Assembly: GCA_965234725.1 (NCBI GenBank) | Contig: CBDDUX010000003.1 | Span: 64,001-128,000 of the forward strand | Reading direction: 5' to 3' | DNA length: 64,000 nt | DNA from: Thermoplasmatota archaeon | GTDB lineage: Archaea > Thermoplasmatota > Penumbrarchaeia > Penumbrarchaeales > Penumbrarchaeaceae | In this document: one piece after another, positions 1-64,000 of the stretch | How positions within the stretch are numbered: position 1 is the first letter of the stretch | How the letters are laid out: every line of letters starts with the position of its first letter | Made by a program: the position numbers and the translations under genes | The notes under the pieces: model-generated | The model's database searches: none | What the model saw: only the letters and a program-made list of their open reading frames with translations | What the model was told of the DNA's origin: nothing

Positions 1-2394
1 ATTGTCAGTGACAGAGATATTCATCCAATCGGTAATGTTGATATTTCCGGACCTATCCATCGCCCTTATCCTAATTGTGATCGGTTCAATGGAATCCAGA
101 GGGATATCAAGGTCACCTACCCATGATCCATCATTGGATGTAAGGTTCAATGTGGTGTTTGCGCCTTCAAACTCAGCGATCACGGAATCCAATCCGGATG
201 CATCGAAGGCTGTACAATTGATCCTGTATGGGTCACCTGTAGTTGCGTTTAGGTCAGAGTTCATTATGATAGATGGAGCTACGATATCCACGGTGAGGTT
301 CATCTCAATTGGAAGATGGTTCCAGGCTGTGACTGTGACATTGAGTTTGTCAAAGTTTCCGGATGAATAATCAAAAAACACCTTACCACTGGCATCGGTG
401 AGACCGTAAGCATAATAATCGGATTTTTCCAGGCATACCAAAGCTCCTTTCAGCGGAGTATCGTTTGTTGAAAATACTGTGACGGGAAGAGCTGGATAAT
501 CGAATCCGATCGATCCAGGGATAGATACGTTCATTTCAATCGGTTCCATGGTCCTCACCTTGACCTCAGGATCACCAATGAGGTTCAGTACCATTTCAAC
601 CCATCTTATCGAGCCGTAGGATCCGGATGATGAGGTGAAGTACTCCTTACCTTCCGCAAAGTGCTCTGCCATTCTTGTGTGGTCGTTGTTGAAAAGCTCC
701 TGTACCATCTTATACTGGACCCTCTCAGAGGGACCGTAACCAGGACTACTATAGGAATACCAGCCGTAATGGCTGTTACCTATGCCCGCAACAGTTCCAC
801 CATCCGGTTCCATGACATGAAGCTCCACGATCGCATCGTTCTGGCTGAACTTATTTGCAATGCATCCCACTGTGTTAAGGACACCTAATTTGTATCCGCC
901 GCTGTAGGAAGGGATATTGGAATTATACATACTTCCTCCATTTGCGGTTCCGACGCTCATGACATTCCAGTTGCAGTGGCCAGCATGGAAGATCATGGAA
1001 GTGCCCTTATCGATCTGTCCCATGAAATTAACCCTATTCAGGTTCCCGAATTTCTGATACTGAGAATCGTAAAGGGAGGTAGCAACTATATTCGGAGGGA
1101 ACAGGTTGTTCTTCAGAAGGTCCATAGCCAAAGAAGAGTTTGTGGACGAATCCAGATATTCTCCGGCAAATGTGGCATTGTCGAGGTAACCTTTTGGTGG
1201 ATCTTTCTCATATGTGAGGGTCTTCAGGACGAAGGTATCAGCCTCATTCTCGGTCTGGACGGAAGCTCTACCCACATAGAGATCCGGTTTCATGTCAATA
1301 TTATCCTCCACCTCACCCCAGTAGCTGTCGTTATCGGCATTCCAGGTCCCATCCAGATCCGAGAAGTATAGATCACTGGGAACTGCGGTCTGTGTGACCC
1401 AGCCAGATGATCCGGAATATGCTTTTACGTATACTCCCCTGTAAGGAACAACTGAAGTATCCCCTCCAAGTAGAACGATCTCCGTATCCCATCTGTTCAT
1501 GGCATCGATGAGGAAGTTCCTCAGTTTTTCCGCTTTATCTGTCCCGTTGTAGTTGGAATTGATGAAGCTCATCTCGACAATCCTGGTCGGTACTCCTTTC
1601 CTGTTCTTCCATTCCACAAACCCATCAAAGGAATCTCCAATAATCCCGGTATCAGTGACCAGCACAAATTGGACATCGTCATCCTCAAGGACCGACATTG
1701 TGGTCTGGAAAGTCCTTACTGGGAATCTCTCAATGTCCTGGGGATTGAGGAGGTCGGCTTCCAAAGAGGACCTGAAGATCGACGTAGATCTCAGGGATGG
1801 TCTTGCCAATTCAAATCCCGGTTCATCATCTATTTCGAAAACGAGCTTTGCTTCGATAAAGGTAGCGATAGAAAGGTAGCCTGTGTCTTCCATTATTATT
1901 GGATCGAACCTAATATCAAGGATCCTCATCCCTCTTACCCACCCCTCTCCTTCAATTGACATATGCTGTTCTGGATATGATACCGCTTCTTCGATATCCG
2001 TTTCGCCATCACCTTCGATATGATCGAAAGGTGCTATCCCGGCCAGAGGAGCTGAGAGGGAGATTGTCTGGTATGTAATATGTGTGGTCTCGATCCTAAG
2101 ATCATTTGCAGCTGGATGGATGAGGACCTGATAGATCAAGAAAGGAATAGCTGCGGCACCCTGTTCGAAAGGGAGGGATGAATCCGGTGTCGTGATGATA
2201 GAGTAACCCTGTTTAAGGGTTAAGGAGATGGATGTAGGATCGAAACCGATCTGAAGGTCGATAGTTGTTAACTCCGGAGAATTGATATTATCTATTTGGT
2301 CATTGGATATGGAGGATCGACCCATAACCCCAATGGATGAGGATATGATGATTATAACGAAAATGGCTGATATGACCTTCGATCCTGCTTTCAC
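1..2394 (-). CDS. Secreted C25 (gingipain-like) cysteine peptidase with propeptide; 3' end runs off the window
   Basis: Not in the ORF track because it has no stop in the window. Manual translation from GTG at 2394 (AGGAGG RBS upstream) gives a signal peptide VKAGSKVISAIFVIIIISS, then the C25 motifs FVEWKNRKG, VLLGGD, PSDLYFSDLDG, PDLYVGR, HAGH (catalytic His), VGC (catalytic Cys) and NLIGDP. Confidence 0.85.
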   Translation of the reverse strand, partial: MKAGSKVISAIFVIIIISSSIGVMGRSSISNDQIDNINSPELTTIDLQIGFDPTSISLTLKQGYSIITTPDSSLPFEQGAAAIPFLIYQVLIHPAANDLRIETTHITYQTISLSAPLAGIAPFDHIEGDGETDIEEAVSYPEQHMSIEGEGWVRGMRILDIRFDPIIMEDTGYLSIATFIEAKLVFEIDDEPGFELARPSLRSTSIFRSSLEADLLNPQDIERFPVRTFQTTMSVLEDDDVQFVLVTDTGIIGDSFDGFVEWKNRKGVPTRIVEMSFINSNYNGTDKAEKLRNFLIDAMNRWDTEIVLLGGDTSVVPYRGVYVKAYSGSSGWVTQTAVPSDLYFSDLDGTWNADNDSYWGEVEDNIDMKPDLYVGRASVQTENEADTFVLKTLTYEKDPPKGYLDNATFAGEYLDSSTNSSLAMDLLKNNLFPPNIVATSLYDSQYQKFGNLNRVNFMGQIDKGTSMIFHAGHCNWNVMSVGTANGGSMYNSNIPSYSGGYKLGVLNTVGCIANKFSQNDAIVELHVMEPDGGTVAGIGNSHYGWYSYSSPGYGPSERVQYKMVQELFNNDHTRMAEHFAEGKEYFTSSSGSYGSIRWVEMVLNLIGDPEVKVRTMEPIEMNVSIPGSIGFDYPALPVTVFSTNDTPLKGALVCLEKSDYYAYGLTDASGKVFFDYSSGNFDKLNVTVTAWNHLPIEMNLTVDIVAPSIIMNSDLNATTGDPYRINCTAFDASGLDSVIAEFEGANTTLNLTSNDGSWVGDLDIPLDSIEPITIRIRAMDRSGNINITDWMNISVTDN

Positions 2395-2549
2395 CGGAGT
2401 TCCTCCTGGTCGTCGGAGAGGCTGTAGTCTGTCCAAGTAAAAATCGATGCCGGTTGGCTATATAACTTTCTGGTTCAGTTACAGAGGTATAGAATCAAGA
2501 ACATGTCAAGGATTTCTATAATCTATATCCCATTTACCTTGTGCTTTAC

Positions 2550-2801
2550 ATGGAAATTACTTGCTATCATGCCACATGGTGTCCTTTTTGCAGGGCTTTC
2601 ATTGGTCATTATCGGTCCTTGATTCCAGATGGAAGGGAAAAAGTTCTGGACAGTGAATCCGATCCTGCATGGGTAGAAATGGGGATCGAATACGTTCCAA
2701 CGGTAATAGAGAGTGAGAACGGTGTTGAAAGAAGGAGATTATCTGCCAGACCTGGTGTGGGGATCACAAAAGAGATGCTGGTGAAATGGATGGGTGAATG
2801 A
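2550..2801 (+). CDS. Small thioredoxin-fold protein
   Basis: ATWCPFC CxxC motif and IEYVPT cis-Pro motif; ATG at 2550 preferred over GTG at 2541. Confidence 0.8.
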   Translation: MEITCYHATWCPFCRAFIGHYRSLIPDGREKVLDSESDPAWVEMGIEYVPTVIESENGVERRRLSARPGVGITKEMLVKWMGE

Positions 2802-3512
2802 TCATTTCGTTAAGGCTTCCTTCTGGATCTCCATAAGTCGATGGATCCCTTTTTCTGCCAGGTCCAGTAGTTTATCGTGCTGTTCCCTTGAGAAGACATG
2901 TTCTTCACCGGATGCCTGGACCTCTATCAGATTCCCCTCATTGTCCATTACGACGTTCATATCTACCTCAGCTTCCGAATCTTCCTTGTAAGCAAGGTCT
3001 AGCTGTAATCTGCCTTTGACAACCCCCACGGAAACAGCAGAGATCTGCCGGAGGATAGGATCCTCGGAAAGGATCCCTTTTCTCATCAGATTGTCAACGG
3101 CAATCTTCAGGGCGACCCATGAACCAGTAATGGCAGCGGTCCTGGTCCCTCCGTCAGCTTGAAGAACGTCGCAATCCACCCAGAGTGTACGAGGTCCTAT
3201 AAGTGTCAGGTCCACGGCTGTTCGGAGCGTTCTTCCGATCAATCTCTCGATCTCCTGTGTCCTTCCCTTAGGTCCTTTCCTCTCTCTCTGAATCCTTGAA
3301 TTGCCTGAAGCAGGAAGCATATTGTATGTAGAGGTCAACCATCCATGGAGTGCGGTACCATCCCTCATTAGCCAAGGAGGAACACTATTTTCAACCATCA
3401 CCGTACATAGGACCTTGGTCCTTCCAAAGGATACGATCACGGAACCTATTGGGTTATCCAGGAAATTGGGGATGATCTCGATCTCTCTAAGCTGGTCGAG
3501 GTTTCTTGCCAA
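2802..3512 (-). CDS. rph: Ribonuclease PH, bacterial type
   Basis: GWLTSTYNMLP, RTQEIERLIGRTLR, CDVLQADGGTRTAAITG, LDLAYKEDSEAEVDMNVVM. Confidence 0.92.
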   Translation of the reverse strand: MARNLDQLREIEIIPNFLDNPIGSVIVSFGRTKVLCTVMVENSVPPWLMRDGTALHGWLTSTYNMLPASGNSRIQRERKGPKGRTQEIERLIGRTLRTAVDLTLIGPRTLWVDCDVLQADGGTRTAAITGSWVALKIAVDNLMRKGILSEDPILRQISAVSVGVVKGRLQLDLAYKEDSEAEVDMNVVMDNEGNLIEVQASGEEHVFSREQHDKLLDLAEKGIHRLMEIQKEALTK

Positions 3513-3564
3513 TCGATCACCGAATAGCCGTAAGGTAACTTTCGTTTAAAGACTTCCCCAATGG

Positions 3565-4854
3565 TCAGATCCCTTTTCTCTTATCGATGACCCTCTTAGC
3601 TTTTCCTTCGGTCCTGGGAAGTGCTCCCGGGGCAAGAAGTTCCACCCTTGCTCTGAGAGTCAATGATGCCTGTAACTTGTCAGAGACCTTTTTCTTGAGC
3701 TGATCCAGATCGATCTTATCCCAGAATTCCTCTTTCACTTCGACCTGGACATAGAGGTAATCCAGCTTGGTATGTTCAAGGATTATCTGGAACTGCTCTC
3801 CCAGTTCATCGATCCCAACAAGGATATCTTCAATTTGCGATGGGAATACATTTACTCCACCAACGATCAGCATGTCATCAGATCTTCCTTTCACCCTCAT
3901 GATCCTTGGATGCGACCTGCCGCATTTACACCTCTCCCAATTGATGACCGCAAGGTCCCTTGTCCGATATCTCAGCAGAGGCATGGCCTCTCTGGTGAGC
4001 ATTGTGAACACGATCTCACCCTTCTGTCCAGGAGGTAGTACCTCTCCCGTATCAGGATCGATGGTCTCCACCAGGAACTCATCCGCCCATATGTGAAGAC
4101 CGTCCTGTTCAGGACACTCAACGGCAACCCCAGGACCATAGAGCTCGGACATGCCGTAAAGGTCCTGGGCTTTGATATTTAGGTTCTTCTGGATATGCTG
4201 CCTTGCCTCTTCTGACCAGGGTTCGGCACCGTGCATGCCTATCTTGAGGTTGAGGTCCTTGGAGTCGATCCCTTCCTTCTTCAACTCCTCTATCAGGTAG
4301 ATCGCATAAGAAGGGGTGCAACAAAGGACGGTGGTCCTCATGTCCTTCATCATCTTGATCTGTCTAGCTGTGTTCCCAGTTGCTGTAGGCACTATCATTG
4401 TTCCAAGCCTTTCCGCACCCATGTGGAATCCAAGACCCCCTGTGAACAGACCATAGCCATATGCATTTTGTACAATATCCTCGGGAATGACACCAGCACA
4501 TGAATAACATCTTGCCATAAGATCGGACCATGTGTCAAGGTCCTGTCTTGTATAGGAGACCACAGTTGGTGTACCTGTTGTCCCGGAAGATGCGTGGATC
4601 CGGTTAAGGGTTTCAAGGGGAACGGCCAGTATCCCGTATGGGTAATGGTCCCTGAGATCATTTTTTACGGTGAAAGGTATCTTGGAGATATCGGAAAGTT
4701 CTTTGATATCCTCCGGTTTGAGTCCTAACTCATCGAACCTCTTTTTGTACATTGGAACGTTGTCATAAGCGTGCTTGACCTGTTTTTTCAATCTTTCCAA
4801 CTGCAGTTCTTTGATCTCTTTCTTCGACATCAACTGGATATCTTCCTGGTACAA
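3565..4854 (-). CDS. paaK: Phenylacetate-CoA ligase family
   Basis: HASSGTTGTP, YGYGLFTGGLG, GAEPWSEE, YGMSE, RYRTRD, GRSDDMLIVGGVNVFPSQIE. Confidence 0.9.
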   Translation of the reverse strand: MYQEDIQLMSKKEIKELQLERLKKQVKHAYDNVPMYKKRFDELGLKPEDIKELSDISKIPFTVKNDLRDHYPYGILAVPLETLNRIHASSGTTGTPTVVSYTRQDLDTWSDLMARCYSCAGVIPEDIVQNAYGYGLFTGGLGFHMGAERLGTMIVPTATGNTARQIKMMKDMRTTVLCCTPSYAIYLIEELKKEGIDSKDLNLKIGMHGAEPWSEEARQHIQKNLNIKAQDLYGMSELYGPGVAVECPEQDGLHIWADEFLVETIDPDTGEVLPPGQKGEIVFTMLTREAMPLLRYRTRDLAVINWERCKCGRSHPRIMRVKGRSDDMLIVGGVNVFPSQIEDILVGIDELGEQFQIILEHTKLDYLYVQVEVKEEFWDKIDLDQLKKKVSDKLQASLTLRARVELLAPGALPRTEGKAKRVIDKRKGI

Positions 4855-5126
4855 TTCAAGGCCCCCTTGTATTCATGATCTTCAAATATCCCATGACCAT
4901 GACCCTCTACCATGGAAGAAGGCCTTTTTCCGGGACAGATCTAAAGGTAAATCCTGTCTTTTCCTTTATTTTTTTCCTCTGGCTAAACTTGTCCTTTGGA
5001 AACATTATTAAGACATTCTGACGTTCCCGTGAAAGATTTCGGGGTTTCCGTCCAGTTTTGGGGTAAAAAAGACCTGTTTTTCTTTGAAACGAAGGACGCA
5101 ACAGAACGATCAGGATGTGACTGGAT

Positions 5127-6440
5127 ATGGCTTATGAGTTGAGATGGGGAAACCGGACATGGATCTATGCCCTTGCACTTGGCCTTGGGATCGGAATGGC
5201 AGTCCTGTTGTTGTTCAAGGATATGTTGGGTGAAATAGCATTCTGGAGTTATTATTCTCCCATGCTCGGTTATTATGTCCTCATATCCATTTGCCAGAGC
5301 CATTATTTCAGAAGGGAGCCGAAACCTGATATGGGAGGATTGTTCAGACAATTTGTTTCCATTTTTGGAGCCATAGTCATATTCTTTTTAAATCAGGCGG
5401 TCATGGAATCCATTTTTGTTGTTCCAGATGGTTTCATCATGGCGGGTCATTTCACATTCATTGTCTTTGGATTCTTCATTTACGGATTTGATGATTTCAT
5501 GTTCAAAGGAAAATTGCTAGGATGGATGAAGAATGATACGACCAAGGCATTTTTCTGGTATTTTTTCATATGGCTGATATGGGTAGTTCTTTTCTACAGT
5601 GATTTTGGCATATCAAAAGCCCATTCCAAGGACACCTGGGATGGATTGGCACAGAACAGGATGCTGGCAATAAGTCAATGGGCGATCATTATGTCCCTTC
5701 TCTATGCACTTCTGTTCAAGGATTGGCTTCCAGAACTTCAAAATAAATTAAGATTGAAGAATGATATCGTTTACGGTATCTTTCTCCTTCTTGCAGCTTT
5801 TATCATCGGGGGAGGTATCGCTTACCTGTTGTTTACAATGGCACCTTACATATCCCCGGAAGGGTATGACAGCCTGGTTGCGGATCCGGGTGTGAATGTC
5901 GACTCTGATATGTGGCATCATATCTTGTATATGGGAACTTTCCCATTGATACCTGCTATTCTGATAGGGGTCTATACCAAGAACTTCAACCACCTTCCTG
6001 GACCTGGCGAGAGGGTCATAAAGAGATTGATGATCTTCATACCCTCTGTCATAGTATTGTATTTCGCATATCACTGGTTGATAGCCCGGCCTGAAGTGTT
6101 CATCAATTACTTCTTTGATGATGCGGTTAAACCGGGATTAGGCCTTTTTGGAGAATCACATCATAACTGGTACCATCAACTGGACCTTTACTTCAACTTC
6201 ACTGTTTCCATTATTCCACTGACACATCATTGGTTCTGTGGAAGATATGGTTTCGTCAGGGAGGTTGACGATGAAGAACCTGAGAGTCCACCTCGGAGCA
6301 GGAGACCGGTAACAGTTGATGAGAGAAGGTCCAGGGAGAGGAGGGAAGTTATCTCTTCCGGAAGACCTGTAAGGGCTTCACCCAGGGAAAGGTTCCACTC
6401 TGAGAATGAACGGGACCTATCACGTCGCGAATGGCGATGA
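5127..6440 (+). CDS. Multi-pass membrane protein of unknown function with His-rich motifs and an Arg/Glu-rich C-terminal tail
   Basis: 437-aa ORF with roughly 9-10 hydrophobic segments; no family recognised. Confidence 0.7.
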   Translation: MAYELRWGNRTWIYALALGLGIGMAVLLLFKDMLGEIAFWSYYSPMLGYYVLISICQSHYFRREPKPDMGGLFRQFVSIFGAIVIFFLNQAVMESIFVVPDGFIMAGHFTFIVFGFFIYGFDDFMFKGKLLGWMKNDTTKAFFWYFFIWLIWVVLFYSDFGISKAHSKDTWDGLAQNRMLAISQWAIIMSLLYALLFKDWLPELQNKLRLKNDIVYGIFLLLAAFIIGGGIAYLLFTMAPYISPEGYDSLVADPGVNVDSDMWHHILYMGTFPLIPAILIGVYTKNFNHLPGPGERVIKRLMIFIPSVIVLYFAYHWLIARPEVFINYFFDDAVKPGLGLFGESHHNWYHQLDLYFNFTVSIIPLTHHWFCGRYGFVREVDDEEPESPPRSRRPVTVDERRSRERREVISSGRPVRASPRERFHSENERDLSRREWR

Positions 6441-6681
6441 ATAAGATTTGGGAAAGATATGTTATTACTTCCCACGAAGTGTTACCGAAAAGGCTTACAA
6501 GTCATTTTTAATGTACCTCGCCCTATGTCACAAAGGATTACAATAACTTACCATCATCTTATAAATGCTGAACAAATTTCGTAATACTGAGCAAGATTAT
6601 TAGTAATCATTTCCAGCAATACATTTTCACTGCCAATAATTTATATCATAACAGATTGTTCAGGAATCCGGTGGTCATTTC

Positions 6682-7965
6682 ATGGCACGACGGGGTATAA
6701 GGGAATACGATGCAAAGAGAGTATTTTACAGAATGATGCCTAAGTATACCGGTGAGAAGGTGACCTTCGATATCATGCCCATATTGGTGGGTCCGGATAC
6801 TGATTTAGATATGCTTGTGGATGACAATCCCTGGCTTGAGAACATCAGATTGGTTGTGAAACCCGATCAGCTTTTCGGAAAGAGGGGGAAATCCGGTCTG
6901 GTCCTCTTGAACTGTTCTTTCGATGAAGCAAAGAACTTCATCAAGCAGAAAATGGGTAAGAATGCCACTGTTGGAAAGGTAAAGGGTAGACTTGAATATT
7001 TTCTAGTGGAACCATTCCTTCCTCATGACCTTGAGTATTATATTGCAATGAAGATGGATGCTGATGGGGACCATATCTATTTTTCAACTCAGGGAGGAGT
7101 GGATATTGAATCTGTCTGGGAGACAGTAAAGGAGGTCACCATCGGACCCCTGGATGATCCAGAACTTGAAACTAAGGATCTTCTCAAGGATAATTCAGCC
7201 CAGGAAAAGAAATTACTTACTCCTTTTCTCAAGGGTATGTACAAATTCTTTGTTAACCATGATCTTGTCTATCTCGAGATAAATCCATTCACCATCGTTG
7301 ATAACAAGATCAAAGTTCTCGACATGGTTGCCAAGGTGGATGACACTTCCATGTGGCAGGATATTGGTACATGGGATTTCAAAGAGTTCCCGGAACCCTT
7401 CGGCAAGGACCCCACCCCTGAAGAAGCATACATCAAATCACTGGATGAGAAGACAGGAGCTTCCCTTAAATTGACGATCCTCAATCCGGAAGGCCGAGTA
7501 TGGACAATGGTAGCAGGTGGGGGAGCATCTGTTGTATATGCGGATACCATAGTGGATATGGGTTTTGGAAAAGAACTTTCCAATTATGGTGAATATTCAG
7601 GTAATCCATCCACCGAGGAGACATACCTTTATGCTAAAACGGTCCTCTCAATGATGACAAAAGAGCCCCATAAGACCGGAAAAGGCAAGATACTGATAAT
7701 CGGAGGAGGTATCGCAAATTTTACTGATGTCGCTAAGACATTCACGGGTATCATTCAAGCACTCCGTGAATATGCTGACCAGATGAAGGAGGTTGGGGTC
7801 AGGATCTATGTTCGAAGAGGCGGTCCCAATTACAAAGCCGGTCTGGAGAATATGAGAGAGGTTGGCTCAGAGATTGGTATACCCATCAAAGTGTTCGGTC
7901 CGGAAGTTCATATGACCTCAATTATTCCAATGGCTTTAAAAGATGAAGGAAAGGGGGTGAACTGA
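6682..7965 (+). CDS. aclB: ATP-citrate lyase, ATP-grasp/citrate-binding subunit
   Basis: KPDQLFGKRGK, MVAGGGASVVYAD, NYGEYSGNP, GGGIANFTDVAKTF, RRGGPNY. Confidence 0.93.
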   Translation: MARRGIREYDAKRVFYRMMPKYTGEKVTFDIMPILVGPDTDLDMLVDDNPWLENIRLVVKPDQLFGKRGKSGLVLLNCSFDEAKNFIKQKMGKNATVGKVKGRLEYFLVEPFLPHDLEYYIAMKMDADGDHIYFSTQGGVDIESVWETVKEVTIGPLDDPELETKDLLKDNSAQEKKLLTPFLKGMYKFFVNHDLVYLEINPFTIVDNKIKVLDMVAKVDDTSMWQDIGTWDFKEFPEPFGKDPTPEEAYIKSLDEKTGASLKLTILNPEGRVWTMVAGGGASVVYADTIVDMGFGKELSNYGEYSGNPSTEETYLYAKTVLSMMTKEPHKTGKGKILIIGGGIANFTDVAKTFTGIIQALREYADQMKEVGVRIYVRRGGPNYKAGLENMREVGSEIGIPIKVFGPEVHMTSIIPMALKDEGKGVN

Positions 7966-9803
7966 TGGAACCATACCTTCTTTTTTCAAGGGATTCAAAA
8001 GCAATAGTATACAATATGCAGACAAAGGCTGTTCAGAGAATGCTGGATTTCGATTACCTTTCAGGTAGGGAGAAACCTTCCGTAGCTGCTATAGTCAATC
8101 CGGGTAACTCCGGTACACATAAAGCTCACTGGGGAACCGGTGAGATACTAATACCCATTATGCCATCGATAAAGGCGGCTACCGATGTCAACAAGGAAAT
8201 CGATGTTGTGGTAAACTTCGCTTCGTTCAGGTCGGCCTACCAGAGCACAAAGGAAGCTTTGATGAACGAGCAGATCAGGGTAGTAGCCGTCATTGCAGAA
8301 GGTATCCCGGAGAGGAAGGCAAGGGAGCTTGCTTATCTGTCGAAGAAGCTTGATAAGGTAATAATTGGCCCTGCGACGGTTGGAGCGATCGGAGCCGGAG
8401 TCTTCAAGGTTGGTAATACTGGTGGAACACTTGAGAACATCAAAGAGCAGAAACTCTACAGAAGAGGTTCTGTGGGACTGGTGACAAAATCCGGAGGCCT
8501 TCTCAACGAGATGTTCAACATTGTTTCGCATAATACAGATGGGATATTCGAGGGAGTTGCCATCGGTGGTGATAAATATCCGGGTTCAAGTCTTATCGAT
8601 CATCTGTTAAGGTACGAAGCAAATCCAAAGATCAAGATGATGGTGGCTCTAGGAGAACTGGGTGGTGATGAAGAATACAAGGTCGTCGAAGCTGTTAAGA
8701 AGGGACTTCTCACCAAACCCATAGTATTCTGGGTGATGGGAACATGCTCCAAGATGTTCCCTTCGGGAGTTCAATTCGGACATGCCGGAGCGAAGGCCGG
8801 AGCGGAGACCGAGACAGCTGACGCAAAGAACAAGGCTCTGAAGAAGGCCAGAGTGATCGTTCCAAGTTCTTTTGATACCTTGGGTGATGAGATCGCAAGG
8901 ACCTTCATCAAACTCAAGGATGAGGGTAAGATAACACCCATCGAAGAACCGAAGCATATTCCATTGATTCCGGTGGATTATGCGGATGCCTTGAAGAAAG
9001 GAATGATCAGAAAACCCACATCCTTCATCACTACCGTTGCGGATGATCGGGGGGAGGAGGTCAATTACGGAGGATATCCAATATCCGAGATCGTCCATGA
9101 CGGTGGAACGGTTGGTGATGTCATAGGTCTCCTATGGTTCGGGAGAAAATTCCCAAAATGGGCTTCCAAGTTCATGGAGATGGCAATTATGGTAGTTGCT
9201 GACCATGGACCCGCCGTATCAGGAGCCCACAACGCCATCATAGCCTCCAGGGCCGGAAAAGACCTTGTCAGCTGTCTTGCTTCAGGTCTGCTTACTATAG
9301 GTCCCAGGTTCGGTGGAGCAATTGACGGTTGTGCCAATTTCATGAAGAATGCCTACTACAGTGATCTGGAACCAAGGGCTTTCGTCAAGGAAATGAAAGA
9401 TAAGAACATAAAGATACCAGGGATAGGTCACCGTGTCAAATCCCTGGAGAATCCGGATGGAAGGGTCACACTCCTGATCGAGTATGCCAGGAAGAATTTC
9501 CCTAAAACAGATATCCTGGATTATGCGATCGATGTCCAGGCTGTGACAACCCAGAAGAAATCCAATCTGATCCTCAACGTGGATGGTACCATTGGAGTTC
9601 TGATGGTGGATATGCTCACCAATGTGGGATTCTTCTCAAAGGAAGAGGTAGACCGGATCGTAGAGCTTGGATACCTCAACGGGATCTTTGTCCTTGGCAG
9701 GTCTATAGGTCTGATAGGACATGCACTGGACCAGAAGAGGCTCAATGAGAGATTGTACAGACATCCATGGGAGGACATCCTCTACATGGTTGAGAGGAAG
9801 TGA
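7965..9803 (+). CDS. aclA: ATP-citrate lyase, CoA-binding/phospho-His/citryl-CoA lyase subunit
   Basis: NFASFRSA, IIGPATVG, QFGHAGA (phospho-His), ADHGPAVSGAHN, PGIGHRVKS, LNVDG; TGATG stop/start overlap with aclB. Confidence 0.93.
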   Translation: MEPYLLFSRDSKAIVYNMQTKAVQRMLDFDYLSGREKPSVAAIVNPGNSGTHKAHWGTGEILIPIMPSIKAATDVNKEIDVVVNFASFRSAYQSTKEALMNEQIRVVAVIAEGIPERKARELAYLSKKLDKVIIGPATVGAIGAGVFKVGNTGGTLENIKEQKLYRRGSVGLVTKSGGLLNEMFNIVSHNTDGIFEGVAIGGDKYPGSSLIDHLLRYEANPKIKMMVALGELGGDEEYKVVEAVKKGLLTKPIVFWVMGTCSKMFPSGVQFGHAGAKAGAETETADAKNKALKKARVIVPSSFDTLGDEIARTFIKLKDEGKITPIEEPKHIPLIPVDYADALKKGMIRKPTSFITTVADDRGEEVNYGGYPISEIVHDGGTVGDVIGLLWFGRKFPKWASKFMEMAIMVVADHGPAVSGAHNAIIASRAGKDLVSCLASGLLTIGPRFGGAIDGCANFMKNAYYSDLEPRAFVKEMKDKNIKIPGIGHRVKSLENPDGRVTLLIEYARKNFPKTDILDYAIDVQAVTTQKKSNLILNVDGTIGVLMVDMLTNVGFFSKEEVDRIVELGYLNGIFVLGRSIGLIGHALDQKRLNERLYRHPWEDILYMVERK

Positions 9804-9817
9804 GTATCTGAAAATGA

Positions 9818-9855
9818 GGGGGTAGGCCATAAGATCCTACCCCCAATTATTTTTT
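9818..9855 (+). terminator. Hairpin plus T-tract terminator of aclBA
   Basis: GGGGGTAGG-N9-CCTACCCCC, a perfect 9-bp stem followed by AATTATTTTTTT. Confidence 0.7.
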
Positions 9856-9960
9856 GGTATATTCTAGAATTTTTACACATCAAGCTTCAATTAATGTATT
9901 ATTGAATATTGGGATCAGTATGGATTTTTCGATTTTTGAAATTCCAGGAAATAACTCATT

Positions 9961-9994
9961 CAAAATAGAAAAGAGGGCCTCAATTGAGACCCCC
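9961..9994 (-). terminator. Hairpin plus T-tract terminator of the acn-cit-idh operon
   Basis: Minus strand GGGGGTCTC-AATT-GAGGCCCTC (two G-U pairs) followed by TTTTCTATTTTG. Confidence 0.65.
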
Positions 9995-10014
9995 TATAAT
10001 ACAGATCTCGAAGA

Positions 10015-13931
<3,917 letters not shown>

Positions 13932-13932
13932 A

Positions 13933-14832
13933 TCATTCCACCTCTTCTGGGGATGGTATATCAAGTTCTGCAGCCTCGGCCATTGCAAGTATCTTCTCTG
14001 CCTTCAGAACAATAGGCCGATCCACCATTTTCTTTCCAAGCGCAATGACCCCCCATCCTTTTTCTTTGGCGATCTGGATGGCCTTTTTCACTCTGACGGC
14101 ATAGATGATCTCTTCCTTCGTTGGGTTAAAGACATCATGGATGATCTCGATCTGAGATGGATGGATACATGCCTTGCCATCGAATCCCATCTTCCTGATC
14201 ATATCTGTTTCACTTCTGAGACCATCAGAATCGCTGAAATCGGAATATACCGTATCTATTGCCTGGATCCCTGCGGCTTTGGCTGCCAGGACGATCAACT
14301 GCCTTGAGGTATGTATGGCAATACCATCGGATGATCTGATGCCACCTAGGTCAGCTGTTAGGTCTTCTCCGCCAATGGTTATTCCTTCCAGCCTTTTAGA
14401 GCAGAATGCGATCTCCTTTGAGTTGAGAATGCCCTTTGCAGTCTCCATGGTTGCAAAAAGCTTGATCCTTCCGATCGGAAGTCCCTTCTTCTCTTCCATT
14501 TCAGTTACAAGTTCATCGACTTGGATAACATCCTCTGGAGTTTCTGTTTTTGGGATATATATACCATCCAATCTGGGACAGACTATCTGCCTGATATCCC
14601 ATTTTCCCCAGGGTGTGCTGATAGGATTTATCCTTACGGTCACTTCCACATTTGGACCGAAATCCACTACCTTCAAAGCTTCAGATACGAGCATCCTCGC
14701 ATCTACTTTAAAATCGGGATGAACGGCATCTTCAAGATCGAGTGAGATAACATCGGCACCGTAAAGACCGGCGGGAGGTATCATTTTGGGATTATTACCA
14801 GGGACATAGAGTCTGGACCTTCTTAGCTTCAT
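13933..14832 (-). CDS. citE: Citrate lyase beta subunit (citryl lyase)
   Basis: RRSRLYVPGNNP, DLEDAV, VRIN, GEDLTADLG, GFDGKACIHPSQI. Confidence 0.9.
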   Translation of the reverse strand: MKLRRSRLYVPGNNPKMIPPAGLYGADVISLDLEDAVHPDFKVDARMLVSEALKVVDFGPNVEVTVRINPISTPWGKWDIRQIVCPRLDGIYIPKTETPEDVIQVDELVTEMEEKKGLPIGRIKLFATMETAKGILNSKEIAFCSKRLEGITIGGEDLTADLGGIRSSDGIAIHTSRQLIVLAAKAAGIQAIDTVYSDFSDSDGLRSETDMIRKMGFDGKACIHPSQIEIIHDVFNPTKEEIIYAVRVKKAIQIAKEKGWGVIALGKKMVDRPIVLKAEKILAMAEAAELDIPSPEEVE

Positions 14833-15116
14833 TCGAATGCACCACCCTTGATAGCAGCGGCCTTTATGCGGGCCACTATGGTGAAATTCAATGGGCTGTT
14901 TCCTTTTGACCAGACAAGAGCGTCTTCTATGCCCATGCCTATAAGGGTTTCATGAAAGAGCTTGAATACCTCATCTCTGAACACATCTCTGGATTTCCCC
15001 TCTATCTCGATCTTTATACCTGTTCCAGGTTCCGCAGGGCTGAGTTTTACTATGCAATCCTCTCTCTCTTCGGTCCCTGCGATCCCTTCCCTTTTCAACT
15101 TATACGTCAATGTCAT
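14829..15116 (-). CDS. citD: Citrate lyase acyl-carrier (gamma) subunit homologue lacking the attachment Ser
   Basis: 95 aa; AGTEERED aligns to the CitD motif AGTLES(S/G)D; C-terminal TIVARIKAA; overlaps the citE start (ATGA). Confidence 0.8.
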   Translation of the reverse strand: MTLTYKLKREGIAGTEEREDCIVKLSPAEPGTGIKIEIEGKSRDVFRDEVFKLFHETLIGMGIEDALVWSKGNSPLNFTIVARIKAAAIKGGAFE

Positions 15117-15143
15117 TTTATCGCCTTTTCTTATTTATCATGA

Positions 15144-17066
15144 TCAGGATATTTGGTTCCTGGTATAGTTCAGAGTGCCTCCCTCTCTAATGACCTCAAT
15201 TTCCCTATCAGAAAGGTCATGGACAAGTGAGATCTTGAGGTTCTTGTTCTTAACTTCCAGGATAAGTTCTCCGGAAAGATCCGATAATCCTATTTGCAGA
15301 AGATCTCCCTGTTCAAGCAGATCGTAGTCCGATTGGTCCTTGAAGGTAAGGGGGAGAATTCCAAAGTTTACCAGGTTAGCCCTATGTATCCTGGCGAAGG
15401 ATTTCACGATAACAGCTTTAATTCCAAGATATTTTGGAGCAAGGGCAGCATGTTCCCTTGAGGAACCCTGACCGTAATTATCCCCTCCGATGATGAATCC
15501 GCCTCCCTTTTCAAGTGCCCTTTTTGGGAAGGTCTCATCGACCTGAGAGAAAACGTATTCAGATATTGCAGGAATGTTCGATCGAAGAGGTAGGATCTTC
15601 GCTCCTGCAGGCATGATATGATCGGTTGTAATATTGTCCTCTACTTTGATAAGAACCTCACCCTCCGCGGAAACCGGTAGTTCATGGAAATCAGGGAGAG
15701 GTTTGATGTTTGGCCCTCTGATTATTTCTACCTTACTAGCTTCATCAGCCGGGAGAGGATGTATGAAAAGGTTGTTATCCACGAGATAGGATTCAGGTTC
15801 CTGGACTTTGGTGAACTTTCCCAGTTTCCTTGGATCGGTTATTTTACCGAAAAGAGCTGTTGCAGCTGCAACCTCAGGGGAGACCAGATAGACATCTGCG
15901 TCCTTTGTCCCCGACCTTCCAGGGAAGTTCCTGTTGAAGGTCCTGACAGATACTGCACCGGATTTTGGTGCAAGTCCCATTCCGATACAGGGACCGCAGC
16001 CAGACTCAAGTATCCTGAATCCTGCCTCAACAAGGTCTCCGTATGCACCAGTTCTTACCATTTCCCTGATGATCGTCCTCGAACCGGGTGATATGGTCCC
16101 TGAGATGTCCTCATGGATCCTTCGTCCTTTTACAGCATTAGCTACGGTCATCAGGTCCCTGAAAGAAGAGTTAGTACAAGACCCGATACAAACTTGGTCG
16201 ACCTTCATTCCCTCTAACTCTGATATCTCTACCACTGATCCTGGGGAATGGGGTTTTGCTGCCATGGGGACAATTGAGGATAGATCGATCTCCATTATTT
16301 CATCATAGACAGCATCCGGATCCGCCTTGATCTCAACCCATTGTTCTCCCCTTCCCATAGCCTCCATGAACTTCTTTGTAACATTGTCTGAAGGGAATAT
16401 CGAGGTTGTAGCACCGGTCTCCGTGCCCATGTTGGTCACTGTGGCTCTGTCAGGTACGGAGAGGGTAGAAACCCCCGGACCGAAGTACTCAAGGATATAT
16501 CCTCTTCCACCCTTGACATCCAATCTTTTCAGTACTTCCAGAATAATGTCCTTACCAGATACCCAATCCGGAAGCTCTCCTGTTAGTTTTATCCCCAAGA
16601 TCTTGGGGTACTTCAATTGGAATGCTCCACCAGCCATTGCAACCGCAATATCCAGACCTCCAGCCCCGATAGATATCTGACCGATACCTCCGGCGGTGGT
16701 TGTATGGGAATCCGATCCGATCAATGTCTTTCCTGGTTTTGAGAACCTTTCAAGGAAGACCTGATGGCATATACCATTCCCAGCCTTTGAGAGGACAATG
16801 CCATATCTCTTTGCAATGGATTGAAGATATCTGTGGTCATCGGCATTCTTGAAATCGGATTGAAGCATGTTGTGATCGATGAAGGAAACGGAAAGTTCCG
16901 TCTTGACCCTGTCGAGGTTCATGGCCTCGAATTGCAGGTACGCCATTGTCCCAGTAGCATCCTGGGTCAAGGTATGGTCCATTCGTATCGCGATCTCTTC
17001 TCCAACTTTTTCAGTTCCTTCCACTAAATGCTCTTTAAGGATCTTCTGAGCCAAGGTAAGTCCCAT
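15144..17066 (-). CDS. acn: Aconitate hydratase (short ~640-aa type)
   Basis: TQDATGT, DHN, GICHQ, DSHT, IGSCTNSS, CGPCIGMG, NRNF, NITTDHI, NYGQGSSREHAA. Confidence 0.9.
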   Translation of the reverse strand: MGLTLAQKILKEHLVEGTEKVGEEIAIRMDHTLTQDATGTMAYLQFEAMNLDRVKTELSVSFIDHNMLQSDFKNADDHRYLQSIAKRYGIVLSKAGNGICHQVFLERFSKPGKTLIGSDSHTTTAGGIGQISIGAGGLDIAVAMAGGAFQLKYPKILGIKLTGELPDWVSGKDIILEVLKRLDVKGGRGYILEYFGPGVSTLSVPDRATVTNMGTETGATTSIFPSDNVTKKFMEAMGRGEQWVEIKADPDAVYDEIMEIDLSSIVPMAAKPHSPGSVVEISELEGMKVDQVCIGSCTNSSFRDLMTVANAVKGRRIHEDISGTISPGSRTIIREMVRTGAYGDLVEAGFRILESGCGPCIGMGLAPKSGAVSVRTFNRNFPGRSGTKDADVYLVSPEVAAATALFGKITDPRKLGKFTKVQEPESYLVDNNLFIHPLPADEASKVEIIRGPNIKPLPDFHELPVSAEGEVLIKVEDNITTDHIMPAGAKILPLRSNIPAISEYVFSQVDETFPKRALEKGGGFIIGGDNYGQGSSREHAALAPKYLGIKAVIVKSFARIHRANLVNFGILPLTFKDQSDYDLLEQGDLLQIGLSDLSGELILEVKNKNLKISLVHDLSDREIEVIREGGTLNYTRNQIS

Positions 17067-17235
17067 TTGAAGCCTCCACTGATTGAAACCCCTCTGAGGG
17101 TTGAAGGTTAATTCGAAAAGCCCTATTTATATATTACTGAAATTTGATATTCTGTTTTCCTTTGCGAAATAATGGAAAGAAAAATTTGTAAAGAAGCTCA
17201 ACAATTCATCATATTTAAATAATAGATTACCAATC

Positions 17236-18369
17236 ATGGAAAAAGTGTCAATGATGAAGGGATTATCAACCACAGAGAAGCTTGTCTTCATGGGTCTGAT
17301 CACCTATCCGGACAATAAGGATACAGAGATAGCAGAGATGCTTTCACTTCCAAATTCCACCTTCGCATCGGTAAAATCAAGGATAATGGAGGAAGGTTTT
17401 CTTTACGAGAGATATATTCCCATATTTCCGAACCTTGGATTCGAACTTCTTGCTGCAGTTTACAGTGATTTTAACCCATCTGTATCAGTTGATGAAAGGA
17501 TAGCAAATACCCGAAGGACCGTTGAGATATATCCGGAGATGATACTCTCAATGGGAGAATCCCATAGAGGTTTCTCACTTTCAGTAGCAGAGAATATAAC
17601 CCGGATAATGAGGATATCCCACCAGAGGATGAAGATCCTTGCCGATCTGAACCTTCTGGAGATCGAGTTACCAAGAGAAGTGATATTCCCATTCGAGATG
17701 TCCACAATTCACCGTTTCTTCAACCTGGCCCCCCTCCTGTATGCAAAGCTTTCTGGCGAAAGAGACCTGGTAATGAAGGATATCTCGGGTCTTGAGAGGG
17801 ACATATACAAGAAGGACCCCATCCTTCAGGTAAAGTACCCCAATAGCAAGAAGAGACCGGTGGATGTGAACTTATCTCGGAAGCAGTTGGAGATATTGTA
17901 CTACCTGATAAAACACCCGGAACTATCGGCCTCTCGGCTTTCCACCATCATTCCTTATTCCAGGCATACGATCTCTCGTGCAAGGGAGATGTTAATTGAG
18001 GAAGGATATTTGGCCTGCACTCGTATACCTGATCTTTCCAAATTGGGTTATTCGATGCTTTCACTATTCCATGTGAAGATGGATCCAAAAAACCCCATTG
18101 ATCCTCAGGTATGTAAGAGGAAGGAACTCCTCCAGGATGATACCGTATTCTTTGTATCGAGACCCACAGAGCTGATGATGCTGGCTGTTTACGAGAATTA
18201 CCCACATTATAATAGAGGGATGTCCATATTCAGCCAATATTTGAAAGTCGAGGGATACATGTCAACGATCCCCACGATAAGGAATCATTCTCTTTCCGAG
18301 GCAGTCTGGATCAAGAAGTTCATTCAACATCCGATAATAAAGGATGCTTTCCACCTTGATATTGATTGA
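17236..18369 (+). CDS. Internally duplicated Lrp/AsnC-like transcriptional regulator
   Basis: Two copies of a wHTH followed by P-x-(F/L)-xx-LG(F/Y) and an effector-like domain; divergent from acn. Confidence 0.7.
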   Translation: MEKVSMMKGLSTTEKLVFMGLITYPDNKDTEIAEMLSLPNSTFASVKSRIMEEGFLYERYIPIFPNLGFELLAAVYSDFNPSVSVDERIANTRRTVEIYPEMILSMGESHRGFSLSVAENITRIMRISHQRMKILADLNLLEIELPREVIFPFEMSTIHRFFNLAPLLYAKLSGERDLVMKDISGLERDIYKKDPILQVKYPNSKKRPVDVNLSRKQLEILYYLIKHPELSASRLSTIIPYSRHTISRAREMLIEEGYLACTRIPDLSKLGYSMLSLFHVKMDPKNPIDPQVCKRKELLQDDTVFFVSRPTELMMLAVYENYPHYNRGMSIFSQYLKVEGYMSTIPTIRNHSLSEAVWIKKFIQHPIIKDAFHLDID

Positions 18370-18412
18370 ACCGGGAAAGGATTATAAGTTATTAATGGAC
18401 AATATAGTGACC

Positions 18413-19099
18413 ATGGAGGAGGTAGTCGGTCTATTCTTGAAGCTTGCCTTAACCCTTCTTCTTTCAGGGATCCTGGGTATTGAGAGGGAGGTTACCGGAC
18501 ATAAAGCAGGGATGAGGACCTTGATCCTTGTTGGTATAGGTGCCGCTTCACTTGTAATGCTCGTTGATCGATTGGATATTCCAAAAGCAGAACTAGGCAG
18601 GATAATAGCAGGTGTTGCGACCGGTATAGGGTTTCTTGGTGCTGGTGCAATTATAAAAGAAGGGATAAATGTAAAGGGACTCACCACCGCAGCCACCATA
18701 TGGGTGACCTCTTCCATCGGGGTGGCAGTAGGTTCAGGTGCTTACTATATTGGGTTCATTACCTTTGCATTCACATTGATAGTCCTTACGATATTCGGGG
18801 TCATAGAAAGGAAGTTCAGGCTCAAACCCAAGGATGGGATCTTGAAGATATCGCTCGAGAAGAACGCTCCGATACCAAGGAAATATCTAAAACAGCTTCA
18901 GGAGAGCGGCGCCAGATTCCCAAGGATCAGTATCGATTCAATAAATAATAAAAAAATTGTGACGATCGATATGGAACTTTCAAGGAAGATGCAGATCCTT
19001 GATCTTATTGATAAGGTAGAAGAGTTCGATGGTGTAAAGAAGGTCGAATGGGAGGACCTTGAAATGAAAGGAACTTCCAATATTCTGAATTCAATATGA
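18413..19099 (+). CDS. MgtC/SapB family membrane protein
   Basis: GIERE, AGMRT, RIIAGVATGIGFLGAG, GLTTAATIW; the start could also be 18395. Confidence 0.88.
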   Translation: MEEVVGLFLKLALTLLLSGILGIEREVTGHKAGMRTLILVGIGAASLVMLVDRLDIPKAELGRIIAGVATGIGFLGAGAIIKEGINVKGLTTAATIWVTSSIGVAVGSGAYYIGFITFAFTLIVLTIFGVIERKFRLKPKDGILKISLEKNAPIPRKYLKQLQESGARFPRISIDSINNKKIVTIDMELSRKMQILDLIDKVEEFDGVKKVEWEDLEMKGTSNILNSI

Positions 19100-19133
19100 A
19101 ACCGGATCATGACCCGTTCATTTTTATGGTCTT

Positions 19134-21143
19134 TTACTCACCAGATACCTCTAGCCATCTGTATGCTGATCTTGTATAATCCTGGAAATAACCCCTGTCG
19201 AAGGAGTTACCAGTGCAGAGATAGGATACTATCCTATACAATCCTGGTCCACCCTCTTCCTCTTCCAGCATGAAAGATACAGTGAATGTCTTTTTTTCAT
19301 TCGATGATATATTGAAAGAATGATCCAGTGAGGATATATGGTCACCTCTCAGGTTGTAGATATTGATCCCGAGAAATGCCTCCACATCGTCCTCATCGGA
19401 CAATACTGAATATTGATGCTTCAATGTATCCTTGAATCCGTCACCATCCTCGTCGGTTGTGGTGCAGGAAAGAAGGGCAGTATCGAAATGGAGGACTTTT
19501 GGGGCTCCTGCACCTTCGAGATGATCGAAGTACGTTGAAAGCAGAGCCGTCCATGATGTGTCTTTTGCAAACTTCAGATCTGAATAATCATTGTTCTGGT
19601 CCATAACATCCCTGAAATCCGGCGCGTAAATGGATAATCCCCTCAAACCCTCGATGGACCAACCTCCAACCTGAGTTGAATTGAAGTTCAATACAGCATT
19701 GCTGATATCGTCAAGAACGGTCTGTGACAGTTCTCTGATCGAAGATGTTTCCGTCAATTTCTGTATATTCTCAACGAAATCGAATAGATCGACAGCATCC
19801 GAAGTATGTCCCTCCTGTATGGGTTGAGCATACTTTCTTGCTATGTTCATATTATATAGTTCAGCGGACCCTGATTCTGCAATGGTATTTGAAAGTGTAT
19901 TCAAGGACCTTGCAATGGCATCCATTCCCTTCAGATCATAAACCCCCATGCTCATAGAGGTTTTTGAGCCCAGCTTTCCCATTTGGTCCAGATAGTCAAC
20001 CATGAATAGTTCCGAAAGAGAAGCGGGAGAGATGTATGGATCCTGTTTGAGCTTTCCAAGTGTGAGATAATCCCAACCGTATGCAGGCTCGGTGATCTCA
20101 GATCCTACCATAAGGTCGCAATATGGTGAGATCTCATAAGCTACCTCGAATGCAGACATAAGGCATGCATCGAATCCTAGAATATCCAGATCCCTTCCTA
20201 AATGGGAGGTTATCCTATCCAGAGCCCATCCCAGCTGGTCAATTTTCATGACCTCCTCCTCCTCAAGACTCTGTTCCCAACAGATCCCATCGGTTCCCGA
20301 ACCATGGTTCCATAGGATAAGGGCATTATGATCGGCAGGGTAATTATCCATGGACCAAGTAGCAAAATCCACAAGTTCCTCGGGGTCGGCCGAATCGATC
20401 TCGCCGATATCACTTAACTCCTCTGATGTGATCATTTCACTATCATCATCAAGGTCGATCCTGAACCTCTTTGCAGTTGTCCAATTGCCGTCGGTCCTAT
20501 CATCTTTGGGTGACAGGCTCTCCCATCTATCCAGTTGTACTATAATATTCACAAGGGAAGAAGATCCGATCGACTCCAGCTCATTGATATCTTTCAAAGC
20601 CCAGGATTCAAGATCACAATCGCTCATATAGATCATGAATGTCCATTTGGGAGGGGGTCGATAGACCTTCTCAAATGAGATACTGTCAGAGATATAATCA
20701 GCCTTTTCAGCCGTGATATTTACATTGAAGGTGCCCTCATCATTAAAAGAAGGCAATTCCACAAGTACCTCGAAATTACCATTGGGATCTGAAACAGACC
20801 TGAATTTTTTATCGGAGATACCAGGTATACTCACAGCGACTGATGCGCCATCGATGTCTGCACCCTTTTGGGTCTTGACCTCTCCGGAAAAGGTCATTCT
20901 TGAACCTGAGATCAGCAAGTCAGGACCATCTTTGATGGTAAGAACGAGTTCGGTGTTCTTCTCCTTTCCATCATCTCTTGACGATCCTTGATCATTTATA
21001 TCATAGACAATGTAATAAAAACCAGGGATCGTGAGAAGAAGGAACATCAGAAGTATGACCACTATGACATATAATGCTCTGGATGGAGATCTGGCCTTGA
21101 CCTCAATGGCTCTAATGCTCCTTCCGGTATATCCATTGGTCAT
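19134..21143 (-). CDS. Membrane-anchored clostripain-family (C11) peptidase
   Basis: N-terminal TM helix, Ig-like segment, WTFMIYM..DLE, LILWNHGSG (His), LGFDACLMSAFEVAYE (Cys); start adjusted from 21278. Confidence 0.85.
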   Translation of the reverse strand: MTNGYTGRSIRAIEVKARSPSRALYVIVVILLMFLLLTIPGFYYIVYDINDQGSSRDDGKEKNTELVLTIKDGPDLLISGSRMTFSGEVKTQKGADIDGASVAVSIPGISDKKFRSVSDPNGNFEVLVELPSFNDEGTFNVNITAEKADYISDSISFEKVYRPPPKWTFMIYMSDCDLESWALKDINELESIGSSSLVNIIVQLDRWESLSPKDDRTDGNWTTAKRFRIDLDDDSEMITSEELSDIGEIDSADPEELVDFATWSMDNYPADHNALILWNHGSGTDGICWEQSLEEEEVMKIDQLGWALDRITSHLGRDLDILGFDACLMSAFEVAYEISPYCDLMVGSEITEPAYGWDYLTLGKLKQDPYISPASLSELFMVDYLDQMGKLGSKTSMSMGVYDLKGMDAIARSLNTLSNTIAESGSAELYNMNIARKYAQPIQEGHTSDAVDLFDFVENIQKLTETSSIRELSQTVLDDISNAVLNFNSTQVGGWSIEGLRGLSIYAPDFRDVMDQNNDYSDLKFAKDTSWTALLSTYFDHLEGAGAPKVLHFDTALLSCTTTDEDGDGFKDTLKHQYSVLSDEDDVEAFLGINIYNLRGDHISSLDHSFNISSNEKKTFTVSFMLEEEEGGPGLYRIVSYLCTGNSFDRGYFQDYTRSAYRWLEVSGE

Positions 21144-21246
21144 ATTGGGCCTACCCAGGAGATCAAAGATCATCCCGAAGAAAAAATCAGTTGTTGGACA
21201 CTTAAAGGTTTCCGTCAAACGTTCAAAATGTGAGTCAACCAACATG

Positions 21247-22716
21247 TCATATCCTGTGGCGTCTGTTGATCTTTGCATCCTTTGATGTGGTCCAAAAAAT
21301 CGAAATGAAGAAATAGGATATTACTGCAAGCAGTAAAGAGGATACTATGATGGGAATGAATAATAATTCATTCTCGTTCCAACCTAGTCCATTGAAGATA
21401 TCCAAAGCTATGATCATCGATCCTGTAAGGAATAGCAGGGTCTTTCCGAGTTTCATACTCCAGAAGAACGGGATGAAGGCAAGTATTATGATATAGTATC
21501 CCGAATGGATCTTGGGAAATATCATTAAGAATAATAGTATGAAGAGCATAGAAGTGTTCAGAGTCCCAAATTCCCTTCTGAACGATAAAAGTAGGAGAAG
21601 GGATCCCAGAAGGACAATAACAGCCGTATTGATGAAAGGATAATAGCCGATCTCCCCGAGATACCTCCAGAGGGAGATCCCCTGAAGCTGACCTCCTGAG
21701 TCTCCGGTGAAGTAGAGTTTGGCAAATGTAGCTACACCGTCAGGTGAAAGATAAGTTACAGGAGCAAGGAAGGCTGCAAGGACGACCAAGGCAAAGATGG
21801 ATTTGAAGATCCTCTTGATCAATTTTTCTCTTTCGGATAACAAACCAGGCATCATCAGGAGGTGAAAGACCTTCGTTGCCATCCCGATCCCAATGAGCAT
21901 TGAAGCCCATGCTCCTCTTTTTCGTACGATGGCATGCACCGTCAGGACGAATAGGAATGCCACAATGATATCGTCCTGGACGGCACCGACCGTTGAATAG
22001 ATGGTCAAGGGATTGAGAACAAAAAGGGAACCATATACCACTGATCTCCATTTGCCATCAGGCCAGAATGTTCTCATCACCATGAAGGCTGACATCAGGG
22101 CAAAGAGGGCAAAGTATGTCCTGAATACGATGAATGATCCCCCCAGAAGTGCAGGGAGGATCCAGAATATATTGATCAATGGTGGATTTAGGGTAGGGAC
22201 ATCTTTGTAGATCATCCTGCCTTCGAGCAGGGTCTCTCCTCTGTCTTTGTAGAATGGAGCATCTGTCTCCTTCTTATATACCTCGATCTTCCAGGTTGTG
22301 TTCCTACCTTCCTCTCTTATCTTCTTCACATCACCATCAAGAAGCTTCCAGGTCCGGTTGTCATCATAAGGAGAAGAGGTATAGAGCTTGGTATGGTTCA
22401 CCAGTTCGAGTCTGATGGGAATATAACCACGGGGAGTAAGGACTCGAACATCGCTCCCATTTAAACCGAATTCAATGAAAAGCATGGTGTCGTTGGTTAT
22501 TTCACTATATTCCCAGACATCATCACTTGTGGCAAATAGATCATCCGGTCCTATGGTGACTGTGTAGTGGTCTTCCTGGAAATTCAGACCGGTATATACC
22601 AGTAAAGGTACATAGAATACAAGCCAGGCAGTAAAAATGGTGATAAAGGGATGGAGGGCAAGAGACTCTATCAACTTCCTCTTCAAAGGATGTTTGTTCC
22701 TTGCCCCTCCAGCCAT
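21247..22716 (-). CDS. GT-C-type (GT87-like) membrane glycosyltransferase
   Basis: Multi-TM protein with NPP, LNPLTI...QDDII, GMATK and HSGY motifs. Confidence 0.6.
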   Translation of the reverse strand: MAGGARNKHPLKRKLIESLALHPFITIFTAWLVFYVPLLVYTGLNFQEDHYTVTIGPDDLFATSDDVWEYSEITNDTMLFIEFGLNGSDVRVLTPRGYIPIRLELVNHTKLYTSSPYDDNRTWKLLDGDVKKIREEGRNTTWKIEVYKKETDAPFYKDRGETLLEGRMIYKDVPTLNPPLINIFWILPALLGGSFIVFRTYFALFALMSAFMVMRTFWPDGKWRSVVYGSLFVLNPLTIYSTVGAVQDDIIVAFLFVLTVHAIVRKRGAWASMLIGIGMATKVFHLLMMPGLLSEREKLIKRIFKSIFALVVLAAFLAPVTYLSPDGVATFAKLYFTGDSGGQLQGISLWRYLGEIGYYPFINTAVIVLLGSLLLLLSFRREFGTLNTSMLFILLFLMIFPKIHSGYYIIILAFIPFFWSMKLGKTLLFLTGSMIIALDIFNGLGWNENELLFIPIIVSSLLLAVISYFFISIFWTTSKDAKINRRHRI

Positions 22717-22766
22717 GGTCCCGGATGTATATTAACGGATATTTTTACCTTTTTACAAGATCGCTT

Positions 22767-23924
22767 TCAACTATCGGATGAAAGTAGGAATTCCTTGCCC
22801 ATCCTTTTAATACCATATTTTTCCTCGATATCCTTGAATTTCTCTAAGAGACGTGTCTTGTCTCCCATAGTGAGATATTTGTTTGCCAGAGGGAAATAAT
22901 ATTCCTCTTCCCTTTTAAGGTGCTCCCTCAAGATCTTGATATATCTTTTTAGAGCCCTTTTTAGCGCTATATGTTTCATGGAGGATCCGATTGACTTCCC
23001 AATAATGGCTGTTACTCCGCTTCCACAATCCGGACATTCTCCTTTGAAAGAGTAGTTACCAGTTTCCATCTGGAAGATCGTAGGTTCTTTCATGATGACT
23101 TTTTCCTTGCATTTCAGACAGTAGGCTGGAAAATCATCTATATGTTCCATTATATTGTAATCCTTGCTGGCTTCAGGGTCTTTATCAAGGCTCTCCTTGT
23201 AGCTTGTGAACAATTCCTTTATCTCTTCAACCACTGTTTCGAGTTTGACATGTTCTTCTTCGATCAACTTCGATGATGATTCCTTCAGGGTCTGATTCAC
23301 CTCTGACTGGGATTTTATCAATCTATCCATAAAGGCAATCGAGTACTCGTTCTCCTTATCCTGATGTATGCTGGTTTCGAGTACAAAAGATCTTCCTGAA
23401 AGCCAGTCCACCAATTTGTTCTTCGCTTCCTGATCGACCCTTTCGATCAGCTCCTCGAGCTTCTTTGCCTGAAACCTTAGGATACCGTGTTCGTCAAGCA
23501 GGTTTTCAACAGGGTCTGTTTCGCTCTTTTCAACCTCTTCAGGAAGTTCTAGGAAATAATCTATTGCTGTCTCCAACCTCTCCATGATAGTGCTCCTATC
23601 GTATGGTTTGGTGAGTAGATCATTGGCTCCCATCTCCGTGGCGTTCATTATATCATATCTACCACCCCTATCACCAGTGATGATGATATAGCAATCCCTG
23701 TTATTGTGGTGGTTGAGCTCCCTGATCTTGGTGGCCAGTTCAAGTCCATCGATGCTGGGGAGGTTCCAATCTAAAAATAAGATGGATATCTCCTCATCTT
23801 TTTTATATGCCGTTAGGACCTCTCCACCTGAATCAAGGATGATGGGATCGTGTTCCTGTGTCCTCAAAGTGTTGGCAATCATCGTCCTGTAAGCCTCATT
23901 CTCATCAGCTATGATAACCTTCAT
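22767..23924 (-). CDS. Receiver domain plus hemerythrin-like (HHE) domain with inserted Cys4 zinc ribbon, paralogue 1
   Basis: REC motifs LFLDWNLP, IITG and KP; HHE ligands DEH, HQDKE, EEH and HLKRE; insert YCLKC...ECPDC. Confidence 0.8.
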   Translation of the reverse strand: MKVIIADENEAYRTMIANTLRTQEHDPIILDSGGEVLTAYKKDEEISILFLDWNLPSIDGLELATKIRELNHHNNRDCYIIITGDRGGRYDIMNATEMGANDLLTKPYDRSTIMERLETAIDYFLELPEEVEKSETDPVENLLDEHGILRFQAKKLEELIERVDQEAKNKLVDWLSGRSFVLETSIHQDKENEYSIAFMDRLIKSQSEVNQTLKESSSKLIEEEHVKLETVVEEIKELFTSYKESLDKDPEASKDYNIMEHIDDFPAYCLKCKEKVIMKEPTIFQMETGNYSFKGECPDCGSGVTAIIGKSIGSSMKHIALKRALKRYIKILREHLKREEEYYFPLANKYLTMGDKTRLLEKFKDIEEKYGIKRMGKEFLLSSDS

Positions 23925-24114
23925 AATCAGTCCCCTTTTATTTTTCCACAAAAGATTTTTGTGTATTTAAGGGATTGCCTTGAAATAAATGAGGAATAAT
24001 TGGCAATGCAAGAAAAACTGAATAAGGCAATTTCATCTAAACCGGATGACTTGTATTCAAGCCAATATTGGACCTCAATGTGAAATAAGATCGGATCAAA
24101 TATTCATCGATCGA

Positions 24115-25272
24115 TCAATTTGAAGGGGAAAGAAGAAAATCCTTCCCCATCCTGTGAATACCAAATTCATCCTCTATCTTTTTGAATTCTTCAAGGAGCC
24201 TTGTCTTATCCCCGCTTGTAAGGTACCTATTGGCTAGGGGGAAGTAAAGGTCCTCCTCTCTTTTCAGGTGATCCTTAAGGATATTGAGGTATTTTTTTAG
24301 CGATCTCTTCAGCGCTGCATGTTTCATTATGGCTCCTATGGATTTTCCAATAATGGAGGTGACCCCGCCATTACAATCAGGACAGTTCCCTTTGAAAGCA
24401 TAATTCCCTGTCTCCAACTGGAAAATGGATGGTTCCACCATTACTACTTTATTCTGGCATTTAAGGCAAAATGCAGGATAATCATTCACATGCTTCAAAA
24501 TATTGTAATTTTCTGGAAGTTCCTGCGGGGAATCAAGACTCTCTTTGTAGCTGTTGAACCTGTCCTTCACCTCAGAAACGATCGTATCCAGCTTGTTATG
24601 TTCACTCTCCACCCATTGGGAGGATGATTCGGATAGGGCTTGATTCTCTTCCCCGTGGGCATTCATCAACCTTTCCATGAAAGCTACAGAGAACTCGTGT
24701 TCCTTGTCCTGGTGTACTTTAGTCTCAAGGACAAATATCCTTCCCCCCATCCAGTTTATGAGCTTACTAGGTGCCTCTTCATCCACACTGTCAAGCAGGT
24801 CTTCCAACTTGTCTGCTTGGAATCTTAAGATCCCATGTTCGTCCATTAGATGCTCTACAGGATCCTTCTCGGTCTTTTCGACCTCATCAGGCAGCTCAAG
24901 AAAATGATCGATAGCGGTCTTCATTCTGTCAGCTATGATATTGCTGTCATATGGTTTGGTAATGAGGTCATTCGCTCCCATCTCCATTGCATTCATTATA
25001 TCATACCTTCCACCCTTTTCCCCTGTTATGATTATATAACAATCCCTGTTCATGTGGAAATTGAGGTATCTTATCTTTGTTGCAAGTTCCAATCCATCCG
25101 TTCCTGGGAGGTTCCAGTCCAAAAATAGGATATTGATATCATCATCCTTTTCATATGCATCCAGGACATTTTGGGCTGAATCCAATACAATTGGTTCATG
25201 GTCCTGTCTCCTTAGTGTATTTATTAACATGGTCCTGTAAACCTCATTTCCATCGGCTACTATAACTTTCAT
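24115..25272 (-). CDS. Receiver domain plus hemerythrin-like domain with inserted Cys4 zinc ribbon, paralogue 2
   Basis: Colinear with paralogue 1 over its full length, with the same ligands and FCLKC...NCPDC. Confidence 0.8.
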   Translation of the reverse strand: MKVIVADGNEVYRTMLINTLRRQDHEPIVLDSAQNVLDAYEKDDDINILFLDWNLPGTDGLELATKIRYLNFHMNRDCYIIITGEKGGRYDIMNAMEMGANDLITKPYDSNIIADRMKTAIDHFLELPDEVEKTEKDPVEHLMDEHGILRFQADKLEDLLDSVDEEAPSKLINWMGGRIFVLETKVHQDKEHEFSVAFMERLMNAHGEENQALSESSSQWVESEHNKLDTIVSEVKDRFNSYKESLDSPQELPENYNILKHVNDYPAFCLKCQNKVVMVEPSIFQLETGNYAFKGNCPDCNGGVTSIIGKSIGAIMKHAALKRSLKKYLNILKDHLKREEDLYFPLANRYLTSGDKTRLLEEFKKIEDEFGIHRMGKDFLLSPSN

Positions 25273-25363
25273 ATTCCTGCCACCTTTAAATATAAAAATG
25301 AGGGGATTGCGTATATAAGTGAATGTATAGATAACCTACAACAAGTAGTATATCATTTCAATA

Positions 25364-27262
25364 TTAACCAACGAATTTCGGCCTTTTCGACAGCAAGATA
25401 GGCATACATAGGATATCGAAAGGAAGTCCTCTTTGTTTTGTTCTGAATTCGTCCCTTAGCTCTTCTTTTGTCATCTGGACCTGAGGCTTACCCGGTTCTC
25501 TCTTTCTTATTGTCAGGATGCCGGATTCCTTCTCCTTATCACCAATGACTGCAATATACGGGATCCATTCTTTTTCGGCATCCCTCATCTTTCTTCCCAC
25601 TGTCCTGTCCGTATCTTCAATATCTACCCTTACTCCAGAGAAATCCTCCACAAGGTCCAAGCAGGATTGAAGGTGTTCTTCGCTGACAGGGATCAATCTC
25701 AACTGTGTAGGAGAGAGCCAATAGGGAAGTTTCGTGGGTTCCCCCTTCAAAGAATCCAGATGCGCCTTTTCAAGAAGAGCATATATCTTTCTTTCAATGG
25801 CTCCGGAAGGAGAGAGATGGAGTATGTACGGATACTGATCCTTACCTTCCTGGTCAGTGTATGTTATTCCGTACCTTTCACCATTTTCCACATCTATCTG
25901 ATCAGTGGTAAGGGCCGAGCCTTTCCCCATTGCATCGATGAAATTGAACTCATACTTTAAGAGGAAGTAGAAGAACCTCTCCTTCCACATCTCAACAACC
26001 ACAGGGGTACCATAAGCCTTGACCATTTCCTTAACGAAATCCATGTTCTCCTCGTAGAAGTCCTTGGTGACCCTGATGGCCATCTGAAGCCCCTCCGGCA
26101 CCTTGAATCCCGTTTCTGAGAGGATCGATCTGGCAAGATGGAATCTAACCATCATCTCCTCCTTGGCCTGTTCCATTCCAGCACAGAATGCATGACAATC
26201 GGGCATAGTAAAGGCTCTAAGTCTTCTAAGACCGGCAAGCTCACCCCTCTGTTCCACTCTGAAGCTGTACCTCGTAAGTTCGTAAAGTCTGACAGGCATC
26301 TGTTTGTATGACATGGTGGCGTCATGGGCCATGAGGAACTGTCCGAAGCAGGCAGCGAACCTCAGGAAGACCTTCTTGTCAGGTGTATCTATGGTATATT
26401 GTCTTGCGGGGAATCTATGCATGTACGACTTCAGGGAGGGATGCTCAAAATCATACATTATGGGGGATTCTATCTCCATACCGCCATATTCCTTCACCCT
26501 TTTGGTCACATATCTCTCAAGCAGGGATTTCATGAGCCTCCCCTTGGGGTAGAACCTGAGATTTCCAGGGTCCGAACCCGGTTCGTAATCTGCCAATTCG
26601 AGCGCCCTCATGTATTTGACATGAGGTGGCTCCTCGGAAACCGCCCTTGATTTGGCTATCTCGTAATGGAGGAACCTCTCCAGGTCCTGATGACCTTTGA
26701 AGTCAAATCCCTCGATCTTACCTTCTTGGTCCCTTACCGGATGAAGTAATCCTTCGGTATCCAGGACGAACCATTCCGACCTGGCAGTTTCTTCACTTTT
26801 TAGTGCTTTGGAGACCTCTTCTTTCTTCTTTCTACCTTCAAGCCACGGTCTAATTTCCCTTGAAAGTTCTGATAATGGGTGGCCTTTACATGATATCTCA
26901 AAAGCCTTGTACCATCCAAATGGTGATCGGGTAACCTCGATCTCCTGACCGGAAAGCCGTTCTTCAAGCATTTTAAGGATCGAAATAGCATCAGTTGCTT
27001 TTGCCAGGTCTGATGATAGATGAGCGTAGGGATAGATCATTACCCTGCCTGTGTTGACCTTTGATAGCATATCTTCGATGGCTGATGCAGCTCCTTCGAT
27101 CACATCGTCAAGGAATTCACCATCCTTAGATTCGACGGTGCAGAAGGCGACAAGGCATTCTTCCATTCGTTGAAAATCCTTCAAACCTTCTTCAGCAAGA
27201 CCCTTTATTGCCTTTGTCACCTTGTATTCCATGTGGTCCGAATGGATAAGAAGCAGTTTCAT
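25364..27262 (-). CDS. thrS: Threonine-tRNA ligase, archaeal type
   Basis: MKLLLIHSD archaeal editing domain, YPYAHLSS, PFGWYKAF, CKGHPLSELSR, LRFAACFGQF, RAFTMPD. Confidence 0.95.
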   Translation of the reverse strand: MKLLLIHSDHMEYKVTKAIKGLAEEGLKDFQRMEECLVAFCTVESKDGEFLDDVIEGAASAIEDMLSKVNTGRVMIYPYAHLSSDLAKATDAISILKMLEERLSGQEIEVTRSPFGWYKAFEISCKGHPLSELSREIRPWLEGRKKKEEVSKALKSEETARSEWFVLDTEGLLHPVRDQEGKIEGFDFKGHQDLERFLHYEIAKSRAVSEEPPHVKYMRALELADYEPGSDPGNLRFYPKGRLMKSLLERYVTKRVKEYGGMEIESPIMYDFEHPSLKSYMHRFPARQYTIDTPDKKVFLRFAACFGQFLMAHDATMSYKQMPVRLYELTRYSFRVEQRGELAGLRRLRAFTMPDCHAFCAGMEQAKEEMMVRFHLARSILSETGFKVPEGLQMAIRVTKDFYEENMDFVKEMVKAYGTPVVVEMWKERFFYFLLKYEFNFIDAMGKGSALTTDQIDVENGERYGITYTDQEGKDQYPYILHLSPSGAIERKIYALLEKAHLDSLKGEPTKLPYWLSPTQLRLIPVSEEHLQSCLDLVEDFSGVRVDIEDTDRTVGRKMRDAEKEWIPYIAVIGDKEKESGILTIRKREPGKPQVQMTKEELRDEFRTKQRGLPFDILCMPILLSKRPKFVG

Positions 27263-27318
27263 GAAACTCCCCATAGCCCGTCAAGGTGAGGGATTACTTA
27301 ACGATATCGAATCCACAT

Positions 27319-29625
27319 TTAGAGTTTTAGAGGAAGGAACTCTTCGCAATAGCGTCTACTGATCTCTACCAGATACTCAGCTGGTACGATGTCCCCTGAG
27401 GAGAAACTTTTCTGGGCTTTTGTATACATTGTTAAAGGTTCGGTGATATCCATTCCCTGTTCTTTTCTCTTATAGATCTCGAACTTACATTCTGTAAGTT
27501 CAGTTTCCACCAACCCCTTTCTATCTTCTGGAAGGATAAGTCCTGAAAATTTATCAGTAAGGTTCCTGTAACTATCCATAGCTTTTCTGTATCTTCCCAG
27601 TTCTTCCATTTTCCGCAACAGGGGAATATATTTGTTCCTGATGTGGAATATTATTGGTTGATCACGGTGCCTGTCCATGACCGCCTCGAGAGAATCCCTG
27701 TGTATGGATGTGAACGTTTTCATGAAATCCTGATTCTCCCTGACCATCTTCCTCATGTCATGAACGATCTTATCCAACTGTTTGAGGCCTTCTGACCTGG
27801 CTTCTTCCTTGAGAAGGTTCTTCGCTTTCCTCACCCTCCGTTCGATATCCATTGTTCCAAGGTTCAGGTTCTTCATTCTCAGAAGAAGGATCCTTATCTC
27901 GATCATTCCATTGACGATCCTCCTTGACCTTTCGACACTGAGGGTCTTGGCCTTTGAACGGAGTTCTTTTAAAAGAACCGCTCCATCCTCTTTCACTTTT
28001 TCATGATCGCCTGATCCATAAGCTGTCTTTATTGATTCGAATGTGGATTGGAAGACCTCATGGTCCTCCAGTTCATTTGCATGGACCATCAGTCCTTCGA
28101 TCTCCTCGATCAGGGATTTGACCTCGATCTCATTCTTGACATGTTCAAGGGAGCTGAGCTCCTTTTCAAGATCTTCTCCGATCACAAGTACATCTTCGAA
28201 CCTTCCATTCTTGATATATCCTTTCAGGAAAGTTAGTTTCTTTTTTGCATCGGTAAGATCATGTTCACTCCCCTCGAGTCTTTTGACCCTGTTGGACAAT
28301 CTGATCTCGATCTCCTTTGCTTCGGAATAGGATTCTACTCTTCTCTTGACATCATCCAATGAACTTGTTATCTGTTCAAGCACCTTTCCAGCACTGGTAT
28401 TATCTCTCCTTTTTATCAACTGTTCAGCCGATTCAAGGATGGAGATGAGCTCATTGATGTCATCTTGGAGAATATTCTTCTCCATTAGTCTCTCGAGTTC
28501 ATGTTTGATATCTTTTGCCCTTTCCTTGATCATGATACTATCCGGTTCCGTTAGATCGATAATAACGTTCATTACTTTCTTTGAAAGCAGGTTTGCTTTC
28601 TCGTACTCATTGGTGAGAAATGCCTTCATAGCATTGTCAATGTCCTTCTTCAGATCATCAATTATTGAGGGGGTGTCGATCTTATCACTCTTTTCAAGGT
28701 CTTCAACCATCTCCTTGGCCTTGTAGAGAGTATTCTGTATGCGGTTCTCTAGGTCATCCTGTGCCTGGATCTTGATAGTTTTCAAACCTTCCAAGGCTAC
28801 CTGATGAGCTTTGTGGAACCTTTTTTCCTTGAAAAGCTCCATAGCTTCAAGACATCTATCTTTTACAGTATTGAACTCCTCTTGAGACAGATCCGCACTT
28901 TCTATGAGGGAGTTCAATTTCTCCAGTGAGTTCTTAGCCTTCTTCTGTAAAAGATCGATCCCTCCTGCCAGGTCGGGATCAAGTACCTTTGTCTCAGTAT
29001 CCTCAAAGGATATCTCAGGTATCTCCTTTTCGATCGGAGCTGAGATGCCGAGTCTTGACATGATGGGAGAGAACTCCTTCTTCATAAGATCAGAAAGGGA
29101 TCCCATTGACATTGCCATTTTGAAAAGGTCCATTGCGGCCTCCTCTTCACCCTTGTTGAGTTTGATCTCGATCAATTTCTTCAAGTTGATAAGTATGTTT
29201 TCCGCTTCACCGGCATAATGTCCCATCAGGTCCGCCTCAATATCGGGGTGGATGCCTCCTTCACTTACCTCATTGTAGGGAGATTCAGTCTGAAGGTAGA
29301 TATGGTCCTCAATAGAATCAAATCCTCCCCTCATGTCGTCATCTTCCAGATCTCCTCCATCCTCTACATCATCGTGGAAAAGTAGCTTTTCCATTTTTGA
29401 TCTCTCGATCTTTTCGATCCTATCAATGGAGTCCATGACCCCATCAACCCTTTCAGAGAAATCTGAGAAATGAGATTCAACTTCCTCCTCTAGTACACCG
29501 GTGCTTTCTATCTTCTTCATCAATGCATCAAGGAGGTCCTGCTCCTCATCATCCGTATCTTGGATGACCTCCATATCTTCCAAAGCATCTCCGGAAGGAC
29601 CTTTTTCCTTCTTTTCCCCTGACAA
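27319..29625 (-). CDS. Large helical/coiled-coil protein with acidic N-terminus
   Basis: 768 aa, E/K/L-rich, with repeated helical-hairpin-like units; no catalytic motif seen. Confidence 0.7.
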   Translation of the reverse strand: MSGEKKEKGPSGDALEDMEVIQDTDDEEQDLLDALMKKIESTGVLEEEVESHFSDFSERVDGVMDSIDRIEKIERSKMEKLLFHDDVEDGGDLEDDDMRGGFDSIEDHIYLQTESPYNEVSEGGIHPDIEADLMGHYAGEAENILINLKKLIEIKLNKGEEEAAMDLFKMAMSMGSLSDLMKKEFSPIMSRLGISAPIEKEIPEISFEDTETKVLDPDLAGGIDLLQKKAKNSLEKLNSLIESADLSQEEFNTVKDRCLEAMELFKEKRFHKAHQVALEGLKTIKIQAQDDLENRIQNTLYKAKEMVEDLEKSDKIDTPSIIDDLKKDIDNAMKAFLTNEYEKANLLSKKVMNVIIDLTEPDSIMIKERAKDIKHELERLMEKNILQDDINELISILESAEQLIKRRDNTSAGKVLEQITSSLDDVKRRVESYSEAKEIEIRLSNRVKRLEGSEHDLTDAKKKLTFLKGYIKNGRFEDVLVIGEDLEKELSSLEHVKNEIEVKSLIEEIEGLMVHANELEDHEVFQSTFESIKTAYGSGDHEKVKEDGAVLLKELRSKAKTLSVERSRRIVNGMIEIRILLLRMKNLNLGTMDIERRVRKAKNLLKEEARSEGLKQLDKIVHDMRKMVRENQDFMKTFTSIHRDSLEAVMDRHRDQPIIFHIRNKYIPLLRKMEELGRYRKAMDSYRNLTDKFSGLILPEDRKGLVETELTECKFEIYKRKEQGMDITEPLTMYTKAQKSFSSGDIVPAEYLVEISRRYCEEFLPLKL

Positions 29626-29744
29626 TTCATACCACCTACCGGGACGATCTCATTTCCGCACTTCCATTTGGTACTGTAACAATATAATCTTTTCCTTGAT
29701 AATAGTTGAATTGATATATGATTTAACATGGGATTATCATGGTC

Positions 29745-30368
29745 CTATTCGGGGTAGAGGTAGAGAGGAACATCAGACGACCTCATCGAACACATCTTCC
29801 TTTCCAATCTTCCTATCTCATTTCCGTCCTTGAAGACTGTAATAGTTCCACTGCTGGAGAGGACGACCGCGACAGTTCTTGTTCTTTTGGTGATGAACCT
29901 TGCCGCTCTCCATCTTGTTCCTGAGCCTTTTCCCTTTCTCCTTTCGAAATCAAACTCGATTTCACCACATTCAGGTCCTCTGACGTTGATCATCCTTCCC
30001 GCATAGTGGACGAAACCTCGCGAATCGAAGACCATTGCTCCATCCATCTGGGTAAAGGATTCAATTGTGGGGATCTGATCATGGTCTCCAATATTGATAT
30101 CTTTCCACCCTTTAAATGGATTGATTATCATCTGGGTGGAATTCCTTCTGATACCCTCGATATCCCCCACAAGATAAAGGGCTCCGACGGACCTTCCTTC
30201 ATACCCTTTTAGAGAAAGGCCCATAAGGATCTCCATCGCATTCCTCACAGTGGTACCTTTTGTCCCCTTCAGACATAGACCCTCCATTATTGCAGATAGA
30301 TCACCCTGAAGGCAGAGAAGATGTACATCATTGCCATCTTCCGAGTTCTCTCCTTTGAATGAAGACAT
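29745..30368 (-). CDS. Stand-alone diadenylate cyclase (DisA_N/DacZ-like) domain protein
   Basis: GALYLVGD, INPFKG, DGA motif, GTRWRAA (RHR variant), VVLSSSGTITVFKDG. Confidence 0.8.
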   Translation of the reverse strand: MSSFKGENSEDGNDVHLLCLQGDLSAIMEGLCLKGTKGTTVRNAMEILMGLSLKGYEGRSVGALYLVGDIEGIRRNSTQMIINPFKGWKDINIGDHDQIPTIESFTQMDGAMVFDSRGFVHYAGRMINVRGPECGEIEFDFERRKGKGSGTRWRAARFITKRTRTVAVVLSSSGTITVFKDGNEIGRLERKMCSMRSSDVPLYLYPE

Positions 30369-30399
30369 TGGATCCCACCGAAATTCTAATGGGAAGGAC

Positions 30400-30427
30400 C
30401 GGGGTCCGATCTCTTCACCGAACCCCG
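30400..30427 (-). other. Intercistronic RNA hairpin between the RHH and DAC genes
   Basis: Minus strand CGGGGTTCGGT-GAAGAG-ATCGGACCCCG, an 11-bp stem with two G-U pairs and no T-tract. Confidence 0.6.
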
Positions 30428-30434
30428 TATCACA

Positions 30435-30869
30435 TCAGACCTTGTTCTCTGTATCCCCTTCAAGGTCATCATTCTCATCCAGATCATCCAATATGGACTT
30501 TCCGGAAACGCGGGTGGTAAGCGGTACCGTGGAGGGAAACTCCCTCATGCCATCCAATCTGTTTGCAAAGGAAAGGGTCCGTTCCAGATCGTTCGACAGG
30601 TATGAATCGAAAGCTTTGTGGAACATCTGTTGAGGCTCGGTTATGGCCCCTATCCTTATCAATTGGGTCAGGACATGTGTTTCCATGAGGTTAAGATCTA
30701 TCCTCAAGGAACTGGGTGTTTTCTCGCTCTCCACTTCCCTGATATACTGGATCAGTGCTTTTCTGACGTAATGGCTGACCGAGACATCCGTATCATCGGA
30801 AAGGACCTGGATACGATGAAGGAGCTCCGGTTCGATCTTCACTGTCATCTTGCTGGTAAGTCGAGGCAT
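30435..30869 (-). CDS. Tandem ribbon-helix-helix (CopG/CdrS-like) regulator
   Basis: KMTVKIEPELLHRI...SVSHYVRKALIQYI, and a second unit LRIDLN...LIRIG...MFHKAFDSYL. Confidence 0.75.
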   Translation of the reverse strand: MPRLTSKMTVKIEPELLHRIQVLSDDTDVSVSHYVRKALIQYIREVESEKTPSSLRIDLNLMETHVLTQLIRIGAITEPQQMFHKAFDSYLSNDLERTLSFANRLDGMREFPSTVPLTTRVSGKSILDDLDENDDLEGDTENKV

Positions 30870-30955
30870 TGGCCCACCTTCCTGGTGCCTGTCAATGGGA
30901 TAGGACCTATCCTACCTCCCGCATGACATCCCTAAATCCCCCTTTGTCCAAAATG

Positions 30956-31049
30956 GTAAGACGAAGGTAAGACCAATAATGACGTATATATAAATATAAC
31001 TTTCGGATACCTCTCCCCTTTCAGATAAAAAGTCATACAAAGGTCATAC
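30956..31049. promoter_or_regulatory. TATA box flanked by two pairs of GTCWTAC boxes (candidate RHH operator)
   Basis: GTAAGAC at 30956 and 30967, GTCATAC at 31032 and 31043 (each pair 11 bp apart); TATATATAAATATA at 30985-30998. Confidence 0.55.
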
Positions 31050-31129
31050 TTATTATTAAATTAGAAATTAGCCTGTTATGATCTATGAAAAAATAATTTG
31101 GATGGAAATGACCCAAAGGATCCTTTCCA

Positions 31130-31675
31130 TCATCTCTTGATGAAAAGGTGGTACTTCTGAGAATTGTCCTCCATCTCCTGAATGATCCTCTGAGAGAGAT
31201 GCTTTTCAGGATGATGCAGGTGTGTTCTCGAGTCAAGGTCCTGGAAATCCTTGAAAGGTCCTTTCTTCCTTTCTTCAATGATATGCCACATGGTCTTCTT
31301 CCCCAAACCAGGGACCAGTTCCAGCATATGTAGCCTGGTGGATATGGCCTGTGCCTCATTGAAGAATCGGACGAACTTCTCCTCATCTTTGATTATTATC
31401 TCCTCGAGAATATAGGGAAGTTCGGATTGTGCAGCAGCTGTCAGATCTGTGTAGTTAACACGTCTTTTAACGTGCTGGACCTTGTCCCGTAGTTCCAGTT
31501 CCTTCCCAATATATACCTTCTCTCCGATCATTAGACCGGCATTGGGTTTGGGTGAAAGCTCTAATAATTTGAACTCGGTCTCACCCAGACCGAATGCAAG
31601 AGGTTCTCTTTTGAACGTCTTCCTTTCGGGATGACCCTGCGGCAGATAATCCAAGATATAGGCATAATCCTCCAT
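31130..31675 (-). CDS. DUF655 family putative RNA-binding protein
   Basis: EDYAYILDYLPQG, FKLLEL, RLHMLELVPGLGKK, GPFKDFQDL; conserved position after rpo4. Confidence 0.9.
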   Translation of the reverse strand: MEDYAYILDYLPQGHPERKTFKREPLAFGLGETEFKLLELSPKPNAGLMIGEKVYIGKELELRDKVQHVKRRVNYTDLTAAAQSELPYILEEIIIKDEEKFVRFFNEAQAISTRLHMLELVPGLGKKTMWHIIEERKKGPFKDFQDLDSRTHLHHPEKHLSQRIIQEMEDNSQKYHLFIKR

Positions 31676-31695
31676 AAGCCATCCCTCCTATTCGA

Positions 31696-32139
31696 TCATA
31701 TCCTGTACTTGTCAACGGTAGCTATGATCTTCTTCAGTTCTTCCGGTTCCAGGGTGAACCTGTCCTTGGCAAAAACAGGCCTAAGTTCGGTTTCGTCCCT
31801 GGGCATTATCTCTGCGATCTTGAATGCGTGGATATCAGATACCCTTTCAATATCGGTCAGTTCCTTCATCATCTCATTCGCTTTTTCCTTGTCAATATGT
31901 TTTGTTCCTGAAACATGGTCCATAGTGGCCCTCTTCTCGAAACTGAGCTTGGATAGGGGGTCCAATTCTCCTTCATCCTCAGCTACATCTACGGATTCAT
32001 CGACAAGGAATGTCCTCCTGTCGTTGGAATCCTCTTCGGGGCCATGGTAGATCTTATCAGGTTTCTCCATGGAATCCTTCAGGATCTCCTCCACTTCTGC
32101 ATGTGTCAGGAGTCTCTCATTCTCTTCCTCAGACGACAT
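31696..32139 (-). CDS. rpo4: RNA polymerase subunit Rpo4 (F) with acidic insertion
   Basis: LTHAEVEEIL...LSFEKRATMDH...AFKIAEIMPRDETELRPVF; lies between rpl21e and DUF655. Confidence 0.85.
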   Translation of the reverse strand: MSSEEENERLLTHAEVEEILKDSMEKPDKIYHGPEEDSNDRRTFLVDESVDVAEDEGELDPLSKLSFEKRATMDHVSGTKHIDKEKANEMMKELTDIERVSDIHAFKIAEIMPRDETELRPVFAKDRFTLEPEELKKIIATVDKYRI

Positions 32140-32280
32140 TTTTATCCACCATTTATCGTTGTTTTGAAGCATTTTTCCGGTTTGGAACAGGATCGGCTGT
32201 TGTATGCATATAGTTTATATTAAATACTTTTCTAAAACCCTGCGCCAGACTCTTGGACCTGTCTGCCCAATGAAAAGGGA

Positions 32281-32574
32281 TCATTTGATAGGCTTGAGGT
32301 GTTCGGGTCGAATTATTAGGTCCTTATGTGTCCTTTCAAGTTTGACCCTCACGATGTATGCTTCCCCTCTTTTATCGATTATCGTACCTACTTTCCCCTG
32401 GTATCTCCTGTGGGGGAGACCTTTCTGGCTGGAGGATTCGATCACAATATTGGCACTTTCACCTATCTGGAACTCCCTAAGGAACCTTGTAATAGGGGGC
32501 ATACCCCTGTTCCTGGGTTTTTTCCTAAATATCTGGCGGGTGCTTACCATTATTCCCTTCGACCTCTTTACCAT
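32281..32574 (-). CDS. rpl21e: 50S ribosomal protein eL21
   Basis: MVKRSKG...QKGLPHRRYQGKVG...IRPEHLKP; start corrected to 32574. Confidence 0.93.
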   Translation of the reverse strand: MVKRSKGIMVSTRQIFRKKPRNRGMPPITRFLREFQIGESANIVIESSSQKGLPHRRYQGKVGTIIDKRGEAYIVRVKLERTHKDLIIRPEHLKPIK

Positions 32575-32593
32575 GGGATTCAACCTCTTTCGG

Positions 32594-34015
32594 TTATGTC
32601 CTCTGATCCATATATTGAACACCTGTGACATCAAGGGATTCCACCATGACCTCCACCCCCAGCAAGGAAGAAAGGGACGGTTCTGTCCTTCCTCCGTCAC
32701 CATGAAGGAGCTCCTTTATGTAAAGACCTCCTTCGGTAGTGAGTTCGACCAAGGCTTTTCCGTCAGGAAGGACCTTGGCGGAGATCTGATACACAGTTCT
32801 TCGTCGAACCTTATCGGCTCTCCTATGGGCTACCCTTGTTGGCGTCCTCTGACCTATGGGACTTTGGGCAAGTAAAGAAATGCTGTATTTAAGGGTTTCT
32901 TCCGAGAACCCTCCATTTGTACTAATCAAAGCTCTGTAGCTCTTATTAGTTGTTCCTTCCTTTATTATGGGAACTTCCTTCCTTGTTGTTATCCGAAGGT
33001 CCGAGATCTCTACCTTATCACCATTATCGATCTTTATCCGTTCTTGGAAATCAACGAGATCGATCATCCTATTATGTGGTTTCGAGATCTCGATAATGAA
33101 CGGTCTACCAGTGCCAAGGGAAAGAACATCAATATCCTCTCTCCCCATTCCGTGTAACTTGAAATCATCCCCATTGAGGACTTTACATGGATAACTACCG
33201 ATCAGTTCTTCTACGGATGTTTCATACATCCTTCCGGTCCCTTTACATTGGGGACAACCTTTTCCTTTGCAGGTTCTGCAAGGCCACCTGGTCTGAGGTA
33301 TTCCCCTTACAAGCTTCCTGTATCTCCCGTAAATGAATACCGGTTTGACCTGTGTTTTGACCGTTTCATATAGCGGGTCGACGATGAACGCAATGTCAGG
33401 GTCCGACCTTTCATGTACCTTTTCCGGTTTTATTTCCCAGAACCTCTTTCCAATCGATCGATTAAGTTCCTCCTTCAATGGCTCAGGTGTAGGGGGATCA
33501 CTCTCCTGCCAGAGCATTTGCTCTCTCTCAACGGTCTGCGGGTCAACCTGGCATCCCACTAGGAAAGTTCCAAACTCCCAATTATTAGATTCATCAACGA
33601 CCTTCTGAACCAGTTCTTCCACTTTTTCGAAGATATCTTCACAAACCCAGCATTTGACCTGATCCTGATCCAGGTCTTCCCTAGGTCTCCTGAAGGAGGG
33701 TGTCTGAGGATCGTTCCATTCCGAGCTTTCCTCAATTGCCTCTTTGACCTCTATCTCCTCTTTAACACCACCATGTACAGGAAGTGATGTGGAAAGGTGA
33801 TCCGGCAAACCCTCTATTTTCGGGTTCGAGGTCTCCAATTCAAGTGCAAGAACATATCTTACAGACATTCCTCTCTCTTTATTTGTAAGACCAAAACCCG
33901 ACCTTGCAAACAACCTTCCAAGACACCTGTCACAGAGTTTCCTTCGAAGGGCCTTTATTGCCGTGTCCAGAACTCTACTGCCGGAATAGAGTTCAGCTTC
34001 TTCGTCAGAATTCAC
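32594..34015 (-). CDS. pus10: tRNA pseudouridine(54/55) synthase Pus10
   Basis: LCDRCLGRLF, YGRYRKLVRGIPQTRW, HGMGREDIDV, GRPF, QRTPTRVAHRRAD, GGLYIKEL. Confidence 0.93.
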   Translation of the reverse strand: MNSDEEAELYSGSRVLDTAIKALRRKLCDRCLGRLFARSGFGLTNKERGMSVRYVLALELETSNPKIEGLPDHLSTSLPVHGGVKEEIEVKEAIEESSEWNDPQTPSFRRPREDLDQDQVKCWVCEDIFEKVEELVQKVVDESNNWEFGTFLVGCQVDPQTVEREQMLWQESDPPTPEPLKEELNRSIGKRFWEIKPEKVHERSDPDIAFIVDPLYETVKTQVKPVFIYGRYRKLVRGIPQTRWPCRTCKGKGCPQCKGTGRMYETSVEELIGSYPCKVLNGDDFKLHGMGREDIDVLSLGTGRPFIIEISKPHNRMIDLVDFQERIKIDNGDKVEISDLRITTRKEVPIIKEGTTNKSYRALISTNGGFSEETLKYSISLLAQSPIGQRTPTRVAHRRADKVRRRTVYQISAKVLPDGKALVELTTEGGLYIKELLHGDGGRTEPSLSSLLGVEVMVESLDVTGVQYMDQRT

Positions 34016-34054
34016 ACCAAAAGAAGGGTTTGATATTTATTATGGTAGGTTGTC

Positions 34055-35035
34055 TCAATCGAAAATGTAGACAAGAAGGAATCCGATCTGCATTCCCATG
34101 AGGATAAGGTACATCTGCATCCATACAGGCGAGTTCTCGAAATGCTTGTCTTCCCTGTCGGCTTCTCTGAAAAAAAGGACTGTTACCACCAAGGCCCAAA
34201 ACAACATTACAATACTAAGGAAAATTGTTGAGAAGGGGAGGAGACCAAAGAACCAGTAGATACCAAGGATAAAAAATGGAATAATAAGGAAGGGAATGGA
34301 AAGGAAGATCGCAGCCTTTTTACCATAGACAACAGGAAGGGTCCTGATCCCAAATTTCTTATCACCCTTGATATCAGTGAAGTCCTTTGCCGTAGTGGAG
34401 CCGATAAGGAAGACGCCCATGATCGATCCGATGAGCCAAGGAATTGGATTCCACGGGTCAGCTGTAATACTCCAGGCAGCAACCATTCCAAGGACCCCTC
34501 GAGGGATCGCAATGGATAGGTTGGCAATCCATAGTCTTTTCTTGAATCTGATGGGGGGGATCGAATAGAGGACAGTAATTATCGCAAGGAATGTAATGAA
34601 GAAGAAGAACCACCTGTTGACAAGGGCGGCCCTCCAGAGTGAGAGACCATAAAGGAACAATGCCAACCAGAAGCCTTCCTTTGGAGATACTATTCGAGAA
34701 GGTATGGGTCTGTATGCTTTGTTGACCTTGTCAATATCCCTATCGTAGACCTGGTTAAGGATATTTGAAGCAGCGTTCACAAGTATCAGGGAGATTATCC
34801 CGGAGAGGAGTTTAAGGAATGGAAGTCCGTTCCAAACAAGGAACGGATACCCGGTTGATATGGAGGGGGCGGATAGCTTATCTGTAGCTATCAGTCCAAG
34901 AAAGGACCCTGATAAACCTCCGAGAAGAGGTGCAAGAAGTGTAAAAGGTCTGACCAGATCGATAAAGGCCCTGAACCTTTTCGGTGCATAGACCGTCTTT
35001 TCAATTGGGTCCTTCATGAATAATTTGGGTGACAA
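34055..35035 (-). CDS. UbiA-family prenyltransferase (DGGGP-synthase-like)
   Basis: RPFT, NQVYDRDIDKVNKAYRPIPS, YSIPPIRFK, KDFTDIKGD...TLPV. Confidence 0.85.
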   Translation of the reverse strand: MSPKLFMKDPIEKTVYAPKRFRAFIDLVRPFTLLAPLLGGLSGSFLGLIATDKLSAPSISTGYPFLVWNGLPFLKLLSGIISLILVNAASNILNQVYDRDIDKVNKAYRPIPSRIVSPKEGFWLALFLYGLSLWRAALVNRWFFFFITFLAIITVLYSIPPIRFKKRLWIANLSIAIPRGVLGMVAAWSITADPWNPIPWLIGSIMGVFLIGSTTAKDFTDIKGDKKFGIRTLPVVYGKKAAIFLSIPFLIIPFFILGIYWFFGLLPFSTIFLSIVMLFWALVVTVLFFREADREDKHFENSPVWMQMYLILMGMQIGFLLVYIFD

Positions 35036-35112
35036 TTTATTTCACTCAATGGTTCTAGCCTTATCTTTAACTTAAAACTTTTCAGTGAACCCTGGAGCAA
35101 TTATAAATCTGG

Positions 35113-35763
35113 ATGTATGACTTCCGCAGTATGGACATTCCTCACACATTCGGTGGCATTTGCTACCAGGAAACAAAAGGGGTATATCCCGTCGAAAGGG
35201 ATACGCTGATGATCATAGAGGCACTTGAGAGAGAAATTGAAGGCTCAAAAACGCTTATTGACATGGGATGTGGTACTGGATTGGTCACGCTCTATGCATC
35301 CTCCAAGGGCCTATCTACCATTTCTGTCGATAGGGAACCATTGGCATTGATCCAATTAAGGAAGAACCTTTGTATCAATGAACTGATCTCAAAAATTTTC
35401 CTGTCTGATCTTTATGAGGGTATACCTAGATCCTACCATGGCTTCGCCGATATCATTACTTTCAATCCACCATATCTTCCGGGAGACCTGAACCACTATG
35501 AGAGAAGGTTGGACCTTCCCCTGATCGGGGGAGAAAGAGGTTGGGAAACCGCATCTCGGTTCCTCCAGGATTCCATTCCCTTTTTATCGGTAAATGGTAT
35601 GATCATCCTTTTGTGTTATGAGGATTGGTCTATTGATGATCTTGATCCACTCGGCAATTTCATTTGTTCCAAAAATCCACTGATCAAACGAGACCTGGAT
35701 GGTGAGAGGTTATGTGTCCTTTCCTTTCAAATAGCAAAAAAGAATATATCAAATATGGAATAG
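35113..35763 (+). CDS. HemK2/MTQ2-like SAM methyltransferase
   Basis: VYPVERDT, DMGCGTG, FNPPYLP, GGERG. Confidence 0.8.
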   Translation: MYDFRSMDIPHTFGGICYQETKGVYPVERDTLMIIEALEREIEGSKTLIDMGCGTGLVTLYASSKGLSTISVDREPLALIQLRKNLCINELISKIFLSDLYEGIPRSYHGFADIITFNPPYLPGDLNHYERRLDLPLIGGERGWETASRFLQDSIPFLSVNGMIILLCYEDWSIDDLDPLGNFICSKNPLIKRDLDGERLCVLSFQIAKKNISNME

Positions 35764-35782
35764 AAGTGGACGGAGACAAATC

Positions 35783-36637
35783 ATGATCGTGATCAAACTT
35801 GGAGGTTCATCGATTACCTACAAGAAAGAAGACAGTTTGCCTCCATATCTTCCTAACGAACTGTCCAGGACATATAGGGTGAAGGAAAGGACCATCCATA
35901 GAATAGGTTCTCTACTATCTGATTTCAAGGAAGAGAGATTGATCATCATCCATGGAGGAGGTACACATGGTCACAGGACGGTCAACAGGTGGAGAATGGG
36001 GATCAGGAAAGGTACAGAACAGATGATGGCATGGGAGGTGAAATGGAGGATGGACCAGCTCACCGGGATAGTGATAAAGACCCTGGGAGAGGAGAAGGTC
36101 CCAGTAGTATCAGTTCCAACATCCACTATTACCCTTTCCGATCAAGGCGAGGTGGTAGGATTATCCTATTCTCCGATAAAATGGATTTTGGAAAGGGGTT
36201 CCATTCCTGTTCTGAGGGGGGACATGGTTCCGGATGTGAATGGTGGATGGTCAGTTATATCCGGGGATACCCTCATCCAAGAACTTTGTAAAAATGGGAA
36301 AGAAGAACTTGAACCGATCTCCAAGGTGGTAATGATCCTGGATGTTGAAGGTTTTCTTGATCCAGAGAATGGTGAATTGATCAGGGATATCGATAGGATC
36401 ATCTTCCTATCTAACCGTGAGAAATGGGAAAAGCTTCTTGTAAAGAATCCAGGTGATGTCAGTGGAGGTATCTGGGGGAAAGTGAGAACATGTTATGGAT
36501 CGGCAGCCATGGGAGTTGAAAGTTTCATGATAGGAAGTGAGAACATTGAAGGATTGAATGAGATCCTCCATGGCGGCAATGCAGGGACAAGATTCATTCC
36601 CTTTCAAGAGCAGGTGCTCAAGGAGGATCGGAAATGA
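35783..36637 (+). CDS. ipk: Isopentenyl phosphate kinase
   Basis: KLGGSSIT, IHGGGTHGH, PVLRGD, ISGD, DVSGGIWGK; overlaps the IDI-2 start. Confidence 0.85.
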   Translation: MIVIKLGGSSITYKKEDSLPPYLPNELSRTYRVKERTIHRIGSLLSDFKEERLIIIHGGGTHGHRTVNRWRMGIRKGTEQMMAWEVKWRMDQLTGIVIKTLGEEKVPVVSVPTSTITLSDQGEVVGLSYSPIKWILERGSIPVLRGDMVPDVNGGWSVISGDTLIQELCKNGKEELEPISKVVMILDVEGFLDPENGELIRDIDRIIFLSNREKWEKLLVKNPGDVSGGIWGKVRTCYGSAAMGVESFMIGSENIEGLNEILHGGNAGTRFIPFQEQVLKEDRK

Positions 36638-37695
36638 CAATAGATGGGAGGAAGGACGATCATATACGTATATGTCTTGAAGAAGATGTACAGGCAACCA
36701 GGAATTACTGGGATGATATTATTATCCCACACAGGGCCATACCGTGCGATGATCTTCAAGAGATAGACCTTTCAACAGAACTATTGGGGCGAAAATTATC
36801 TGCTCCATTGGTAATCTCTGCAATGACTGGTGGGACAAAACAAGCAGAAAGATACAATGGCCTCCTTGCTAGGGTGGCATCAGAATTCGGTATAGGTTTA
36901 GGGGTGGGTTCACAACGTGCCGGGATAGAGAAAAAGGAACACAGACCAAGTTACGAGATAGTTAGGGATTTCGATATCCCCCTTGTTCTTGGAAACCTCG
37001 GAGCGCCTCAGTTCTCCAGTTCCATCAGAGATGGAAGGTATGGTCATAAGGATATTGTATCGGCTCTTGAAATGGTCGGAGCACATGGAATCTGCATACA
37101 CCTGAATTATCTTCAGGAGGTCATCCAGCCTGAAGGAGATTGCTTTGTTAAGGGGATAAGAGACTCGATCAAAGAACTCTCAGTTGAATTTAAAATAATT
37201 GCTAAAGAGACTGGTGCGGGAATTTCTCGTGAGGATGCTCTCTTTTTAAAAAGATCCGGTATATCCGCAATCGATGTGGGTGGAATGTCAGGGACCACCT
37301 TTTCTGGAGTAGAGTCTTACAGGGAGGACCCTACCGGAAGAGCATCTCGAATGGGTAGGACCTTGTGGAACTGGGGTATTCCAACACCTGTTTCCCTCAT
37401 AGAAGCCGATGTAGGCCTCCCATTGATAGGAACCGGTGGCCTGAGGAATGGACTAGATGTGGCAAGAGCTATTTCTTTGGGGGCAACGACAGGGGGAATG
37501 GCCTGGACGATCCTGAAAGCGGCTTCTAAGGGGTATGAAAGCTTGAAAGCTGAGATCTCTTCGATCATCGAGGAGATTAGGGCAGTGATGTTCCTATCGG
37601 GTGTATCGAATGTGAGTGAGCTGAAAAGAATAGAACCTTGGATCATTGGACCAACCGGGCGTATATTGGATCAAATACGTGCAAATGGACGATAA
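36634..37695 (+). CDS. fni: Type 2 isopentenyl-diphosphate isomerase
   Basis: RKDDH, SAMTGG, GVGSQR, HLNYLQEVIQPEGD, KETGAG, WGIPT, GGLRNGLD. Confidence 0.93.
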   Translation: MTIDGRKDDHIRICLEEDVQATRNYWDDIIIPHRAIPCDDLQEIDLSTELLGRKLSAPLVISAMTGGTKQAERYNGLLARVASEFGIGLGVGSQRAGIEKKEHRPSYEIVRDFDIPLVLGNLGAPQFSSSIRDGRYGHKDIVSALEMVGAHGICIHLNYLQEVIQPEGDCFVKGIRDSIKELSVEFKIIAKETGAGISREDALFLKRSGISAIDVGGMSGTTFSGVESYREDPTGRASRMGRTLWNWGIPTPVSLIEADVGLPLIGTGGLRNGLDVARAISLGATTGGMAWTILKAASKGYESLKAEISSIIEEIRAVMFLSGVSNVSELKRIEPWIIGPTGRILDQIRANGR

Positions 37696-37811
37696 TATCA
37701 CTTTATGATAACTTTGGATTATCAGCGAAATCTTTAATATAAAACCAGGGAATGGTTCAATTCAGAGAAGCTATTGTTCCGAATACCGGACGGTCAGGCA
37801 AGGGATATATT

Positions 37812-39068
37812 ATGGGTATTATAGACTGGATCAGGGGAAGAAGGAAGAAACCTTCATCCGGATTACCCAGAGGTAAAGGTCCAGCTGTAGAAAGGAAACG
37901 GGGTAGAAAGGAGGAAATGGAACCCATTTTGGAAGAGCTGGAGATCGAAAGGATCCGCAACAGAGAACAGGAGAACAGGATACAAGAAATGGAACAGAGA
38001 TTCAACTCTCTTCAATCAAGATGGGCCTCCATGTTGGAACATCAGCAGACCACTATGATCAAATTGATAGAAAAGGGAGATGAAGAGGCAGATCCTGAAG
38101 GTGTCGTTTCATCAGGAAAAAAGAGAAAAGGAAAGTCCTCCCAGAAAAAGGGAAGTTCTTCATCCATCTCCCGTTTTTCATCCCCTGTCCTTCCAGAAAA
38201 GAAGTTCGAGAATTTCGTGGTCGACGATTCAAACAGATTCCCCTATCTTGCTTCGGAAGCTGTTGCTATTGGAAAAGGAAGAAAGTACAATCCTCTTTTC
38301 ATTTTCGGACCGGTGGGAGTTGGAAAAACACATTTACTGCATTCTATCGCCAACAGGATGCGTGAAAATAACGGCGACCTTAAGATACTCTATTCATCTA
38401 CAGAAAGGTTCACTGATGAATTGATAAGGTACCTTGATTCCGATGATATCAGGGGATTTAGGAATCTTTACCAGGAGGTCGATGTTCTCCTTGTCGATGA
38501 TATTCAGATGTTATCAGGCAGAGAGGCGACCCAGAAGGAATTCTTTCACATGTTCAATTACCTATACAACTCCGGAAAACAGATCGTCCTTTGCTCTGAC
38601 AGGCCTCCAAGCGATATCAAGGAGCTTGAAACCAGGCTCAGGTCAAGGTTCGAGGGAGGTCTGATAATCGACATCCAGGTTCCCACTTTCGAGGGAAGGA
38701 AGCAGATCCTCCTAAATCTATCTCAGATGGAAGGTTTCTCTATTTCATCGGAGGTTCTGGATTATCTATCATTCTACCTTGATTCCTCAGTAAGGGAGCT
38801 GGAAGGTGGGTTCAACAGAGTGACAGCCTATGCTTCCCTAATGAAGGAACCAATTACGGTTAACCTGGTCAGGAAAGTATTGGAAGGGTCGCTACAGAGA
38901 AGGGAATCTGTTCGGAAGGAAGATGAAGCTCAAAAGGAAGACCACCGCAGGTATGCTGAAAGTGAAACACATCAGGAAGAAGGCCCATACGATGATCTAG
39001 ACCTTGAGGAAGAGACCGATATGATCGAGGAGGAACTCCTTCAGGAACTGAGGAAAAAACCCCAATGA
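37812..39068 (+). CDS. DnaA/Hda-family AAA+ ATPase lacking DNA-binding domain IV
   Basis: FENFVV..SN, YNPLFIFGPVGVGKTHLL, LLVDDIQ, QKEFFHMFN, SDRPP, RLRSRFEGGL, VRELEG; ends in an acidic tail. Start adjusted from 37752. Confidence 0.85.
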   Translation: MGIIDWIRGRRKKPSSGLPRGKGPAVERKRGRKEEMEPILEELEIERIRNREQENRIQEMEQRFNSLQSRWASMLEHQQTTMIKLIEKGDEEADPEGVVSSGKKRKGKSSQKKGSSSSISRFSSPVLPEKKFENFVVDDSNRFPYLASEAVAIGKGRKYNPLFIFGPVGVGKTHLLHSIANRMRENNGDLKILYSSTERFTDELIRYLDSDDIRGFRNLYQEVDVLLVDDIQMLSGREATQKEFFHMFNYLYNSGKQIVLCSDRPPSDIKELETRLRSRFEGGLIIDIQVPTFEGRKQILLNLSQMEGFSISSEVLDYLSFYLDSSVRELEGGFNRVTAYASLMKEPITVNLVRKVLEGSLQRRESVRKEDEAQKEDHRRYAESETHQEEGPYDDLDLEEETDMIEEELLQELRKKPQ

Positions 39069-39140
39069 TGCATCAATAAAAGAATATCCAACAGATAAGT
39101 TATATATTATCAGATTTAGTTAAGGTTACAGGTGGGATAA

Positions 39141-39812
39141 ATGGACCGAGTAGGGGAAATCGAAAGAAGTGGCTTTGATGAATACCCGAGGACCGAGATG
39201 TACTTGCCAAAAAGGATTGGTTCTTACCTTCTCGATCTGGCAGTATCAAGCTTCATCGTGATAATGATTTTCTATTTTGCAGGTGGCGACCTGGAAGACC
39301 CATGGACCTGGTTGATCATAATTGGAATATCAGGAATAACTTCCATACTCCTCAAGGCCGTATTGGAGACAGCGACGAGTAGGTCCATAGGCAAGGCAGT
39401 ATTTGGATTGAAGGTGATCTCCCTATATGGAGAGATCGGTTTCGGGCAGATCATTACAAGGAATATTTTCGCGGTCATTCCGATAATAGGGCCATTCGTT
39501 GACTTCATATTCGGAAAGGGATCAGCGGAAGATGACAGACAGAAGCTTATGGACATCCAGTCTGGAACACTTGTTGTGGAGGATCTGGCAATTCCTGTGG
39601 AAGAACCCAGAGTAAGGGTGTACAGGGAACCTGTCAAGATGGAACCCAAGGAGAAGATGAAGCTCGATTTTAGGTCAATCAGGGTAGGTCATTGCCCTAG
39701 ATGCGGAGCTCCTTACAGGATCACACCTCCAAATGACACCTCATTTTCCGGTCTCTGGAATCACAGGTGCACATGGTGCAATCATCTTATTACCATGGAT
39801 GATAATGAATAA
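39141..39812 (+). CDS. RDD-family membrane protein with C-terminal zinc ribbon
   Basis: KRIGSYLLD, SIGKAVFGLKV, RQKLMD..SGTLVV; CPRC...CTWC. Confidence 0.8.
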   Translation: MDRVGEIERSGFDEYPRTEMYLPKRIGSYLLDLAVSSFIVIMIFYFAGGDLEDPWTWLIIIGISGITSILLKAVLETATSRSIGKAVFGLKVISLYGEIGFGQIITRNIFAVIPIIGPFVDFIFGKGSAEDDRQKLMDIQSGTLVVEDLAIPVEEPRVRVYREPVKMEPKEKMKLDFRSIRVGHCPRCGAPYRITPPNDTSFSGLWNHRCTWCNHLITMDDNE

Positions 39813-39851
39813 GGGGTATGATTATAACAAGATCAAGCATATGGTTGATCG

Positions 39852-40808
39852 ATGCCTATATCATGCGACAGGTGCAAGCTACCATCCATAATATTCATAA
39901 GGTATTCTGGCCAGCATCTTTGTTCCATCCATTTTCTTGATCTAATAAGACGCAGGGTCAAAAAAGAGATGAGATCCCAGAAGGTCTTCAAAAAGGGAAG
40001 AAAGGTGGGAATTGCAGTTTCCGGTGGTAAGGATAGCCTACTTTTATTGAAATTGGTCAATGAGGTCTCTTCAAAATTAAAAGCACCTCCCCCAGTGGCC
40101 ATAACGATCGATGAAGGGATAGCCGGTTATAGGCCATCTTCTTTGGATCTTGTAAGGAAAGTAGTGGAAGAATCTGAGGTCGAATTGAAGATCATTTCCT
40201 TCAAGGACCTCTACGGGAAGACCATGGACGAGCTGGTGATCTCCAGTGGAATGGGACCATGTTCCATATGTGGGATACTAAGAAGAAAGGCCCTCAACCA
40301 GGGTGCTGTAGAGACTGGAAGCGGTATTCTCCTTACAGGTCATAATCTGGATGATACGGCACAGACAATTTTAATGAATGTACTGCAGGCTGATGTGAAT
40401 CGTCTCGCCCGTCTTGGGCCCCACCTTGATCCAATAGATGGATTCATTCCAAGAGCAATGCCTTTAAGGACCACACCGGAGACTGAGACATATCTTTCGG
40501 CTGTCCTTCTTGGTCTACCGATACATGGGCTGGAGTGCCCATACTCCGGATCAGCAAAAAGGGGCCATTACAGGGATATGATCCTTAAGTTGGAAGAGGA
40601 GACACCAGGGACCAGACATTCTCTACTTCGATTCTATGATCAAGTGGCACCCTTGATCCCCAGATCAAAACCCATTACGATCCCATGTATGGGATGCGGA
40701 GAACCCGTAATAGAAAATGAACGAAAAACATTATGCCGATCCTGTTCAATAATGAATGAAATTAGAAAGGACAATGACAGGAGAAGATCTAAGGGGGTAA
40801 TAAAATGA
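39852..40808 (+). CDS. tRNA 2-thiolation enzyme, TtuA/Ncs6 family
   Basis: CxxC...CxxH, SGGKDS, CSICGILRR, TGHNLDD, CPYS and a C-terminal zinc finger. Confidence 0.9.
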   Translation: MPISCDRCKLPSIIFIRYSGQHLCSIHFLDLIRRRVKKEMRSQKVFKKGRKVGIAVSGGKDSLLLLKLVNEVSSKLKAPPPVAITIDEGIAGYRPSSLDLVRKVVEESEVELKIISFKDLYGKTMDELVISSGMGPCSICGILRRKALNQGAVETGSGILLTGHNLDDTAQTILMNVLQADVNRLARLGPHLDPIDGFIPRAMPLRTTPETETYLSAVLLGLPIHGLECPYSGSAKRGHYRDMILKLEEETPGTRHSLLRFYDQVAPLIPRSKPITIPCMGCGEPVIENERKTLCRSCSIMNEIRKDNDRRRSKGVIK

Positions 40809-41434
40809 AAAGAAAGAGGTTGGAGATGATACTTTCCGATCTTCCCCATATGATGGAACCAAGACCAGACCTTGAACAATACAGGACCCCATCTCCCATG
40901 GTATGTGACATTCTCTATGAAGCGCTAGGACGTGGAGATATCGAGGATAAAAAGGTTTGTGAGCTTGGCTGTGGGGGGGCTCCCTTCGCAATAGGTTCAT
41001 GGATACTTGGTGCGAAGGAGGTTCTGGGCATTGATGTCGATGATAAAGCCCTTGGTCTTGCCAAAACGAACGTTGAAAAAGCCAGATCCAGTTTGAAGGA
41101 TGTCCCACATGCACCTTTCGAGTTCATGCTCCATGATCTAAAGGAGAAGATACCTCTTTCACCCAGGTTCGATACTGTGATGATGAATCCACCTTTTGGA
41201 GCACAGAACAGACATGCTGATCGTCCATTTATTGAAAGAGCCCTGGAGATCTCACACGTTTGCTATTCCATCCATAACGGCAACTCCTATGTTTTCTTGA
41301 AAAGCATCTCAAAAGCATTAAAAGCCGATATGGAGGTCCTGTGGGAGGATTCTCTCGAGATACCGGCAATGTTCCACTTTCATACAAAAGAAAGAACATC
41401 TGTAGGTGTTGTGATTGTGAGGTTCTCAAAATGA
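40805..41434 (+). CDS. METTL5-family methyltransferase
   Basis: LEQYRTP, ELGCGG, MNPPFGAQNRHADRPF, FHFH. Confidence 0.9.
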   Translation: MKRKRLEMILSDLPHMMEPRPDLEQYRTPSPMVCDILYEALGRGDIEDKKVCELGCGGAPFAIGSWILGAKEVLGIDVDDKALGLAKTNVEKARSSLKDVPHAPFEFMLHDLKEKIPLSPRFDTVMMNPPFGAQNRHADRPFIERALEISHVCYSIHNGNSYVFLKSISKALKADMEVLWEDSLEIPAMFHFHTKERTSVGVVIVRFSK

Positions 41435-42832
41435 TCAATCAAGCATGTTGAAGTCCTCGTAAATGATATTCCGGTTATGGATACCCAGACCCTTGAATCC
41501 TTTGGAAAGTCCGTACATCATACCGGGAGGACCGCACATGAAGATAGCCCTATTCAGGAGTACTTCCTTACCACCTATGATATCAACGATATCGGACGCT
41601 GTTATCCTGCCTTTTTCAGAAGTGAACCAATGAATGTAATCGAACTGCTCATTCCGTTTTGCTTCCACGAAGAGCTCACTATCATGGAATGCATCTTTTC
41701 TGTTCTTGATCACCCATATAAGATGGATCCTTCTTCCGGTTGATGATATGGTTTCATGTTTTGCAAGGGAAAGGAATGGAGTAATACCTATACCTCCCGC
41801 TATCCAGATCATGTCCCTACTGTGTCGTAGATATTTCTCTCCGAACTTTCCATATGGCCCCATCACAACCGCTTCATCTCCTTTCTGAAGAGCTGGAACC
41901 TTATTCCTTGTATAATCTCCACCTCTCCTTATGGAAAGCCTGATCACTTCTCCTCTGGGTTCGCTTGAGATGGAAAATGGAAAAAGCTCCTTGTATCCTT
42001 CAAACCTGGGGAATCTTATGAACAGATACTGACCAGGTTGGAAGTGGAATCCATCTGGTTTGTAAAAATAAATTTCAGTGATGTCCTTTAAGTGCTCCAC
42101 CCTGTCCAAAGTAACATTGAATTTGGGGCCCACTATCTTGTAGAAAAATAGCATGTAGAGCCACGATACCATTCCCCATGTACAAATGAAAATTACCCAG
42201 AATCTGAGGGCAGAATATTGAGCAAGGTCAGAACCGGAAGATACCGCATGAAAACCAGAGAGCAAGAGTACTATACCAAGGAACTTATGGCTATTATGCC
42301 ACCAGTGATATGGGATATTGATCGCTACGGTCAATGTTATCAACACCAAGAAAAGATATACTGCTATAATACCGGCCGAGACATCGATTCCACCAACTGG
42401 AACAATTAATTCCATTATTTCATTGAGATCGGGTACCTTTGATATCATCAGGAACATTGGATGGAGCAGGATGAAAAGAAGGGAGGACCTCCCCACCACT
42501 TTATGGACCCTGTACATTCTGTCCAGACCATGGAACATGTCCTCAAGGAATTTGAACCGGGCACTAAGAACAAAGTTCAAGGACAGAGTGGATATGGCCA
42601 TGAATGCATTGAACTTGGCAAGTGCGATCAGGGGATTATTCACCGAATCAGGATCGTAACTCAACCAGATGAGAATAGGTGAGAGAATGAGGATCATGAT
42701 CAGAAGGGAACCAGGACTTACAACCTGTGTTCTCTTTAAACCATCGAACATCTCCAGGGGAAGGAATCCTTTGATCCAACCTTTTTTTAGAAGGTTATTT
42801 TTATTAGTTCTTTCACCATTGTTTTTTATCAT
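41435..42832 (-). CDS. Ferric-reductase-like transmembrane domain fused to an FNR (FAD/NAD) domain
   Basis: Heme-type His in HKVVG, LLHP, SHK and FHA; FQPGQY, PFSISS, GPYG, IAGGIGITPF, MCGPP, EDF. Confidence 0.85.
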   Translation of the reverse strand: MIKNNGERTNKNNLLKKGWIKGFLPLEMFDGLKRTQVVSPGSLLIMILILSPILIWLSYDPDSVNNPLIALAKFNAFMAISTLSLNFVLSARFKFLEDMFHGLDRMYRVHKVVGRSSLLFILLHPMFLMISKVPDLNEIMELIVPVGGIDVSAGIIAVYLFLVLITLTVAINIPYHWWHNSHKFLGIVLLLSGFHAVSSGSDLAQYSALRFWVIFICTWGMVSWLYMLFFYKIVGPKFNVTLDRVEHLKDITEIYFYKPDGFHFQPGQYLFIRFPRFEGYKELFPFSISSEPRGEVIRLSIRRGGDYTRNKVPALQKGDEAVVMGPYGKFGEKYLRHSRDMIWIAGGIGITPFLSLAKHETISSTGRRIHLIWVIKNRKDAFHDSELFVEAKRNEQFDYIHWFTSEKGRITASDIVDIIGGKEVLLNRAIFMCGPPGMMYGLSKGFKGLGIHNRNIIYEDFNMLD

Positions 42833-42888
42833 CGCTCTTGTATCAATTGAATTAATTTAAAACTTTCATGGATGATGTCTAGCATTCT

Positions 42889-43362
42889 TCAGATCTTTGA
42901 AAGGTAACTGTGTTTTTTTCCCATCCTTCTTTTAATGAATTCCTTGTGTTCCATCATTTTGATCCTCTTTCCCTTCAATACACTTGGAAGATCGTTGATC
43001 TTTATACCTTCCTCTGTCTCAGATCTATTGATGTGCACAGGGTCTCCATGTTTCATTATGAGGATCGTATCAGGTCCATGGGGGACATAGAAGGAGATCT
43101 CTTTAAAATAGATACGTCTGTCCACAATGGTCCAGATCGGAAATCTGCGCGATCTGACAGTTATATGATCATTGCATACGACAACCCTATCTCCCAGGAA
43201 GGACCATATCACCAAATAGAGTATGGATGCCATTCCCACCAATGCCAGAGCTATACCATCAACTATCAGATTAAGGGGATAATGTAGGACCACACCAAAG
43301 ACCATGATCATGATAAGAAAAATGGCAACTACCGAAAGGGAGATAGCCCTGGTCCTTTCCAT
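42889..43362 (-). CDS. Hypothetical protein with two TM helices and a PH-like soluble domain
   Basis: Two N-terminal hydrophobic helices followed by a beta-rich segment. Confidence 0.55.
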   Translation of the reverse strand: MERTRAISLSVVAIFLIMIMVFGVVLHYPLNLIVDGIALALVGMASILYLVIWSFLGDRVVVCNDHITVRSRRFPIWTIVDRRIYFKEISFYVPHGPDTILIMKHGDPVHINRSETEEGIKINDLPSVLKGKRIKMMEHKEFIKRRMGKKHSYLSKI

Positions 43363-43414
43363 ATAACGGAATGATCCGGGACCGCTATATGTTTTTCCCG
43401 TATCTATCCCTTAA

Positions 43415-43752
43415 TGTATGAAAATTCATGAAAGCGGGTTGTAATCCTTTTTCATACACCCGCAAAGCAGTGTCTATAATTGACGATCTGTTATGCTGGG
43501 TTTCGAAGTCACATAACTTATGTGATTGGCGAGACCTTGAAATTGCTGAACCCTATCCAATCTCTCTGAATTTCAAGGCATGCACAATAGTGCTTTCAAT
43601 TGACGCTCTATTGTTGCTATGGATCGAAATTCCGCATCATATCGAATTGACGAAAGGAATTTACGAGCTCCTTTGAAAAAGGAGTGACTTACGAAAAAAC
43701 CCGCTTATCATTTTCATCCTATGTTGTGAGCATTTGACTCATGAGGGTTTTT
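43415..43752 (+). ncRNA. Candidate structured non-coding RNA (or MITE-like element) of unknown family
   Basis: At least six local stems, a 9-bp end-to-end helix, four G-U pairs consistent with the + strand, three AATTGACG motifs, an upstream TATATG and a downstream T-run. Confidence 0.5.
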
Positions 43753-43757
43753 AGTAT

Positions 43758-44489
43758 CTATGACATGATCTCCATCATGAATGCGTGGCCCTCTTCTCCA
43801 TTTACCTTCAAGGTGACGATCCTCGAACCTTTTTCGGAACCAGTGTAGATCTCGACGATATTTCCAACGAAGACCTCTGACCTATAGCTGAGGAGTAGAT
43901 CTGCGGATCTGTTGATCCCCCTACTATTCAATGAGAGTCCATCGAAACTCCATCTGACATATTCTGTGTTGTTTACATGCCCATTCATGTCTATGGAACT
44001 TTCACAGACCTTGATCGTATCCACTAATTCCAAATTTGAAGGGGAATTCTTTCTGGATATAGTGTCGAAATTCCTTCTGCCCTTGGAAGGAAAATTAAAA
44101 TCAAGGTCCTCTGTTCTTATCGGTCTCTTATTCTTTATATCTAGGACCATCCAAACCGATGTTGCCTTTAGTATTTCCTGATCATTCCTGTCAGTCAATG
44201 TGAATTCCCTGTAAGCTCTCAGATCATCAAATCCGGAAGGGATCGTGAAGAGAGTGCAGTTTTCGTTCCAGAGAGGCGATCGGTCCACTTTCATTCGAAT
44301 ATCAACAAGGACCCAGATCCGGCCGTTCTTGATCATCCAACCCATTCCCAATCCCATTTTCTCCGCATGATCTGAGGCAATTTCCTGCAGATGCTTCATG
44401 AGATCATGGATCCGCATCCTTCCATCAGGACCACATTCATAGGTTCTTGGTATAAGGTCACGTTCAAGGGCAGCTATCATGGTCATCAT
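43758..44489 (-). CDS. Acyl-ACP/acyl-CoA thioesterase (FatA/B-like double hotdog fold)
   Basis: LQEIASDHA, WVL, REF, ATSVWMVLD, IDMNGHVNNTEYVRW. Confidence 0.85.
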   Translation of the reverse strand: MMTMIAALERDLIPRTYECGPDGRMRIHDLMKHLQEIASDHAEKMGLGMGWMIKNGRIWVLVDIRMKVDRSPLWNENCTLFTIPSGFDDLRAYREFTLTDRNDQEILKATSVWMVLDIKNKRPIRTEDLDFNFPSKGRRNFDTISRKNSPSNLELVDTIKVCESSIDMNGHVNNTEYVRWSFDGLSLNSRGINRSADLLLSYRSEVFVGNIVEIYTGSEKGSRIVTLKVNGEEGHAFMMEIMS

Positions 44490-44603
44490 TCCTTTATACT
44501 CGGAAAATGAATATAATGATAGCATCCAACCATATTAATCGATGTGTGAGACATGGTAATGTTAAATAACCGCTATGGCTTTCAGGACGCTGGGTGGATG
44601 TTA

Positions 44604-45869
44604 ATGTCTTCCAGTGAGTTCCGGGCAAGGATGACCAAGGGTGGACTGGCAATGAAGAACCAGGACTATCATTTGGCCCTAGATGAATACACAAAGGCCG
44701 TGAAAGAGGATACAGAAGACCCTGATGGTTTTTTCAACAGGGCAATTGCACTTCAGAACCTTATGAGGGATGATGAAGCAATTGAAGCCTATAAGAAGGC
44801 AATAAAGATCGACAAGCATTATTCCAAAGCTTGGAACAATCTTGGCTCACTTCTTGCAAGAATGGGAGAACCCAAGGATGCAATGAGATGTCTTGACAAG
44901 GTGACTGATCTGGATAAGGAAAATGTTGAAGCATGGTTCAACAAAGGGGTACTTCTTGCAAAATACGGAAGGGTAAAGGATGCAATAGTCTGTTTCAAAG
45001 CTGTTCTCGATCTTGATTCAAGGGATACAGAGGCTATGTACAATCTGGGAGTCGTCTACGAGGCAATGGGAGAGAAGAAAGATGCGGAGACCTGGTTCGA
45101 GAAAGCCCTTTCGGAAAAGGTGACCATAGACGAGGATTCCTACAAGCGCTACAATGTTGATGTTTTCTCCATGTTCGATACTGATGAAGAGGGTAAACTA
45201 ATCTCAGATGTCGAATGGCTTGATAGAGGTTCAAAGTTCATGCTTGACAATGATATAGACAGGGCGATCTTTTGTTACAACAAGGCATTGGAGCTAAATC
45301 CAGGTAATCCAGATGCATGGTTCGCTTACGGAAATTCCATGCATGTCATCGGAAAGCTTGAGGAGGCCCTTGAATGTTACAAGAAATCCCTGAAGTTGAG
45401 ACCAAAGAAATCAGAAGTTTGGTACAATATGGGTAACGTTTTCATGGATATGAAGAAGCTTCACAAAGCCATCGAGTGTTTTGATAAATCACTATCACTT
45501 AATCCGCATAAATGGGATGCTCTTGCAAATAAGGGGGCAGCCTTGAAGAATCTTGGTAGGATCGAGGAATCCATCAATGTCTATGAGAAGGTCCTTGAAC
45601 ATGATCCGAAGAACTCAATGGCATGGTTCAACCTCGGTAATGCATATGATGCTCTGGGTAAGTTCAGGAGGGCTATATCATCCTTTGATAAAGCAATAGC
45701 CCTGGAACCGAACAACTCGGAATACTATTACAACAAAGGTGTCATACTTTATGAGAAGGGTAGGATCATAAAAGCAAAAGAGGCTTTTGACAGGGCTTTG
45801 GCCCTGAATCCGACATTCATAGAAGCTGCTATGGCCAGAGATGAGATCATTAAAGGTCTCAGAACGTGA
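44604..45869 (+). CDS. TPR-repeat protein (about 11 repeats in two blocks)
   Basis: Repeated AW(F/Y)NxG...A..Y.KAL...P units; the start could be 44553 or 44598. Confidence 0.9.
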   Translation: MSSSEFRARMTKGGLAMKNQDYHLALDEYTKAVKEDTEDPDGFFNRAIALQNLMRDDEAIEAYKKAIKIDKHYSKAWNNLGSLLARMGEPKDAMRCLDKVTDLDKENVEAWFNKGVLLAKYGRVKDAIVCFKAVLDLDSRDTEAMYNLGVVYEAMGEKKDAETWFEKALSEKVTIDEDSYKRYNVDVFSMFDTDEEGKLISDVEWLDRGSKFMLDNDIDRAIFCYNKALELNPGNPDAWFAYGNSMHVIGKLEEALECYKKSLKLRPKKSEVWYNMGNVFMDMKKLHKAIECFDKSLSLNPHKWDALANKGAALKNLGRIEESINVYEKVLEHDPKNSMAWFNLGNAYDALGKFRRAISSFDKAIALEPNNSEYYYNKGVILYEKGRIIKAKEAFDRALALNPTFIEAAMARDEIIKGLRT

Positions 45870-45927
45870 AATTAACCCTATATATTGCCAACATCGACAC
45901 TGTTATCAATTATCTATGGATGATAAT

Positions 45928-45973
45928 AAAAAAGGAGATCCTGTCAAAGATACAGGACCCCCGGGGTTTTTTT
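45928..45973. terminator. Probable bidirectional terminator between convergent genes
   Basis: A-run, then TCCTGT-N7-ACAGGA stem, then T-run. Confidence 0.5.
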
Positions 45974-46013
45974 CAACAAATATGGATATTTTTCATTGGA
46001 TCCAATTTTGATA

Positions 46014-47702
46014 TTATTTTGATAGTTTTCCCTTCTTACCGCATTTCGGACATGTGACGACAATGGGTCTTTTTGGAGATTTTACCACGATCTTTGCGCC
46101 GCATTGATTGCATTTTACAACCTTTGGTTTGTACGCCTTGGATTCCATTTCCTCTTCCTCCTGTTCCTTTTCCTCCTTGGCGGGTGGCTCTTCCTCCTCC
46201 TCATCATCTTCTATGATCACTTTGGCCTTTTTCTTCTTCTTGGTTGAAACCTTTACTGTGATCTCTTCTTCTTCATCCTCTTCGGGAGGTTCCTCCTCCT
46301 CGATCACCGGAGCCTTCTTCTTAATGATCCTTCTTCTAGAGGTTTCCTTCTTCTCTTCCATATCTCCGTAAGGTTCCTCCATTTTCTTTGCTTTGAGCTC
46401 CTCTATCTCCTTGTTATGGTCTTCCAAGGGAATATATTGACTTCTTTCCTCATTGAAGGAATCCATCTCTTCCTGGAGGGATCTCCTCTCATTCTTCAGG
46501 AGCTTCATTTCCTCCTCGATTTCGGTCTCCTTCTCCACCATTCGTTGTCTGTCCTTTTCAATTAATTTACTGGCATTTTCAAGGTCCTTCCTTTCATTTG
46601 TCAGGTCCTCTTTCATCCTATCAAGGTCCATCTGTTCCTTTATGAAGGATTCTCTTTCCTTTTTCAATCCTTTCGATTCTTCCTTAAGCTCCTCTTCATC
46701 CCTTGAAAGCTTCTCTTCCCATGCCTCTATCTTGGACTGACCCTTTTCATATTCTTTGAACTCTACCCTGAACTTGTTATATCTATCCTGAAATTCTTCG
46801 AATTCCTTCTCATGCTGTTCCCTTTCTTTCTGGAACTCATCGACATCCTTCTGATAAAGTTCCCTCTTCCTCTCAAGGGCTTCGGATTCCTTGTCTATCA
46901 GCATGCGTTCCTTCTTTATCTTCGATTCCAGGGTTTCAAGGTCCTCTCTTTCCTTTTTCAAAGCTTCCTTTTCATCGAAGAATCTCAATTCTCTATCTTC
47001 TTGTTCCTTCCTCTGCTTTTCTATCACTTTCTTGTCCTGTTCAATGGCGGATTTCTGGACATCAAAGGTTTCTCTTTCTTCCTCGATCTCCTTTCTCATT
47101 TTCAAGAACTCGTCCCTTTCACCTTCAAGGGCTTTGATCTCTTTAAGCAGGTTCTCTCTCTTGTCCATAAGGTCCTTTCTTTCCTTGCCTAATTTGGTCT
47201 CCCTTTTCTCGAGTTCATCTCTGTCATCCTGGATGGATAAAATGTGGGCCTTGATGTATTTCTCCATCATTGCTAAAAGGTCCTTCTCACCATCGATAAG
47301 TGTTGATCGTTTCTTGGTCAGATCTTCATATGAGGATTCAATATCATCCTTCAAGTTCATCGCATTCTGGAGGTCCTCATTGAGCCTGTAACCCTCCAGA
47401 TCCTCTTCTGGATCTTCCTCATCTACTTCCTCAACCTCTTCATGGTCCTCCATTTCTTCTTCCTCTTCATCATCCTCAATGAGGACCACAGGTTTCTTCT
47501 TCTTTGATTTTACTGGGACCTCTTCATCCTCGTAATCTTCCATGACGATAGTTGCCCCTTTTTTCTTGGGAGTGACCACGATCTCTTCTTCCTCCTCGAA
47601 CTCTATTTCTGGTTTGGTCTTTCCCTTTGATCGTTTCTTTGAACTTTTAACCTCGACATCATCATCATCTTCTGACCATTCGACCTTCGCCCTTCTCGGC
47701 AT
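46014..47702 (-). CDS. Acidic head, long coiled-coil rod, acidic tail and C-terminal Cys4 zinc ribbon
   Basis: Start corrected to ATG 47702 (GGAGGTGA RBS); ~300-aa E/K heptad-like rod; ends CNQC...CPKC. Confidence 0.8.
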   Translation of the reverse strand: MPRRAKVEWSEDDDDVEVKSSKKRSKGKTKPEIEFEEEEEIVVTPKKKGATIVMEDYEDEEVPVKSKKKKPVVLIEDDEEEEEMEDHEEVEEVDEEDPEEDLEGYRLNEDLQNAMNLKDDIESSYEDLTKKRSTLIDGEKDLLAMMEKYIKAHILSIQDDRDELEKRETKLGKERKDLMDKRENLLKEIKALEGERDEFLKMRKEIEEERETFDVQKSAIEQDKKVIEKQRKEQEDRELRFFDEKEALKKEREDLETLESKIKKERMLIDKESEALERKRELYQKDVDEFQKEREQHEKEFEEFQDRYNKFRVEFKEYEKGQSKIEAWEEKLSRDEEELKEESKGLKKERESFIKEQMDLDRMKEDLTNERKDLENASKLIEKDRQRMVEKETEIEEEMKLLKNERRSLQEEMDSFNEERSQYIPLEDHNKEIEELKAKKMEEPYGDMEEKKETSRRRIIKKKAPVIEEEEPPEEDEEEEITVKVSTKKKKKAKVIIEDDEEEEEPPAKEEKEQEEEEMESKAYKPKVVKCNQCGAKIVVKSPKRPIVVTCPKCGKKGKLSK

Positions 47703-47856
47703 CTCTTCACCTCCTTTCTGGGTTTTTACACTCCAGTATATGTAATATAATGTTGGAAGGAGCCATCTCCTTATAAATTTTTTTATTAAAGATATAATAT
47801 ATGGAAATGATATTATTATTATTGAAAAATGAAACGTTATAGTGTGGTGAAAAATA

Positions 47857-48305
47857 ATGACTTCAAAAATCATCGGAGAGATCAAAGGGGCTCCCTTAAA
47901 ATGCCCTTTTCTTTGAAAGAAACCCAGACAATATCATCTGCAACAAGATTCGTGATGAAAAACCCCAATATCAGAGATTTTGCCGTATTGGATGAAAATG
48001 ATAGAGTGACAGGTTTCCTTCCGATGAGCGAGCTGGCAAAATACACTCTTACAAAAGTGTTTCCAAAACTTACATCCGAAGTGGAAATAGACCATATCTT
48101 ACCTCCATCCATAGTTAAAACGATCTCACTTCCTCCAGTAACTGTTCATTTCGAAGATACACTACAAGATGCTATCAAGATAATACTATCACACGTCTCA
48201 AGCGAGGTACACATAGTTAATGCGGATAATGTACTATTGGGTTCATTGGTCATTGAGAAACTGTTTTCAATATTACATGAAACAGGAAGCATTAAGAAAT
48301 TATAA
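47857..48305 (+). CDS. CBS-domain-pair protein, possibly frameshifted near its 5' end
   Basis: FAVLDENDRVTGFL and VHIVNADNVLLGSL CBS motifs. The RBS-preceded ATG at 47857 is out of frame with the CBS ORF; the in-frame ATG is at 47901. Confidence 0.65.
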
Positions 48306-48465
48306 CAAATAATCAAATATATTCAAAATATATTTTAAATCCAGTTTGAATTAATGTTTTCAGACATTTTTCCGAAAGATATCAAATAGGTTTAGACGAT
48401 GGAAAATGATTTGTCATCATTCGTTATTGACCCAATTGGACACAAGGGCTCCCGGAAGGATCAAG

Positions 48466-51400
48466 ATGGAAACCGAACAAGGGGAAATGAAAAGGAAATG
48501 TCAAAAGGATCCGAACGATCCCAAGATAGAAGGAAAGGACCAGTGGTCCGTGGAGCTTGAGGATGAAGGGGTACTATCCGTAAGGACCCCTTTGGTTCCC
48601 CTTACTGATGATAAAGATACATATATTGTCCTTGGTAGAAGCAGTTCTTCCCACAAGAAATGGCGAAGGAAAGGTCTTCTGGAGATCGGAGCTGTAGGTG
48701 AACACCAGGATACCGGCAGAGACCTGTTCGGAAAGAAGGTCTTTCTCGATGCAGCGTTCCCACATATCATTTTCATTTGTGGAAAGAGAGGTAGTGGCAA
48801 ATCATACACTTTGGGCATCTTCGCTGAAGAACTTATGAGATCGGCCATCGGAGTTGGTGTGATAATGATCGATCCCATAGGGATCTTCTGGTCATTGAAG
48901 GAAGAGAACCGATCGAAAAGGGAGAAGAAGGTTCTTGAGAAATGGGGTCTGGAACCTCATTCATTTCCAGAGGTCAAAGTGCTTGTTCCTGAGGGATCCA
49001 TGGGACATACATCCGGGATAACCGATGGAATATTCTCAATAGGTGTTGGAGAAATGACAGCTGAAGACTGGTGCCAGGTCTTCGATGTGGATAGGTTCAA
49101 GACCCAGGGTCTTTTGATCGGATCAGCCGTAGACCAGGTGCGGAATGGTTATGATTCCGTTAACGAAGGGAGGATCGTCCATATAAAGGGAAGAAAGGAC
49201 AGATTCTCGATCGGAGATATTGTCCAATGCATGGATACTTCCATTGTTCTCACCTCAAAGACCGGTGGATTCACAGTACAAACGCGAAGATCCATCATTG
49301 CCAGGTTCAATGCTGCTGCCGGATGGGGTATCTTTTCTGTTGATGGAACTCCTCTTCGAGAGATGACCTCCGCTAATCGAGTCACTGTGCTTGATGTTTC
49401 CGATCCAAGATTGGGTGATGAGAAGAGAAGTCTGATCACAGGGGTTATTGCTCGGAAAGTACTTTCAGCCAGGATATACTCGGCAAGGCTGGAGGAGAGA
49501 GAGATATACGATGAACTTGACCCAGATCTTATTCCGGTAACCTGGCTCTTGATCGACGAAGCGCACATAATCCTCCCACATAATAGACAAACTCCTGCCA
49601 CAGAAGCTCTGGTCGAATATGCAAAACAGGGTAGAAGGCCAGGATGCGCCCTAATCCTTGCAACCCAGAGACCTGCTTCTACCTCAGATGAGATCCTCTC
49701 TCAGGTGGACCTTCTGATAGGGCATAATCTGGCTCTTGAAGATGATATGACAGCCCTTAGGAGAAGGGTTCCTGCAAAACTACCATCCGAATTCGCAAAT
49801 TCCGATTTCATCAGAGCAATTTCGGTAGGAACTGCCATAATGGCGGACCAGAGAACACAGCAGAGATCGTTCCTTCTGAGGGTAAGACCAAGGTTCTCTC
49901 ACCATGCAGGTTCCTCTGCAATGCCCAGAGCATTCATCGAGAGACCACAGATCCCCTCTACCCCCATACCCGTTTCCGGATCCTACGACCTGGTCAGAGA
50001 CCATTATAAGGTTGATAGACCTACTCCGTTTCCCGCAGAAAGTGAAGATACCGAGAAAGTATCCGATCAAATACAAGGTCCAAATGACCAGACCATGTTC
50101 GAAAAGATAGTATCATCAGATCCCGATATAGGAATAGTGAACGAACCGGAAAAAATGGGCAATGTTACACAGAGATCAACTGAAGAGGATCAAGAGACCT
50201 TCAAAGAACCATTTGAACTAGGTTTAAAGGATGGATCGCTCAACAGGTCCGATCTCCAATGGATGTGCCAGGTCATGGGAATATCCATGGAAGGATCTGA
50301 TACAGATATTCTCTCAAGGATACTGGATCAGAGTATCGTAAAGGATGAGATCGAACAGGGGCATTCTGAAACAGGGGAGCGACTTGCATACCTGATGGGA
50401 TCTGCAAGGAAAGAAAGACAGGAAAATGATAAACTCCTTGAAAAGATCGACATTTTGGAGAAGAAGCTTGAAGGAAAAACAAGAAAAAAGAAGAAGATAA
50501 AGGGAAGAGGGATGGTCCTTGAATGGGAAGGTAAGAAGAACCATCCGGATGTGGAAACATTGGTTAGAGAGGTCCAATCCGTCAAAGAGGAATTGGAGGT
50601 TACTAAAAATAGAATAGCACCGACATCCGATCCCGCACTTATTGAACTCCTCAAAAGGATGGAAGAGGAAAGAAAAGAGAACATGAAAAGGCTCGAGTTG
50701 ATGGAGCATGTATTGAGAAAGGAGCTAAATGATATTCGGAAGGGATTGAAACAAAGACAAGTCTCAAAGGAAATGACACATTCGAATGATGATTCAAGCA
50801 AAAGCCCATCTTCAAGTATCAAAAGAAAGGAGAGAACCCTTCCTCCAGTGGAGAAATCACCTATTGTGCCGAAAAAGAAGGTGTTGAAGAAAGGAAAGAG
50901 TGCAGTTGCAATATCACCTATGATCGGAAAAAGGACGGCATCAGAATCAGCAAAAAGGAACCTGAAAAGAACATTCCTCAGAGGACCCAAGGAGATGATA
51001 GAATCGATTATTCCATTGTATTTGCCCATATATCGCTTTCTTATTAGATATAAAGGTAACATCATAGTAGGAAAAAAGGAAGGGGATCTTTTCATTGACG
51101 GGATACTTGGGGAGATCTTATGCGGAGGAAGGAGTGAACTGGGAAGATCCAAGGGATTGAAAGATCTTCTAAAAATGACGGATCTCGAGACACGGGTCTA
51201 TAGAGGAATAGGTAATGGAAAAAGAGAAGACCTGCAGATATCCAAGAAAGCATCTGTTCCTTTGAAGGAGACAAGGAGGGCGCTTACCTCTCTTCAGAAA
51301 AAGGGTATAGTTGACGTCACTTCCCTTGAAGGCGAGATCAAGATATATTCCATCAGCACTGAAATTGATATACCCAGAAGGTCTTGGTGCAAGGACCCTG

Positions 51401-51666
51401 GCCTTGACCCAAAGGTTCTGAATGGGATAGAAGAAGCATTTATAGAACCGATCATCTCGCTGAATGAGGCTGAGAGGTTGGTCCATTTTTTATCGGAGGA
51501 TATTTCCATAATTCAGAGTGATATCATAATGTATCCATTCTATGTGGCCTCTATTGTTGGTGAAGGAAGAGAAAGGTATGTTGCTGTTGACGGTGTTTCT
51601 GGGAAAGTCGATAATGATCTGGCTCCAGCCCTACAGAAGGTTATCGGATCGTTGAATAGGAATTGA
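48466..51666 (+). CDS. HerA/DUF87-like P-loop ATPase with coiled coil and C-terminal repeat-wHTH-repeat module
   Basis: ICGKRGSGKSYT (Walker A), IDPIG, LLIDEAH (Walker B), GRRPG, ATQRP; start uncertain (48406-48487). Confidence 0.8.
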   Translation: METEQGEMKRKCQKDPNDPKIEGKDQWSVELEDEGVLSVRTPLVPLTDDKDTYIVLGRSSSSHKKWRRKGLLEIGAVGEHQDTGRDLFGKKVFLDAAFPHIIFICGKRGSGKSYTLGIFAEELMRSAIGVGVIMIDPIGIFWSLKEENRSKREKKVLEKWGLEPHSFPEVKVLVPEGSMGHTSGITDGIFSIGVGEMTAEDWCQVFDVDRFKTQGLLIGSAVDQVRNGYDSVNEGRIVHIKGRKDRFSIGDIVQCMDTSIVLTSKTGGFTVQTRRSIIARFNAAAGWGIFSVDGTPLREMTSANRVTVLDVSDPRLGDEKRSLITGVIARKVLSARIYSARLEEREIYDELDPDLIPVTWLLIDEAHIILPHNRQTPATEALVEYAKQGRRPGCALILATQRPASTSDEILSQVDLLIGHNLALEDDMTALRRRVPAKLPSEFANSDFIRAISVGTAIMADQRTQQRSFLLRVRPRFSHHAGSSAMPRAFIERPQIPSTPIPVSGSYDLVRDHYKVDRPTPFPAESEDTEKVSDQIQGPNDQTMFEKIVSSDPDIGIVNEPEKMGNVTQRSTEEDQETFKEPFELGLKDGSLNRSDLQWMCQVMGISMEGSDTDILSRILDQSIVKDEIEQGHSETGERLAYLMGSARKERQENDKLLEKIDILEKKLEGKTRKKKKIKGRGMVLEWEGKKNHPDVETLVREVQSVKEELEVTKNRIAPTSDPALIELLKRMEEERKENMKRLELMEHVLRKELNDIRKGLKQRQVSKEMTHSNDDSSKSPSSSIKRKERTLPPVEKSPIVPKKKVLKKGKSAVAISPMIGKRTASESAKRNLKRTFLRGPKEMIESIIPLYLPIYRFLIRYKGNIIVGKKEGDLFIDGILGEILCGGRSELGRSKGLKDLLKMTDLETRVYRGIGNGKREDLQISKKASVPLKETRRALTSLQKKGIVDVTSLEGEIKIYSISTEIDIPRRSWCKDPGLDPKVLNGIEEAFIEPIISLNEAERLVHFLSEDISIIQSDIIMYPFYVASIVGEGRERYVAVDGVSGKVDNDLAPALQKVIGSLNRN

Positions 51667-51734
51667 TGATTTACCCAAAAGGTTTTATTGGAAAAAAGGC
51701 TGGTCCCAGTTACCTGTTTGGTTGGTGAGAACGT

Positions 51735-52649
51735 TTGGCAAAGAGAAGAATGGTAAGACCCGAAGCAGAAGACGAGGAGGAGGAGGAAAAGAAGGAGGAG
51801 CATAAAAAACATGCTTTCAAACCTCCCGAATTTGATGAGACAGAGTTCCTCCAGACAGAGAACAGGTCAGCCAAGCTAATATATATCTCACTGGCAACAG
51901 CGCTTGCGGCAGGTATTGTGACATTTGGTATCATGACCGGACTTCATATGTTCGGTATGGGAGGGGTTTTTGTAATCCCCTTGATTATCCCCGTGATCTT
52001 TGCAGGTGTAACAGTATATCTTTTTTCCAGGTTTGGTATAGATGTGAGGAACCTTGAATGGAAGAAATGGTTGGAGAATGGTTTCATGTATGTGGTTGCA
52101 TGGTTCGCTGTGTGGCTTGTATCAATGAATCCACCGTTCTCAGATTTTGCAGACCCCCTTGTTTCAGAGCCTTTAATCGAGATCGAGGTTGGATCAGGAC
52201 AGACATTCCATTACATCGGTGATACCATGTTCGTAGATGGGACGGAGCAGGAATACAGTTCCATTTCGAATATTGAGGATGTATCCAGAATTCACATATA
52301 TACCACCATTACAGACAACTGGGACCTCAAGAATGTTGATATTTCGGTTGAATACAGTGTTGAAGGTTCAACCCGGGTCATTGAGGAAGGTTCAATGCTG
52401 AACCTTTCGATCGTCAAGGCCAAAGAGAATCTGGACGTTCCGAAGAATATATCAAGGGCTCTGGATAACGAATGGTTGATCACCAATGATGATGTCAGGA
52501 AAGAGAAGATGTATATCGTATCAATGGTGTTCGACAATCAGACGGACCTTGACCTTTCCGATGGTATCACGTTCACGATCATCTTCAAGGCAGAGGATAC
52601 TCGTAACAACGATGTAAGAAAAGAACTATCGATTAAGATAACATCTTGA
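51735..52649 (+). CDS. Membrane protein (3 TM helices) with C-terminal beta-rich domain
   Basis: Charged N-terminus, FKPPEFDETEFL, three TM helices ending NPPFSD. Confidence 0.7.
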   Translation: MAKRRMVRPEAEDEEEEEKKEEHKKHAFKPPEFDETEFLQTENRSAKLIYISLATALAAGIVTFGIMTGLHMFGMGGVFVIPLIIPVIFAGVTVYLFSRFGIDVRNLEWKKWLENGFMYVVAWFAVWLVSMNPPFSDFADPLVSEPLIEIEVGSGQTFHYIGDTMFVDGTEQEYSSISNIEDVSRIHIYTTITDNWDLKNVDISVEYSVEGSTRVIEEGSMLNLSIVKAKENLDVPKNISRALDNEWLITNDDVRKEKMYIVSMVFDNQTDLDLSDGITFTIIFKAEDTRNNDVRKELSIKITS

Positions 52650-52743
52650 TATTCATTTGATATTTTTTGGCCAAAAAATAAATACACATGCTCTGCCTGG
52701 TAAGGTAGTATGGGTTTTCCTTTACGTTTCGGGTTGGGATCTG

Positions 52744-54309
52744 ATGGTTGATAGAAAAGCATCCAAATTGGTCATCGACGAAGAAGAGGATGATGATTGG
52801 GACAATTGGGAGGAGGAAGAGGAAGATGAGATCATCGATGACGAGGATGATGAAGATGAAGGATCTGAAAAAAGTAAAGATCGTTCAAGTTCCAAGAAAA
52901 GGTCTCGATCAAAAGGAAATACCGTAAAAAGAACAAGAAAGCCAGGTGGATTCAGGGAGGCTATGGAGCATCCCGGTCTAAAATGGTCTGTTAGGATATT
53001 CATTACACTTCTTGTGGTATTCCTCTTGTTTGCCCCATTGGAACCACTTCGAAATTTAAGAGAGGCTACAGGTATTGATTCTCTTAAGAACCTGATGAGA
53101 CCATATAGAACATTCCCGGAAAGAGTGGATGTAACCATGGAGGTCTCTTTCGATCTCAGTGTAAAATACGGTGCAGCAGATGAGATAGATATTCAAGTTG
53201 CCAGTCCTTTTGATATTCCCCTTGAACCAGATTCTGGTAACAGAACGTTCATTGTTCAAGATGTAAAGAATATTGTCATGACCCCGGATCCCACCAGACC
53301 CCTCCAAGATTTCAACAAAGAATATAATTTCATCTCAGGATGGAATTATTACAACGTGGTTCCAAGCAACTACCAGTTCAAATCTATTTACGAAGTTACT
53401 CTATATACACATGAATGGAAATTGACAGAGGATGATTCTGGAACAGTGGATGACATTCCCCAAGCATATAAGGACAAGTACCTTGGAGATGACTGGCCTG
53501 TTTTTTTTAACGGAGTTCAGAGGGATCAAGACCAGGACGGTAAACCAGATCTCTATAGGTATCATCCATCCGATCCTATGATCTCTTCCATAGCCGAATC
53601 ATTGACAAGGAATGAAGAAACCGTACTTGGAAAGGTCAGGGTGATCTATGAATGGATCGTGGACCATTTCAATTACACTAATCCGGAACAGAGGATCAGA
53701 GATTCCAATCTTTACTTCGATCTTCCGAAATGGCCCACGGCATGTATAGCAGATTGGTATGGTGATTGTGACGATCAATCACTCCTGATGGCTTCTCTTT
53801 GCAGATCCGTGGGGATCCCTGCCTGGTTAGAGATCGGTTATCTTTACGATCAGGTTAAGGATGAATGGGGTGGACATGGATGGTTCAATGTGGTCATCCC
53901 CCTGAAGAACTCTGAAACTCCTTTCGTTGTTGCACCGATCGATCCAGTAAACAGTGAGTTCTTATTCAGAGACCCTTTCAGGATAACGGATTGGATCGAT
54001 AACGGAAGTTATATTGTGAACGATGAAGGTAAGACGTTGTACAACTTGGATGATTATTACAACTTCTTTTCCCTTAAACGCCCTAGCTTCGTAGATGTGG
54101 ATATAATCTCATCGTTCAGAAGCGTGAACTACGAGGAACATGGTTCCATTAAGAAATACGTTGACCAGAAGGTAGAATCAGGAAATCTACAGGGAACTGA
54201 ACAGGGAATACCTGAACTCCCATCCTTAAATCCGCTTTTAGTGCTTCCCGTCCTATTCATATTCATAGCAATTCCCACAAGGAGACTCTTTCTGAAAAGG
54301 GGTTCATAA
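52744..54309 (+). CDS. Membrane-anchored transglutaminase-like protein
   Basis: IYEWI, GDCDDQSLLMASLCRSVGIPA (Cys), GHGW (His), IDP (Asp); N- and C-terminal TM helices. Confidence 0.85.
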   Translation: MVDRKASKLVIDEEEDDDWDNWEEEEEDEIIDDEDDEDEGSEKSKDRSSSKKRSRSKGNTVKRTRKPGGFREAMEHPGLKWSVRIFITLLVVFLLFAPLEPLRNLREATGIDSLKNLMRPYRTFPERVDVTMEVSFDLSVKYGAADEIDIQVASPFDIPLEPDSGNRTFIVQDVKNIVMTPDPTRPLQDFNKEYNFISGWNYYNVVPSNYQFKSIYEVTLYTHEWKLTEDDSGTVDDIPQAYKDKYLGDDWPVFFNGVQRDQDQDGKPDLYRYHPSDPMISSIAESLTRNEETVLGKVRVIYEWIVDHFNYTNPEQRIRDSNLYFDLPKWPTACIADWYGDCDDQSLLMASLCRSVGIPAWLEIGYLYDQVKDEWGGHGWFNVVIPLKNSETPFVVAPIDPVNSEFLFRDPFRITDWIDNGSYIVNDEGKTLYNLDDYYNFFSLKRPSFVDVDIISSFRSVNYEEHGSIKKYVDQKVESGNLQGTEQGIPELPSLNPLLVLPVLFIFIAIPTRRLFLKRGS

Positions 54310-54327
54310 GAGGGAATCTTTAATCCC

Positions 54328-54840
54328 ATGATCCCATTCAAGTCCATGGAACACAGGATAGAACTTGACGGATGGAAAAGCGGCATCAGATTTTCAGCAT
54401 GCCATATGTTGTTGAAACACGATAAATGCTCCAGACTTCACGGCCATTCCTACTGTATACATCTTAAAGTTCACGGAAAGATAGATGAAAACAGCATGCT
54501 ACTTGATTTTGGTAAGATCAAGGGTTATTTGAGGGAATTCGCCAAGGAACTGGACCATATGACCCTTATACCGACCAATAATGATGAGATCATTATTGTG
54601 AAGGATGAAGTCCAGGGAATTGTCCATGTGGATATGTGCGGAAAGAAATATTCATTCCCTTTACCCGATGTTAAATTACTTCCCATTCCTACAACAACTG
54701 TTGAAGAGATGTCAAAGTATCTTCTAGGGAAACTTCTGGATGGGTTCGTTTTTCCATCCAATATTTCAAAGGTTGAATTAGGTATTGACGAGGGAATGGG
54801 TCAGGGAGCTTGGGTATCTAAGGAAATGAACGGAGAGTAG
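54328..54840 (+). CDS. queD: 6-carboxytetrahydropterin synthase
   Basis: FSACH, CSRLHGHSY, DFG, LDH, TVEE. Confidence 0.88.
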   Translation: MIPFKSMEHRIELDGWKSGIRFSACHMLLKHDKCSRLHGHSYCIHLKVHGKIDENSMLLDFGKIKGYLREFAKELDHMTLIPTNNDEIIIVKDEVQGIVHVDMCGKKYSFPLPDVKLLPIPTTTVEEMSKYLLGKLLDGFVFPSNISKVELGIDEGMGQGAWVSKEMNGE

Positions 54841-54845
54841 TATGA

Positions 54846-55517
54846 ATGAAGGCTGTTGTGCTATTGAGTGGAGGTCTTGACTCTTCTACTGTGACCGCCA
54901 TAGCCAAAGAGAAGGGATACGAGATCCATGCCCTTACCATGATCTATGGTCAGCGTCATGATCGTGAGATAGAAAGCGCAAGGAGGGTAGCGAAATATCT
55001 CAATGTGAAGGAACACAGGATCACTGAACTTCCACAGGGAATGTTCTCAGGTTCCTCTTTAACATATGATTCTGAAATACCCTTGGAAAGGGACGTGGAT
55101 ATTGTAGATAGCATACCGTCCACATATGTTCCAGCAAGGAACCTTGTTTTCCTTTCCATAGCTGTCAGCTGGGCAGAATCACTTGATGCAGACGCTGTAT
55201 TCATTGGAGTGAACGAAGTTGATTATTCAGGATATCCTGATTGCAGACCGGAATTCATCGATGCTTTTCGCATTGCCCAGAAATTTGCTACGAAGAGGGG
55301 GATCGAAGGACGGCAGATCGAGATAATAACTCCCATTATTTCCATGACCAAAGCTGACATCATAAGGGAAGGTAACAGACTTGGTCTGGATTTCGCATTG
55401 ACCTGGTCATGTTACAGAGGTGGAGAGAAAGCCTGTGGGAAATGCGATTCATGTAATTTTAGATTGAAGGGTTTTATAGAGGCTGGATCGAAGGACCCGC
55501 TGTTGTATGAGGAATGA
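54846..55517 (+). CDS. queC: 7-cyano-7-deazaguanine synthase
   Basis: SGGLDS, YGQRH, TYVPARN, GYPDCRPEF, TWSCY...CGKCDSC. Confidence 0.95.
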   Translation: MKAVVLLSGGLDSSTVTAIAKEKGYEIHALTMIYGQRHDREIESARRVAKYLNVKEHRITELPQGMFSGSSLTYDSEIPLERDVDIVDSIPSTYVPARNLVFLSIAVSWAESLDADAVFIGVNEVDYSGYPDCRPEFIDAFRIAQKFATKRGIEGRQIEIITPIISMTKADIIREGNRLGLDFALTWSCYRGGEKACGKCDSCNFRLKGFIEAGSKDPLLYEE

Positions 55518-56203
55518 AAATGACCCTTTACATTAATGAGATATTCACATCTGTTCAGGGAGAAGGTATCCATACAGGCCTGGTTACCACCTTCATAAGG
55601 CTTGCAGGGTGCGATCTACGGTGTACCTGGTGTGACACACCATATTCTCTTTCCACTGAGGACGGCCTTCCCTTGTCTATTGAGAAGGTTATGATGGATA
55701 CCATGACCTTTGGTTCATCCATTGTCTGCATAACGGGAGGAGAACCTCTTGTGCAGAAGGAGACGGTTTCCCTTGTGGAAAAACTGTTAAAAGAGGGATT
55801 TAAAACAGATATTGAGACAAATGGTGCCCAAGATGTATCCATCCTTCCTTTGAAAGAAAAAGGCCTTTTTCTTTCCGTTGATGTAAAGACACCTTCATCA
55901 GGAGAGTCCGGAAGTTTCCTTATGAAAAATATAGATAATATGAGGAAAGATGATCAATTGAAATTTATTATCAAGGATGTAATGGATCTGGATTTTACTT
56001 TTTCTTTTCTGCAAACATATCTACCTTCATGCAATATTATCCTTACTCCATGTTCAAATGAAGGTGGAAAGGTCATCGTAGAGAGATTGATATCATTGCG
56101 TCGTGAGGAAATGGATGGGTCTTTCAAGAATGTACTCAATAGAATAAGAGTTATGATCCAGACACATAAGATTCTGTGGCCGTCGGATGATAGGGGTGTC
56201 TGA
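55514..56203 (+). CDS. queE: 7-carboxy-7-deazaguanine synthase (radical SAM)
   Basis: EIFTSVQGEG, CDLRCTWCDT, TGGEP, IETNG. Confidence 0.92.
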   Translation: MKMTLYINEIFTSVQGEGIHTGLVTTFIRLAGCDLRCTWCDTPYSLSTEDGLPLSIEKVMMDTMTFGSSIVCITGGEPLVQKETVSLVEKLLKEGFKTDIETNGAQDVSILPLKEKGLFLSVDVKTPSSGESGSFLMKNIDNMRKDDQLKFIIKDVMDLDFTFSFLQTYLPSCNIILTPCSNEGGKVIVERLISLRREEMDGSFKNVLNRIRVMIQTHKILWPSDDRGV

Positions 56204-56210
56204 AGGTTGA

Positions 56211-56822
56211 TTATCGGTACATTGACCTTGTGAGTTCGAGGATCTCTTCTTCGGATAGTTCTTCCTCAATGACCCTTCCATGTTCAGATATCATCGCGGA
56301 ATTTCCCTGAGGGTCCTCTAAGATGACAGAAAAGGACCCATCCTCCTCCGGATGTCCGTCCATTGCTGTTTCTATCCTCTTCATGAGGTCACTGGTCCTT
56401 TTCATTCTATCCTGGATATCCACAAATTCCTCACTTCTATCGGTGAGGTCCCTCTCAACTTGAAGGAGAATGCCGTGGACCCTGCTAAGGACACCTTCAA
56501 CATTGGTTATATATCCTTCATGAGCACTGCCAGGTTGTATTGTGATCCCCAGTTCAGGGATCCTTATGGTTGAGGTTGAAGACCTGATGACCCGGATATC
56601 GAGATCTTCTTTCGATGTTATCTCGACCGAGAATCTGGATGGAGGCCTGTTGTCCACAGGCATTACATCTACCGATCTGTAACCGCAGGAAGTACAGATC
56701 ATTGTTGAGATGACCACATTCCCGAAATGCGGGATCGCAATCTCCTCGGTATTTATCTTCAGTTCACCAACCCCGCAAACAGGGCAGGTAAGAACGGGTT
56801 CTTCTCCCATCTGAATCATCAA
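56211..56822 (-). CDS. ZPR1-type zinc finger protein
   Basis: CPVC, IPHFG, CTSCGYR, IRIPELG, GYITNVEGVL, EDPQGNS. Confidence 0.9.
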   Translation of the reverse strand: MMIQMGEEPVLTCPVCGVGELKINTEEIAIPHFGNVVISTMICTSCGYRSVDVMPVDNRPPSRFSVEITSKEDLDIRVIRSSTSTIRIPELGITIQPGSAHEGYITNVEGVLSRVHGILLQVERDLTDRSEEFVDIQDRMKRTSDLMKRIETAMDGHPEEDGSFSVILEDPQGNSAMISEHGRVIEEELSEEEILELTRSMYR

Positions 56823-56834
56823 CTTAAAGTCAGC

Positions 56835-57236
56835 TCATATTCTGTTCTTCTGGAGCCTCTTCATCTTCTTCTTGTCGATGGAATAACCTTTGGGTGCCAC
56901 GATCAAGAGGTTCTGTGATATTCCAGCAATATCCCCCTGGATATCCTCAACGACTCTCTTGAGTTCCGTGATCGTCCTCTTGAGTTCAAGATCATCATTG
57001 GCTATCGGGGTGAAATCAAGTACCAGAATATTTCCCTCGTATACAAGGTTCGAAAGTTCCGGAATCTGTCGGTATCCATCTATATCAGCGAACTTGATGA
57101 AGGGACCTCCGGACTTCCTTGCCGTCTCCGTTGCACCGCCTTTGAGGAGTCCAAGATCGATATAACCTCTTCCCATTCTCATTTCATCAGCCGGGTATTC
57201 CTCCTCAGGTTCTGCTCTCTTTTTAAACCAACCCAT
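56835..57236 (-). CDS. sepF: Archaeal cell division protein SepF
   Basis: N-terminal MGWFKK amphipathic segment, YIDL, VYEGNILVLD, GDIAGI, LIVAP; next to ZPR1 as is common in Euryarchaeota. Confidence 0.85.
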   Translation of the reverse strand: MGWFKKRAEPEEEYPADEMRMGRGYIDLGLLKGGATETARKSGGPFIKFADIDGYRQIPELSNLVYEGNILVLDFTPIANDDLELKRTITELKRVVEDIQGDIAGISQNLLIVAPKGYSIDKKKMKRLQKNRI

Positions 57237-57390
57237 CTTCTATCCCTCCATGTTTGGAACCATATCCTTGCTTTGAGGGGATTTAGCTCTATTATTAAAT
57301 ACTTTATCCCCTCCTAACTGTAATTATCGTTTTATCTGGAATATCTGGCCGAAATTACTTTCGGATAGAAGCATCCCATTAGAACTCTAT

Positions 57391-60300
57391 TTACGTATCC
57401 GGGAGGTCGACCTCAGGGTGTGATCGTTGTTCAATGGTTTCTTCTGGTTCCGGCACCGTTTCAATGGGTAAAGACCCCATTAGTGCTGGACCTGAATGCA
57501 GCAATGGATCTTCCGGAAGTTCATAGTCCCCTCCGGGAATTTCCTCCTTGGGTATGTTCAACGGCTGGAAGATCTCATCTATCCGATCAAAATTATCACC
57601 GCATTGATCTGTTTCATCCACTTCAACACAGGAATAATCAATATTTCGGTCAAGGTCGGAACCTGTTTTCTGGATGAACTCATCCATGGACTTCTTTGAA
57701 GCTTCTATTGCCTCTTGTCTCTGCTTTTCCAATTCCTCTTCCTGTTTCTTCTCTTCTATCCTTTTGAAGAGGAAGAAACCTCCGACTACTAGGCCAATGA
57801 TCACCAGGATAATCAGGGCTATAAGTATGAAGATGAAGGGAGAGGTACTCTCTTTATCATTCTTGATCTGAACAGTTACCGATTCAATATCAGAATATAC
57901 CGCACCATCCCAGCCCCTTACCTGGATCAGGTATTCACCATCCTTGTATTCATTGGTATTGAGATTGTATGACCATCTCCCCTCTGAGAACAAGCCATCC
58001 ACCCACTCGCTGTCCCCCACCTTCACTTCAACGGTCCTTATTGAAGAAGGAGTAAGTACCAATTCACCACCGATCTGAACCTTTCCTTTCAGCGTCTGGC
58101 CATCCTTCAATCCCTGTATCTTGAAGGTCCAGTATCTCTGGGACCTTTCCACAGAAAGAGTATAGTTATAATAGATAACGAAAACAGTTGATGACAACTT
58201 GATAGAAAGGTTGAAATCACCGATCTGGTCCACATCAGGTATCCAGGTTAGGTTCTGGACGACATCATTGTATTCGAGTCCTTCGGGTCCTTCTACCAGT
58301 TCTACTTCGATCCTGTTCTCCTCCGCATCAAAGACATCAAGGTGGAATACCCATTCCTCTGTATCGAAAAGAGCTGTTCTTGGATTAGTTCTGAGTATTG
58401 GTGATGAATCAGTAAAGGAAGTGTTCAAAGAGAATTTCAAGTCTGTGGCGTGTCCGTCCACATCACGTGCTCTAACGACGAACTCTATAGGGAAAGGGTA
58501 ATGCTGGGGAGGTGTCCAGGTGAAATGACCTGTCTGAACATCGATCCCGGCTCCTTGTATCGGGAAGACAATGATATATGTCACCCGGTCACCAATATCA
58601 GGGTCGATCGCTGAAAAGTTATAGATGAATGTAGTTCCCACGAGAACCTTCGTTGAGGGATTCGGAGGTTGGGTTAGGAATACTGGGTTATCAGGTTCAT
58701 CCTTGATCTCAAGTGGGAATGTATAGGACCTTTCATCGGTACCATCAGAGAGTATGACGGTGAAGTTAACGAATCCTACTTCCCATTTGTTAGGTTTCCA
58801 GGAAATGGTCCCTGTCGTATAATCTACAGACATATTGATGGGACATTTTGAGTAATCTAGTGTGATATTGATCTCATCCCCCTCATCGTCGATCTTGGAA
58901 GGAGAGAAGATAAACATACTGTCCTGATAAACAAATTCACTTGGTGTCTGTAGAAGGGCAGGAGCATCATTTACCTCATCCACTACTAATTTGATATTGG
59001 AATAGGTCAACCTGCCTCCAAGATAATCATCAACTGAGAGGATAAGACCCATCTCTCCTGACCAGTTCTTGCCCATATCATCGGTCTTGTTTGTTAGGTC
59101 AACACCAAGATACCTATGTTGGGTAATATATACATCAACGAATTTCTTTTTCGAATCCTCAACTCCAACTGAGAAGTTGAGGTATGGATCAGATGTTACA
59201 TTATCTGCAAAGATGGTGTAGAGATCTATGACCTTATCATCATGGGAATCCTCAGGAACATGAATTTCCTCCGGATCATACTCTACATATGGTATCTCAT
59301 CCACTTCTACATCAATGGCTTCAATCCTGAAATTTCCAGGTGTCTTCGCTGTTACAGAAAGTGGGACAGGTATGATTTTTTGACCCTCAATTACTTTCAT
59401 CGACTCATCGAAATTTAAAATGAAATGGTTCATTGCAACTTCCAGATCTTCAAAATCAACGGTCTGGTCGTACCTGAAATCAAAATTGGTCAGATTGAAA
59501 CTATCCGACCCCTCCAATGTGTCAGCGGCAATGGAATCGAATGTTAGATCAAGATAGACAAAACCCTCGAAATCTGAAGAGTAATCAGAGGTTTTGCTCG
59601 AGAGATAGTTGTTGATAATAGTTGAAAGGTCTCCCGATCTTACCGTACCTGATAATTTATCACCAGGAAAGGTCCATATGGTGTTTGTATCTATCTTAAG
59701 CATTGGTTTATTATCTGTCAATGAGTCTATATCGTAGTATTCATAAAGCGAAACCTCTCCGGGACCAGTAGAGGATGTTCCAGAGAACTGTGGAGAACCT
59801 ATGATGATATCCGCAAACGGATCGGGGAATGAGGTCCCTCGTAGATTGGCAATTCCGACAGAATGACCGAACATATCACTTGAAGGTCCAGTGTAAGGGA
59901 TCGATTTCATTGGATTTGAACTGGCTCTTTTCATTACAAGAACAGATGATTGCCAAGAGGATGTTCCAGGTGATCCCACTATGATTTCATTGAAATTGTC
60001 ATTATCCAGGTCTCCTGAAGAGAAACCTGTTCCGAATCCCTGAACAGGAACAGCTGGAACAAGTTCCTGGTCCAGGACAGAATCCGGAGAAGGTCCCCCA
60101 TCGTAAAGTAGGATGGAACCTGCTGATTGAGTAGGCACTCCAATACCTAAAGTCCCTACACTCTCACCTGTATCTCCCAGAAATTCTATCTTGCCGAATT
60201 CGGATGCTCCAGAGTCTCCCAAGGGGTCGATGGTAAGGTCTGATATGAGGTCCCAATCTTGATCACTTAGGAATATTCGGACATTATCGTCCGAGGATAT

Positions 60301-61428
60301 GATCAGATCTTCAAATCCGTCGGAATTCATATCACCTGCAGTAATGTCACTGCCAAAATGAAGCTCTCCCATTGTTCCATTCAAGACGGTTACAAGGGTA
60401 GCGGAGGTGCTGGTGATCTCGAACATGTAAACAACACCGACTCCTCCATTGGCATCCGGTGCACCAACGAACAATTCTTTGTTCTTGTCCTCGTCGAGGT
60501 CACAGACCGCAACCGAAGCTCCAAATCCTTCCCCACTATTGTTCCCGATTAACTTCACATCATGTGTGGATTGGGAGACACCAGGTGAGTAGGAGAATGT
60601 CTTTACAGTTCCATAATTGCCAATTTCATCGTTTGGCGCTCCAATAGCAACAGCATTACCAGCTGTATTCGAATACTGGAAGACAGGGGAGATCGAACTC
60701 CCGAAATAGGCCTTTGATTGTGTTGTTGAAGCGAATAGCACAGGATTTTTTTGAAGGGGATAAGAAAGATGATAGACCCTTCCTGCATCCACATTATCAT
60801 TTGGCGCTCCTACAAGTACCTCGTCTATCCCATCTCCGTTGGTATCTCCCAATACCTTAATCAGTTCTCCGAAATGAGACCCTGAACTTGAAAGGTTCGT
60901 TTTTGTGATATTGAACTCATCTGATCTCTGTGACCCATTGATGTCTATTGTGGCCTTGGTCAAAGTTGCATTCTTGGGAAATGCGAACCTTAATTTCACC
61001 GGTCCACCCATTGTTTGAACGGCACTGAACACCGACCCATCAGTTGTCTGATAATTCCGTCCCCAGTCCCCCTGGTATACGAGTTCTTCATTGTTGAACT
61101 CATATTCCCTGACTCCCTGAGCAAAATTGATCACCACATCTTTTGGATAATCCCGTCCGTCCTCAGTGAATGGATGAACGGAAACGGACATATCCGCGGA
61201 AATTACAGTGGCTCCTTCGGGAATTGGATAATAGAAGGAATTATTGAACTTCTTGGTCTCTGTGATCGGGATAACGGACCCAACCTTCATCTGCAGATCC
61301 TCTTCTCCGTCCCTGGATGGTATATTTTGCCGTTCTTCAGTTCCTATTGCGAACAAATTCAGAGTTCCCGGAACAACAAGAAGCAGGGTCAAGACAAGAA
61401 TGGTTGTCATCTTAAAGGCTTTCATCAT
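57391..61428 (-). CDS. Large surface protein: FG-GAP (integrin-alpha-like) propeller, cadherin/Ig repeats, TM helix and acidic tail
   Basis: Signal peptide; repeated FG...GDxNxDGxxD/ExxVGAP; VNDAP, DDEGD and DPDIGD Ca-binding motifs; C-terminal TM helix. Confidence 0.85.
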   Translation of the reverse strand: MMKAFKMTTILVLTLLLVVPGTLNLFAIGTEERQNIPSRDGEEDLQMKVGSVIPITETKKFNNSFYYPIPEGATVISADMSVSVHPFTEDGRDYPKDVVINFAQGVREYEFNNEELVYQGDWGRNYQTTDGSVFSAVQTMGGPVKLRFAFPKNATLTKATIDINGSQRSDEFNITKTNLSSSGSHFGELIKVLGDTNGDGIDEVLVGAPNDNVDAGRVYHLSYPLQKNPVLFASTTQSKAYFGSSISPVFQYSNTAGNAVAIGAPNDEIGNYGTVKTFSYSPGVSQSTHDVKLIGNNSGEGFGASVAVCDLDEDKNKELFVGAPDANGGVGVVYMFEITSTSATLVTVLNGTMGELHFGSDITAGDMNSDGFEDLIISSDDNVRIFLSDQDWDLISDLTIDPLGDSGASEFGKIEFLGDTGESVGTLGIGVPTQSAGSILLYDGGPSPDSVLDQELVPAVPVQGFGTGFSSGDLDNDNFNEIIVGSPGTSSWQSSVLVMKRASSNPMKSIPYTGPSSDMFGHSVGIANLRGTSFPDPFADIIIGSPQFSGTSSTGPGEVSLYEYYDIDSLTDNKPMLKIDTNTIWTFPGDKLSGTVRSGDLSTIINNYLSSKTSDYSSDFEGFVYLDLTFDSIAADTLEGSDSFNLTNFDFRYDQTVDFEDLEVAMNHFILNFDESMKVIEGQKIIPVPLSVTAKTPGNFRIEAIDVEVDEIPYVEYDPEEIHVPEDSHDDKVIDLYTIFADNVTSDPYLNFSVGVEDSKKKFVDVYITQHRYLGVDLTNKTDDMGKNWSGEMGLILSVDDYLGGRLTYSNIKLVVDEVNDAPALLQTPSEFVYQDSMFIFSPSKIDDEGDEINITLDYSKCPINMSVDYTTGTISWKPNKWEVGFVNFTVILSDGTDERSYTFPLEIKDEPDNPVFLTQPPNPSTKVLVGTTFIYNFSAIDPDIGDRVTYIIVFPIQGAGIDVQTGHFTWTPPQHYPFPIEFVVRARDVDGHATDLKFSLNTSFTDSSPILRTNPRTALFDTEEWVFHLDVFDAEENRIEVELVEGPEGLEYNDVVQNLTWIPDVDQIGDFNLSIKLSSTVFVIYYNYTLSVERSQRYWTFKIQGLKDGQTLKGKVQIGGELVLTPSSIRTVEVKVGDSEWVDGLFSEGRWSYNLNTNEYKDGEYLIQVRGWDGAVYSDIESVTVQIKNDKESTSPFIFILIALIILVIIGLVVGGFFLFKRIEEKKQEEELEKQRQEAIEASKKSMDEFIQKTGSDLDRNIDYSCVEVDETDQCGDNFDRIDEIFQPLNIPKEEIPGGDYELPEDPLLHSGPALMGSLPIETVPEPEETIEQRSHPEVDLPDT

Positions 61429-61546
61429 GGGCACCCTCTTTGAGGTAGGATGGCCGTCGCTATGACATAATCTCTATTTATTCTTTCCAATTTTCCGTGA
61501 CCAGTAGGTTTATCAAGTCAGGTCCGATGCACTGCATGGTGCTAAC

Positions 61547-62386
61547 ATGAGGATGAGGCTCCAATGTATGCCATGCTTCCTAAGACAGGCTCTCATGGAA
61601 ATGGACGGTTCGAAAATGTCCGAAGAGAGTATGGACAAGGCGATGCGGGAGGTCCTTCTTGTTCTATCAGATATCGATTTCGATCTTCCTCCCGTAGGTG
61701 TTTCCCTTGTTCTTCATAGAAAATTGATGGAGTATGGTGTCGCTAAAGATCCTTACCTTTCCCTTAAAAACCTCTCTACTAACAAAACAAAAGAGATCCT
61801 CAATGAACTGGAAAGTATGGTCGAAACATCAGGAGATCGACTTGAATTGGCAGCAAAGATCGCCATTGCCGGTAATGTTGTTGACTACGGAGCAGCCAAT
61901 CAACTCGACTTAATGAAAACTCTGAAAAGTGCTATACAAAATGGAATGGGGGTGGATGATCATGAATTGTTCAGAGAGGAACTTGCAAAGGCGGAGACCT
62001 TGTCATATTATCTTGATAACTCAGGTGAAGTCGTCCTTGATGGTCTATTCATGCGTGAGCTCATAAGACAAAGACCCGGTTTGGTCATTAGTGCCTATGC
62101 CAAGAAGGTCCCCCTTCTTAATGATGTGACTATAGATGACTGTATCGAGGCTGGGTTGAACACAATTGAAGGTGTAAGATTGGAAGAACTCAGGGATGAA
62201 GGATGGGCATCACCGGAAATGATATCCTTGAATGGAGGTGATATCATCATTGCCAAAGGTCAAGGGAATTACGAAAGTCTTTCAGATATGAAGGGACTTT
62301 ATTTCTTGCTGGTAGTAAAATGCGATTTGATATCAAAGGAGTTGGGAGCTTCCGTCGGCGAAATGGTTTTCAAGAAGTCATCCTGA
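61547..62386 (+). CDS. ARMT1/DUF89 damage-control phosphatase
   Basis: CMPCFLRQ, DPY, AGNVVDYG, LDNSGE, LNDVT, IIAKGQGNYESL, VKC. Confidence 0.9.
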   Translation: MRMRLQCMPCFLRQALMEMDGSKMSEESMDKAMREVLLVLSDIDFDLPPVGVSLVLHRKLMEYGVAKDPYLSLKNLSTNKTKEILNELESMVETSGDRLELAAKIAIAGNVVDYGAANQLDLMKTLKSAIQNGMGVDDHELFREELAKAETLSYYLDNSGEVVLDGLFMRELIRQRPGLVISAYAKKVPLLNDVTIDDCIEAGLNTIEGVRLEELRDEGWASPEMISLNGGDIIIAKGQGNYESLSDMKGLYFLLVVKCDLISKELGASVGEMVFKKSS

Positions 62387-62395
62387 TACACCGAT

Positions 62396-63991
62396 ATGGT
62401 CGATGGTGATATATGGGGGGGTATACCTCCAGTTGGGAAAGGCAAAATCACCAATAAATGGTCCTTCCTTTTGATCCTGCTGACCGTGATCCTGTTCGAA
62501 TGGGTTCTCTGGGCTACGTATCGTTATTTATCCCTCCCCATAATCGAGAGTGCTTTTACCAGACTGGGATTCTTTTTTCATATATTTGCCGCACCAATTA
62601 TTGGACTCACTCCGATCCTTATATACTGGAAATTCGTGGCTCATGAGAAAGGTCCTCCATGGAGGTTCACAAAGAAGAACCTGTTCACTTCCATTACTGT
62701 TGGAGCAACATCAGCGGCCCTCCTAATGTTGGCATATCAAGTTGCCAACTGGTTTGTTCTTGTGATCTCCGGGCAAGCAGAACTTACTTCCGCTGCATTG
62801 ATCTCCCTCTGGAGATCATCCATTGCAAACGGTGATATGGACTGGTTCATACTGATGACATTTACATTTTTCTTCATTGTTGGGCCGGTAGAGGAACTTC
62901 AATATCGGTCATTTCTCCAAGATCAGATAAGCAGGGCATTCACACCCGCAACAGGTCTACTGCTTGCATCAGCAATGTTCGCACTTTCGCATCTCCCCAT
63001 TTACATCTTGATTTACAGACTCGAACCCATACAGGTCATGTTGACCTTATGCTGGACTTTCACAATGGGATCCGTCCTCGGACTTTTCTATTTCCAATCA
63101 AGGAATATCATGGGTCCAATAATAATGCATGGATTCTGGGATTGGGTCCTATCGGTCTGGGTCCTTGATGTCAAGGTAAAGGATTCATATTTTGATCTTG
63201 GGCATGCAACTGATGTCCTATGGTTGATCTCTCTGATACCAGTCTCACTTCTGATAGTCTTTTTCATCAATATCATGTATTCTTCTTTCTGGAGAGGTAA
63301 TAGACCTGATAGATCATTCGGGATAGGGCCGATAAGGGGTCTTTCAAAAATTGCTGATAGGATCGGAGCATCACTTGCCAAAATTAGACCCATGAAGATC
63401 TTTAAAGGTTTGGACTCTTCTTCTCTGTCGTTAGGAACAAGGATCACCCGCTCAGTTCTATCTGTAGTAATTATTGCCTTGGTAACAATGCTTCTTTCAG
63501 CCCCTGGAGCTCTGATATTGAATGATGATATTGGTCTCGAAAGGACAGGACCTCCCTTTGATCATGAGGGGCTATCGACTCTTTCATTTTCCCAGGGTCT
63601 CTATGTTCAAGAGGGGGAAACTGTTGAGGTGAACATTCCATTAAATGAAACGTGGTCTCTACTATCGATAAAGGTGACCATATTCTGGATGGATGAGGAT
63701 CCTGTGGGGCCAAGGTTCACCAACCTACCCGATATCTTCTCCTCGATCCTTGAGATCGATATGGAAGAGACTGATCCCCAGGGTCCTTCTGAATCAGGGT
63801 CCCTGATACATTCCTGGGATAGCGTGGAAGGGAACCTTTCCATCAAGGAGGCAAAGGTCCTGATAAAATGCGAATCAGCAGGTGATGAGACCCCAATTGT
63901 TGATCCGATCGGATTGAGAAGGAGAGCGGATGATGGAAATGATGTGACAGTATCCGTTCAGATCGGGTATTATGAGACTGTATATTATTAA
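62396..63991 (+). CDS. CPBP (CAAX/Abi) intramembrane metalloprotease with extra C-terminal extracellular domain
   Basis: EELQYRS, FALSH and HGFWD motifs. Confidence 0.85.
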   Translation: MVDGDIWGGIPPVGKGKITNKWSFLLILLTVILFEWVLWATYRYLSLPIIESAFTRLGFFFHIFAAPIIGLTPILIYWKFVAHEKGPPWRFTKKNLFTSITVGATSAALLMLAYQVANWFVLVISGQAELTSAALISLWRSSIANGDMDWFILMTFTFFFIVGPVEELQYRSFLQDQISRAFTPATGLLLASAMFALSHLPIYILIYRLEPIQVMLTLCWTFTMGSVLGLFYFQSRNIMGPIIMHGFWDWVLSVWVLDVKVKDSYFDLGHATDVLWLISLIPVSLLIVFFINIMYSSFWRGNRPDRSFGIGPIRGLSKIADRIGASLAKIRPMKIFKGLDSSSLSLGTRITRSVLSVVIIALVTMLLSAPGALILNDDIGLERTGPPFDHEGLSTLSFSQGLYVQEGETVEVNIPLNETWSLLSIKVTIFWMDEDPVGPRFTNLPDIFSSILEIDMEETDPQGPSESGSLIHSWDSVEGNLSIKEAKVLIKCESAGDETPIVDPIGLRRRADDGNDVTVSVQIGYYETVYY

Positions 63992-64000
63992 TAAAATAAT

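Follow-up and report, generated by a model that had tools for sequence, protein, structure and literature searches.

A predicted serine-less citrate lyase encoded between aconitase and isocitrate dehydrogenase in Thermoplasmatota archaea

Within the window (the whole 64,000-nucleotide stretch of Thermoplasmatota DNA that was analysed) lies a citrate locus that we read, with a probability of about one in two, as a short citrate/2-oxoglutarate module in an anaerobic archaeon that degrades peptides and is equipped with a free-CoA lyase, and not as a carbon-fixing cycle. The earlier note had taken its CitDEF for the classical fermentative enzyme; since the prosthetic-group serine of CitD is replaced, and CitC, CitX and CitG gave no matches in the organism's own genome (97.65% complete), the sequences argue instead that CitDEF is a serine-less variant and not the classical holo-ACP citrate lyase. 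Judging from these absences and one substitution, it most likely uses free acetyl-CoA.

The locus comprises aclB-aclA (6682-9803, + strand), convergent with acn-citD-citE-citF-idh (17066-10015, - strand); the genes named in the earlier note are all present with strong family matches, and the operon layout and archaeal origin are as it had them. The beta subunit of ATP-citrate lyase (ACL), encoded by aclB (6682..7965, +), has an ATP-grasp (PF24948, 224.8 bits) and a citrate-binding domain (PF16114, 289.5 bits), and its orthologues adjoining aclA in G003, G008, G009 and G024 are 55-82% identical. The alpha subunit (aclA, 7965..9803, +) combines a CoA-ligase domain (PF00549; GHAGA motif with His273) with a citrate-synthase-like/citryl-CoA-lyase C-terminal domain (PF00285); it is the sole match to either model in the genome and holds the only citrate-synthase-fold domain there. 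On the opposite strand, acn (15144..17066, -) encodes a 640-aa aconitate hydratase of the PRK07229/TIGR01342 type (NF005558, 965.6 bits; cut-off 612), and citD (14829..15116, -) a citrate-lyase gamma subunit of ACP fold with Arg18 for the prosthetic-group serine (PF06857, 41 bits, cut-off 25.1; TIGR01608, 52.5 bits, under the cut-off of 63.5), i.e. a free-standing 95-aa protein in one operon with aconitase and isocitrate dehydrogenase (IDH). The citryl-thioester lyase (citrate lyase beta) encoded by citE (13933..14832, -) matches PF03328 (206 bits) and TIGR01588 (319 bits, under the equivalog cut-off of 443), and weakly also RipC and malyl-CoA lyase models. The 548-aa citrate CoA-transferase (citrate lyase alpha; citF, 12285..13931, -) scores 596 bits against TIGR01584 (cut-off 501), is 76-89% identical within its family and carries an archaeal-clade-specific C-terminal tail; based on homologues and sequence its start was corrected from TTG 13988 to ATG 13931, one base past the citE stop (13935-13933). 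The last gene, idh (10015..12258, -), encodes a monomeric NADP-IDH (PF03971, 1292 bits; TIGR00178, 1291.5 bits, cut-off 950). Divergent from acn stands a regulator gene (17236..18369, +) whose product has a TrmB-like winged-helix domain at its N-terminus and a second, MarR/Lrs14-like one at about residues 212-260, both assigned from weak Pfam and NCBIfam matches.

Both units end in a hairpin with a T-run, and the terminators proposed earlier were thus located. The one 3' of aclA (9818..9857, +) has a perfect 9-bp stem, with arms GGGGGTAGG and CCTACCCCC (9818-9844) ahead of the T-run, and the one 3' of idh (9962..9995, -) a 10-bp stem with 6 G-C pairs (9995-9972). As terminator-like sites numbered 12 over the whole region, against 11.7 expected from shuffles, only the placement of these two hairpins is informative. 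The gaps of 27 nt (acn-citD) and 26 nt (citF-idh), together with the 4-nt overlap of citD and citE, indicate that acn-citDEF-idh is a tight operon. At the flanks of the locus stand genes for C11 and C25 peptidases, no transporter gene lies inside the cluster, and the single CitMHS-superfamily permease found is 28 kb away.

The core of regulator/acn-citD-citE-citF was found in 16 distinct Thermoplasmatota loci; the cluster is hence conserved, and its recurrence indicates that the gene arrangement is more than chance. The divergent position of the regulator, noted earlier for the window, recurs in 15 of the 16 loci (the contig of the remaining one, L061, begins at citD and does not cover the position). 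In every locus reaching that far an IDH lies 3' of citF, and it is of three types: monomeric here, of the dimeric NADP-IDH type in both G008 and G009, and a member of the IDH/IPMDH family in G024. From this constant neighbour of changing type we infer that citrate is the substrate of the lyase. ACL fell inside the fetched stretch in only 7/16 loci and AclA is on a separate contig in at least four genomes (G001, G006, G007 and G010), so the convergence of aclBA on the core is a variable feature; AclA itself was detected in 29 of 41 genomes, including families without CitF. The organism's own genome also encodes a PycAB-type carboxylase, and in the sister family represented by G024 the genes pycB-pycA-birA come immediately downstream of aclBA and share the strand of acn-citDEF. 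This gene order fits the synthesis of citrate from pyruvate at least as well, a point against the flux direction that we favour.

The serine of CitD normally bears a 2'-(5''-phosphoribosyl)-3'-dephospho-CoA arm, which citG, citX and citC make, attach and acetylate. In the alignment, the motif AGTLES(G/S)D of E. coli, K. pneumoniae and E. faecium reads AGTEERED in the window, and the position is occupied by R (13) or K (5) in all 18 distinct archaeal loci and by S in 20/20 bacterial CitD. Among 54 clade representatives, 46 have R and 7 have K (one is a fragment). The bacterial residue is Ser14, which we take to be the site of prosthetic-group attachment (Schneider, Dimroth and Bott 2000; UniProt). 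Searches, for which the controls were positive in E. coli, returned CitG in 0/24 genomes of family f1 and 0/2 of f2, CitX in 0/41 genomes, and neither of them in 25 close relatives. CitC, CitX or CitG lay within 9 kb in 15/17 bacterial loci; among 80 metagenome loci fetched with CitF, they occurred in the locus for 32 of the 57 rows with S-type CitD, for 0/8 with R/K-type and for 0/3 with P-type. A literature search found no paper on serine-less citrate lyases.

Purifying selection acts on CitD as strongly as on CitE and CitF: citD has a pN of 0.10-0.18, with pS saturated at 0.68-0.89, similar to citE and citF. A model of the CitF-CitD complex scored 0.61 and the best of three controls 0.00 (the mark used for this score is reached by 116/157 solved complexes vs 2/215 mismatches), with a contact agreement between runs of at least 85% and a partner pLDDT of at least 88. 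In the model, CitD residues 18-19 contact CitF 431, within the invariant R430-G431-R432, and the C-terminal tail of CitF is set against CitD. The score may owe to likeness to the solved MdcA-MdcC complex of Pseudomonas malonate decarboxylase (MdcACDE), whose subunits are homologous to CitF and CitD; there, according to PMC5534430, the carrier protein is a bridging subunit that points the tip of its serine loop into the transferase site and, unlike the archaeal CitD, it retains Ser25 and the arm, the substrate being malonate. The archaeal CitD would be a docking or bridging subunit with its basic loop tip placed at the entrance to the active site of CitF, where it may bind the phosphate groups of free CoA. 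A second CitF paralogue in the genome is solitary among housekeeping genes, and we therefore infer that CitF-family enzymes of this lineage work without a carrier.

Three paralogues of glutamate dehydrogenase (GDH), six 2-oxoacid oxidoreductases (PFOR, POR/VOR, one two-subunit OFOR and three IOR) and three ADP-forming acyl-CoA synthetases (ACD) fit the gene set of a peptide fermenter; a malic-enzyme-family protein is also encoded, and the beta subunit of the oxaloacetate decarboxylase pump was found in 0/9 genomes. The reading of the earlier note in which amino-acid-derived 2-oxoglutarate is turned into citrate and cleaved with or without ATP fits best, being favoured by the operon content, the three GDH, the flanking C11/C25 peptidases and the lack of citrate synthase (none in 41/41 genomes searched). 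Peptide-derived glutamate would be deaminated to 2-oxoglutarate, IDH would carboxylate it reductively with NADPH from GDH, and aconitase would then give citrate. CitF would move CoA from free acetyl-CoA to citrate, yielding acetate and citryl-CoA, and CitE would split the latter into oxaloacetate and acetyl-CoA; as CitE returns the acetyl-CoA used by CitF, this would be catalytic, and the net conversion of citrate to acetate and oxaloacetate would be ATP-free. Oxaloacetate would pass through pyruvate and acetyl-CoA to acetate and ATP, while ACL would be a reversible ATP-linked alternative supplying acetyl-CoA for biosynthesis and, in reverse, the organism's only way to citrate synthesis. In one sediment metatranscriptome, 97-99% identical contig pieces fell on aclA, idh, citF/citE, citE/citD and acn; as short contigs from one run, with no strand or level information and possibly from carried-over DNA, they give a weak positive hint of the co-expression of the two operons that the earlier note had in mind.

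The locus could possibly, though we think it unlikely, be anabolic or amphibolic, i.e. the oxidative branch of an incomplete TCA cycle making 2-oxoglutarate and glutamate: pyruvate carboxylase would provide oxaloacetate, reversed ACL would act as an ATP-conserving citrate synthase, aconitase and IDH would follow, and the serine-less lyase would degrade only surplus or imported citrate. The absence of citrate synthase from genomes in which AclA is widespread (also in families without CitF) favours this, as do PycB-PycA, co-directional with the adjoining aclBA in G024, and the lack of matches to Frd and SucCD, which closes the reductive route to 2-oxoglutarate; in Desulfobacter postgatei, moreover, ACL reportedly works toward citrate with a gain of ATP (Moller et al. 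1987). However, the acn/idh operon and its dedicated regulator go with the lyase and not with ACL, glutamate synthesis is hardly needed by a protein degrader that has three GDHs, the distant permease and transporter-free cluster speak little for citrate import, and the PycAB-like carboxylase could not be separated from 2-oxoglutarate carboxylase with the models used. We deem improbable the coupling, also proposed earlier, of ACL running toward citrate (with ATP) to the ATP-free lyase, by which acetyl-CoA, ADP and Pi would become acetate, CoA and ATP, or acetate would be activated in reverse. Its stoichiometry is sound, the two enzymes are adjacent in 7/16 loci and both occur in one RNA library, and the Desulfobacter ACL lends it an ATP-yielding precedent; but it would be redundant, as it equals the one-step reaction of the ACD, of which there are three, the loop brings no extra energy and does not require the acn and idh of the lyase operon, and ACL is on another contig in at least four family members.

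That the lyase is classical after all, with a covalent CitD arm at another residue or made by enzymes unrelated to CitX/CitG, seems quite improbable: the CitD fold and AGT..D motif are kept with T15 invariant, and the absence of a family from draft genomes is never proof, but the Thr of AGT is equally invariant in bacteria, whose presumed site is Ser14, and the basic residue, present in 18/41 full-length HMMER representatives, never accompanied CitC, CitX or CitG in the metagenome rows; the genome itself gave no match to any of the three families, and its 25 relatives none to CitX or CitG. Another substrate (citramalate, malate or itaconate-derived CoA esters) or a citD that is a decaying relic we consider very improbable. 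Citramalate lyase has the same build as citrate lyase, and the sub-cut-off score of CitE and its weak RipC and malyl-CoA lyase matches would suit such a substrate; against it stand a CitF above the citF equivalog cut-off, the aconitase upstream, the IDH downstream and the lack of glutamate mutase (0/13 genomes), so that the alternative CitEF substrate reckoned with earlier is unlikely, and purifying selection on citD speaks against a relic. An autotrophic reductive TCA cycle, by analogy with Chlorobium (ACL plus monomeric IDH), is extremely improbable. The genome does hold ACL, monomeric IDH, PFOR, the two-subunit 2-oxoacid:ferredoxin oxidoreductase, a PycAB-type carboxylase and one gene each of the class II fumarase/aspartase and Ldh_2 dehydrogenase families, and the ACL shares domains, two-gene layout and GHAGA histidine with the AclAB of Chlorobium and other reductive-TCA organisms. 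The analogy is not supported, however: a fumarate reductase/succinate dehydrogenase flavoprotein (only Rossmann matches of 30-40 residues), succinyl-CoA synthetase (Ligase_CoA matches AclA only) and class I fumarase were not found in the genome, the IDH type is interchangeable within the family, and the gene content is that of a peptide fermenter. Unlike that of Chlorobium, the archaeal ACL thus comes with no complete cycle or citrate synthase found, and may work in either direction, as is reported for Desulfobacter postgatei.

The proposed free-CoA lyase shares with classical CitDEF (EC 4.1.3.6; E. coli citCDEFXG, Klebsiella pneumoniae, Enterococcus) the three subunit families and the translationally coupled order citD-citE-citF, its CitF being about 41% identical to that of E. 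coli; it departs from them in the Arg/Lys of CitD, in the citC, citX and citG not found here, in a locus without citrate carrier or oxaloacetate decarboxylase pump, in the placement of its genes between aconitase and IDH, and in the extra tail of CitF. A lyase reportedly cleaves citryl-CoA or related free CoA esters without a carrier protein, as we propose here, in the system of citryl-CoA synthetase (CCS) and citryl-CoA lyase of Hydrogenobacter, where activation by CCS costs ATP, and in stand-alone CitE-like CoA-ester lyases such as Rv2498c of M. tuberculosis, which come without CitF or CitD; compared with CCS, the archaeal CoA-transferase would form citryl-CoA ATP-free. In this uncultured sediment archaeon, the lyase probably links the breakdown of glutamate to acetate rather than to CO2 fixation.

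The window carries archaeal markers (an archaea-specific ThrRS editing domain, Pus10, an Rpb4-like subunit, DUF655 and ZPR1), its genome (3.54 Mb, 114 contigs) is 97.65% complete, and the closest relatives of its CitF (77-89% identical) come from MAGs named Thermoplasmatota or Thermoplasmata archaeon. At the citrate locus, family scans bore out every gene named in the earlier note. The forward strand holds aclB (6682-7965; PF24948 ATP-grasp and PF16114 citrate-binding domains) and aclA (7965-9803; PF00549 CoA-ligase and PF00285 citrate-synthase-like domains, with GHAGA at residues 272-276, which we take to be the phosphohistidine motif), together giving the complete domain set expected of a two-subunit ATP-citrate lyase (ACL, AclAB). 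Converging on them from the reverse strand are acn (17066-15144), predicted to encode a 640-aa aconitase of the PRK07229 / TIGR01342 type (full-length; NF005558 965.6 bits against 612, TIGR01342 909.4 bits against 719), citD (gamma subunit, 15116-14829; PF06857 fold family, 41 bits), citE (beta subunit, 14832-13933; PF03328 206 bits, best model TIGR01588 at 319.1 bits, under its cut-off of 443.4), citF (alpha subunit, citrate CoA/ACP-transferase; TIGR01584 596.2 bits against a cut-off of 501.45, PF04223 542.6 bits) and idh (12258-10015; monomeric NADP-isocitrate dehydrogenase, TIGR00178 1291.5 bits against a cut-off of 950, full-length). The citD and citE genes overlap by 4 nt, and the start of citF was revised to the ATG at 13931 (548 aa), one base past the citE stop. 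Each unit ends in a G+C-rich hairpin with a T-run (9818-9857 for aclBA, 9995-9962 for acn-idh), and a regulator with two winged-helix domains (17236-18369) is divergent from acn. No inverted repeat of at least 8 nt was found in the regulator-acn or paaK-side intergenic regions, and a promoter/terminator scan did no better than shuffle expectation, its consensus being that of sigma-70, outside which archaeal promoters lie.

The locus is flanked by two peptidase genes, one gingipain-like (C25, window 1-2436, reverse strand) and one clostripain-like (C11, window 19134-21278, reverse strand); the C11 gene sits beside the regulator and MgtC also in three related genomes (G001, G003, G009) and in locus L066. 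Between the paaK-like ligase and aclB lies a gene (5127-6440, forward strand) whose 437-aa product crosses the membrane several times, has a C-terminal tail rich in Arg, Glu and Ser and matches no Pfam or NCBIfam family, and the gene holds the same position in G009 and L066. Elsewhere in the window we observed a 438-aa protein (37752-39068, forward strand) with a strong match to the bacterial DnaA ATPase domain (PF00308, 195 bits) in this archaeal genome, a tandem pair of paralogues (22767-23951 and 24115-25272, reverse strand), both of which join a response-regulator receiver to DUF5679 and part of a hemerythrin domain, and a 207-aa protein (29745-30368, reverse strand) whose diadenylate cyclase (DAC) domain suggests c-di-AMP signalling in this archaeon.

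What defines the textbook citrate lyase is a covalent dephospho-CoA arm, together with three helper enzymes for its synthesis and charging. The arm, 2'-(5''-phosphoribosyl)-3'-dephospho-CoA, is presumably attached at CitD Ser14 (E. coli and K. pneumoniae numbering), which corresponds to the column aligned here. In the annotated citCDEF(X)G clusters of E. coli, K. pneumoniae and E. faecium the surrounding CitD motif is AGTLES(G/S)D; the window's CitD reads AGTEERED, with Arg18 at the serine column. Arginine (13) or lysine (5) fills this column in 18 of 18 distinct archaeal loci, and serine does so in 20 of 20 bacterial CitD. A word-index search with CitD returned 54 candidates from the close archaeal clade only (the bacterial relatives needed a full HMMER scan), and the 54 representatives of that clade comprise 46 with Arg, 7 with Lys and one fragment. 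According to PMC10798043, CitG and CitX build the arm and attach it to CitD in the classical enzyme, and CitC acetylates it. At least one of the three is encoded within 9 kb in 15 of 17 bacterial genome loci. The window's own genome gave no match to CitG (PF01874), CitX (PF03802) or CitC (PF08218), in searches that do recover matches in E. coli; CitG was likewise found in none of 24 genomes of the window's family and neither of 2 of its sister family, CitX in none of 41 genomes, and CitC (profile built here) in none of the 18 archaeal loci. Judged by its genes, the window's citrate lyase is not of the classical holo-ACP type, having neither the serine nor the helpers. The earlier note had taken CitDEF for the fermentative bacterial citrate lyase, an identification that Arg18 in place of the serine and the failure to find CitC, CitX and CitG in the genome do not support; it missed that this lyase belongs to a conserved variant with neither serine nor helpers. 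Our literature search (supplements outside its scope) returned nothing relevant on serine-less or CoA-dependent CitDEF, or on CitDEF in these archaea; here the serine-less CitD is unfused and belongs to a conserved acn-citDEF-IDH operon beside ACL, and the lineage gave no citrate synthase.

The variant extends beyond archaea. The full HMMER scan with CitD yielded 44 representatives, of which 41 were counted after setting aside one 1357-aa protein and two fragments; their serine column reads S in 21, R in 12, K in 6, and E and N in one each, and some of the R-type clusters are labelled as Deltaproteobacteria MAGs. From metagenomes, 80 loci were fetched with a CitF profile and sorted by CitD type: CitC, CitX or CitG was present in 32 of 57 S-type rows, 0 of 8 R/K-type rows and 0 of 3 P-type rows, with one more row having a CitD cut off at the serine column and no helper in its locus. 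As many of these flanks are short, we also counted the loci whose two flanks each reach 4 kb or more (helper present in 18 of 25 S, 0 of 1 R/K and 0 of 2 P); the sequences are related and hence not independent, and the counts are given without a statistical test. Except for an aconitase in one locus (L157), the serine-less bacterial metagenome loci have no acn/IDH/ACL neighbourhood, which up to now has been seen in the archaeal clade alone.

Compared with seven relatives, citD has a pN of 0.10-0.18 and a (saturated) pS of 0.68-0.89, values like those of citE and citF. A complex model of CitF and CitD scored 0.61 (best of three controls, 0.00), with at least 85% contact agreement between runs and partner pLDDT of at least 88, and so passed a mark that 116 of 157 solved complexes attained, against 2 of 215 mismatches (counts that apply roughly here, since the model was built on our own alignments). 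The predicted contacts join CitD 18-19, 42-49 and 74-77 to CitF 402, 430-433, 496-504 and 529-535; CitF 430-433 includes the invariant R-G-R, and 529-535 belongs to a C-terminal tail peculiar to the archaeal clade. The model supports binding of CitF to CitD, with the qualification that its pass may reflect likeness alone, as the MdcA-MdcC complex is already solved; a search of solved structures with the CitD profile (alignment A2) retrieved nothing relevant (two chance-level matches, E 0.014 and 0.26). In malonate decarboxylase a homologous carrier bridges the subunits of the complex, and its Ser25 is documented at the loop tip (both from PMC5534430). The genome also encodes a second CitF paralogue (G000:C62:31044-32636, L024:9545-11137; 43% identical, TIGR01584 488 bits, just under the cut-off), solitary among housekeeping genes, its neighbours being ksgA, truD and a TPR gene. 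As it stands alone, CitF-family enzymes of the lineage are evidently able to act on free CoA esters. Lone CitF paralogues of a like kind occur in G001, G006, G008 and G024. We reason that CitF may convert free acetyl-CoA and citrate to citryl-CoA and acetate, that CitE would then cleave citryl-CoA, and that CitD would dock the two together, its basic tip possibly gripping CoA phosphates.

The synteny survey called for in the earlier note revealed a conserved core. Of 41 related genomes, 29 encode CitF, among them 22 of the 23 other family members and both of the sister family, and the divergent regulator with acn-citD-citE-citF was found in 16 distinct loci (the window, nine related genomes and six further MAG contigs). 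The slot after citF holds monomeric IDH in 13 loci (including L071, a 7.6-kb contig on which only citF-idh is visible), a dimeric-type NADP-IDH in G008 and G009 (L032:10843-12069 and L030:10712-11971; NF006156, 649 and 653 bits, cut-off 335) and an IDH/isopropylmalate-dehydrogenase-family enzyme in G024, of the sister family (L033:8002-9222). This is non-orthologous displacement in place, inside one family, and it indicates that IDH activity is the trait selected beside the lyase, which in turn argues that citrate is the lyase's substrate. The pairing of ACL with citrate lyase, adjacent in the window, proved looser than previously assumed, as 7 of the 16 loci have ACL inside the fetched stretch and in at least four family members it lies on a separate contig.

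As to co-expression, one sediment metatranscriptome (X6, from one study) contained pieces of contigs, 150-260 nt long, that match the 3' end of aclA, the 5' end of idh, the citF/citE and citE/citD junctions and acn at 97-99% identity, as well as further idh pieces at 88-95% identity. This is a weak hint that the aclBA and acn-idh units are both transcribed in one sample, given that contigs of this single run show neither strand nor level and may include carried-over DNA; uncovered stretches of the window need not be silent. In DNA runs X2 to X5, small shares of the stretch were covered at 88-95% identity, by relatives.

The genome check proposed earlier returned PFOR and ADP-forming acyl-CoA synthetases (ACDs), and neither citrate synthase nor fumarate reductase. 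The sole citrate synthase (PF00285) match in the genome is a partial one of AclA type, as is the only one in 29 of 41 relatives, the other 12 having none. Matches to the fumarate reductase/succinate dehydrogenase flavoprotein (PF00890) in the genome are confined to 30-40 N-terminal residues, PF00549 matches AclA only (no succinyl-CoA synthetase was found), class I fumarase was not found, and Ldh_1-type malate dehydrogenase occurs in 0 of 13 genomes; the genome has one class II fumarase/aspartase-family gene and one Ldh_2-family dehydrogenase gene. Its oxidoreductases are a long PFOR, a four-subunit POR/VOR, three IORs and one two-subunit 2-oxoacid oxidoreductase of OAFO type (TIGR03710, 493.5 bits against 482.75), a candidate 2-oxoglutarate:ferredoxin oxidoreductase (Oor/Kor). 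It further encodes three ACDs of about 700 aa each, three GDH paralogues, a PycB-PycA carboxylase (contig C40) and, away from the cluster, a malic-enzyme-family protein, directly preceded (G000:C69, L057:622-3230) by a LarA-family (nickel-pincer, malate-racemase-like) gene. The gene set (GDH, oxidoreductases, ACDs and peptidases, with neither Frd nor SucCD) suggests a peptide fermenter rather than a reductive-TCA autotroph; the analogy drawn to Chlorobium finds no support, as fumarate reductase and succinyl-CoA synthetase were not found in the genome. We also considered a methylaspartate/citramalate route and rejected it (glutamate mutase in 0 of 13 genomes). The citrate fermentations of Klebsiella and lactic acid bacteria link a carrier and oxaloacetate decarboxylase to the lyase genes, a linkage that the window does not have: the cluster contains no citrate transporter, and the single CitMHS-superfamily permease match, 28 kb away, is too unspecific to count as citrate uptake. 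The beta subunit of Na+-pumping oxaloacetate decarboxylase was found in 0 of 9 genomes and archaeal PEP carboxylase in 0 of 8 genomes of the two families; GTP-PEPCK occurs in G024 only.

Read from its genes, the acn-citDEF-idh operon alone is predicted to be a full path from 2-oxoglutarate to oxaloacetate and acetate. We tentatively propose, at a probability of about 30%, that glutamate fermentation in this family follows an undescribed path via citrate through GDH, IDH, aconitase and an arm-less lyase working on free acetyl-CoA, a route that is NADPH-neutral and yields one ferredoxin-level electron pair per glutamate, with ACL as valve and sole citrate synthase. GDH would turn glutamate into 2-oxoglutarate and NADPH, IDH would consume that NADPH in reductive carboxylation, aconitase would then yield citrate, and the lyase would split it into acetate and oxaloacetate at zero ATP cost; oxaloacetate decarboxylation, PFOR and ACD would follow, and ACL could serve as a reversible ATP-linked valve at the citrate node. 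By our own arithmetic the balance would be glutamate + 2 H2O -> 2 acetate + CO2 + NH3 + H2 with one ATP, and the oxidative route to succinate would give two electron pairs and equal ATP. Of the two readings in the earlier note, reductive carboxylation of 2-oxoglutarate to citrate followed by cleavage is plausible and favoured. The other, ACL run backwards and coupled to CitEF so that acetyl-CoA becomes acetate with gain of ATP, is stoichiometrically correct but redundant, duplicating the ACD reaction in a genome with three ACDs.

Against the favoured reading stands citrate synthesis, with ACL run backwards on oxaloacetate from a PycAB-type carboxylase, which the gene order in the sister family would fit at least as well. 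The genome is able to make oxaloacetate in this way, and in G024 (C15; L180:8224-12383, L033:224-6629) pycB-pycA-birA, a two-subunit biotin carboxylase of pyruvate-carboxylase type with its biotin ligase, lies 404 nt downstream of aclA, co-directional with acn-citDEF-idh-aclBA. The argument from G024 fails, however, if the carboxylase uses 2-oxoglutarate, and the models used here do not separate it from pyruvate. The equilibrium constant of citrate lyase is about 0.3-1 M, which makes citrate formation by the lyase itself thermodynamically unlikely.

A conserved and selected form of citrate lyase without the serine and the helpers exists in these archaea and, by our counts, in many uncultured bacteria; citrate cleavage without ATP (or citryl-CoA chemistry) would then be widespread and annotated under the wrong mechanism. 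In sediment metagenomes, ACL genes are routinely taken as markers of autotrophic reductive-TCA carbon fixation (for example in PMC11287216 and PMC6461988), and PMC11287216 lists AclA of a Thermoprofundales-affiliated OTU in support of a reverse TCA cycle. In the present family, ACL occurs while the remainder of the cycle and citrate synthase are missing, so that abundant benthic archaea that degrade peptides would be mislabelled by calls based on this marker. Should the reading from glutamate to acetate be true, it would add a redox-sparing fermentation route to carbon flow in anoxic sediments.

Follow-up and report, generated by a model that had tools for sequence, protein, structure and literature searches.

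Citrate lyase is the textbook example of an enzyme defined by its covalent CoA-like arm, with three genes dedicated to maturation, and the prosthetic-group Ser of the canonical CitD carries 2'-(5''-phosphoribosyl)-3'-dephospho-CoA. The locus described here, from a Thermoplasmatota archaeon of sediment, raises the question of how a citrate lyase would work when its small subunit has Arg in place of that Ser. The gene order acn-citD-citE-citF-idh, read from the letters in an earlier note on the window (the whole stretch of 64,000 nucleotides that was analyzed), was confirmed by coordinates and family matches (Table 1). All frames are open, and the ATG of citE overlaps the stop codon of citD by 4 nt.

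Table 1. Features of the citrate lyase locus and its surroundings, in window positions
Feature	Position	Strand	Evidence
Monomeric NADP isocitrate dehydrogenase (idh), last operon gene	10015..12258	-	TIGR00178, 1291 bits
citF, alpha subunit (citrate CoA-transferase); 548 aa, ATG at 13931	12285..13931	-	TIGR01584, 596 bits (cut-off 501)
citE, beta subunit (citryl-CoA lyase); 299 aa	13933..14832	-	PF03328 (HpcH_HpaI), 206 bits; TIGR01588, 319 bits (cut-off 443)
citD-like gene (95 aa) for a small subunit of the citrate lyase gamma/MdcC family, prosthetic-group Ser absent	14829..15116	-	PF06857, TIGR01608, MdcC fold of model
Codon 18 of citD, AGA = Arg, in prosthetic-group Ser column	15063..15065	-	Translation, alignment, BLASTP, independent contigs
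Aconitate hydratase (acn), first operon gene	15144..17066	-	NF005558, 965 bits
ATP-citrate lyase genes aclB (6682-7965) and aclA (7965-9803), convergent with cit operon	6682..9803	+	PF16114, PF24948, PF00285, PF00549
TrmB-like regulator, divergent from acn	17236..18369	+	PF01978

The CitD protein, which starts with MTLTYKLKREGIAGTEEREDC..., scored above the gathering threshold of the CitD/MdcC acyl-carrier family (PF06857; 41 bits, cut-off 25.1, residues 9 to 88) and below that of the citD equivalog (TIGR01608; 52.5 bits, cut-off 63.5). Its codon 18 is TCT on the plus strand, the reverse complement of which, AGA, encodes Arg. When the protein was aligned with 36 cluster representatives from the full HMMER search, Arg18 lined up with the Ser of AGTLES(S/G/N)D, and BLASTP set it opposite the Ser of the Ser-bearing member P0063 (39% identity over 82 aa, E = 1e-17). 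Translation, family alignment, and BLASTP thus agree on the Ser-to-Arg replacement that had been proposed. In the same loop, columns G14 and D20 were invariant in 135/135 distinct CitD domains collected. S70 and S74 were invariant only in the close family and were missing in more distant Ser-less members, e.g., P0059 and P0061. Cys21 was considered as a replacement thiol and rejected, given that Cys is also found in Ser-type sequences (P0069, P0076, L081, and L142) and that V, I, or L takes its place in many Ser-less members.

The codon was also checked against sequencing runs, comparing assembled contigs rather than raw reads. Assembly X1, the probable source of the window, had 0 differences from it over positions 13900-15400. 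X2, an independent DNA contig from marine sediment (14330-15188), differed at 31 positions and X7, a metatranscriptome (RNA-library) contig (14997-15266), at 3, none of them within codon 18, which encodes Arg and not Ser in both. Depth and coverage gaps of these two contigs and of X9 are uninformative on expression level.

The partner subunits look intact. CitF shared ca. 50% identity with its counterparts in Ser-type bacteria and matched 2hj0 and 1xr4 in the PDB. In a set of 36 CitE proteins, some Ser-linked and some Ser-less-linked, 35 columns did not vary, R67, E130, D157, and D271 among them. The best PDB matches of CitE, and of the CitE part of a natural CitD-CitE fusion, were 5ugr, 5vxc, 4l9y, and 6aq4. 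Around these genes, the acn-citD linkage was kept in loci L067-L069, L071, L082, and L083, and idh followed citF in L067-L069. A TrmB-like regulator stood at the equivalent position in L067, L068, and L069, and the aclB/aclA arrangement of the window recurred in L069. Ser-type Bathyarchaeia and Heimdallarchaeota also have the acn-citDEF order. A separate citrate synthase is lacking in this archaeon.

Among 301 Thermoplasmatota genomes, 54 carried CitD, and none of their 58 CitD-like genes had the Ser (0/58); the position was occupied by K in 27, R in 21, E in 8, Q in 1, and N in 1. The eight archaeal genes with Glu each had Arg one residue further on, and Gln, Asn, and Thr occurred in single genes, so that a basic residue is not strictly fixed at this position. 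The earlier note had cautioned that AGA is one base away from a Ser codon (AGY); this caveat falls away because relatives use seven different Lys/Arg codons there (AAG, AAA, AGG, AGA, CGT, CGG, and CGA). Across 33 relatives CitD was 68 to 88% identical with 30 invariant columns, similar to CitE (74 to 89%) and CitF (77 to 89%), and judging from this conservation it is under purifying selection. True CitD-CitE fusions, 22 archaeal and 5 bacterial, were Ser-less in 27/27 cases, and one natural fusion gave a predicted fold with a pLDDT of 92 and a pTM of 0.88. The CitF tree requires at least three changes to account for the Ser-less state, one Ser-less group being nested among the Ser-type Sporomusaceae; Ser loss therefore recurred, each time to Lys or Arg. 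A Ser-less locus (L108), with a CitD/E fusion and CitF, was also found in a cultured bacterium, Veillonella intestinalis DSM 110113, where citrate-type transporters adjoin it. As far as these genomes can tell, Ser-less CitD extends over the whole phylum Thermoplasmatota and several bacterial groups and is neither an error nor a one-off. The enzyme itself, citrate lyase, is a known one and its Ser-less variant is new: a literature search, which covered passages of its sources, returned no description of a CitD without its Ser, and citDEF of Thermoplasmatota MAGs may appear in the supplementary tables of PMC9802188 and PMC12220078.

The loss of the Ser goes together with the loss of the genes that would load and acetylate the cofactor. 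The absence of citC, citG, and citX noted near the operon extends to the whole genome (97.65% complete), in which no family match to CitX, CitG, CitC, or MdcG was found. Within Thermoplasmatota, CitX was found in 0/301 genomes and CitG in 8/301, only two of these eight having CitD; CitC gave five weak partial matches in the 301 genomes, none in a genome with CitD. In a CitF-anchored sample across phyla, 50 of the 79 genomes were searched for maturation genes. Those with a Ser-bearing CitD had CitX in 30/30, CitG in 30/30, and full-length CitC in 28/30, while those with only Ser-less CitD had CitX in 0/16, CitG in 1/16 (G308), and full-length CitC in 0/16. The correlation that had been proposed between Ser loss and missing citCGX thus holds in this sample, in which most genomes are MAGs, kin are not independent, and 8/16 of the Ser-less-only genomes belong to Thermoplasmatota. 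Ser-bearing Bathyarchaeia and Heimdallarchaeota gave clear CitX matches (E = 6e-37 and 1e-37, respectively), and detection therefore works in archaea.

The predicted structure of CitD (pLDDT 71.2) has the MdcC fold, a five-stranded sheet with two helices and the carrier loop between two antiparallel strands. The match (5vit_C, Z = 9.0, rmsd 2.4, 87/97 residues aligned, rank 4 of 48,161 chains) came from a structure search independent of Foldseek; Foldseek itself returned for this model only EF-G domain IV and ribosomal S5-like folds from the PDB (E of 6e-4 or worse), with no MdcC in the top 50. A sequence search of the PDB with CitD profiles found no solved CitD. An ungapped offset in this moderate-confidence model, rather than a residue-level alignment, puts R18 at the position of MdcC Ser25. 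According to the malonate decarboxylase study (PMC5534430), this Ser lies at the tip of the loop, which reaches toward the catalytic pocket of MdcA, a CitF-like protein, and is ca. 10 Å from the ribose 2'-OH of the modeled CoA. Prediction of a complex of CitF, CitE, CitD, and CoA scored 0.83 in 3/3 runs and 0.00 and 0.00 in partner-replaced controls, with 0.81 when CitF was replaced; the score therefore lacks specificity for these chains and speaks neither for nor against binding. Comparison of Ser-linked and Ser-less-linked CitF revealed no separating column common to both independent Ser-less lineages, and thus no sign of an adapted site for the CoA 3'-phosphate. Six columns were specific to the archaeal/candidate-phyla group, three of them (3/6) also found in the Ser-bearing Bathyarchaeia and Heimdallarchaeota rows.

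Because the anchoring Ser and the cofactor-loading genes are both missing, the enzyme probably uses free coenzyme A. Isolated citrate lyase subunits were reported by Dimroth and Eggerer in 1975 to accept free CoA esters in vitro. We favor as the probable reading a citrate lyase free of the prosthetic group, in which the covalent 2'-(5''-phosphoribosyl)-3'-dephospho-CoA arm has been abandoned and free acetyl-CoA and citryl-CoA are cycled instead. CitF would transfer CoA from free acetyl-CoA to citrate, yielding acetate and citryl-CoA, and CitE would cleave the latter into oxaloacetate and acetyl-CoA. A catalytic pool of free acetyl-CoA would stand in for the tethered thiol, and CitG, CitX, and CitC would therefore be dispensable. 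CitD would be retained as a docking subunit bound to CitE, the Lys or Arg that replaces Ser at the tip of its hairpin loop perhaps holding a phosphate of free CoA noncovalently, and the small subunit may keep the two active sites close so that the labile citryl-CoA is handed on. Together with the aconitase and isocitrate dehydrogenase of the operon, the enzyme would link 2-oxoglutarate, isocitrate, and citrate with oxaloacetate and acetate, in a direction that we can only infer. The acn-citDEF(-idh) linkage and the transporters of V. intestinalis point to citrate as the substrate. More tentatively, citryl-CoA might be shared with the neighboring ATP-citrate lyase, as the earlier note had suggested. 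A bolder and distinctly unlikely extension is that the catalytic cycle is opened by the loss of the tether and that CitF might draw CoA from another donor, e.g., succinyl-CoA. Acetyl-CoA would in that case be a net product from citrate without ATP. Archaea of this kind, with no citrate synthase and with these genes next to those for ATP-citrate lyase, aconitase, and isocitrate dehydrogenase, would gain a second way of cleaving citrate that conserves the thioester, for use in a TCA cycle running in reverse or in both directions, with the Lys/Arg as a noncovalent clamp for the CoA 3'-phosphate.

The same genes could be read in other ways. A decaying CitD, or a sequencing or assembly error at a codon so close to Ser, would leave no working citrate lyase at all, but this can hardly be correct and is already refuted as far as sequence data allow, considering the identical codon in the independent DNA and RNA-library contigs, the seven Lys/Arg codons in relatives, the 30 columns invariant across 33 relatives, the open frames with a gene overlap suited to coupled translation, and the fusion to CitE kept in 27 genes. 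It is also unlikely, to a lesser degree, that the Ser-less CitDEF-like enzymes handle free CoA esters of another acid (of the citramalate, malate, or itaconate type) or catalyze another net reaction. Both CitD and CitE score below their NCBIfam equivalog cut-offs, and a shifted specificity is therefore possible; moreover, the best solved relative of CitE is a malyl-CoA lyase (5ugr, 165 bits), and one Ser-less bacterial locus (L092) adjoins a family III CoA-transferase in a genome with four Ser-type CitD genes. However, the PDB ranking says little because no canonical complex-type CitE is among the solved structures, CitF exceeds its own equivalog cut-off, and in this archaeon and its relatives the genes are flanked by aconitase and isocitrate dehydrogenase, with ATP-citrate lyase next to them; the Ser-type Bathyarchaeia and Heimdallarchaeota share the acn-citDEF order.

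Alternatively, CitD could still be loaded covalently at another residue (e.g., S70/S74, Thr15, or Lys/Arg), the loading enzyme having no kinship with CitX or MdcG, and the complex would remain a tethered-arm citrate lyase. The invariance of S70 and S74 in the close family and two phosphopantetheinyl-transferase matches in the genome would fit this reading, but we regard it as highly improbable, and with it the modification of another Ser that the earlier note had considered. Both serines are absent in the distant Ser-less P0059 and P0061; the phosphopantetheinyl-transferase family is found in 17/54 CitD-bearing genomes, all of one family, and in 0 of 35 others; and the stand-alone copy of this archaeon is located among glycosyltransferases. 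Besides, Lys, Arg, and Glu-Arg swap among relatives, a poor fit to a modified residue, and CitG, the maker of the precursor, is also absent.

The Ser-less form without maturation genes is widespread and conserved and has evolved repeatedly. Annotation pipelines apply the label "citrate lyase ACP" to what is putatively an enzyme of a differing cofactor type. In metabolic models of sediment archaea and of several candidate bacterial phyla, the assigned reaction may consequently differ in cofactor need, products, and regulation. If free CoA is indeed used, deacetylation would not inactivate the enzyme, and its net products could include acetyl-CoA. These lyases also form a natural experiment from which to learn why enzymes tether a cofactor at all.

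Among known systems, the MdcC-MdcA pair of malonate decarboxylase (Pseudomonas, PDB 5vit) shares the fold of the small subunit and has a CitF-like transferase in MdcA but Ser25 is retained in MdcC, which depends on MdcB and MdcG (PMC5534430), in contrast to the Arg in the loop here and the lack of any MdcG or CitG homologue in this genome. In Ignavibacterium album, a CitE-CitD fusion with CitF was described as an ATP-independent citrate lyase with a proposed possible role in a reverse TCA cycle (PMC3362086). That architecture is found in the 27 Ser-less fusion genes, while CitD is a separate gene in this archaeon; the portions of the account consulted do not mention a missing Ser or missing maturation genes. 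The classical citrate (pro-3S)-lyase of Klebsiella pneumoniae, Escherichia coli, and lactic acid bacteria (CitDEF with CitC, CitX, and CitG; EC 4.1.3.6) is built from the three subunit families found here, encoded in the identical order citD-citE-citF. However, its Ser with the prosthetic group is Arg here, CitX, CitG, and CitC are missing, and its partners, a citrate carrier and oxaloacetate decarboxylase, are replaced by aconitase and isocitrate dehydrogenase. The closest structures to the CitE described here belong to lyases of free CoA esters, such as malyl-CoA lyase, human CLYBL, CitE of Mycobacterium tuberculosis, and citramalyl-CoA lyase, and the CitE fold therefore works on free CoA thioesters; the citryl-CoA lyase of Hydrogenobacter is a further example. 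These enzymes act without a CitD or CitF partner, whereas in this archaeon both are retained and co-translated.

The earlier note had read the gene order as acn-citD-citE-citF-idh, which was borne out by the minus-strand ORFs and their family matches. The citD-like product belongs to the CitD/MdcC family of small subunits, matched by Pfam PF06857 with 41 bits (cut-off of 25.1), while the NCBI citD equivalog TIGR01608 scored 52.5 bits, under its cut-off of 63.5. Codon 18 is AGA, coding for Arg (reverse complement of 15063-15065). When 1.84 billion cluster representatives were searched in full with HMMER, 44 proteins were retrieved (E <= 0.001). Of these, 36 were aligned with the window CitD; P0060 and P0062, both fragments, were set aside, along with six proteins that were long or multidomain (P0079, P0090, P0093, P0095, P0099, and P0101). 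Arg18 occupies the column of the prosthetic-group Ser in AGTLES(S/G/N)D, where 21 representatives have Ser and 15 do not (R/K in 14, N in one). A BLASTP comparison with one Ser-bearing member (39% identity over 82 residues, E 1e-17) also had R18 facing Ser.

Features of the cit operon and other genes of the window
Feature	Position	Strand	Remarks
TrmB-like regulator			divergent from acn
Aconitase (acn)	15144-17066	-	first of acn-citD-citE-citF-idh
citD-like ORF	14829-15116	-	95 residues, start MTLTYKLKREGIAGTEEREDC
citE	13933-14832	-	ATG overlaps citD stop by 4 nt
citF	12285-13931	-	between citE and isocitrate dehydrogenase
Monomeric isocitrate dehydrogenase (idh)	10015-12258	-	after citF
aclB + aclA	6682-9803		convergent with cit operon
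437-aa protein, no Pfam match	5127-6440	+	directly upstream of aclB
PaaK-like AMP-binding ligase	3565-4854	-	adjoins the 437-aa protein gene
Adjacent paralogues	22767-23951 and 24115-25272	-	response-regulator receiver, DUF5679, and hemerythrin-like domain
438-aa protein	37752-39068	+	match to the ATPase domain of bacterial DnaA (PF00308, 195 bits); the genome is archaeal
Acyl-ACP thioesterase	43758-44525	-	

Within the limits of what sequence data can show, a sequence error or gene decay is excluded as the origin of Arg18. Judging from assembled contigs rather than raw reads, the probable source run was identical to the window over 13900-15400 (0 differences), and neither the 31 differences in a contig from an independent marine-sediment DNA run (14330-15188) nor the three in one from a metatranscriptome library (14997-15266) fell at 15063-15065. 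Since the RNA library may also contain DNA, the latter match confirms the sequence and is only a hint of expression of the citD region. Alignment, BLASTP, and independent contigs confirmed the loss of the Ser described in the earlier note. Its caveat that AGA lies one base from Ser AGY no longer applies, because relatives use seven Lys/Arg codons at position 18 (AAG, AAA, AGG, AGA, CGT, CGG, and CGA). Of the 54 close homologues listed, 33 were aligned (21, mostly from short contigs, were omitted, as was the partial P0058); position 18 was R or K in all 33, with 30 invariant columns and a mean column identity of 76%. Identities within the close family were 68-88% for CitD, 74-89% for CitE, and 77-89% for CitF; CitD is conserved about as strongly as its two partners.

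The absence of citC, citG, and citX, initially remarked on for the neighborhood, extends to the whole genome (3.54 Mb in 114 contigs, 97.65% complete), in which profile searches gave no match to CitX (PF03802), CitG (PF01874), CitC (PF08218), or the malonate decarboxylase counterpart MdcG (PF10620); the E. coli control was recovered by the CitX, CitG, and CitC searches. Among 301 evenly drawn Thermoplasmatota genomes, 54 contained a total of 58 CitD-like genes, all of which were extracted. None had Ser at the aligned position, the residues being K (27), R (21), E (8), Q (1), and N (1). In the eight Glu genes Arg comes next (motif NERDC), as it does in the single Gln gene. CitX was found in none of the 301 genomes and CitG in eight, just two of them (G003 and G015) with a CitD-like gene, while CitC gave five weak partial matches (19.5-26 bits), none in a genome with CitD.

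CitF, being neutral as to the CitD state, was chosen as the anchor for a comparison across phyla. Eighteen CitF proteins were aligned, leading to 80 citF loci in 79 GTDB species genomes, with a CitD gene in the fetched flank at 65 loci. Fifty genomes were searched, comprising all those with a Ser-less CitD, all those without CitD at the locus, and 24 Ser-bearing ones (including one Bathyarchaeia and one Heimdallarchaeota MAG); CitD copies elsewhere were retrieved and typed in 26 of the 50, and four genomes without detectable CitD (G314, G320, G325, and G326) were left out. The correlation between Ser loss and citCGX absence, a check proposed in the earlier note, was found: CitX and CitG were both present in each of the 30 genomes that held one or more Ser-bearing CitD genes, and 28 of these had full-length CitC (G328 had none and G334 a 37.7-bit partial match), whereas the 16 with only Ser-less CitD (eight Thermoplasmatota and eight bacteria) had no CitX, CitG once (G308), and no full-length CitC (partial matches of 19-35 bits in G306, G307, G308, and G310), in a comparison where kin are not independent, several genomes also belong to the phylum sample, and the Ser-less set is exhaustive but the Ser-bearing set sampled. 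CitX matches in the Ser-bearing archaeal genomes were clear (E 6e-37 and 1e-37), so a failure of detection does not explain why CitX was absent from Thermoplasmatota. Loss of the Ser together with that of the maturation genes supports the prediction of a cofactor-independent citrate lyase.

On a quick IQ-TREE reconstruction with 77 CitF rows (the short L069, L085, L088, and L094 were dropped), the Ser-less label had to change four times, versus a shuffled mean of 14.5, and well-supported branches forced three or more of these changes. Thirteen Ser-less rows (Thermoplasmatota, WOR-3, Krumholzibacteriota, and other bacteria) grouped together, adjoining the Ser-bearing Bathyarchaeia/Heimdallarchaeota pair, and three from Negativicutes (L092, L100, and L108) were nested within Ser-type Sporomusaceae. 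Five CitD genes coexist in the Sporomusaceae MAG G305, of which four are Ser-type and one is Lys-type. Given these label changes, the nested Negativicutes, and the mixed genome, the Ser-less state arose or was exchanged on more than one occasion, with Lys or Arg as the replacement in every case. Loci L080/L152 (G317) and L153 (G318) encode two bacterial CitD variants, AGRRDTSD with Thr at the Ser position and CGQYERSD with Arg there, both with Ser one residue further on; CitX and CitG were not found in either genome.

The window CitF exceeded the citF equivalog cut-off (596 versus 501 bits), was ca. 50% identical to CitF of Pelosinus, Sporomusa, Clostridium, and Anaerovirgula, and matched the solved CitF chains 2hj0 and 1xr4. 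CitE fell under its cut-off (319 versus 443 bits) and shares 35 invariant columns with Ser-linked CitE, including R67, E130, D157, and D271, which, from CitE-family structures, we take to be metal and substrate ligands. Free CoA esters are the substrates of all its best solved relatives (malyl-CoA lyase, CLYBL, Mycobacterium tuberculosis CitE, and citramalyl-CoA lyase), but this ranking carries little weight, since no complex-type CitE has been solved.

PDB sequence searches found no solved CitD. An AlphaFold model of moderate confidence (pLDDT 71.2, pTM 0.57) has a strand (11-13), a loop with AGTEERED (14-20), a second strand (21-27), and then strand-helix-strand-helix. A Foldseek-independent search ranked 5vit_C, MdcC of Pseudomonas malonate decarboxylase, 4th of 48161 chains (Z 9.0, rmsd 2.4 A, 87/97 residues, model 4-92 on chain 11-97). 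If this alignment is ungapped, an offset of 7 would place R18 on MdcC Ser25. As described in part of the structural report (PMC5534430), MdcC contacts both MdcA, a CitF-like transferase, and the second enzyme, the Ser25 loop aims at the MdcA active site, and the 2'-hydroxyl of a modelled CoA ribose lies ca. 10 A from Ser25. By analogy with this MdcC-MdcA geometry, Lys or Arg at the CitD loop tip could extend far enough to contact the 3'-phosphate of free CoA on that ribose, and this contact would stand in for the prosthetic group's phosphoribosyl bridge. There is also a likeness between the CitD/MdcC fold and both EF-G domain IV and the ribosomal protein S5 domain-2-like fold (Z 8-10), one that GHMP-kinase N-terminal domains share.

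That another CitD residue carries a covalent cofactor is unlikely: S70 and S74 are conserved in the close family only, Lys, Arg, and Glu-Arg swap among relatives, and a phosphopantetheinyl transferase occurs in 17 of the 54 CitD-bearing genomes (0 of 35 outside one family), sitting amid glycosyltransferases in our genome. A substrate other than citrate is possible for some Ser-less lineages, such as that of the Lys-type citDEF locus of G305 (L092), flanked by a DctM transporter gene and a family III CoA-transferase gene, and is disfavoured for the window operon. In Veillonella intestinalis DSM 110113, a Lys-type CitD/E fusion and CitF lie between a Na-coupled di/tricarboxylate symporter and a CitMHS-type transporter. 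These transporters and the acn-citDEF linkage point to citrate as the predicted substrate.

The divergent TrmB-like regulator and the acn-citD-citE-citF-idh order are repeated in three relatives (L067, L068, and L069), the last with ATP-citrate lyase (ACL) convergent and downstream of the cit operon, and acn-citDEF is shared by the Ser-type loci of Bathyarchaeia and Heimdallarchaeota and by a second Thermoplasmatota lineage (L071). No separate citrate synthase was found in the 97.65%-complete genome, whose sole PF00285 match is the C-terminal part of AclA (9135-9761), so that citrate would be made or split only by ACL and the predicted CitDEF enzyme. Three ADP-forming acyl-CoA synthetase-type genes (ca. 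700 aa) would make acetate and acetyl-CoA interconvertible.

The 437-aa protein and the PaaK-like ligase hold the same position beside ACL in L069. Archaeal markers within the window (an archaeal ThrRS editing domain, Rpb4, Pus10, and DUF655), along with the names given to close homologues, assign the organism to the Thermoplasmatota. Besides the acyl-ACP thioesterase of the window, the genome encodes an AcpS-type phosphopantetheinyl transferase that stands alone, and a phosphopantetheinyl transferase domain lies in a frame of 3741 aa (C26:89012-89299, C54:26209-26421). Many Thermoplasmatota have comparable frames (3000-3800 aa), a pattern suggestive of a giant synthase that depends on carrier proteins.

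ACL and the reverse TCA cycle have already been published for Thermoplasmatota, as stated in portions of two reports (PMC9802188; PMC12220078). Among the main-text passages searched, none described a CitD that lacks the serine. CitD is also fused to the CitE N-terminus in 22 archaeal (369-377 aa) and five bacterial genes, all 27 Ser-less; no clear Ser-bearing fusion was seen, L114 being ambiguous (322-aa frame, 36.5-bit CitD match). The predicted fold of one natural fusion (L018, 373 aa, with a 21-fusion alignment; mean pLDDT 92.0, pTM 0.88) consists of a CitD domain (1-82), a link without secondary structure (83-102), and CitE from 103. For Ignavibacterium album, a CitE-CitD fusion beside CitF has been described, with a suggested role in a reverse TCA cycle (PMC3362086), in passages that make no mention of a missing serine. 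Next to these fusions, the window CitD is a stand-alone member of a widespread, predicted form of citrate lyase without the Ser and without maturation genes.

Follow-up and report, generated by a model that had tools for sequence, protein, structure and literature searches.

A 338-nt mobile element of an uncultured Thermoplasmatota archaeon, probably an IS110-family derivative with a cargo of structured hairpins

Does the intergenic stretch at positions 43415-43752 of this 64,000-nt window (the whole stretch of DNA analysed here) encode a dedicated RNA, or is it a mobile element? An earlier note, made from the sequence alone, had read it mainly as an unannotated multi-domain non-coding RNA, perhaps a protein sponge, and had named a MITE as the alternative. 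The stretch is flanked by two ORFs on the − strand. The ORF at 42889..43362 (157 aa) has no Pfam match, and its start faces the element. The ORF at 43758..44525 (255 aa) carries acyl-ACP thioesterase domains and stops only 6 nt away from the element's 3' end. The only internal ORF (43428-43676, 82 aa) has no Pfam match.

The claim of dense folding held on both strands. The minimum free energy of 43415-43752 was −102.3 kcal/mol on the + strand (z −5.66), and none of 100 shuffles folded equally well; the opposite strand was nearly as stable (−99.1, z −5.42). All stems proposed earlier were located in the sequence. TGTATGAAAA / TTTTCATACA and CCTTGAAATT / AATTTCAAGG were paired at 10/10 positions and AAGCGGGTT / AACCCGCTT at 9/9, and ACAATAGTGC / GCTCTATTGT, AAATTCC / GGAATTT and GCTCCTTT / AAAGGAGT were also present. 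The three loops with AATTGACG were found at 43478, 43598 and 43645 as described. The whole window holds six copies of this motif against 1.70 expected, a number reached in 0 of 100 shuffles. The hairpin of GGTTTCG/CGAGACC enclosing AGTCACAT/ATGTGATT exists in the sequence, but comparison of copies indicated that the conserved pairing is that of TTTCGAAGTCAC (43501-12) with GTGACTTACGAAA (43684-96). The earlier note had proposed an Rfam search. No Rfam covariance model matched the whole window at gathering thresholds or the region 43200-43950 at E values up to 10, so the hairpin cargo is undescribed in Rfam. The upstream TATATG, listed in the earlier note, belongs to the flank and is not a promoter of the element. 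The region is kept as TATATT in a sister genome that lacks the element, and no TATATG was seen ahead of the other copies displayed.

Eight copies occur in this genome (G000), all with the same limits; six of them are complete, and contig ends truncate the other two. The coordinates proposed earlier coincide exactly with the limits of this repeated unit, as given by the genomic copies and by contigs of runs X2 and X6. In each of these contigs (one per run, the runs coming from two further sediment studies), position 43414 is linked through GTG to 43754. The sister contig G004:C22 also has an empty site, where the left and right flanks align at 87% and 86% identity with 3 nt between them. A second empty site was found for the element on G000:C31, which sits within the T10 tract that follows a hairpin of G004:C10. 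The orthologous sites of two further loci were filled, and the flanks of the C63 copy were not found in G004. The copies occupy unrelated intergenic contexts. These results indicated that the element is mobile and is not a single-copy RNA gene.

The earlier note had held that many copies with target-site duplications would make the locus a MITE. Multiple copies were found, but no duplication was resolvable at either empty site. A T-run, where there is one, blurs the exact core. The window copy lies at a non-T site, in place of 3 nt that the empty allele has there, GTG. Two T residues stand at −3 and −2 before GTATG in 25 of the 27 full-length copies. An 8-bp pair, GTATCTAT, was rejected as a target duplication; it stands 7 nt away from the left end, and the element-free sister genome has most of its left copy. 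Relative to the upstream ORF, 13 of 27 copies had the same orientation and 8 the opposite one, and 6 had no such ORF, with no clear bias. A bias toward upstream genes suggested by G000 (7 of about 10) was not upheld on these 27 copies.

With a covariance model, the family was detected in 21 of the 24 genomes of archaeal family f1, covering all seven genera, with 1 to 46 matches per genome where present and none in three genomes. In a 151-genome sample of the phylum, G000 aside, 13 of 16 f1 genomes matched the model, as did 0 of the 134 Thermoplasmatota from outside the family. A pattern scan of genome contigs returned nine contigs; by their titles, eight come from uncultured Thermoplasmata/Thermoplasmatota MAGs and the ninth from Methylocystis.

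The window copy is a long form of 338 nt (43415..43752, + strand, as are all parts below); short forms have 185-210 nt. Its limits follow from the common start and end of all genomic copies, the X2/X6 contigs and the adjacent flanks in G004:C22. The 5' end reads TGTATGAA and the 3' end GAGGGTTT; ends of the G000 type are GTATGAAAAT / ATTTTCATCC. The terminal inverted repeat GTATGAAAAT (43416..43425) forms the 5' arm of hairpin P1, and columns G1-A7 are invariant in alignment A1. The 3' arm of P1, TTTTTCATAC, lies at 43448..43457; at 2-9/42-49 pairing is 100%, and 7 of the 27 copies show covariation from A-U to G-C. Hairpin P2 (43462..43496), formed by GCAAAGCAG / CTGTTATGC and enclosed by a CCC/GGG helix, has a 17-nt loop ending in AATTGACGAT and double-sided change in 4 of 7 pairs. 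The 5' strand of P3, TTTCGAAGTCAC, and a 22-nt loop segment with the GATTGGCGAGA variant of the motif span 43501..43534. P3 has 11 pairs, 5 with double-sided change, and is 98.0% paired; its 3' strand (43684..43696), with a conserved bulged A, was recognized from the comparison of copies and covariation.

A nested module of 149 nt (43535..43683) lies within the P3 loop and is missing exactly from short-form copies and from G000:C27. It includes hairpin H (43535-43578), a P2-like hairpin with loop AATTGACGCT (43582-43617) and a P3-like hairpin with loop AATTGACGAAA (43624-43666), and a small hairpin (43667-43685) is assigned to it. Downstream, an A-run/CCC strand (43696..43702) pairs with GGGTTTT at 43745-43751 in helix P4, with double-sided change in 6 of 7 pairs. 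The segment 43710..43728 holds a subterminal inverted repeat, ATTTTCAT (43710-17), and a conserved box, CTATGTTGTG (43719-28). The element ends in hairpin P5, GTGAGCATTTGACTCAT + GAGGGTTTTT (43726..43752), which is also found at the end of the 18 short-form copies in A1, a few of them degenerate. P5 with GAGGGTTTTT is terminator-like on the + strand, its stem is compensated between copies, and it lies inside the inserted DNA as judged from the empty sites.

The ends of the element are shared with insertion sequences (ISs) that carry a transposase gene. IS110-family genes (PF01548 + PF02371, E 1e-29 to 1e-21) in G006:C22 and G017:C108, two other genera, are flanked by the 5' and 3' ends of the element, and a more divergent third IS, G002:C95, has the same layout. 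Their lengths are 1508, 1506 and 1667 nt for G006, G017 and G002, respectively. The first ~12 nt of the element equal the IS ends of G006 and G017 (GTATGAAGATNG), with one A/T difference in G017; the G002 end differs more (GGTACGAAAATCC). The ~45-nt 3' end aligns with the IS ends of G006 and G017, both of which have the subterminal repeat and the box, and G002 carries its own version of the box, CATGCGTGAC. P5 also stands at the end of the IS copies. In the orientation of the transposase, GTATGAAAAT corresponds to the IS right end (RE), and P5 with GAGGGTTTTT to the outer left end (LE). T-T precedes all three IS copies as well, and their apparent core is TTT/AAA. G017 has a tandem arrangement, in which a complete short element lies directly next to the IS end.

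Together, the copies, the empty sites and both ends common to IS110-type ISs indicate that the element is most probably (roughly 80%) MITE-like, a non-autonomous unit derived from an IS of the IS110 family, so the alternative of the earlier note was the better one. The element is short and non-coding, has no transposase gene, occurs as dispersed copies and shows insertion polymorphism. From the IS it keeps the right-end inverted repeat GTATGAARAT and ~45 nt of the left end, which comprise the subterminal inverted repeat, the CTATGTTGTG box, the hairpin and GAGGG + T-run. The transposase gene is absent, and a modular hairpin cargo stands in its place. A classical DDE-type MITE was considered and rejected: inverted repeats exist, but one lies ~35 nt from the end, and no fixed-length duplication was seen. 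The lack of resolvable duplications suits the IS110 family, described in PMC11208160 as excising without scars and recombining at a short core common to element and target.

The three partner ISs resemble IS621/IS110 and IS1111 as these are described in PMC11208160 and PMC11187229: they have PF01548 + PF02371, insertion appears to prefer certain sites with no resolvable duplication, and the non-coding region upstream is predicted to fold into two arms. This region, ~170-185 nt 5' of each transposase gene, has a predicted closing stem beside the two arms. It contains same-sense segments equal to the right end + AAA (9, 9 and 8 nt), which co-vary with the ends across the three ISs. These guide-like segments would fit the left-donor-guide geometry described for IS621, in which such segments span the right end and a short core (PMC11208160). 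The IS non-coding region also contains the reverse complement of the CTATGTTGTG box, which changes together with the box across the three ISs. This guide-like segment matches the box 25-34 nt inside the left end, away from the core, and is unexplained by the IS621 model. The core described for these systems is CT (PMC11208160, PMC11187229), whereas that of the partner ISs is apparently TTT/AAA. The partner IS mixes traits, with its non-coding region upstream as in IS110 and its inverted repeats subterminal as in IS1111; its outer extension is ~35 nt, versus 7 nt in IS1111. An Rfam search of the three IS loci at E values up to 1 gave nothing relevant. The window element itself, unlike IS621/IS110, has no recombinase gene and no recognisable bridge RNA.

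Against the IS110 derivation, a transposase of the matching clade was not found in the G000 assembly by tblastn with the three clade-A proteins. The only IS110 gene of G000, on C42, is 22-24% identical to these proteins. It belongs to another IS110 clade and was rejected as partner, its ends being unrelated. The completeness of the G000 MAG is 97.65%, and repeats are often missing from assemblies. Among 37 genomes of the class, just 3 had the matching clade, versus 21 of 24 genomes of the family with the element. The closest same-genus IS, that of G002, has diverged ends, so no exact partner was observed for the G000 subfamily.

IS110 DEDD recombinases are guided by a bridge or seek RNA. For the element, we infer mobilisation in trans, in which a full-length relative would supply the recombinase and the bridge RNA, and the joined ends would be recognised. 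The element would be excised as a small circle, and this putative intermediate would recombine at a T-rich core, presumably TTT, typically in the oligo-T tract after the terminator hairpin of a gene. Such an insertion would leave no resolvable target duplication.

MITEPpu9 of Pseudomonas putida KT2440 is the closest described analogue. In it, the ssr9 sRNA gene is bounded by boxes A' and B', similar to the ends of ISPpu9, an IS110-family IS, and its minicircles need the transposase, as judged from a transposase deletion mutant (PMC12288879). As described there, MITEPpu9 resembles the element in several respects: a short non-coding unit between copies of IS110-family ends; a left box that is long and structured (43 bp in MITEPpu9, where a palindrome inside it resembles the target), the right box being short; copies both on their own and in tandem with the IS; a short common core, itself putative in the element, rather than a target duplication; and a structured cargo, which is a small RNA in MITEPpu9 and a candidate RNA here. 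The two differ in host, Pseudomonas versus an uncultured Thermoplasmatota archaeon, and in target, REP versus oligo-T after terminator hairpins (PMC12288879). Ssr9 is complementary to Asr9 (PMC12288879), whereas the modular nested cargo of the element is not complementary to the IS leader. The element has a much higher copy number and is spread over a whole family of genera.

The earlier note had also called for a covariation test, and the cargo covaries strongly. The proportion of paired cells was 97.3% versus 88.0% in shuffles, and 21 of 36 pairs had double-sided change, in alignment A2, which was fitted to the covariance model and favours the structure. None of 500 shuffles reached any of the measures, and slid controls gave 26-54%. 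The hairpins are under selection. Of 44 distinct P3-type hairpins, 43 had a loop of 22-24 nt, and in 39 of 44 the loop began with G. The loops end in conserved GACGARA-like heptamers, and the remainder is only 42% alike. The P3 pattern had no match in viral contigs. The 149-nt module is absent from G000:C27 and present in the orthologue G004:C9. Its identity was 100% in G000:C31 and 96.0% in G004:C9, where the host parts were 85.7% and 76.7% identical, respectively. On this evidence, it moves or converts independently of its host element.

Besides the missing partner, the non-T site of the window copy and the internal-box match, two more observations count against the IS110-derivative reading. 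The constrained cargo exceeds the needs of a plain MITE, and arrays of hairpins from the same modules exist without IS110-type ends. By eye, K-turn, K-loop and C/D-box readings of the loops were rejected, as the required GA pairs and boxes were not consistently present. The hammerhead-like letters CGAAGUC had no Rfam ribozyme match.

The strongest rival, which would add to the IS110 derivation, is that the cargo is a family of structured + strand RNAs whose loops present GACGARA to a protein or RNA, as a regulator, sponge, 3'-UTR stabiliser or terminator, with the IS110-type ends as only one vehicle. We regard it as a serious possibility, though on balance doubtful. Covariation far above shuffles, constant loop length with the conserved GACGARA end, the hairpin + T-run that ends the + strand, the arrays without IS110 ends and a nested module far better kept than its host element all favour it, as does Ssr9, an expressed sRNA cargo (PMC12288879). 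The strand evidence cuts both ways. The earlier note had seen a G-U bias for the + strand, and the 27-copy alignment indeed had 22 GU/UG versus 9 AC/CA mismatches. The argument is weak, however, as the count falls to 11 versus 9 without one inherited column; a second count gave 19 G-U-type versus 3 A-C-type, with 14 of the 19 from one column. Moreover, the − strand folds as well (z −5.42), no promoter is common to the copies, the TATATG being flank, and orientation to the upstream ORF (13/8/6) is not clearly biased. In six duplex tests, the cargo had no complementarity to the IS non-coding leader RNA (z −0.27 to +1.04), and the A2 alignment was fitted to its model. As our best guess, the cargo hitch-hikes as a structured module and would be read single-stranded, most likely as + strand read-through RNA ending at its own hairpin and T-run. 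It may act at the RNA level by presenting its loops.

A bolder proposal, which we consider speculative and rather unlikely, is that P2, P3, H and the 149-nt unit form an undescribed type of structured module of these archaea. It would be read single-stranded, most likely as RNA, its constant 23-nt loops would present GACGARA to a dedicated partner, and it would spread both as IS110-derivative cargo and by a second route. If so, that route would be nested insertion into its own loops together with arrays lacking IS ends. The result would be a self-similar, two-level mobile RNA-module system and a set of natural minimal (~190-bp) donors for bridge recombinases.

The hairpins might instead be guide-bearing units, in a bridge-RNA-like or TIGR-like array with spacer loops or as a bridge RNA encoded by the MITE. 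Constant loop length with variable sequence between conserved anchors and the physical link to IS110 ends would suit such units. TIGR arrays, too, have hairpins in tandem, with palindromic stems that vary and loops that contain short conserved motifs, and PMC12045711 describes them as evolutionarily linked to IS110 systems and related in architecture to IS110 bridge RNAs. This explanation is nevertheless improbable. Loop or interior matches to a copy's own flanks exceeded those to other copies' flanks in 0 of 18 copies, and variable loop parts matched their own genome above shuffles in 0 of 14. Loops of 22-24 nt in total (a 23-nt loop, for instance) are too short for two spacers of 8-12 nt, the size given in PMC12045711, plus boxes. 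No Tas or Nop gene is adjacent; the one Nop match (C5:14025-14447) is a 384-aa ORF away from the arrays. The element has several hairpin types in a fixed nested order and dispersed mobile copies, whereas TIGR repeats one unit (PMC12045711). Relative to the transposase of the partner IS, the hairpins are also in antisense orientation.

The main reading of the earlier note, a stationary single-purpose RNA gene with paralogous copies, is very unlikely. Strong folding and a terminator-like 3' end would be expected of it, and the lack of Rfam matches leaves its novelty uncontradicted. Exact presence/absence polymorphism at two loci, ends common to transposase-bearing ISs, unrelated intergenic contexts and 1 to 46 matches per matching genome, with none in three genomes, stand against it.

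BOX elements of Streptococcus pneumoniae and enterobacterial BIMEs are intergenic, multi-copy folding mosaics with variable internal modules between conserved terminal ones. BIMEs and REPs are linked to RAYT (Y1) transposases; BOX is not known to have a transposase partner. The element resembles them in mosaic build, but its sequence is unrelated, and RAYT transposases were not found here. Descent from a hairpin-dependent single-strand transposon, as a PATE/IS200-IS605 derivative or a REP/BIME-like unit moved by RAYT, draws on the mosaic modules, the subterminal hairpins, the intergenic position after genes and the lack of target duplication. Its REP form could also draw on CGTC, the reverse of GACG, which tags one REP superfamily (PMC3733652). 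It has even less in its favour overall, as the ends match IS110-type ISs, the Y1 transposase domain PF01797 had 0 matches in G000 (with positive controls in 6 of 14 genomes), and the TnpB domain PF07282 gave nothing above cut-off. CGTC REPs, as described in PMC3733652, combine stems of 8-9 bp with loops of 4-5 nt and are tagged at the stem foot, whereas the motif here lies within 17-24-nt loops.

The least credible reading is a retro-copied, SINE-like RNA inserted into T-runs by target-primed reverse transcription, its limits (G, a purine start, to the U-run) being those of a transcript; copies do lie within T-runs and the genome has a reverse transcriptase, but this enzyme belongs to a group II intron (Rfam D1-D4 matches alongside), only 6 of the 24 genomes of the family have such genes, 5'-truncated copies were not observed, and the identical ends on a DNA transposon account better for the limits.

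No literature was found on the element or on an archaeal counterpart of MITEPpu9. The supplementary bridge-RNA catalogues of PMC11208160 and PMC11187229 might include relatives of the partner IS. MITEPpu9 was the only such MITE-like element found described in the literature examined. For annotation, copies of the element should be marked as repeats, neither as RNA genes nor as the 82-aa ORF; they also break assemblies, as seen from the two at contig ends. Bridge- or seek-RNA-guided IS110 recombinases are under development for genome editing, and natural non-autonomous elements may reveal the minimal needs of a donor. Here, the donor would be ~190 bp and would keep ~12 nt of one end and ~45 nt of the opposite end. 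The family offers dozens of natural variants from seven genera of uncultured sediment Thermoplasmatota, with a preferred landing site in terminator T-runs and a partner IS that combines IS110 and IS1111 traits. It also poses a puzzle about its cargo, since covarying stems, loops of constant length and a nested module with higher conservation than its host are more than a plain selfish MITE needs.

The element (window 43415-43752, plus strand, 338 nt) lies between two minus-strand ORFs, one of 157 aa without a Pfam match (42889-43362) and one identified by ORF and domain calls as an acyl-ACP thioesterase homologue (43758-44525). The earlier note had read it as an unannotated multi-domain ncRNA, possibly a protein sponge. 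All stems named there were found in the sequence, and AATTGACG occurred three times within the element, as claimed. This motif was present six times in the whole window against 1.70 expected, a count reached in 0/100 shuffles; the occurrences outside the element were at 7469 (+), 9320 (+), and 19752 (-). The plus strand folded at -102.3 kcal/mol (z = -5.66), equalled by none of 100 shuffles, so the proposed dense folding held up; the minus strand was close behind (z = -5.42). No Rfam family matched the window at gathering thresholds or the region 43200-43950 at E-values up to 10, in agreement with the note, which had recognised no family. An ATG ORF of 82 aa (43428-43676, +) without a Pfam match lies entirely within the element; it is probably spurious, and gene callers may annotate it. 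On the minus strand, 43686-43706 reads GCGGGTTTTTTCG; with the element present, a T6 run separates the thioesterase gene from the 157-aa ORF downstream of it. This run is missing from element-free populations, and a polar effect on the downstream ORF is possible.

The genome carrying the window (G000; assembly of 3.54 Mb, 114 contigs, 97.65% complete) was searched with the element, and strong matches were found on seven other contigs. BLAST indicated that every copy shared the same limits, corresponding to window 43415 and 43752. Six copies were complete (on C3, the window's contig, and on C31, C63, C69, C27, and C26), and two were cut off by contig ends (C100 and C28). They differed in whole blocks being present or missing. 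The commonest form, such as C63:27140-27328, is ~190 nt; an additional 149 nt are present in the window copy, and still more in the C31 copy (553 nt).

A DNA search detected the element in 15 of the 23 other genomes of the same archaeal family, and 17 genomes outside the family gave one weak 23-nt match. With a covariance model derived from 18 short copies, it was found in 21/24 family genomes, including 7/7 genera and 8/8 high-quality genomes; positive genomes had 1 to 46 matches each. In an even sample of the phylum (151 genomes), it was present, besides G000, in 13/16 family genomes and in 0/134 others. Public contigs with the conserved pattern were titled uncultured Thermoplasmata/Thermoplasmatota MAGs in eight of nine cases. 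One of the nine exact matches (locus L052) was in a bacterial MAG contig titled Methylocystis, where the 24 specified bases probably matched by chance. The DNA runs holding the window locus were labeled marine sediment, sediment, or salt-marsh metagenome, and one was unlabeled. Viral contigs gave 0 matches, that is, no association was seen.

Empty sites were observed at two loci. In the sister genome G004 (C22), the window flanks were joined with 3 nt between them and the element was missing; identity was 87% on the left (query 1-713) and 86% on the right (query 1053-1799). Contigs from sequencing runs of two other studies, ~97% identical to the window in the flanks, joined 43414 to 43754, with GTG replacing 339 nt. 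At the second locus, the empty form in G004:C10 was hairpin-C-T10-AATTCTCC, and the filled form in G000:C31 was hairpin-C-ATTTT-[element]-TTTTTTTT-AATTTTC, indicating that the element landed within the T-run of a terminator-like hairpin. Two further sites were filled in both species at orthologous positions (C69 with G004:C1, and C27 with G004:C9). Among 27 full-length copies, 25 had T-T at -3 and -2 before GTATG, and at least 10 were preceded by a G+C-rich hairpin (by eye). The window copy sits outside any T-run, unlike the preferred target. Orientation relative to the upstream ORF had no clear bias in the 27 copies (13 same, 8 opposite, 6 none). The alternative offered in the earlier note, a MITE, was borne out in the multiple copies and not in target-site duplications, none being resolvable at the window locus or at the G000:C31/G004:C10 locus. 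A GTATCTAT pair was rejected as a duplication: it is separated from the left end by 7 nt, and most of its left copy also occurs in the element-free sister genome.

Transposase domains of the IS110 family were found in 10/24 family genomes. In G006:C22 and G017:C108, a 412-aa IS110-family gene (PF01548 + PF02371) is enclosed by the termini of the element itself. Read in the plus orientation of the element, the 5' side is GTATGAAGATNGGYGTGTG... (G017 with one A/T difference) and the 3' side ...CACACNCCNATCTTCATNCTATGTTGTGAGCC..GGCTCATGAGGGTTT. A relative in G002:C95, 41% identical, is arranged in the same way, with sequence versions of its own. Complete, the three IS measure 1508, 1506, and 1667 nt. 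The gene is antisense to the element's plus orientation; in transposase orientation, the left end is the hairpin/T-run end and the right end is GTATGAA. The copies of an inverted repeat of ~20 bp are set in from the termini, by 3 nt on the right and ~35 nt on the left. For the IS110 family, PMC11187229 raises the possibility that such an extension is conserved target rather than mobile DNA. Here the 35-nt outer extension is mobile DNA, because it is covered by three empty-site observations (two loci; the sister genome and two further studies). In G017 an IS end adjoins a complete short element, and in G002 it adjoins a solo P1 hairpin.

The G000 assembly contains no transposase of this clade, which occurred in only 3/37 genomes of the class; one metagenome scan gave three relatives, 46-51% identical, with a similar left-end layout. 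The single IS110 gene of G000 belongs to a different clade, with ends unrelated to the element's. It is located at C42:3697-4887 (L079), with near-identical copies in G004 (L080-L082). Its protein is 22-24% identical to the three proteins of the matching clade tested, its ends begin GTTTCCCTACGTGTTAT..., and several assemblies have it at the end of a contig.

The IS non-coding region from left end to start codon (~170-185 nt; L078 2179-2376, L077 1611-1780, and L086 2223-2400) folds into two arms closed by a long stem. Every IS repeats its own right end plus AAA, in the same sense, in the 3' part of the second arm (ATACCAAAT, CATACTAAA, and GTACCAAA), and segment and right end vary together across the three IS; PMC11208160 describes this geometry for the left donor guide of IS621. 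The 3' part of the first arm carries ACCAAAC in G017 and ACTAAAC in G002, each matching the left flank of that IS followed by AAAC, whereas an A-run is found there in G006. A third segment, also in the second arm, repeats a box located 25-34 nt inward of the left end (CACAACATAG for G006 and G017, TCACGCAT for G002) and covaries with it. The donor geometry of IS621 does not predict this match to an internal left-end box. A guide role for these segments is putative, judged from the sequences of three IS copies. Since the window element retains the right end as well as the internal box (CTATGTTGTG at 43719-28) and the outer left end, it could be a trans substrate for a recombinase-RNA complex that recognises ends of this kind.

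Exact-limit copies, empty sites at two loci, and ends common to IS110-family IS spoke against a dedicated ncRNA gene. The finding is real and well delimited, and we put at about 0.8 the probability that the element is a mobile, non-autonomous IS110-family derivative.

Between these ends lies a hairpin cargo. RNAalifold analysis of an 18-copy alignment gave five helices: P1, CCC/GGG around P2, P3 with a bulged A, and P4, in which an A-run pairs with the terminal T-run. In 27 model-aligned copies, an alignment fitted to the model and thus favouring structure, 97.3% of paired cells were pairable versus 88.0% in shuffles, 21/36 pairs had double-sided changes, and the covariation score was 0.272 versus 0.101. 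None of 500 shuffles reached any of these measures, and slid controls gave 26-54% pairing. Compensations were also seen in the unfitted alignment (GTCAC/GTGAC, GTCCC/GGGAC, CTTGC/GCAAG, and CTTTC/GAAAG). As a weak pointer to the strand that folds, GU/UG outnumbered AC/CA by 22 to 9 in the 27 copies, or 11 to 9 minus one inherited column, and by 19 to 3 in an independent hairpin census, with 14/19 from that same column. Loops of 44 distinct motif-bearing P3-type hairpins were 23 nt (32), 22 nt (9), 24 nt (2), or 20 nt (1); G was first in 39/44, a GACGARA-like heptamer was last, and the remainder was 42% alike.

The extra 149 nt of the window copy (43535-43683) is a module nested in the P3 loop, immediately 3' of the GACGAGA-type motif. 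It consists of a hairpin H, a P2-like hairpin, a P3-like hairpin, and a small hairpin. This block is the precise difference between the orthologues G000:C27 (without) and G004:C9 (with), its limits being ambiguous by 2 nt (GA). The module is 100% identical between G000:C31 and the window copy and 96.0% identical in G004:C9 (6 mismatches), whereas the host element of G004:C9 is 85.7% (5' part) and 76.7% (3' part) identical to the window copy, indicating that the module moves or converts independently of its host. Another module, X (~65-70 nt), recurs between P2 and P3 (G000 C69, C31, and C100) and in arrays; it comprises the hairpins TCTTGACATC..GGCAAGG and GCAGAAAAC..AGCCGAAGGCT..GTTTTCTGC, and its stems look compensated. 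Arrays of such modules, nested in the same order and lacking IS110-type ends, were found in G000 (C38, C77, C114, and C60) and G001:C89; some directly follow terminator T-runs, with H hairpins as bounds. At C38:40415-40680 and C77:41330-41790 (minus strand), H-bounded P2/X/P3 modules immediately follow T9 terminator runs. By eye, the two H hairpins bounding the C38 variant share one 47-nt sequence. For these H-bounded variants, no partner gene was identified.

Other readings of the hairpins fared poorly. A guide role of the loops was not supported for the copy's own site (0/18) or own genome (0/14), nor was an antisense relation between the cargo and the leader RNA of the IS (z -0.27 to +1.04). 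Retro-copying was not supported either: the sole reverse transcriptase of G000 belongs to a group II intron (C47, L076 821-2550; Rfam D1-D4 matches at 821-989 and 1027-1116, then a 468-aa RT ORF at 1144-2550), and RT domains occurred in 6/24 family genomes. REP/RAYT or PATE elements found no support because G000 lacks a Y1 transposase, and a TIGR-Tas-like array found none because the only Nop gene of G000 is located elsewhere; no TnpB domain was above cut-off in G000.

The closest described case is MITEPpu9. PMC12288879 describes it as an sRNA gene (ssr9) between boxes copying the ends of ISPpu9 (IS110 family), with a left box of 43 bp carrying a target-like palindrome, a right box of 16 bp, a shared AG core, tandem IS-MITE arrangements, and minicircles that need the transposase. 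The present family follows the same logic in an archaeal lineage and differs in three respects. It prefers T-run targets; its partner IS combines an IS110-type upstream non-coding region with IS1111-type subterminal repeats (terms as in PMC11187229); and its cargo is made of modular, nested, covarying hairpins instead of a single sRNA with complementarity to a regulator of the IS. Among the papers listed by topical literature searches, supplements aside, none dealt with this element or with MITEs derived from IS110 in archaea. Such conservation of the cargo is unusual for a MITE and leaves room for a role at the RNA level or the single-strand level.
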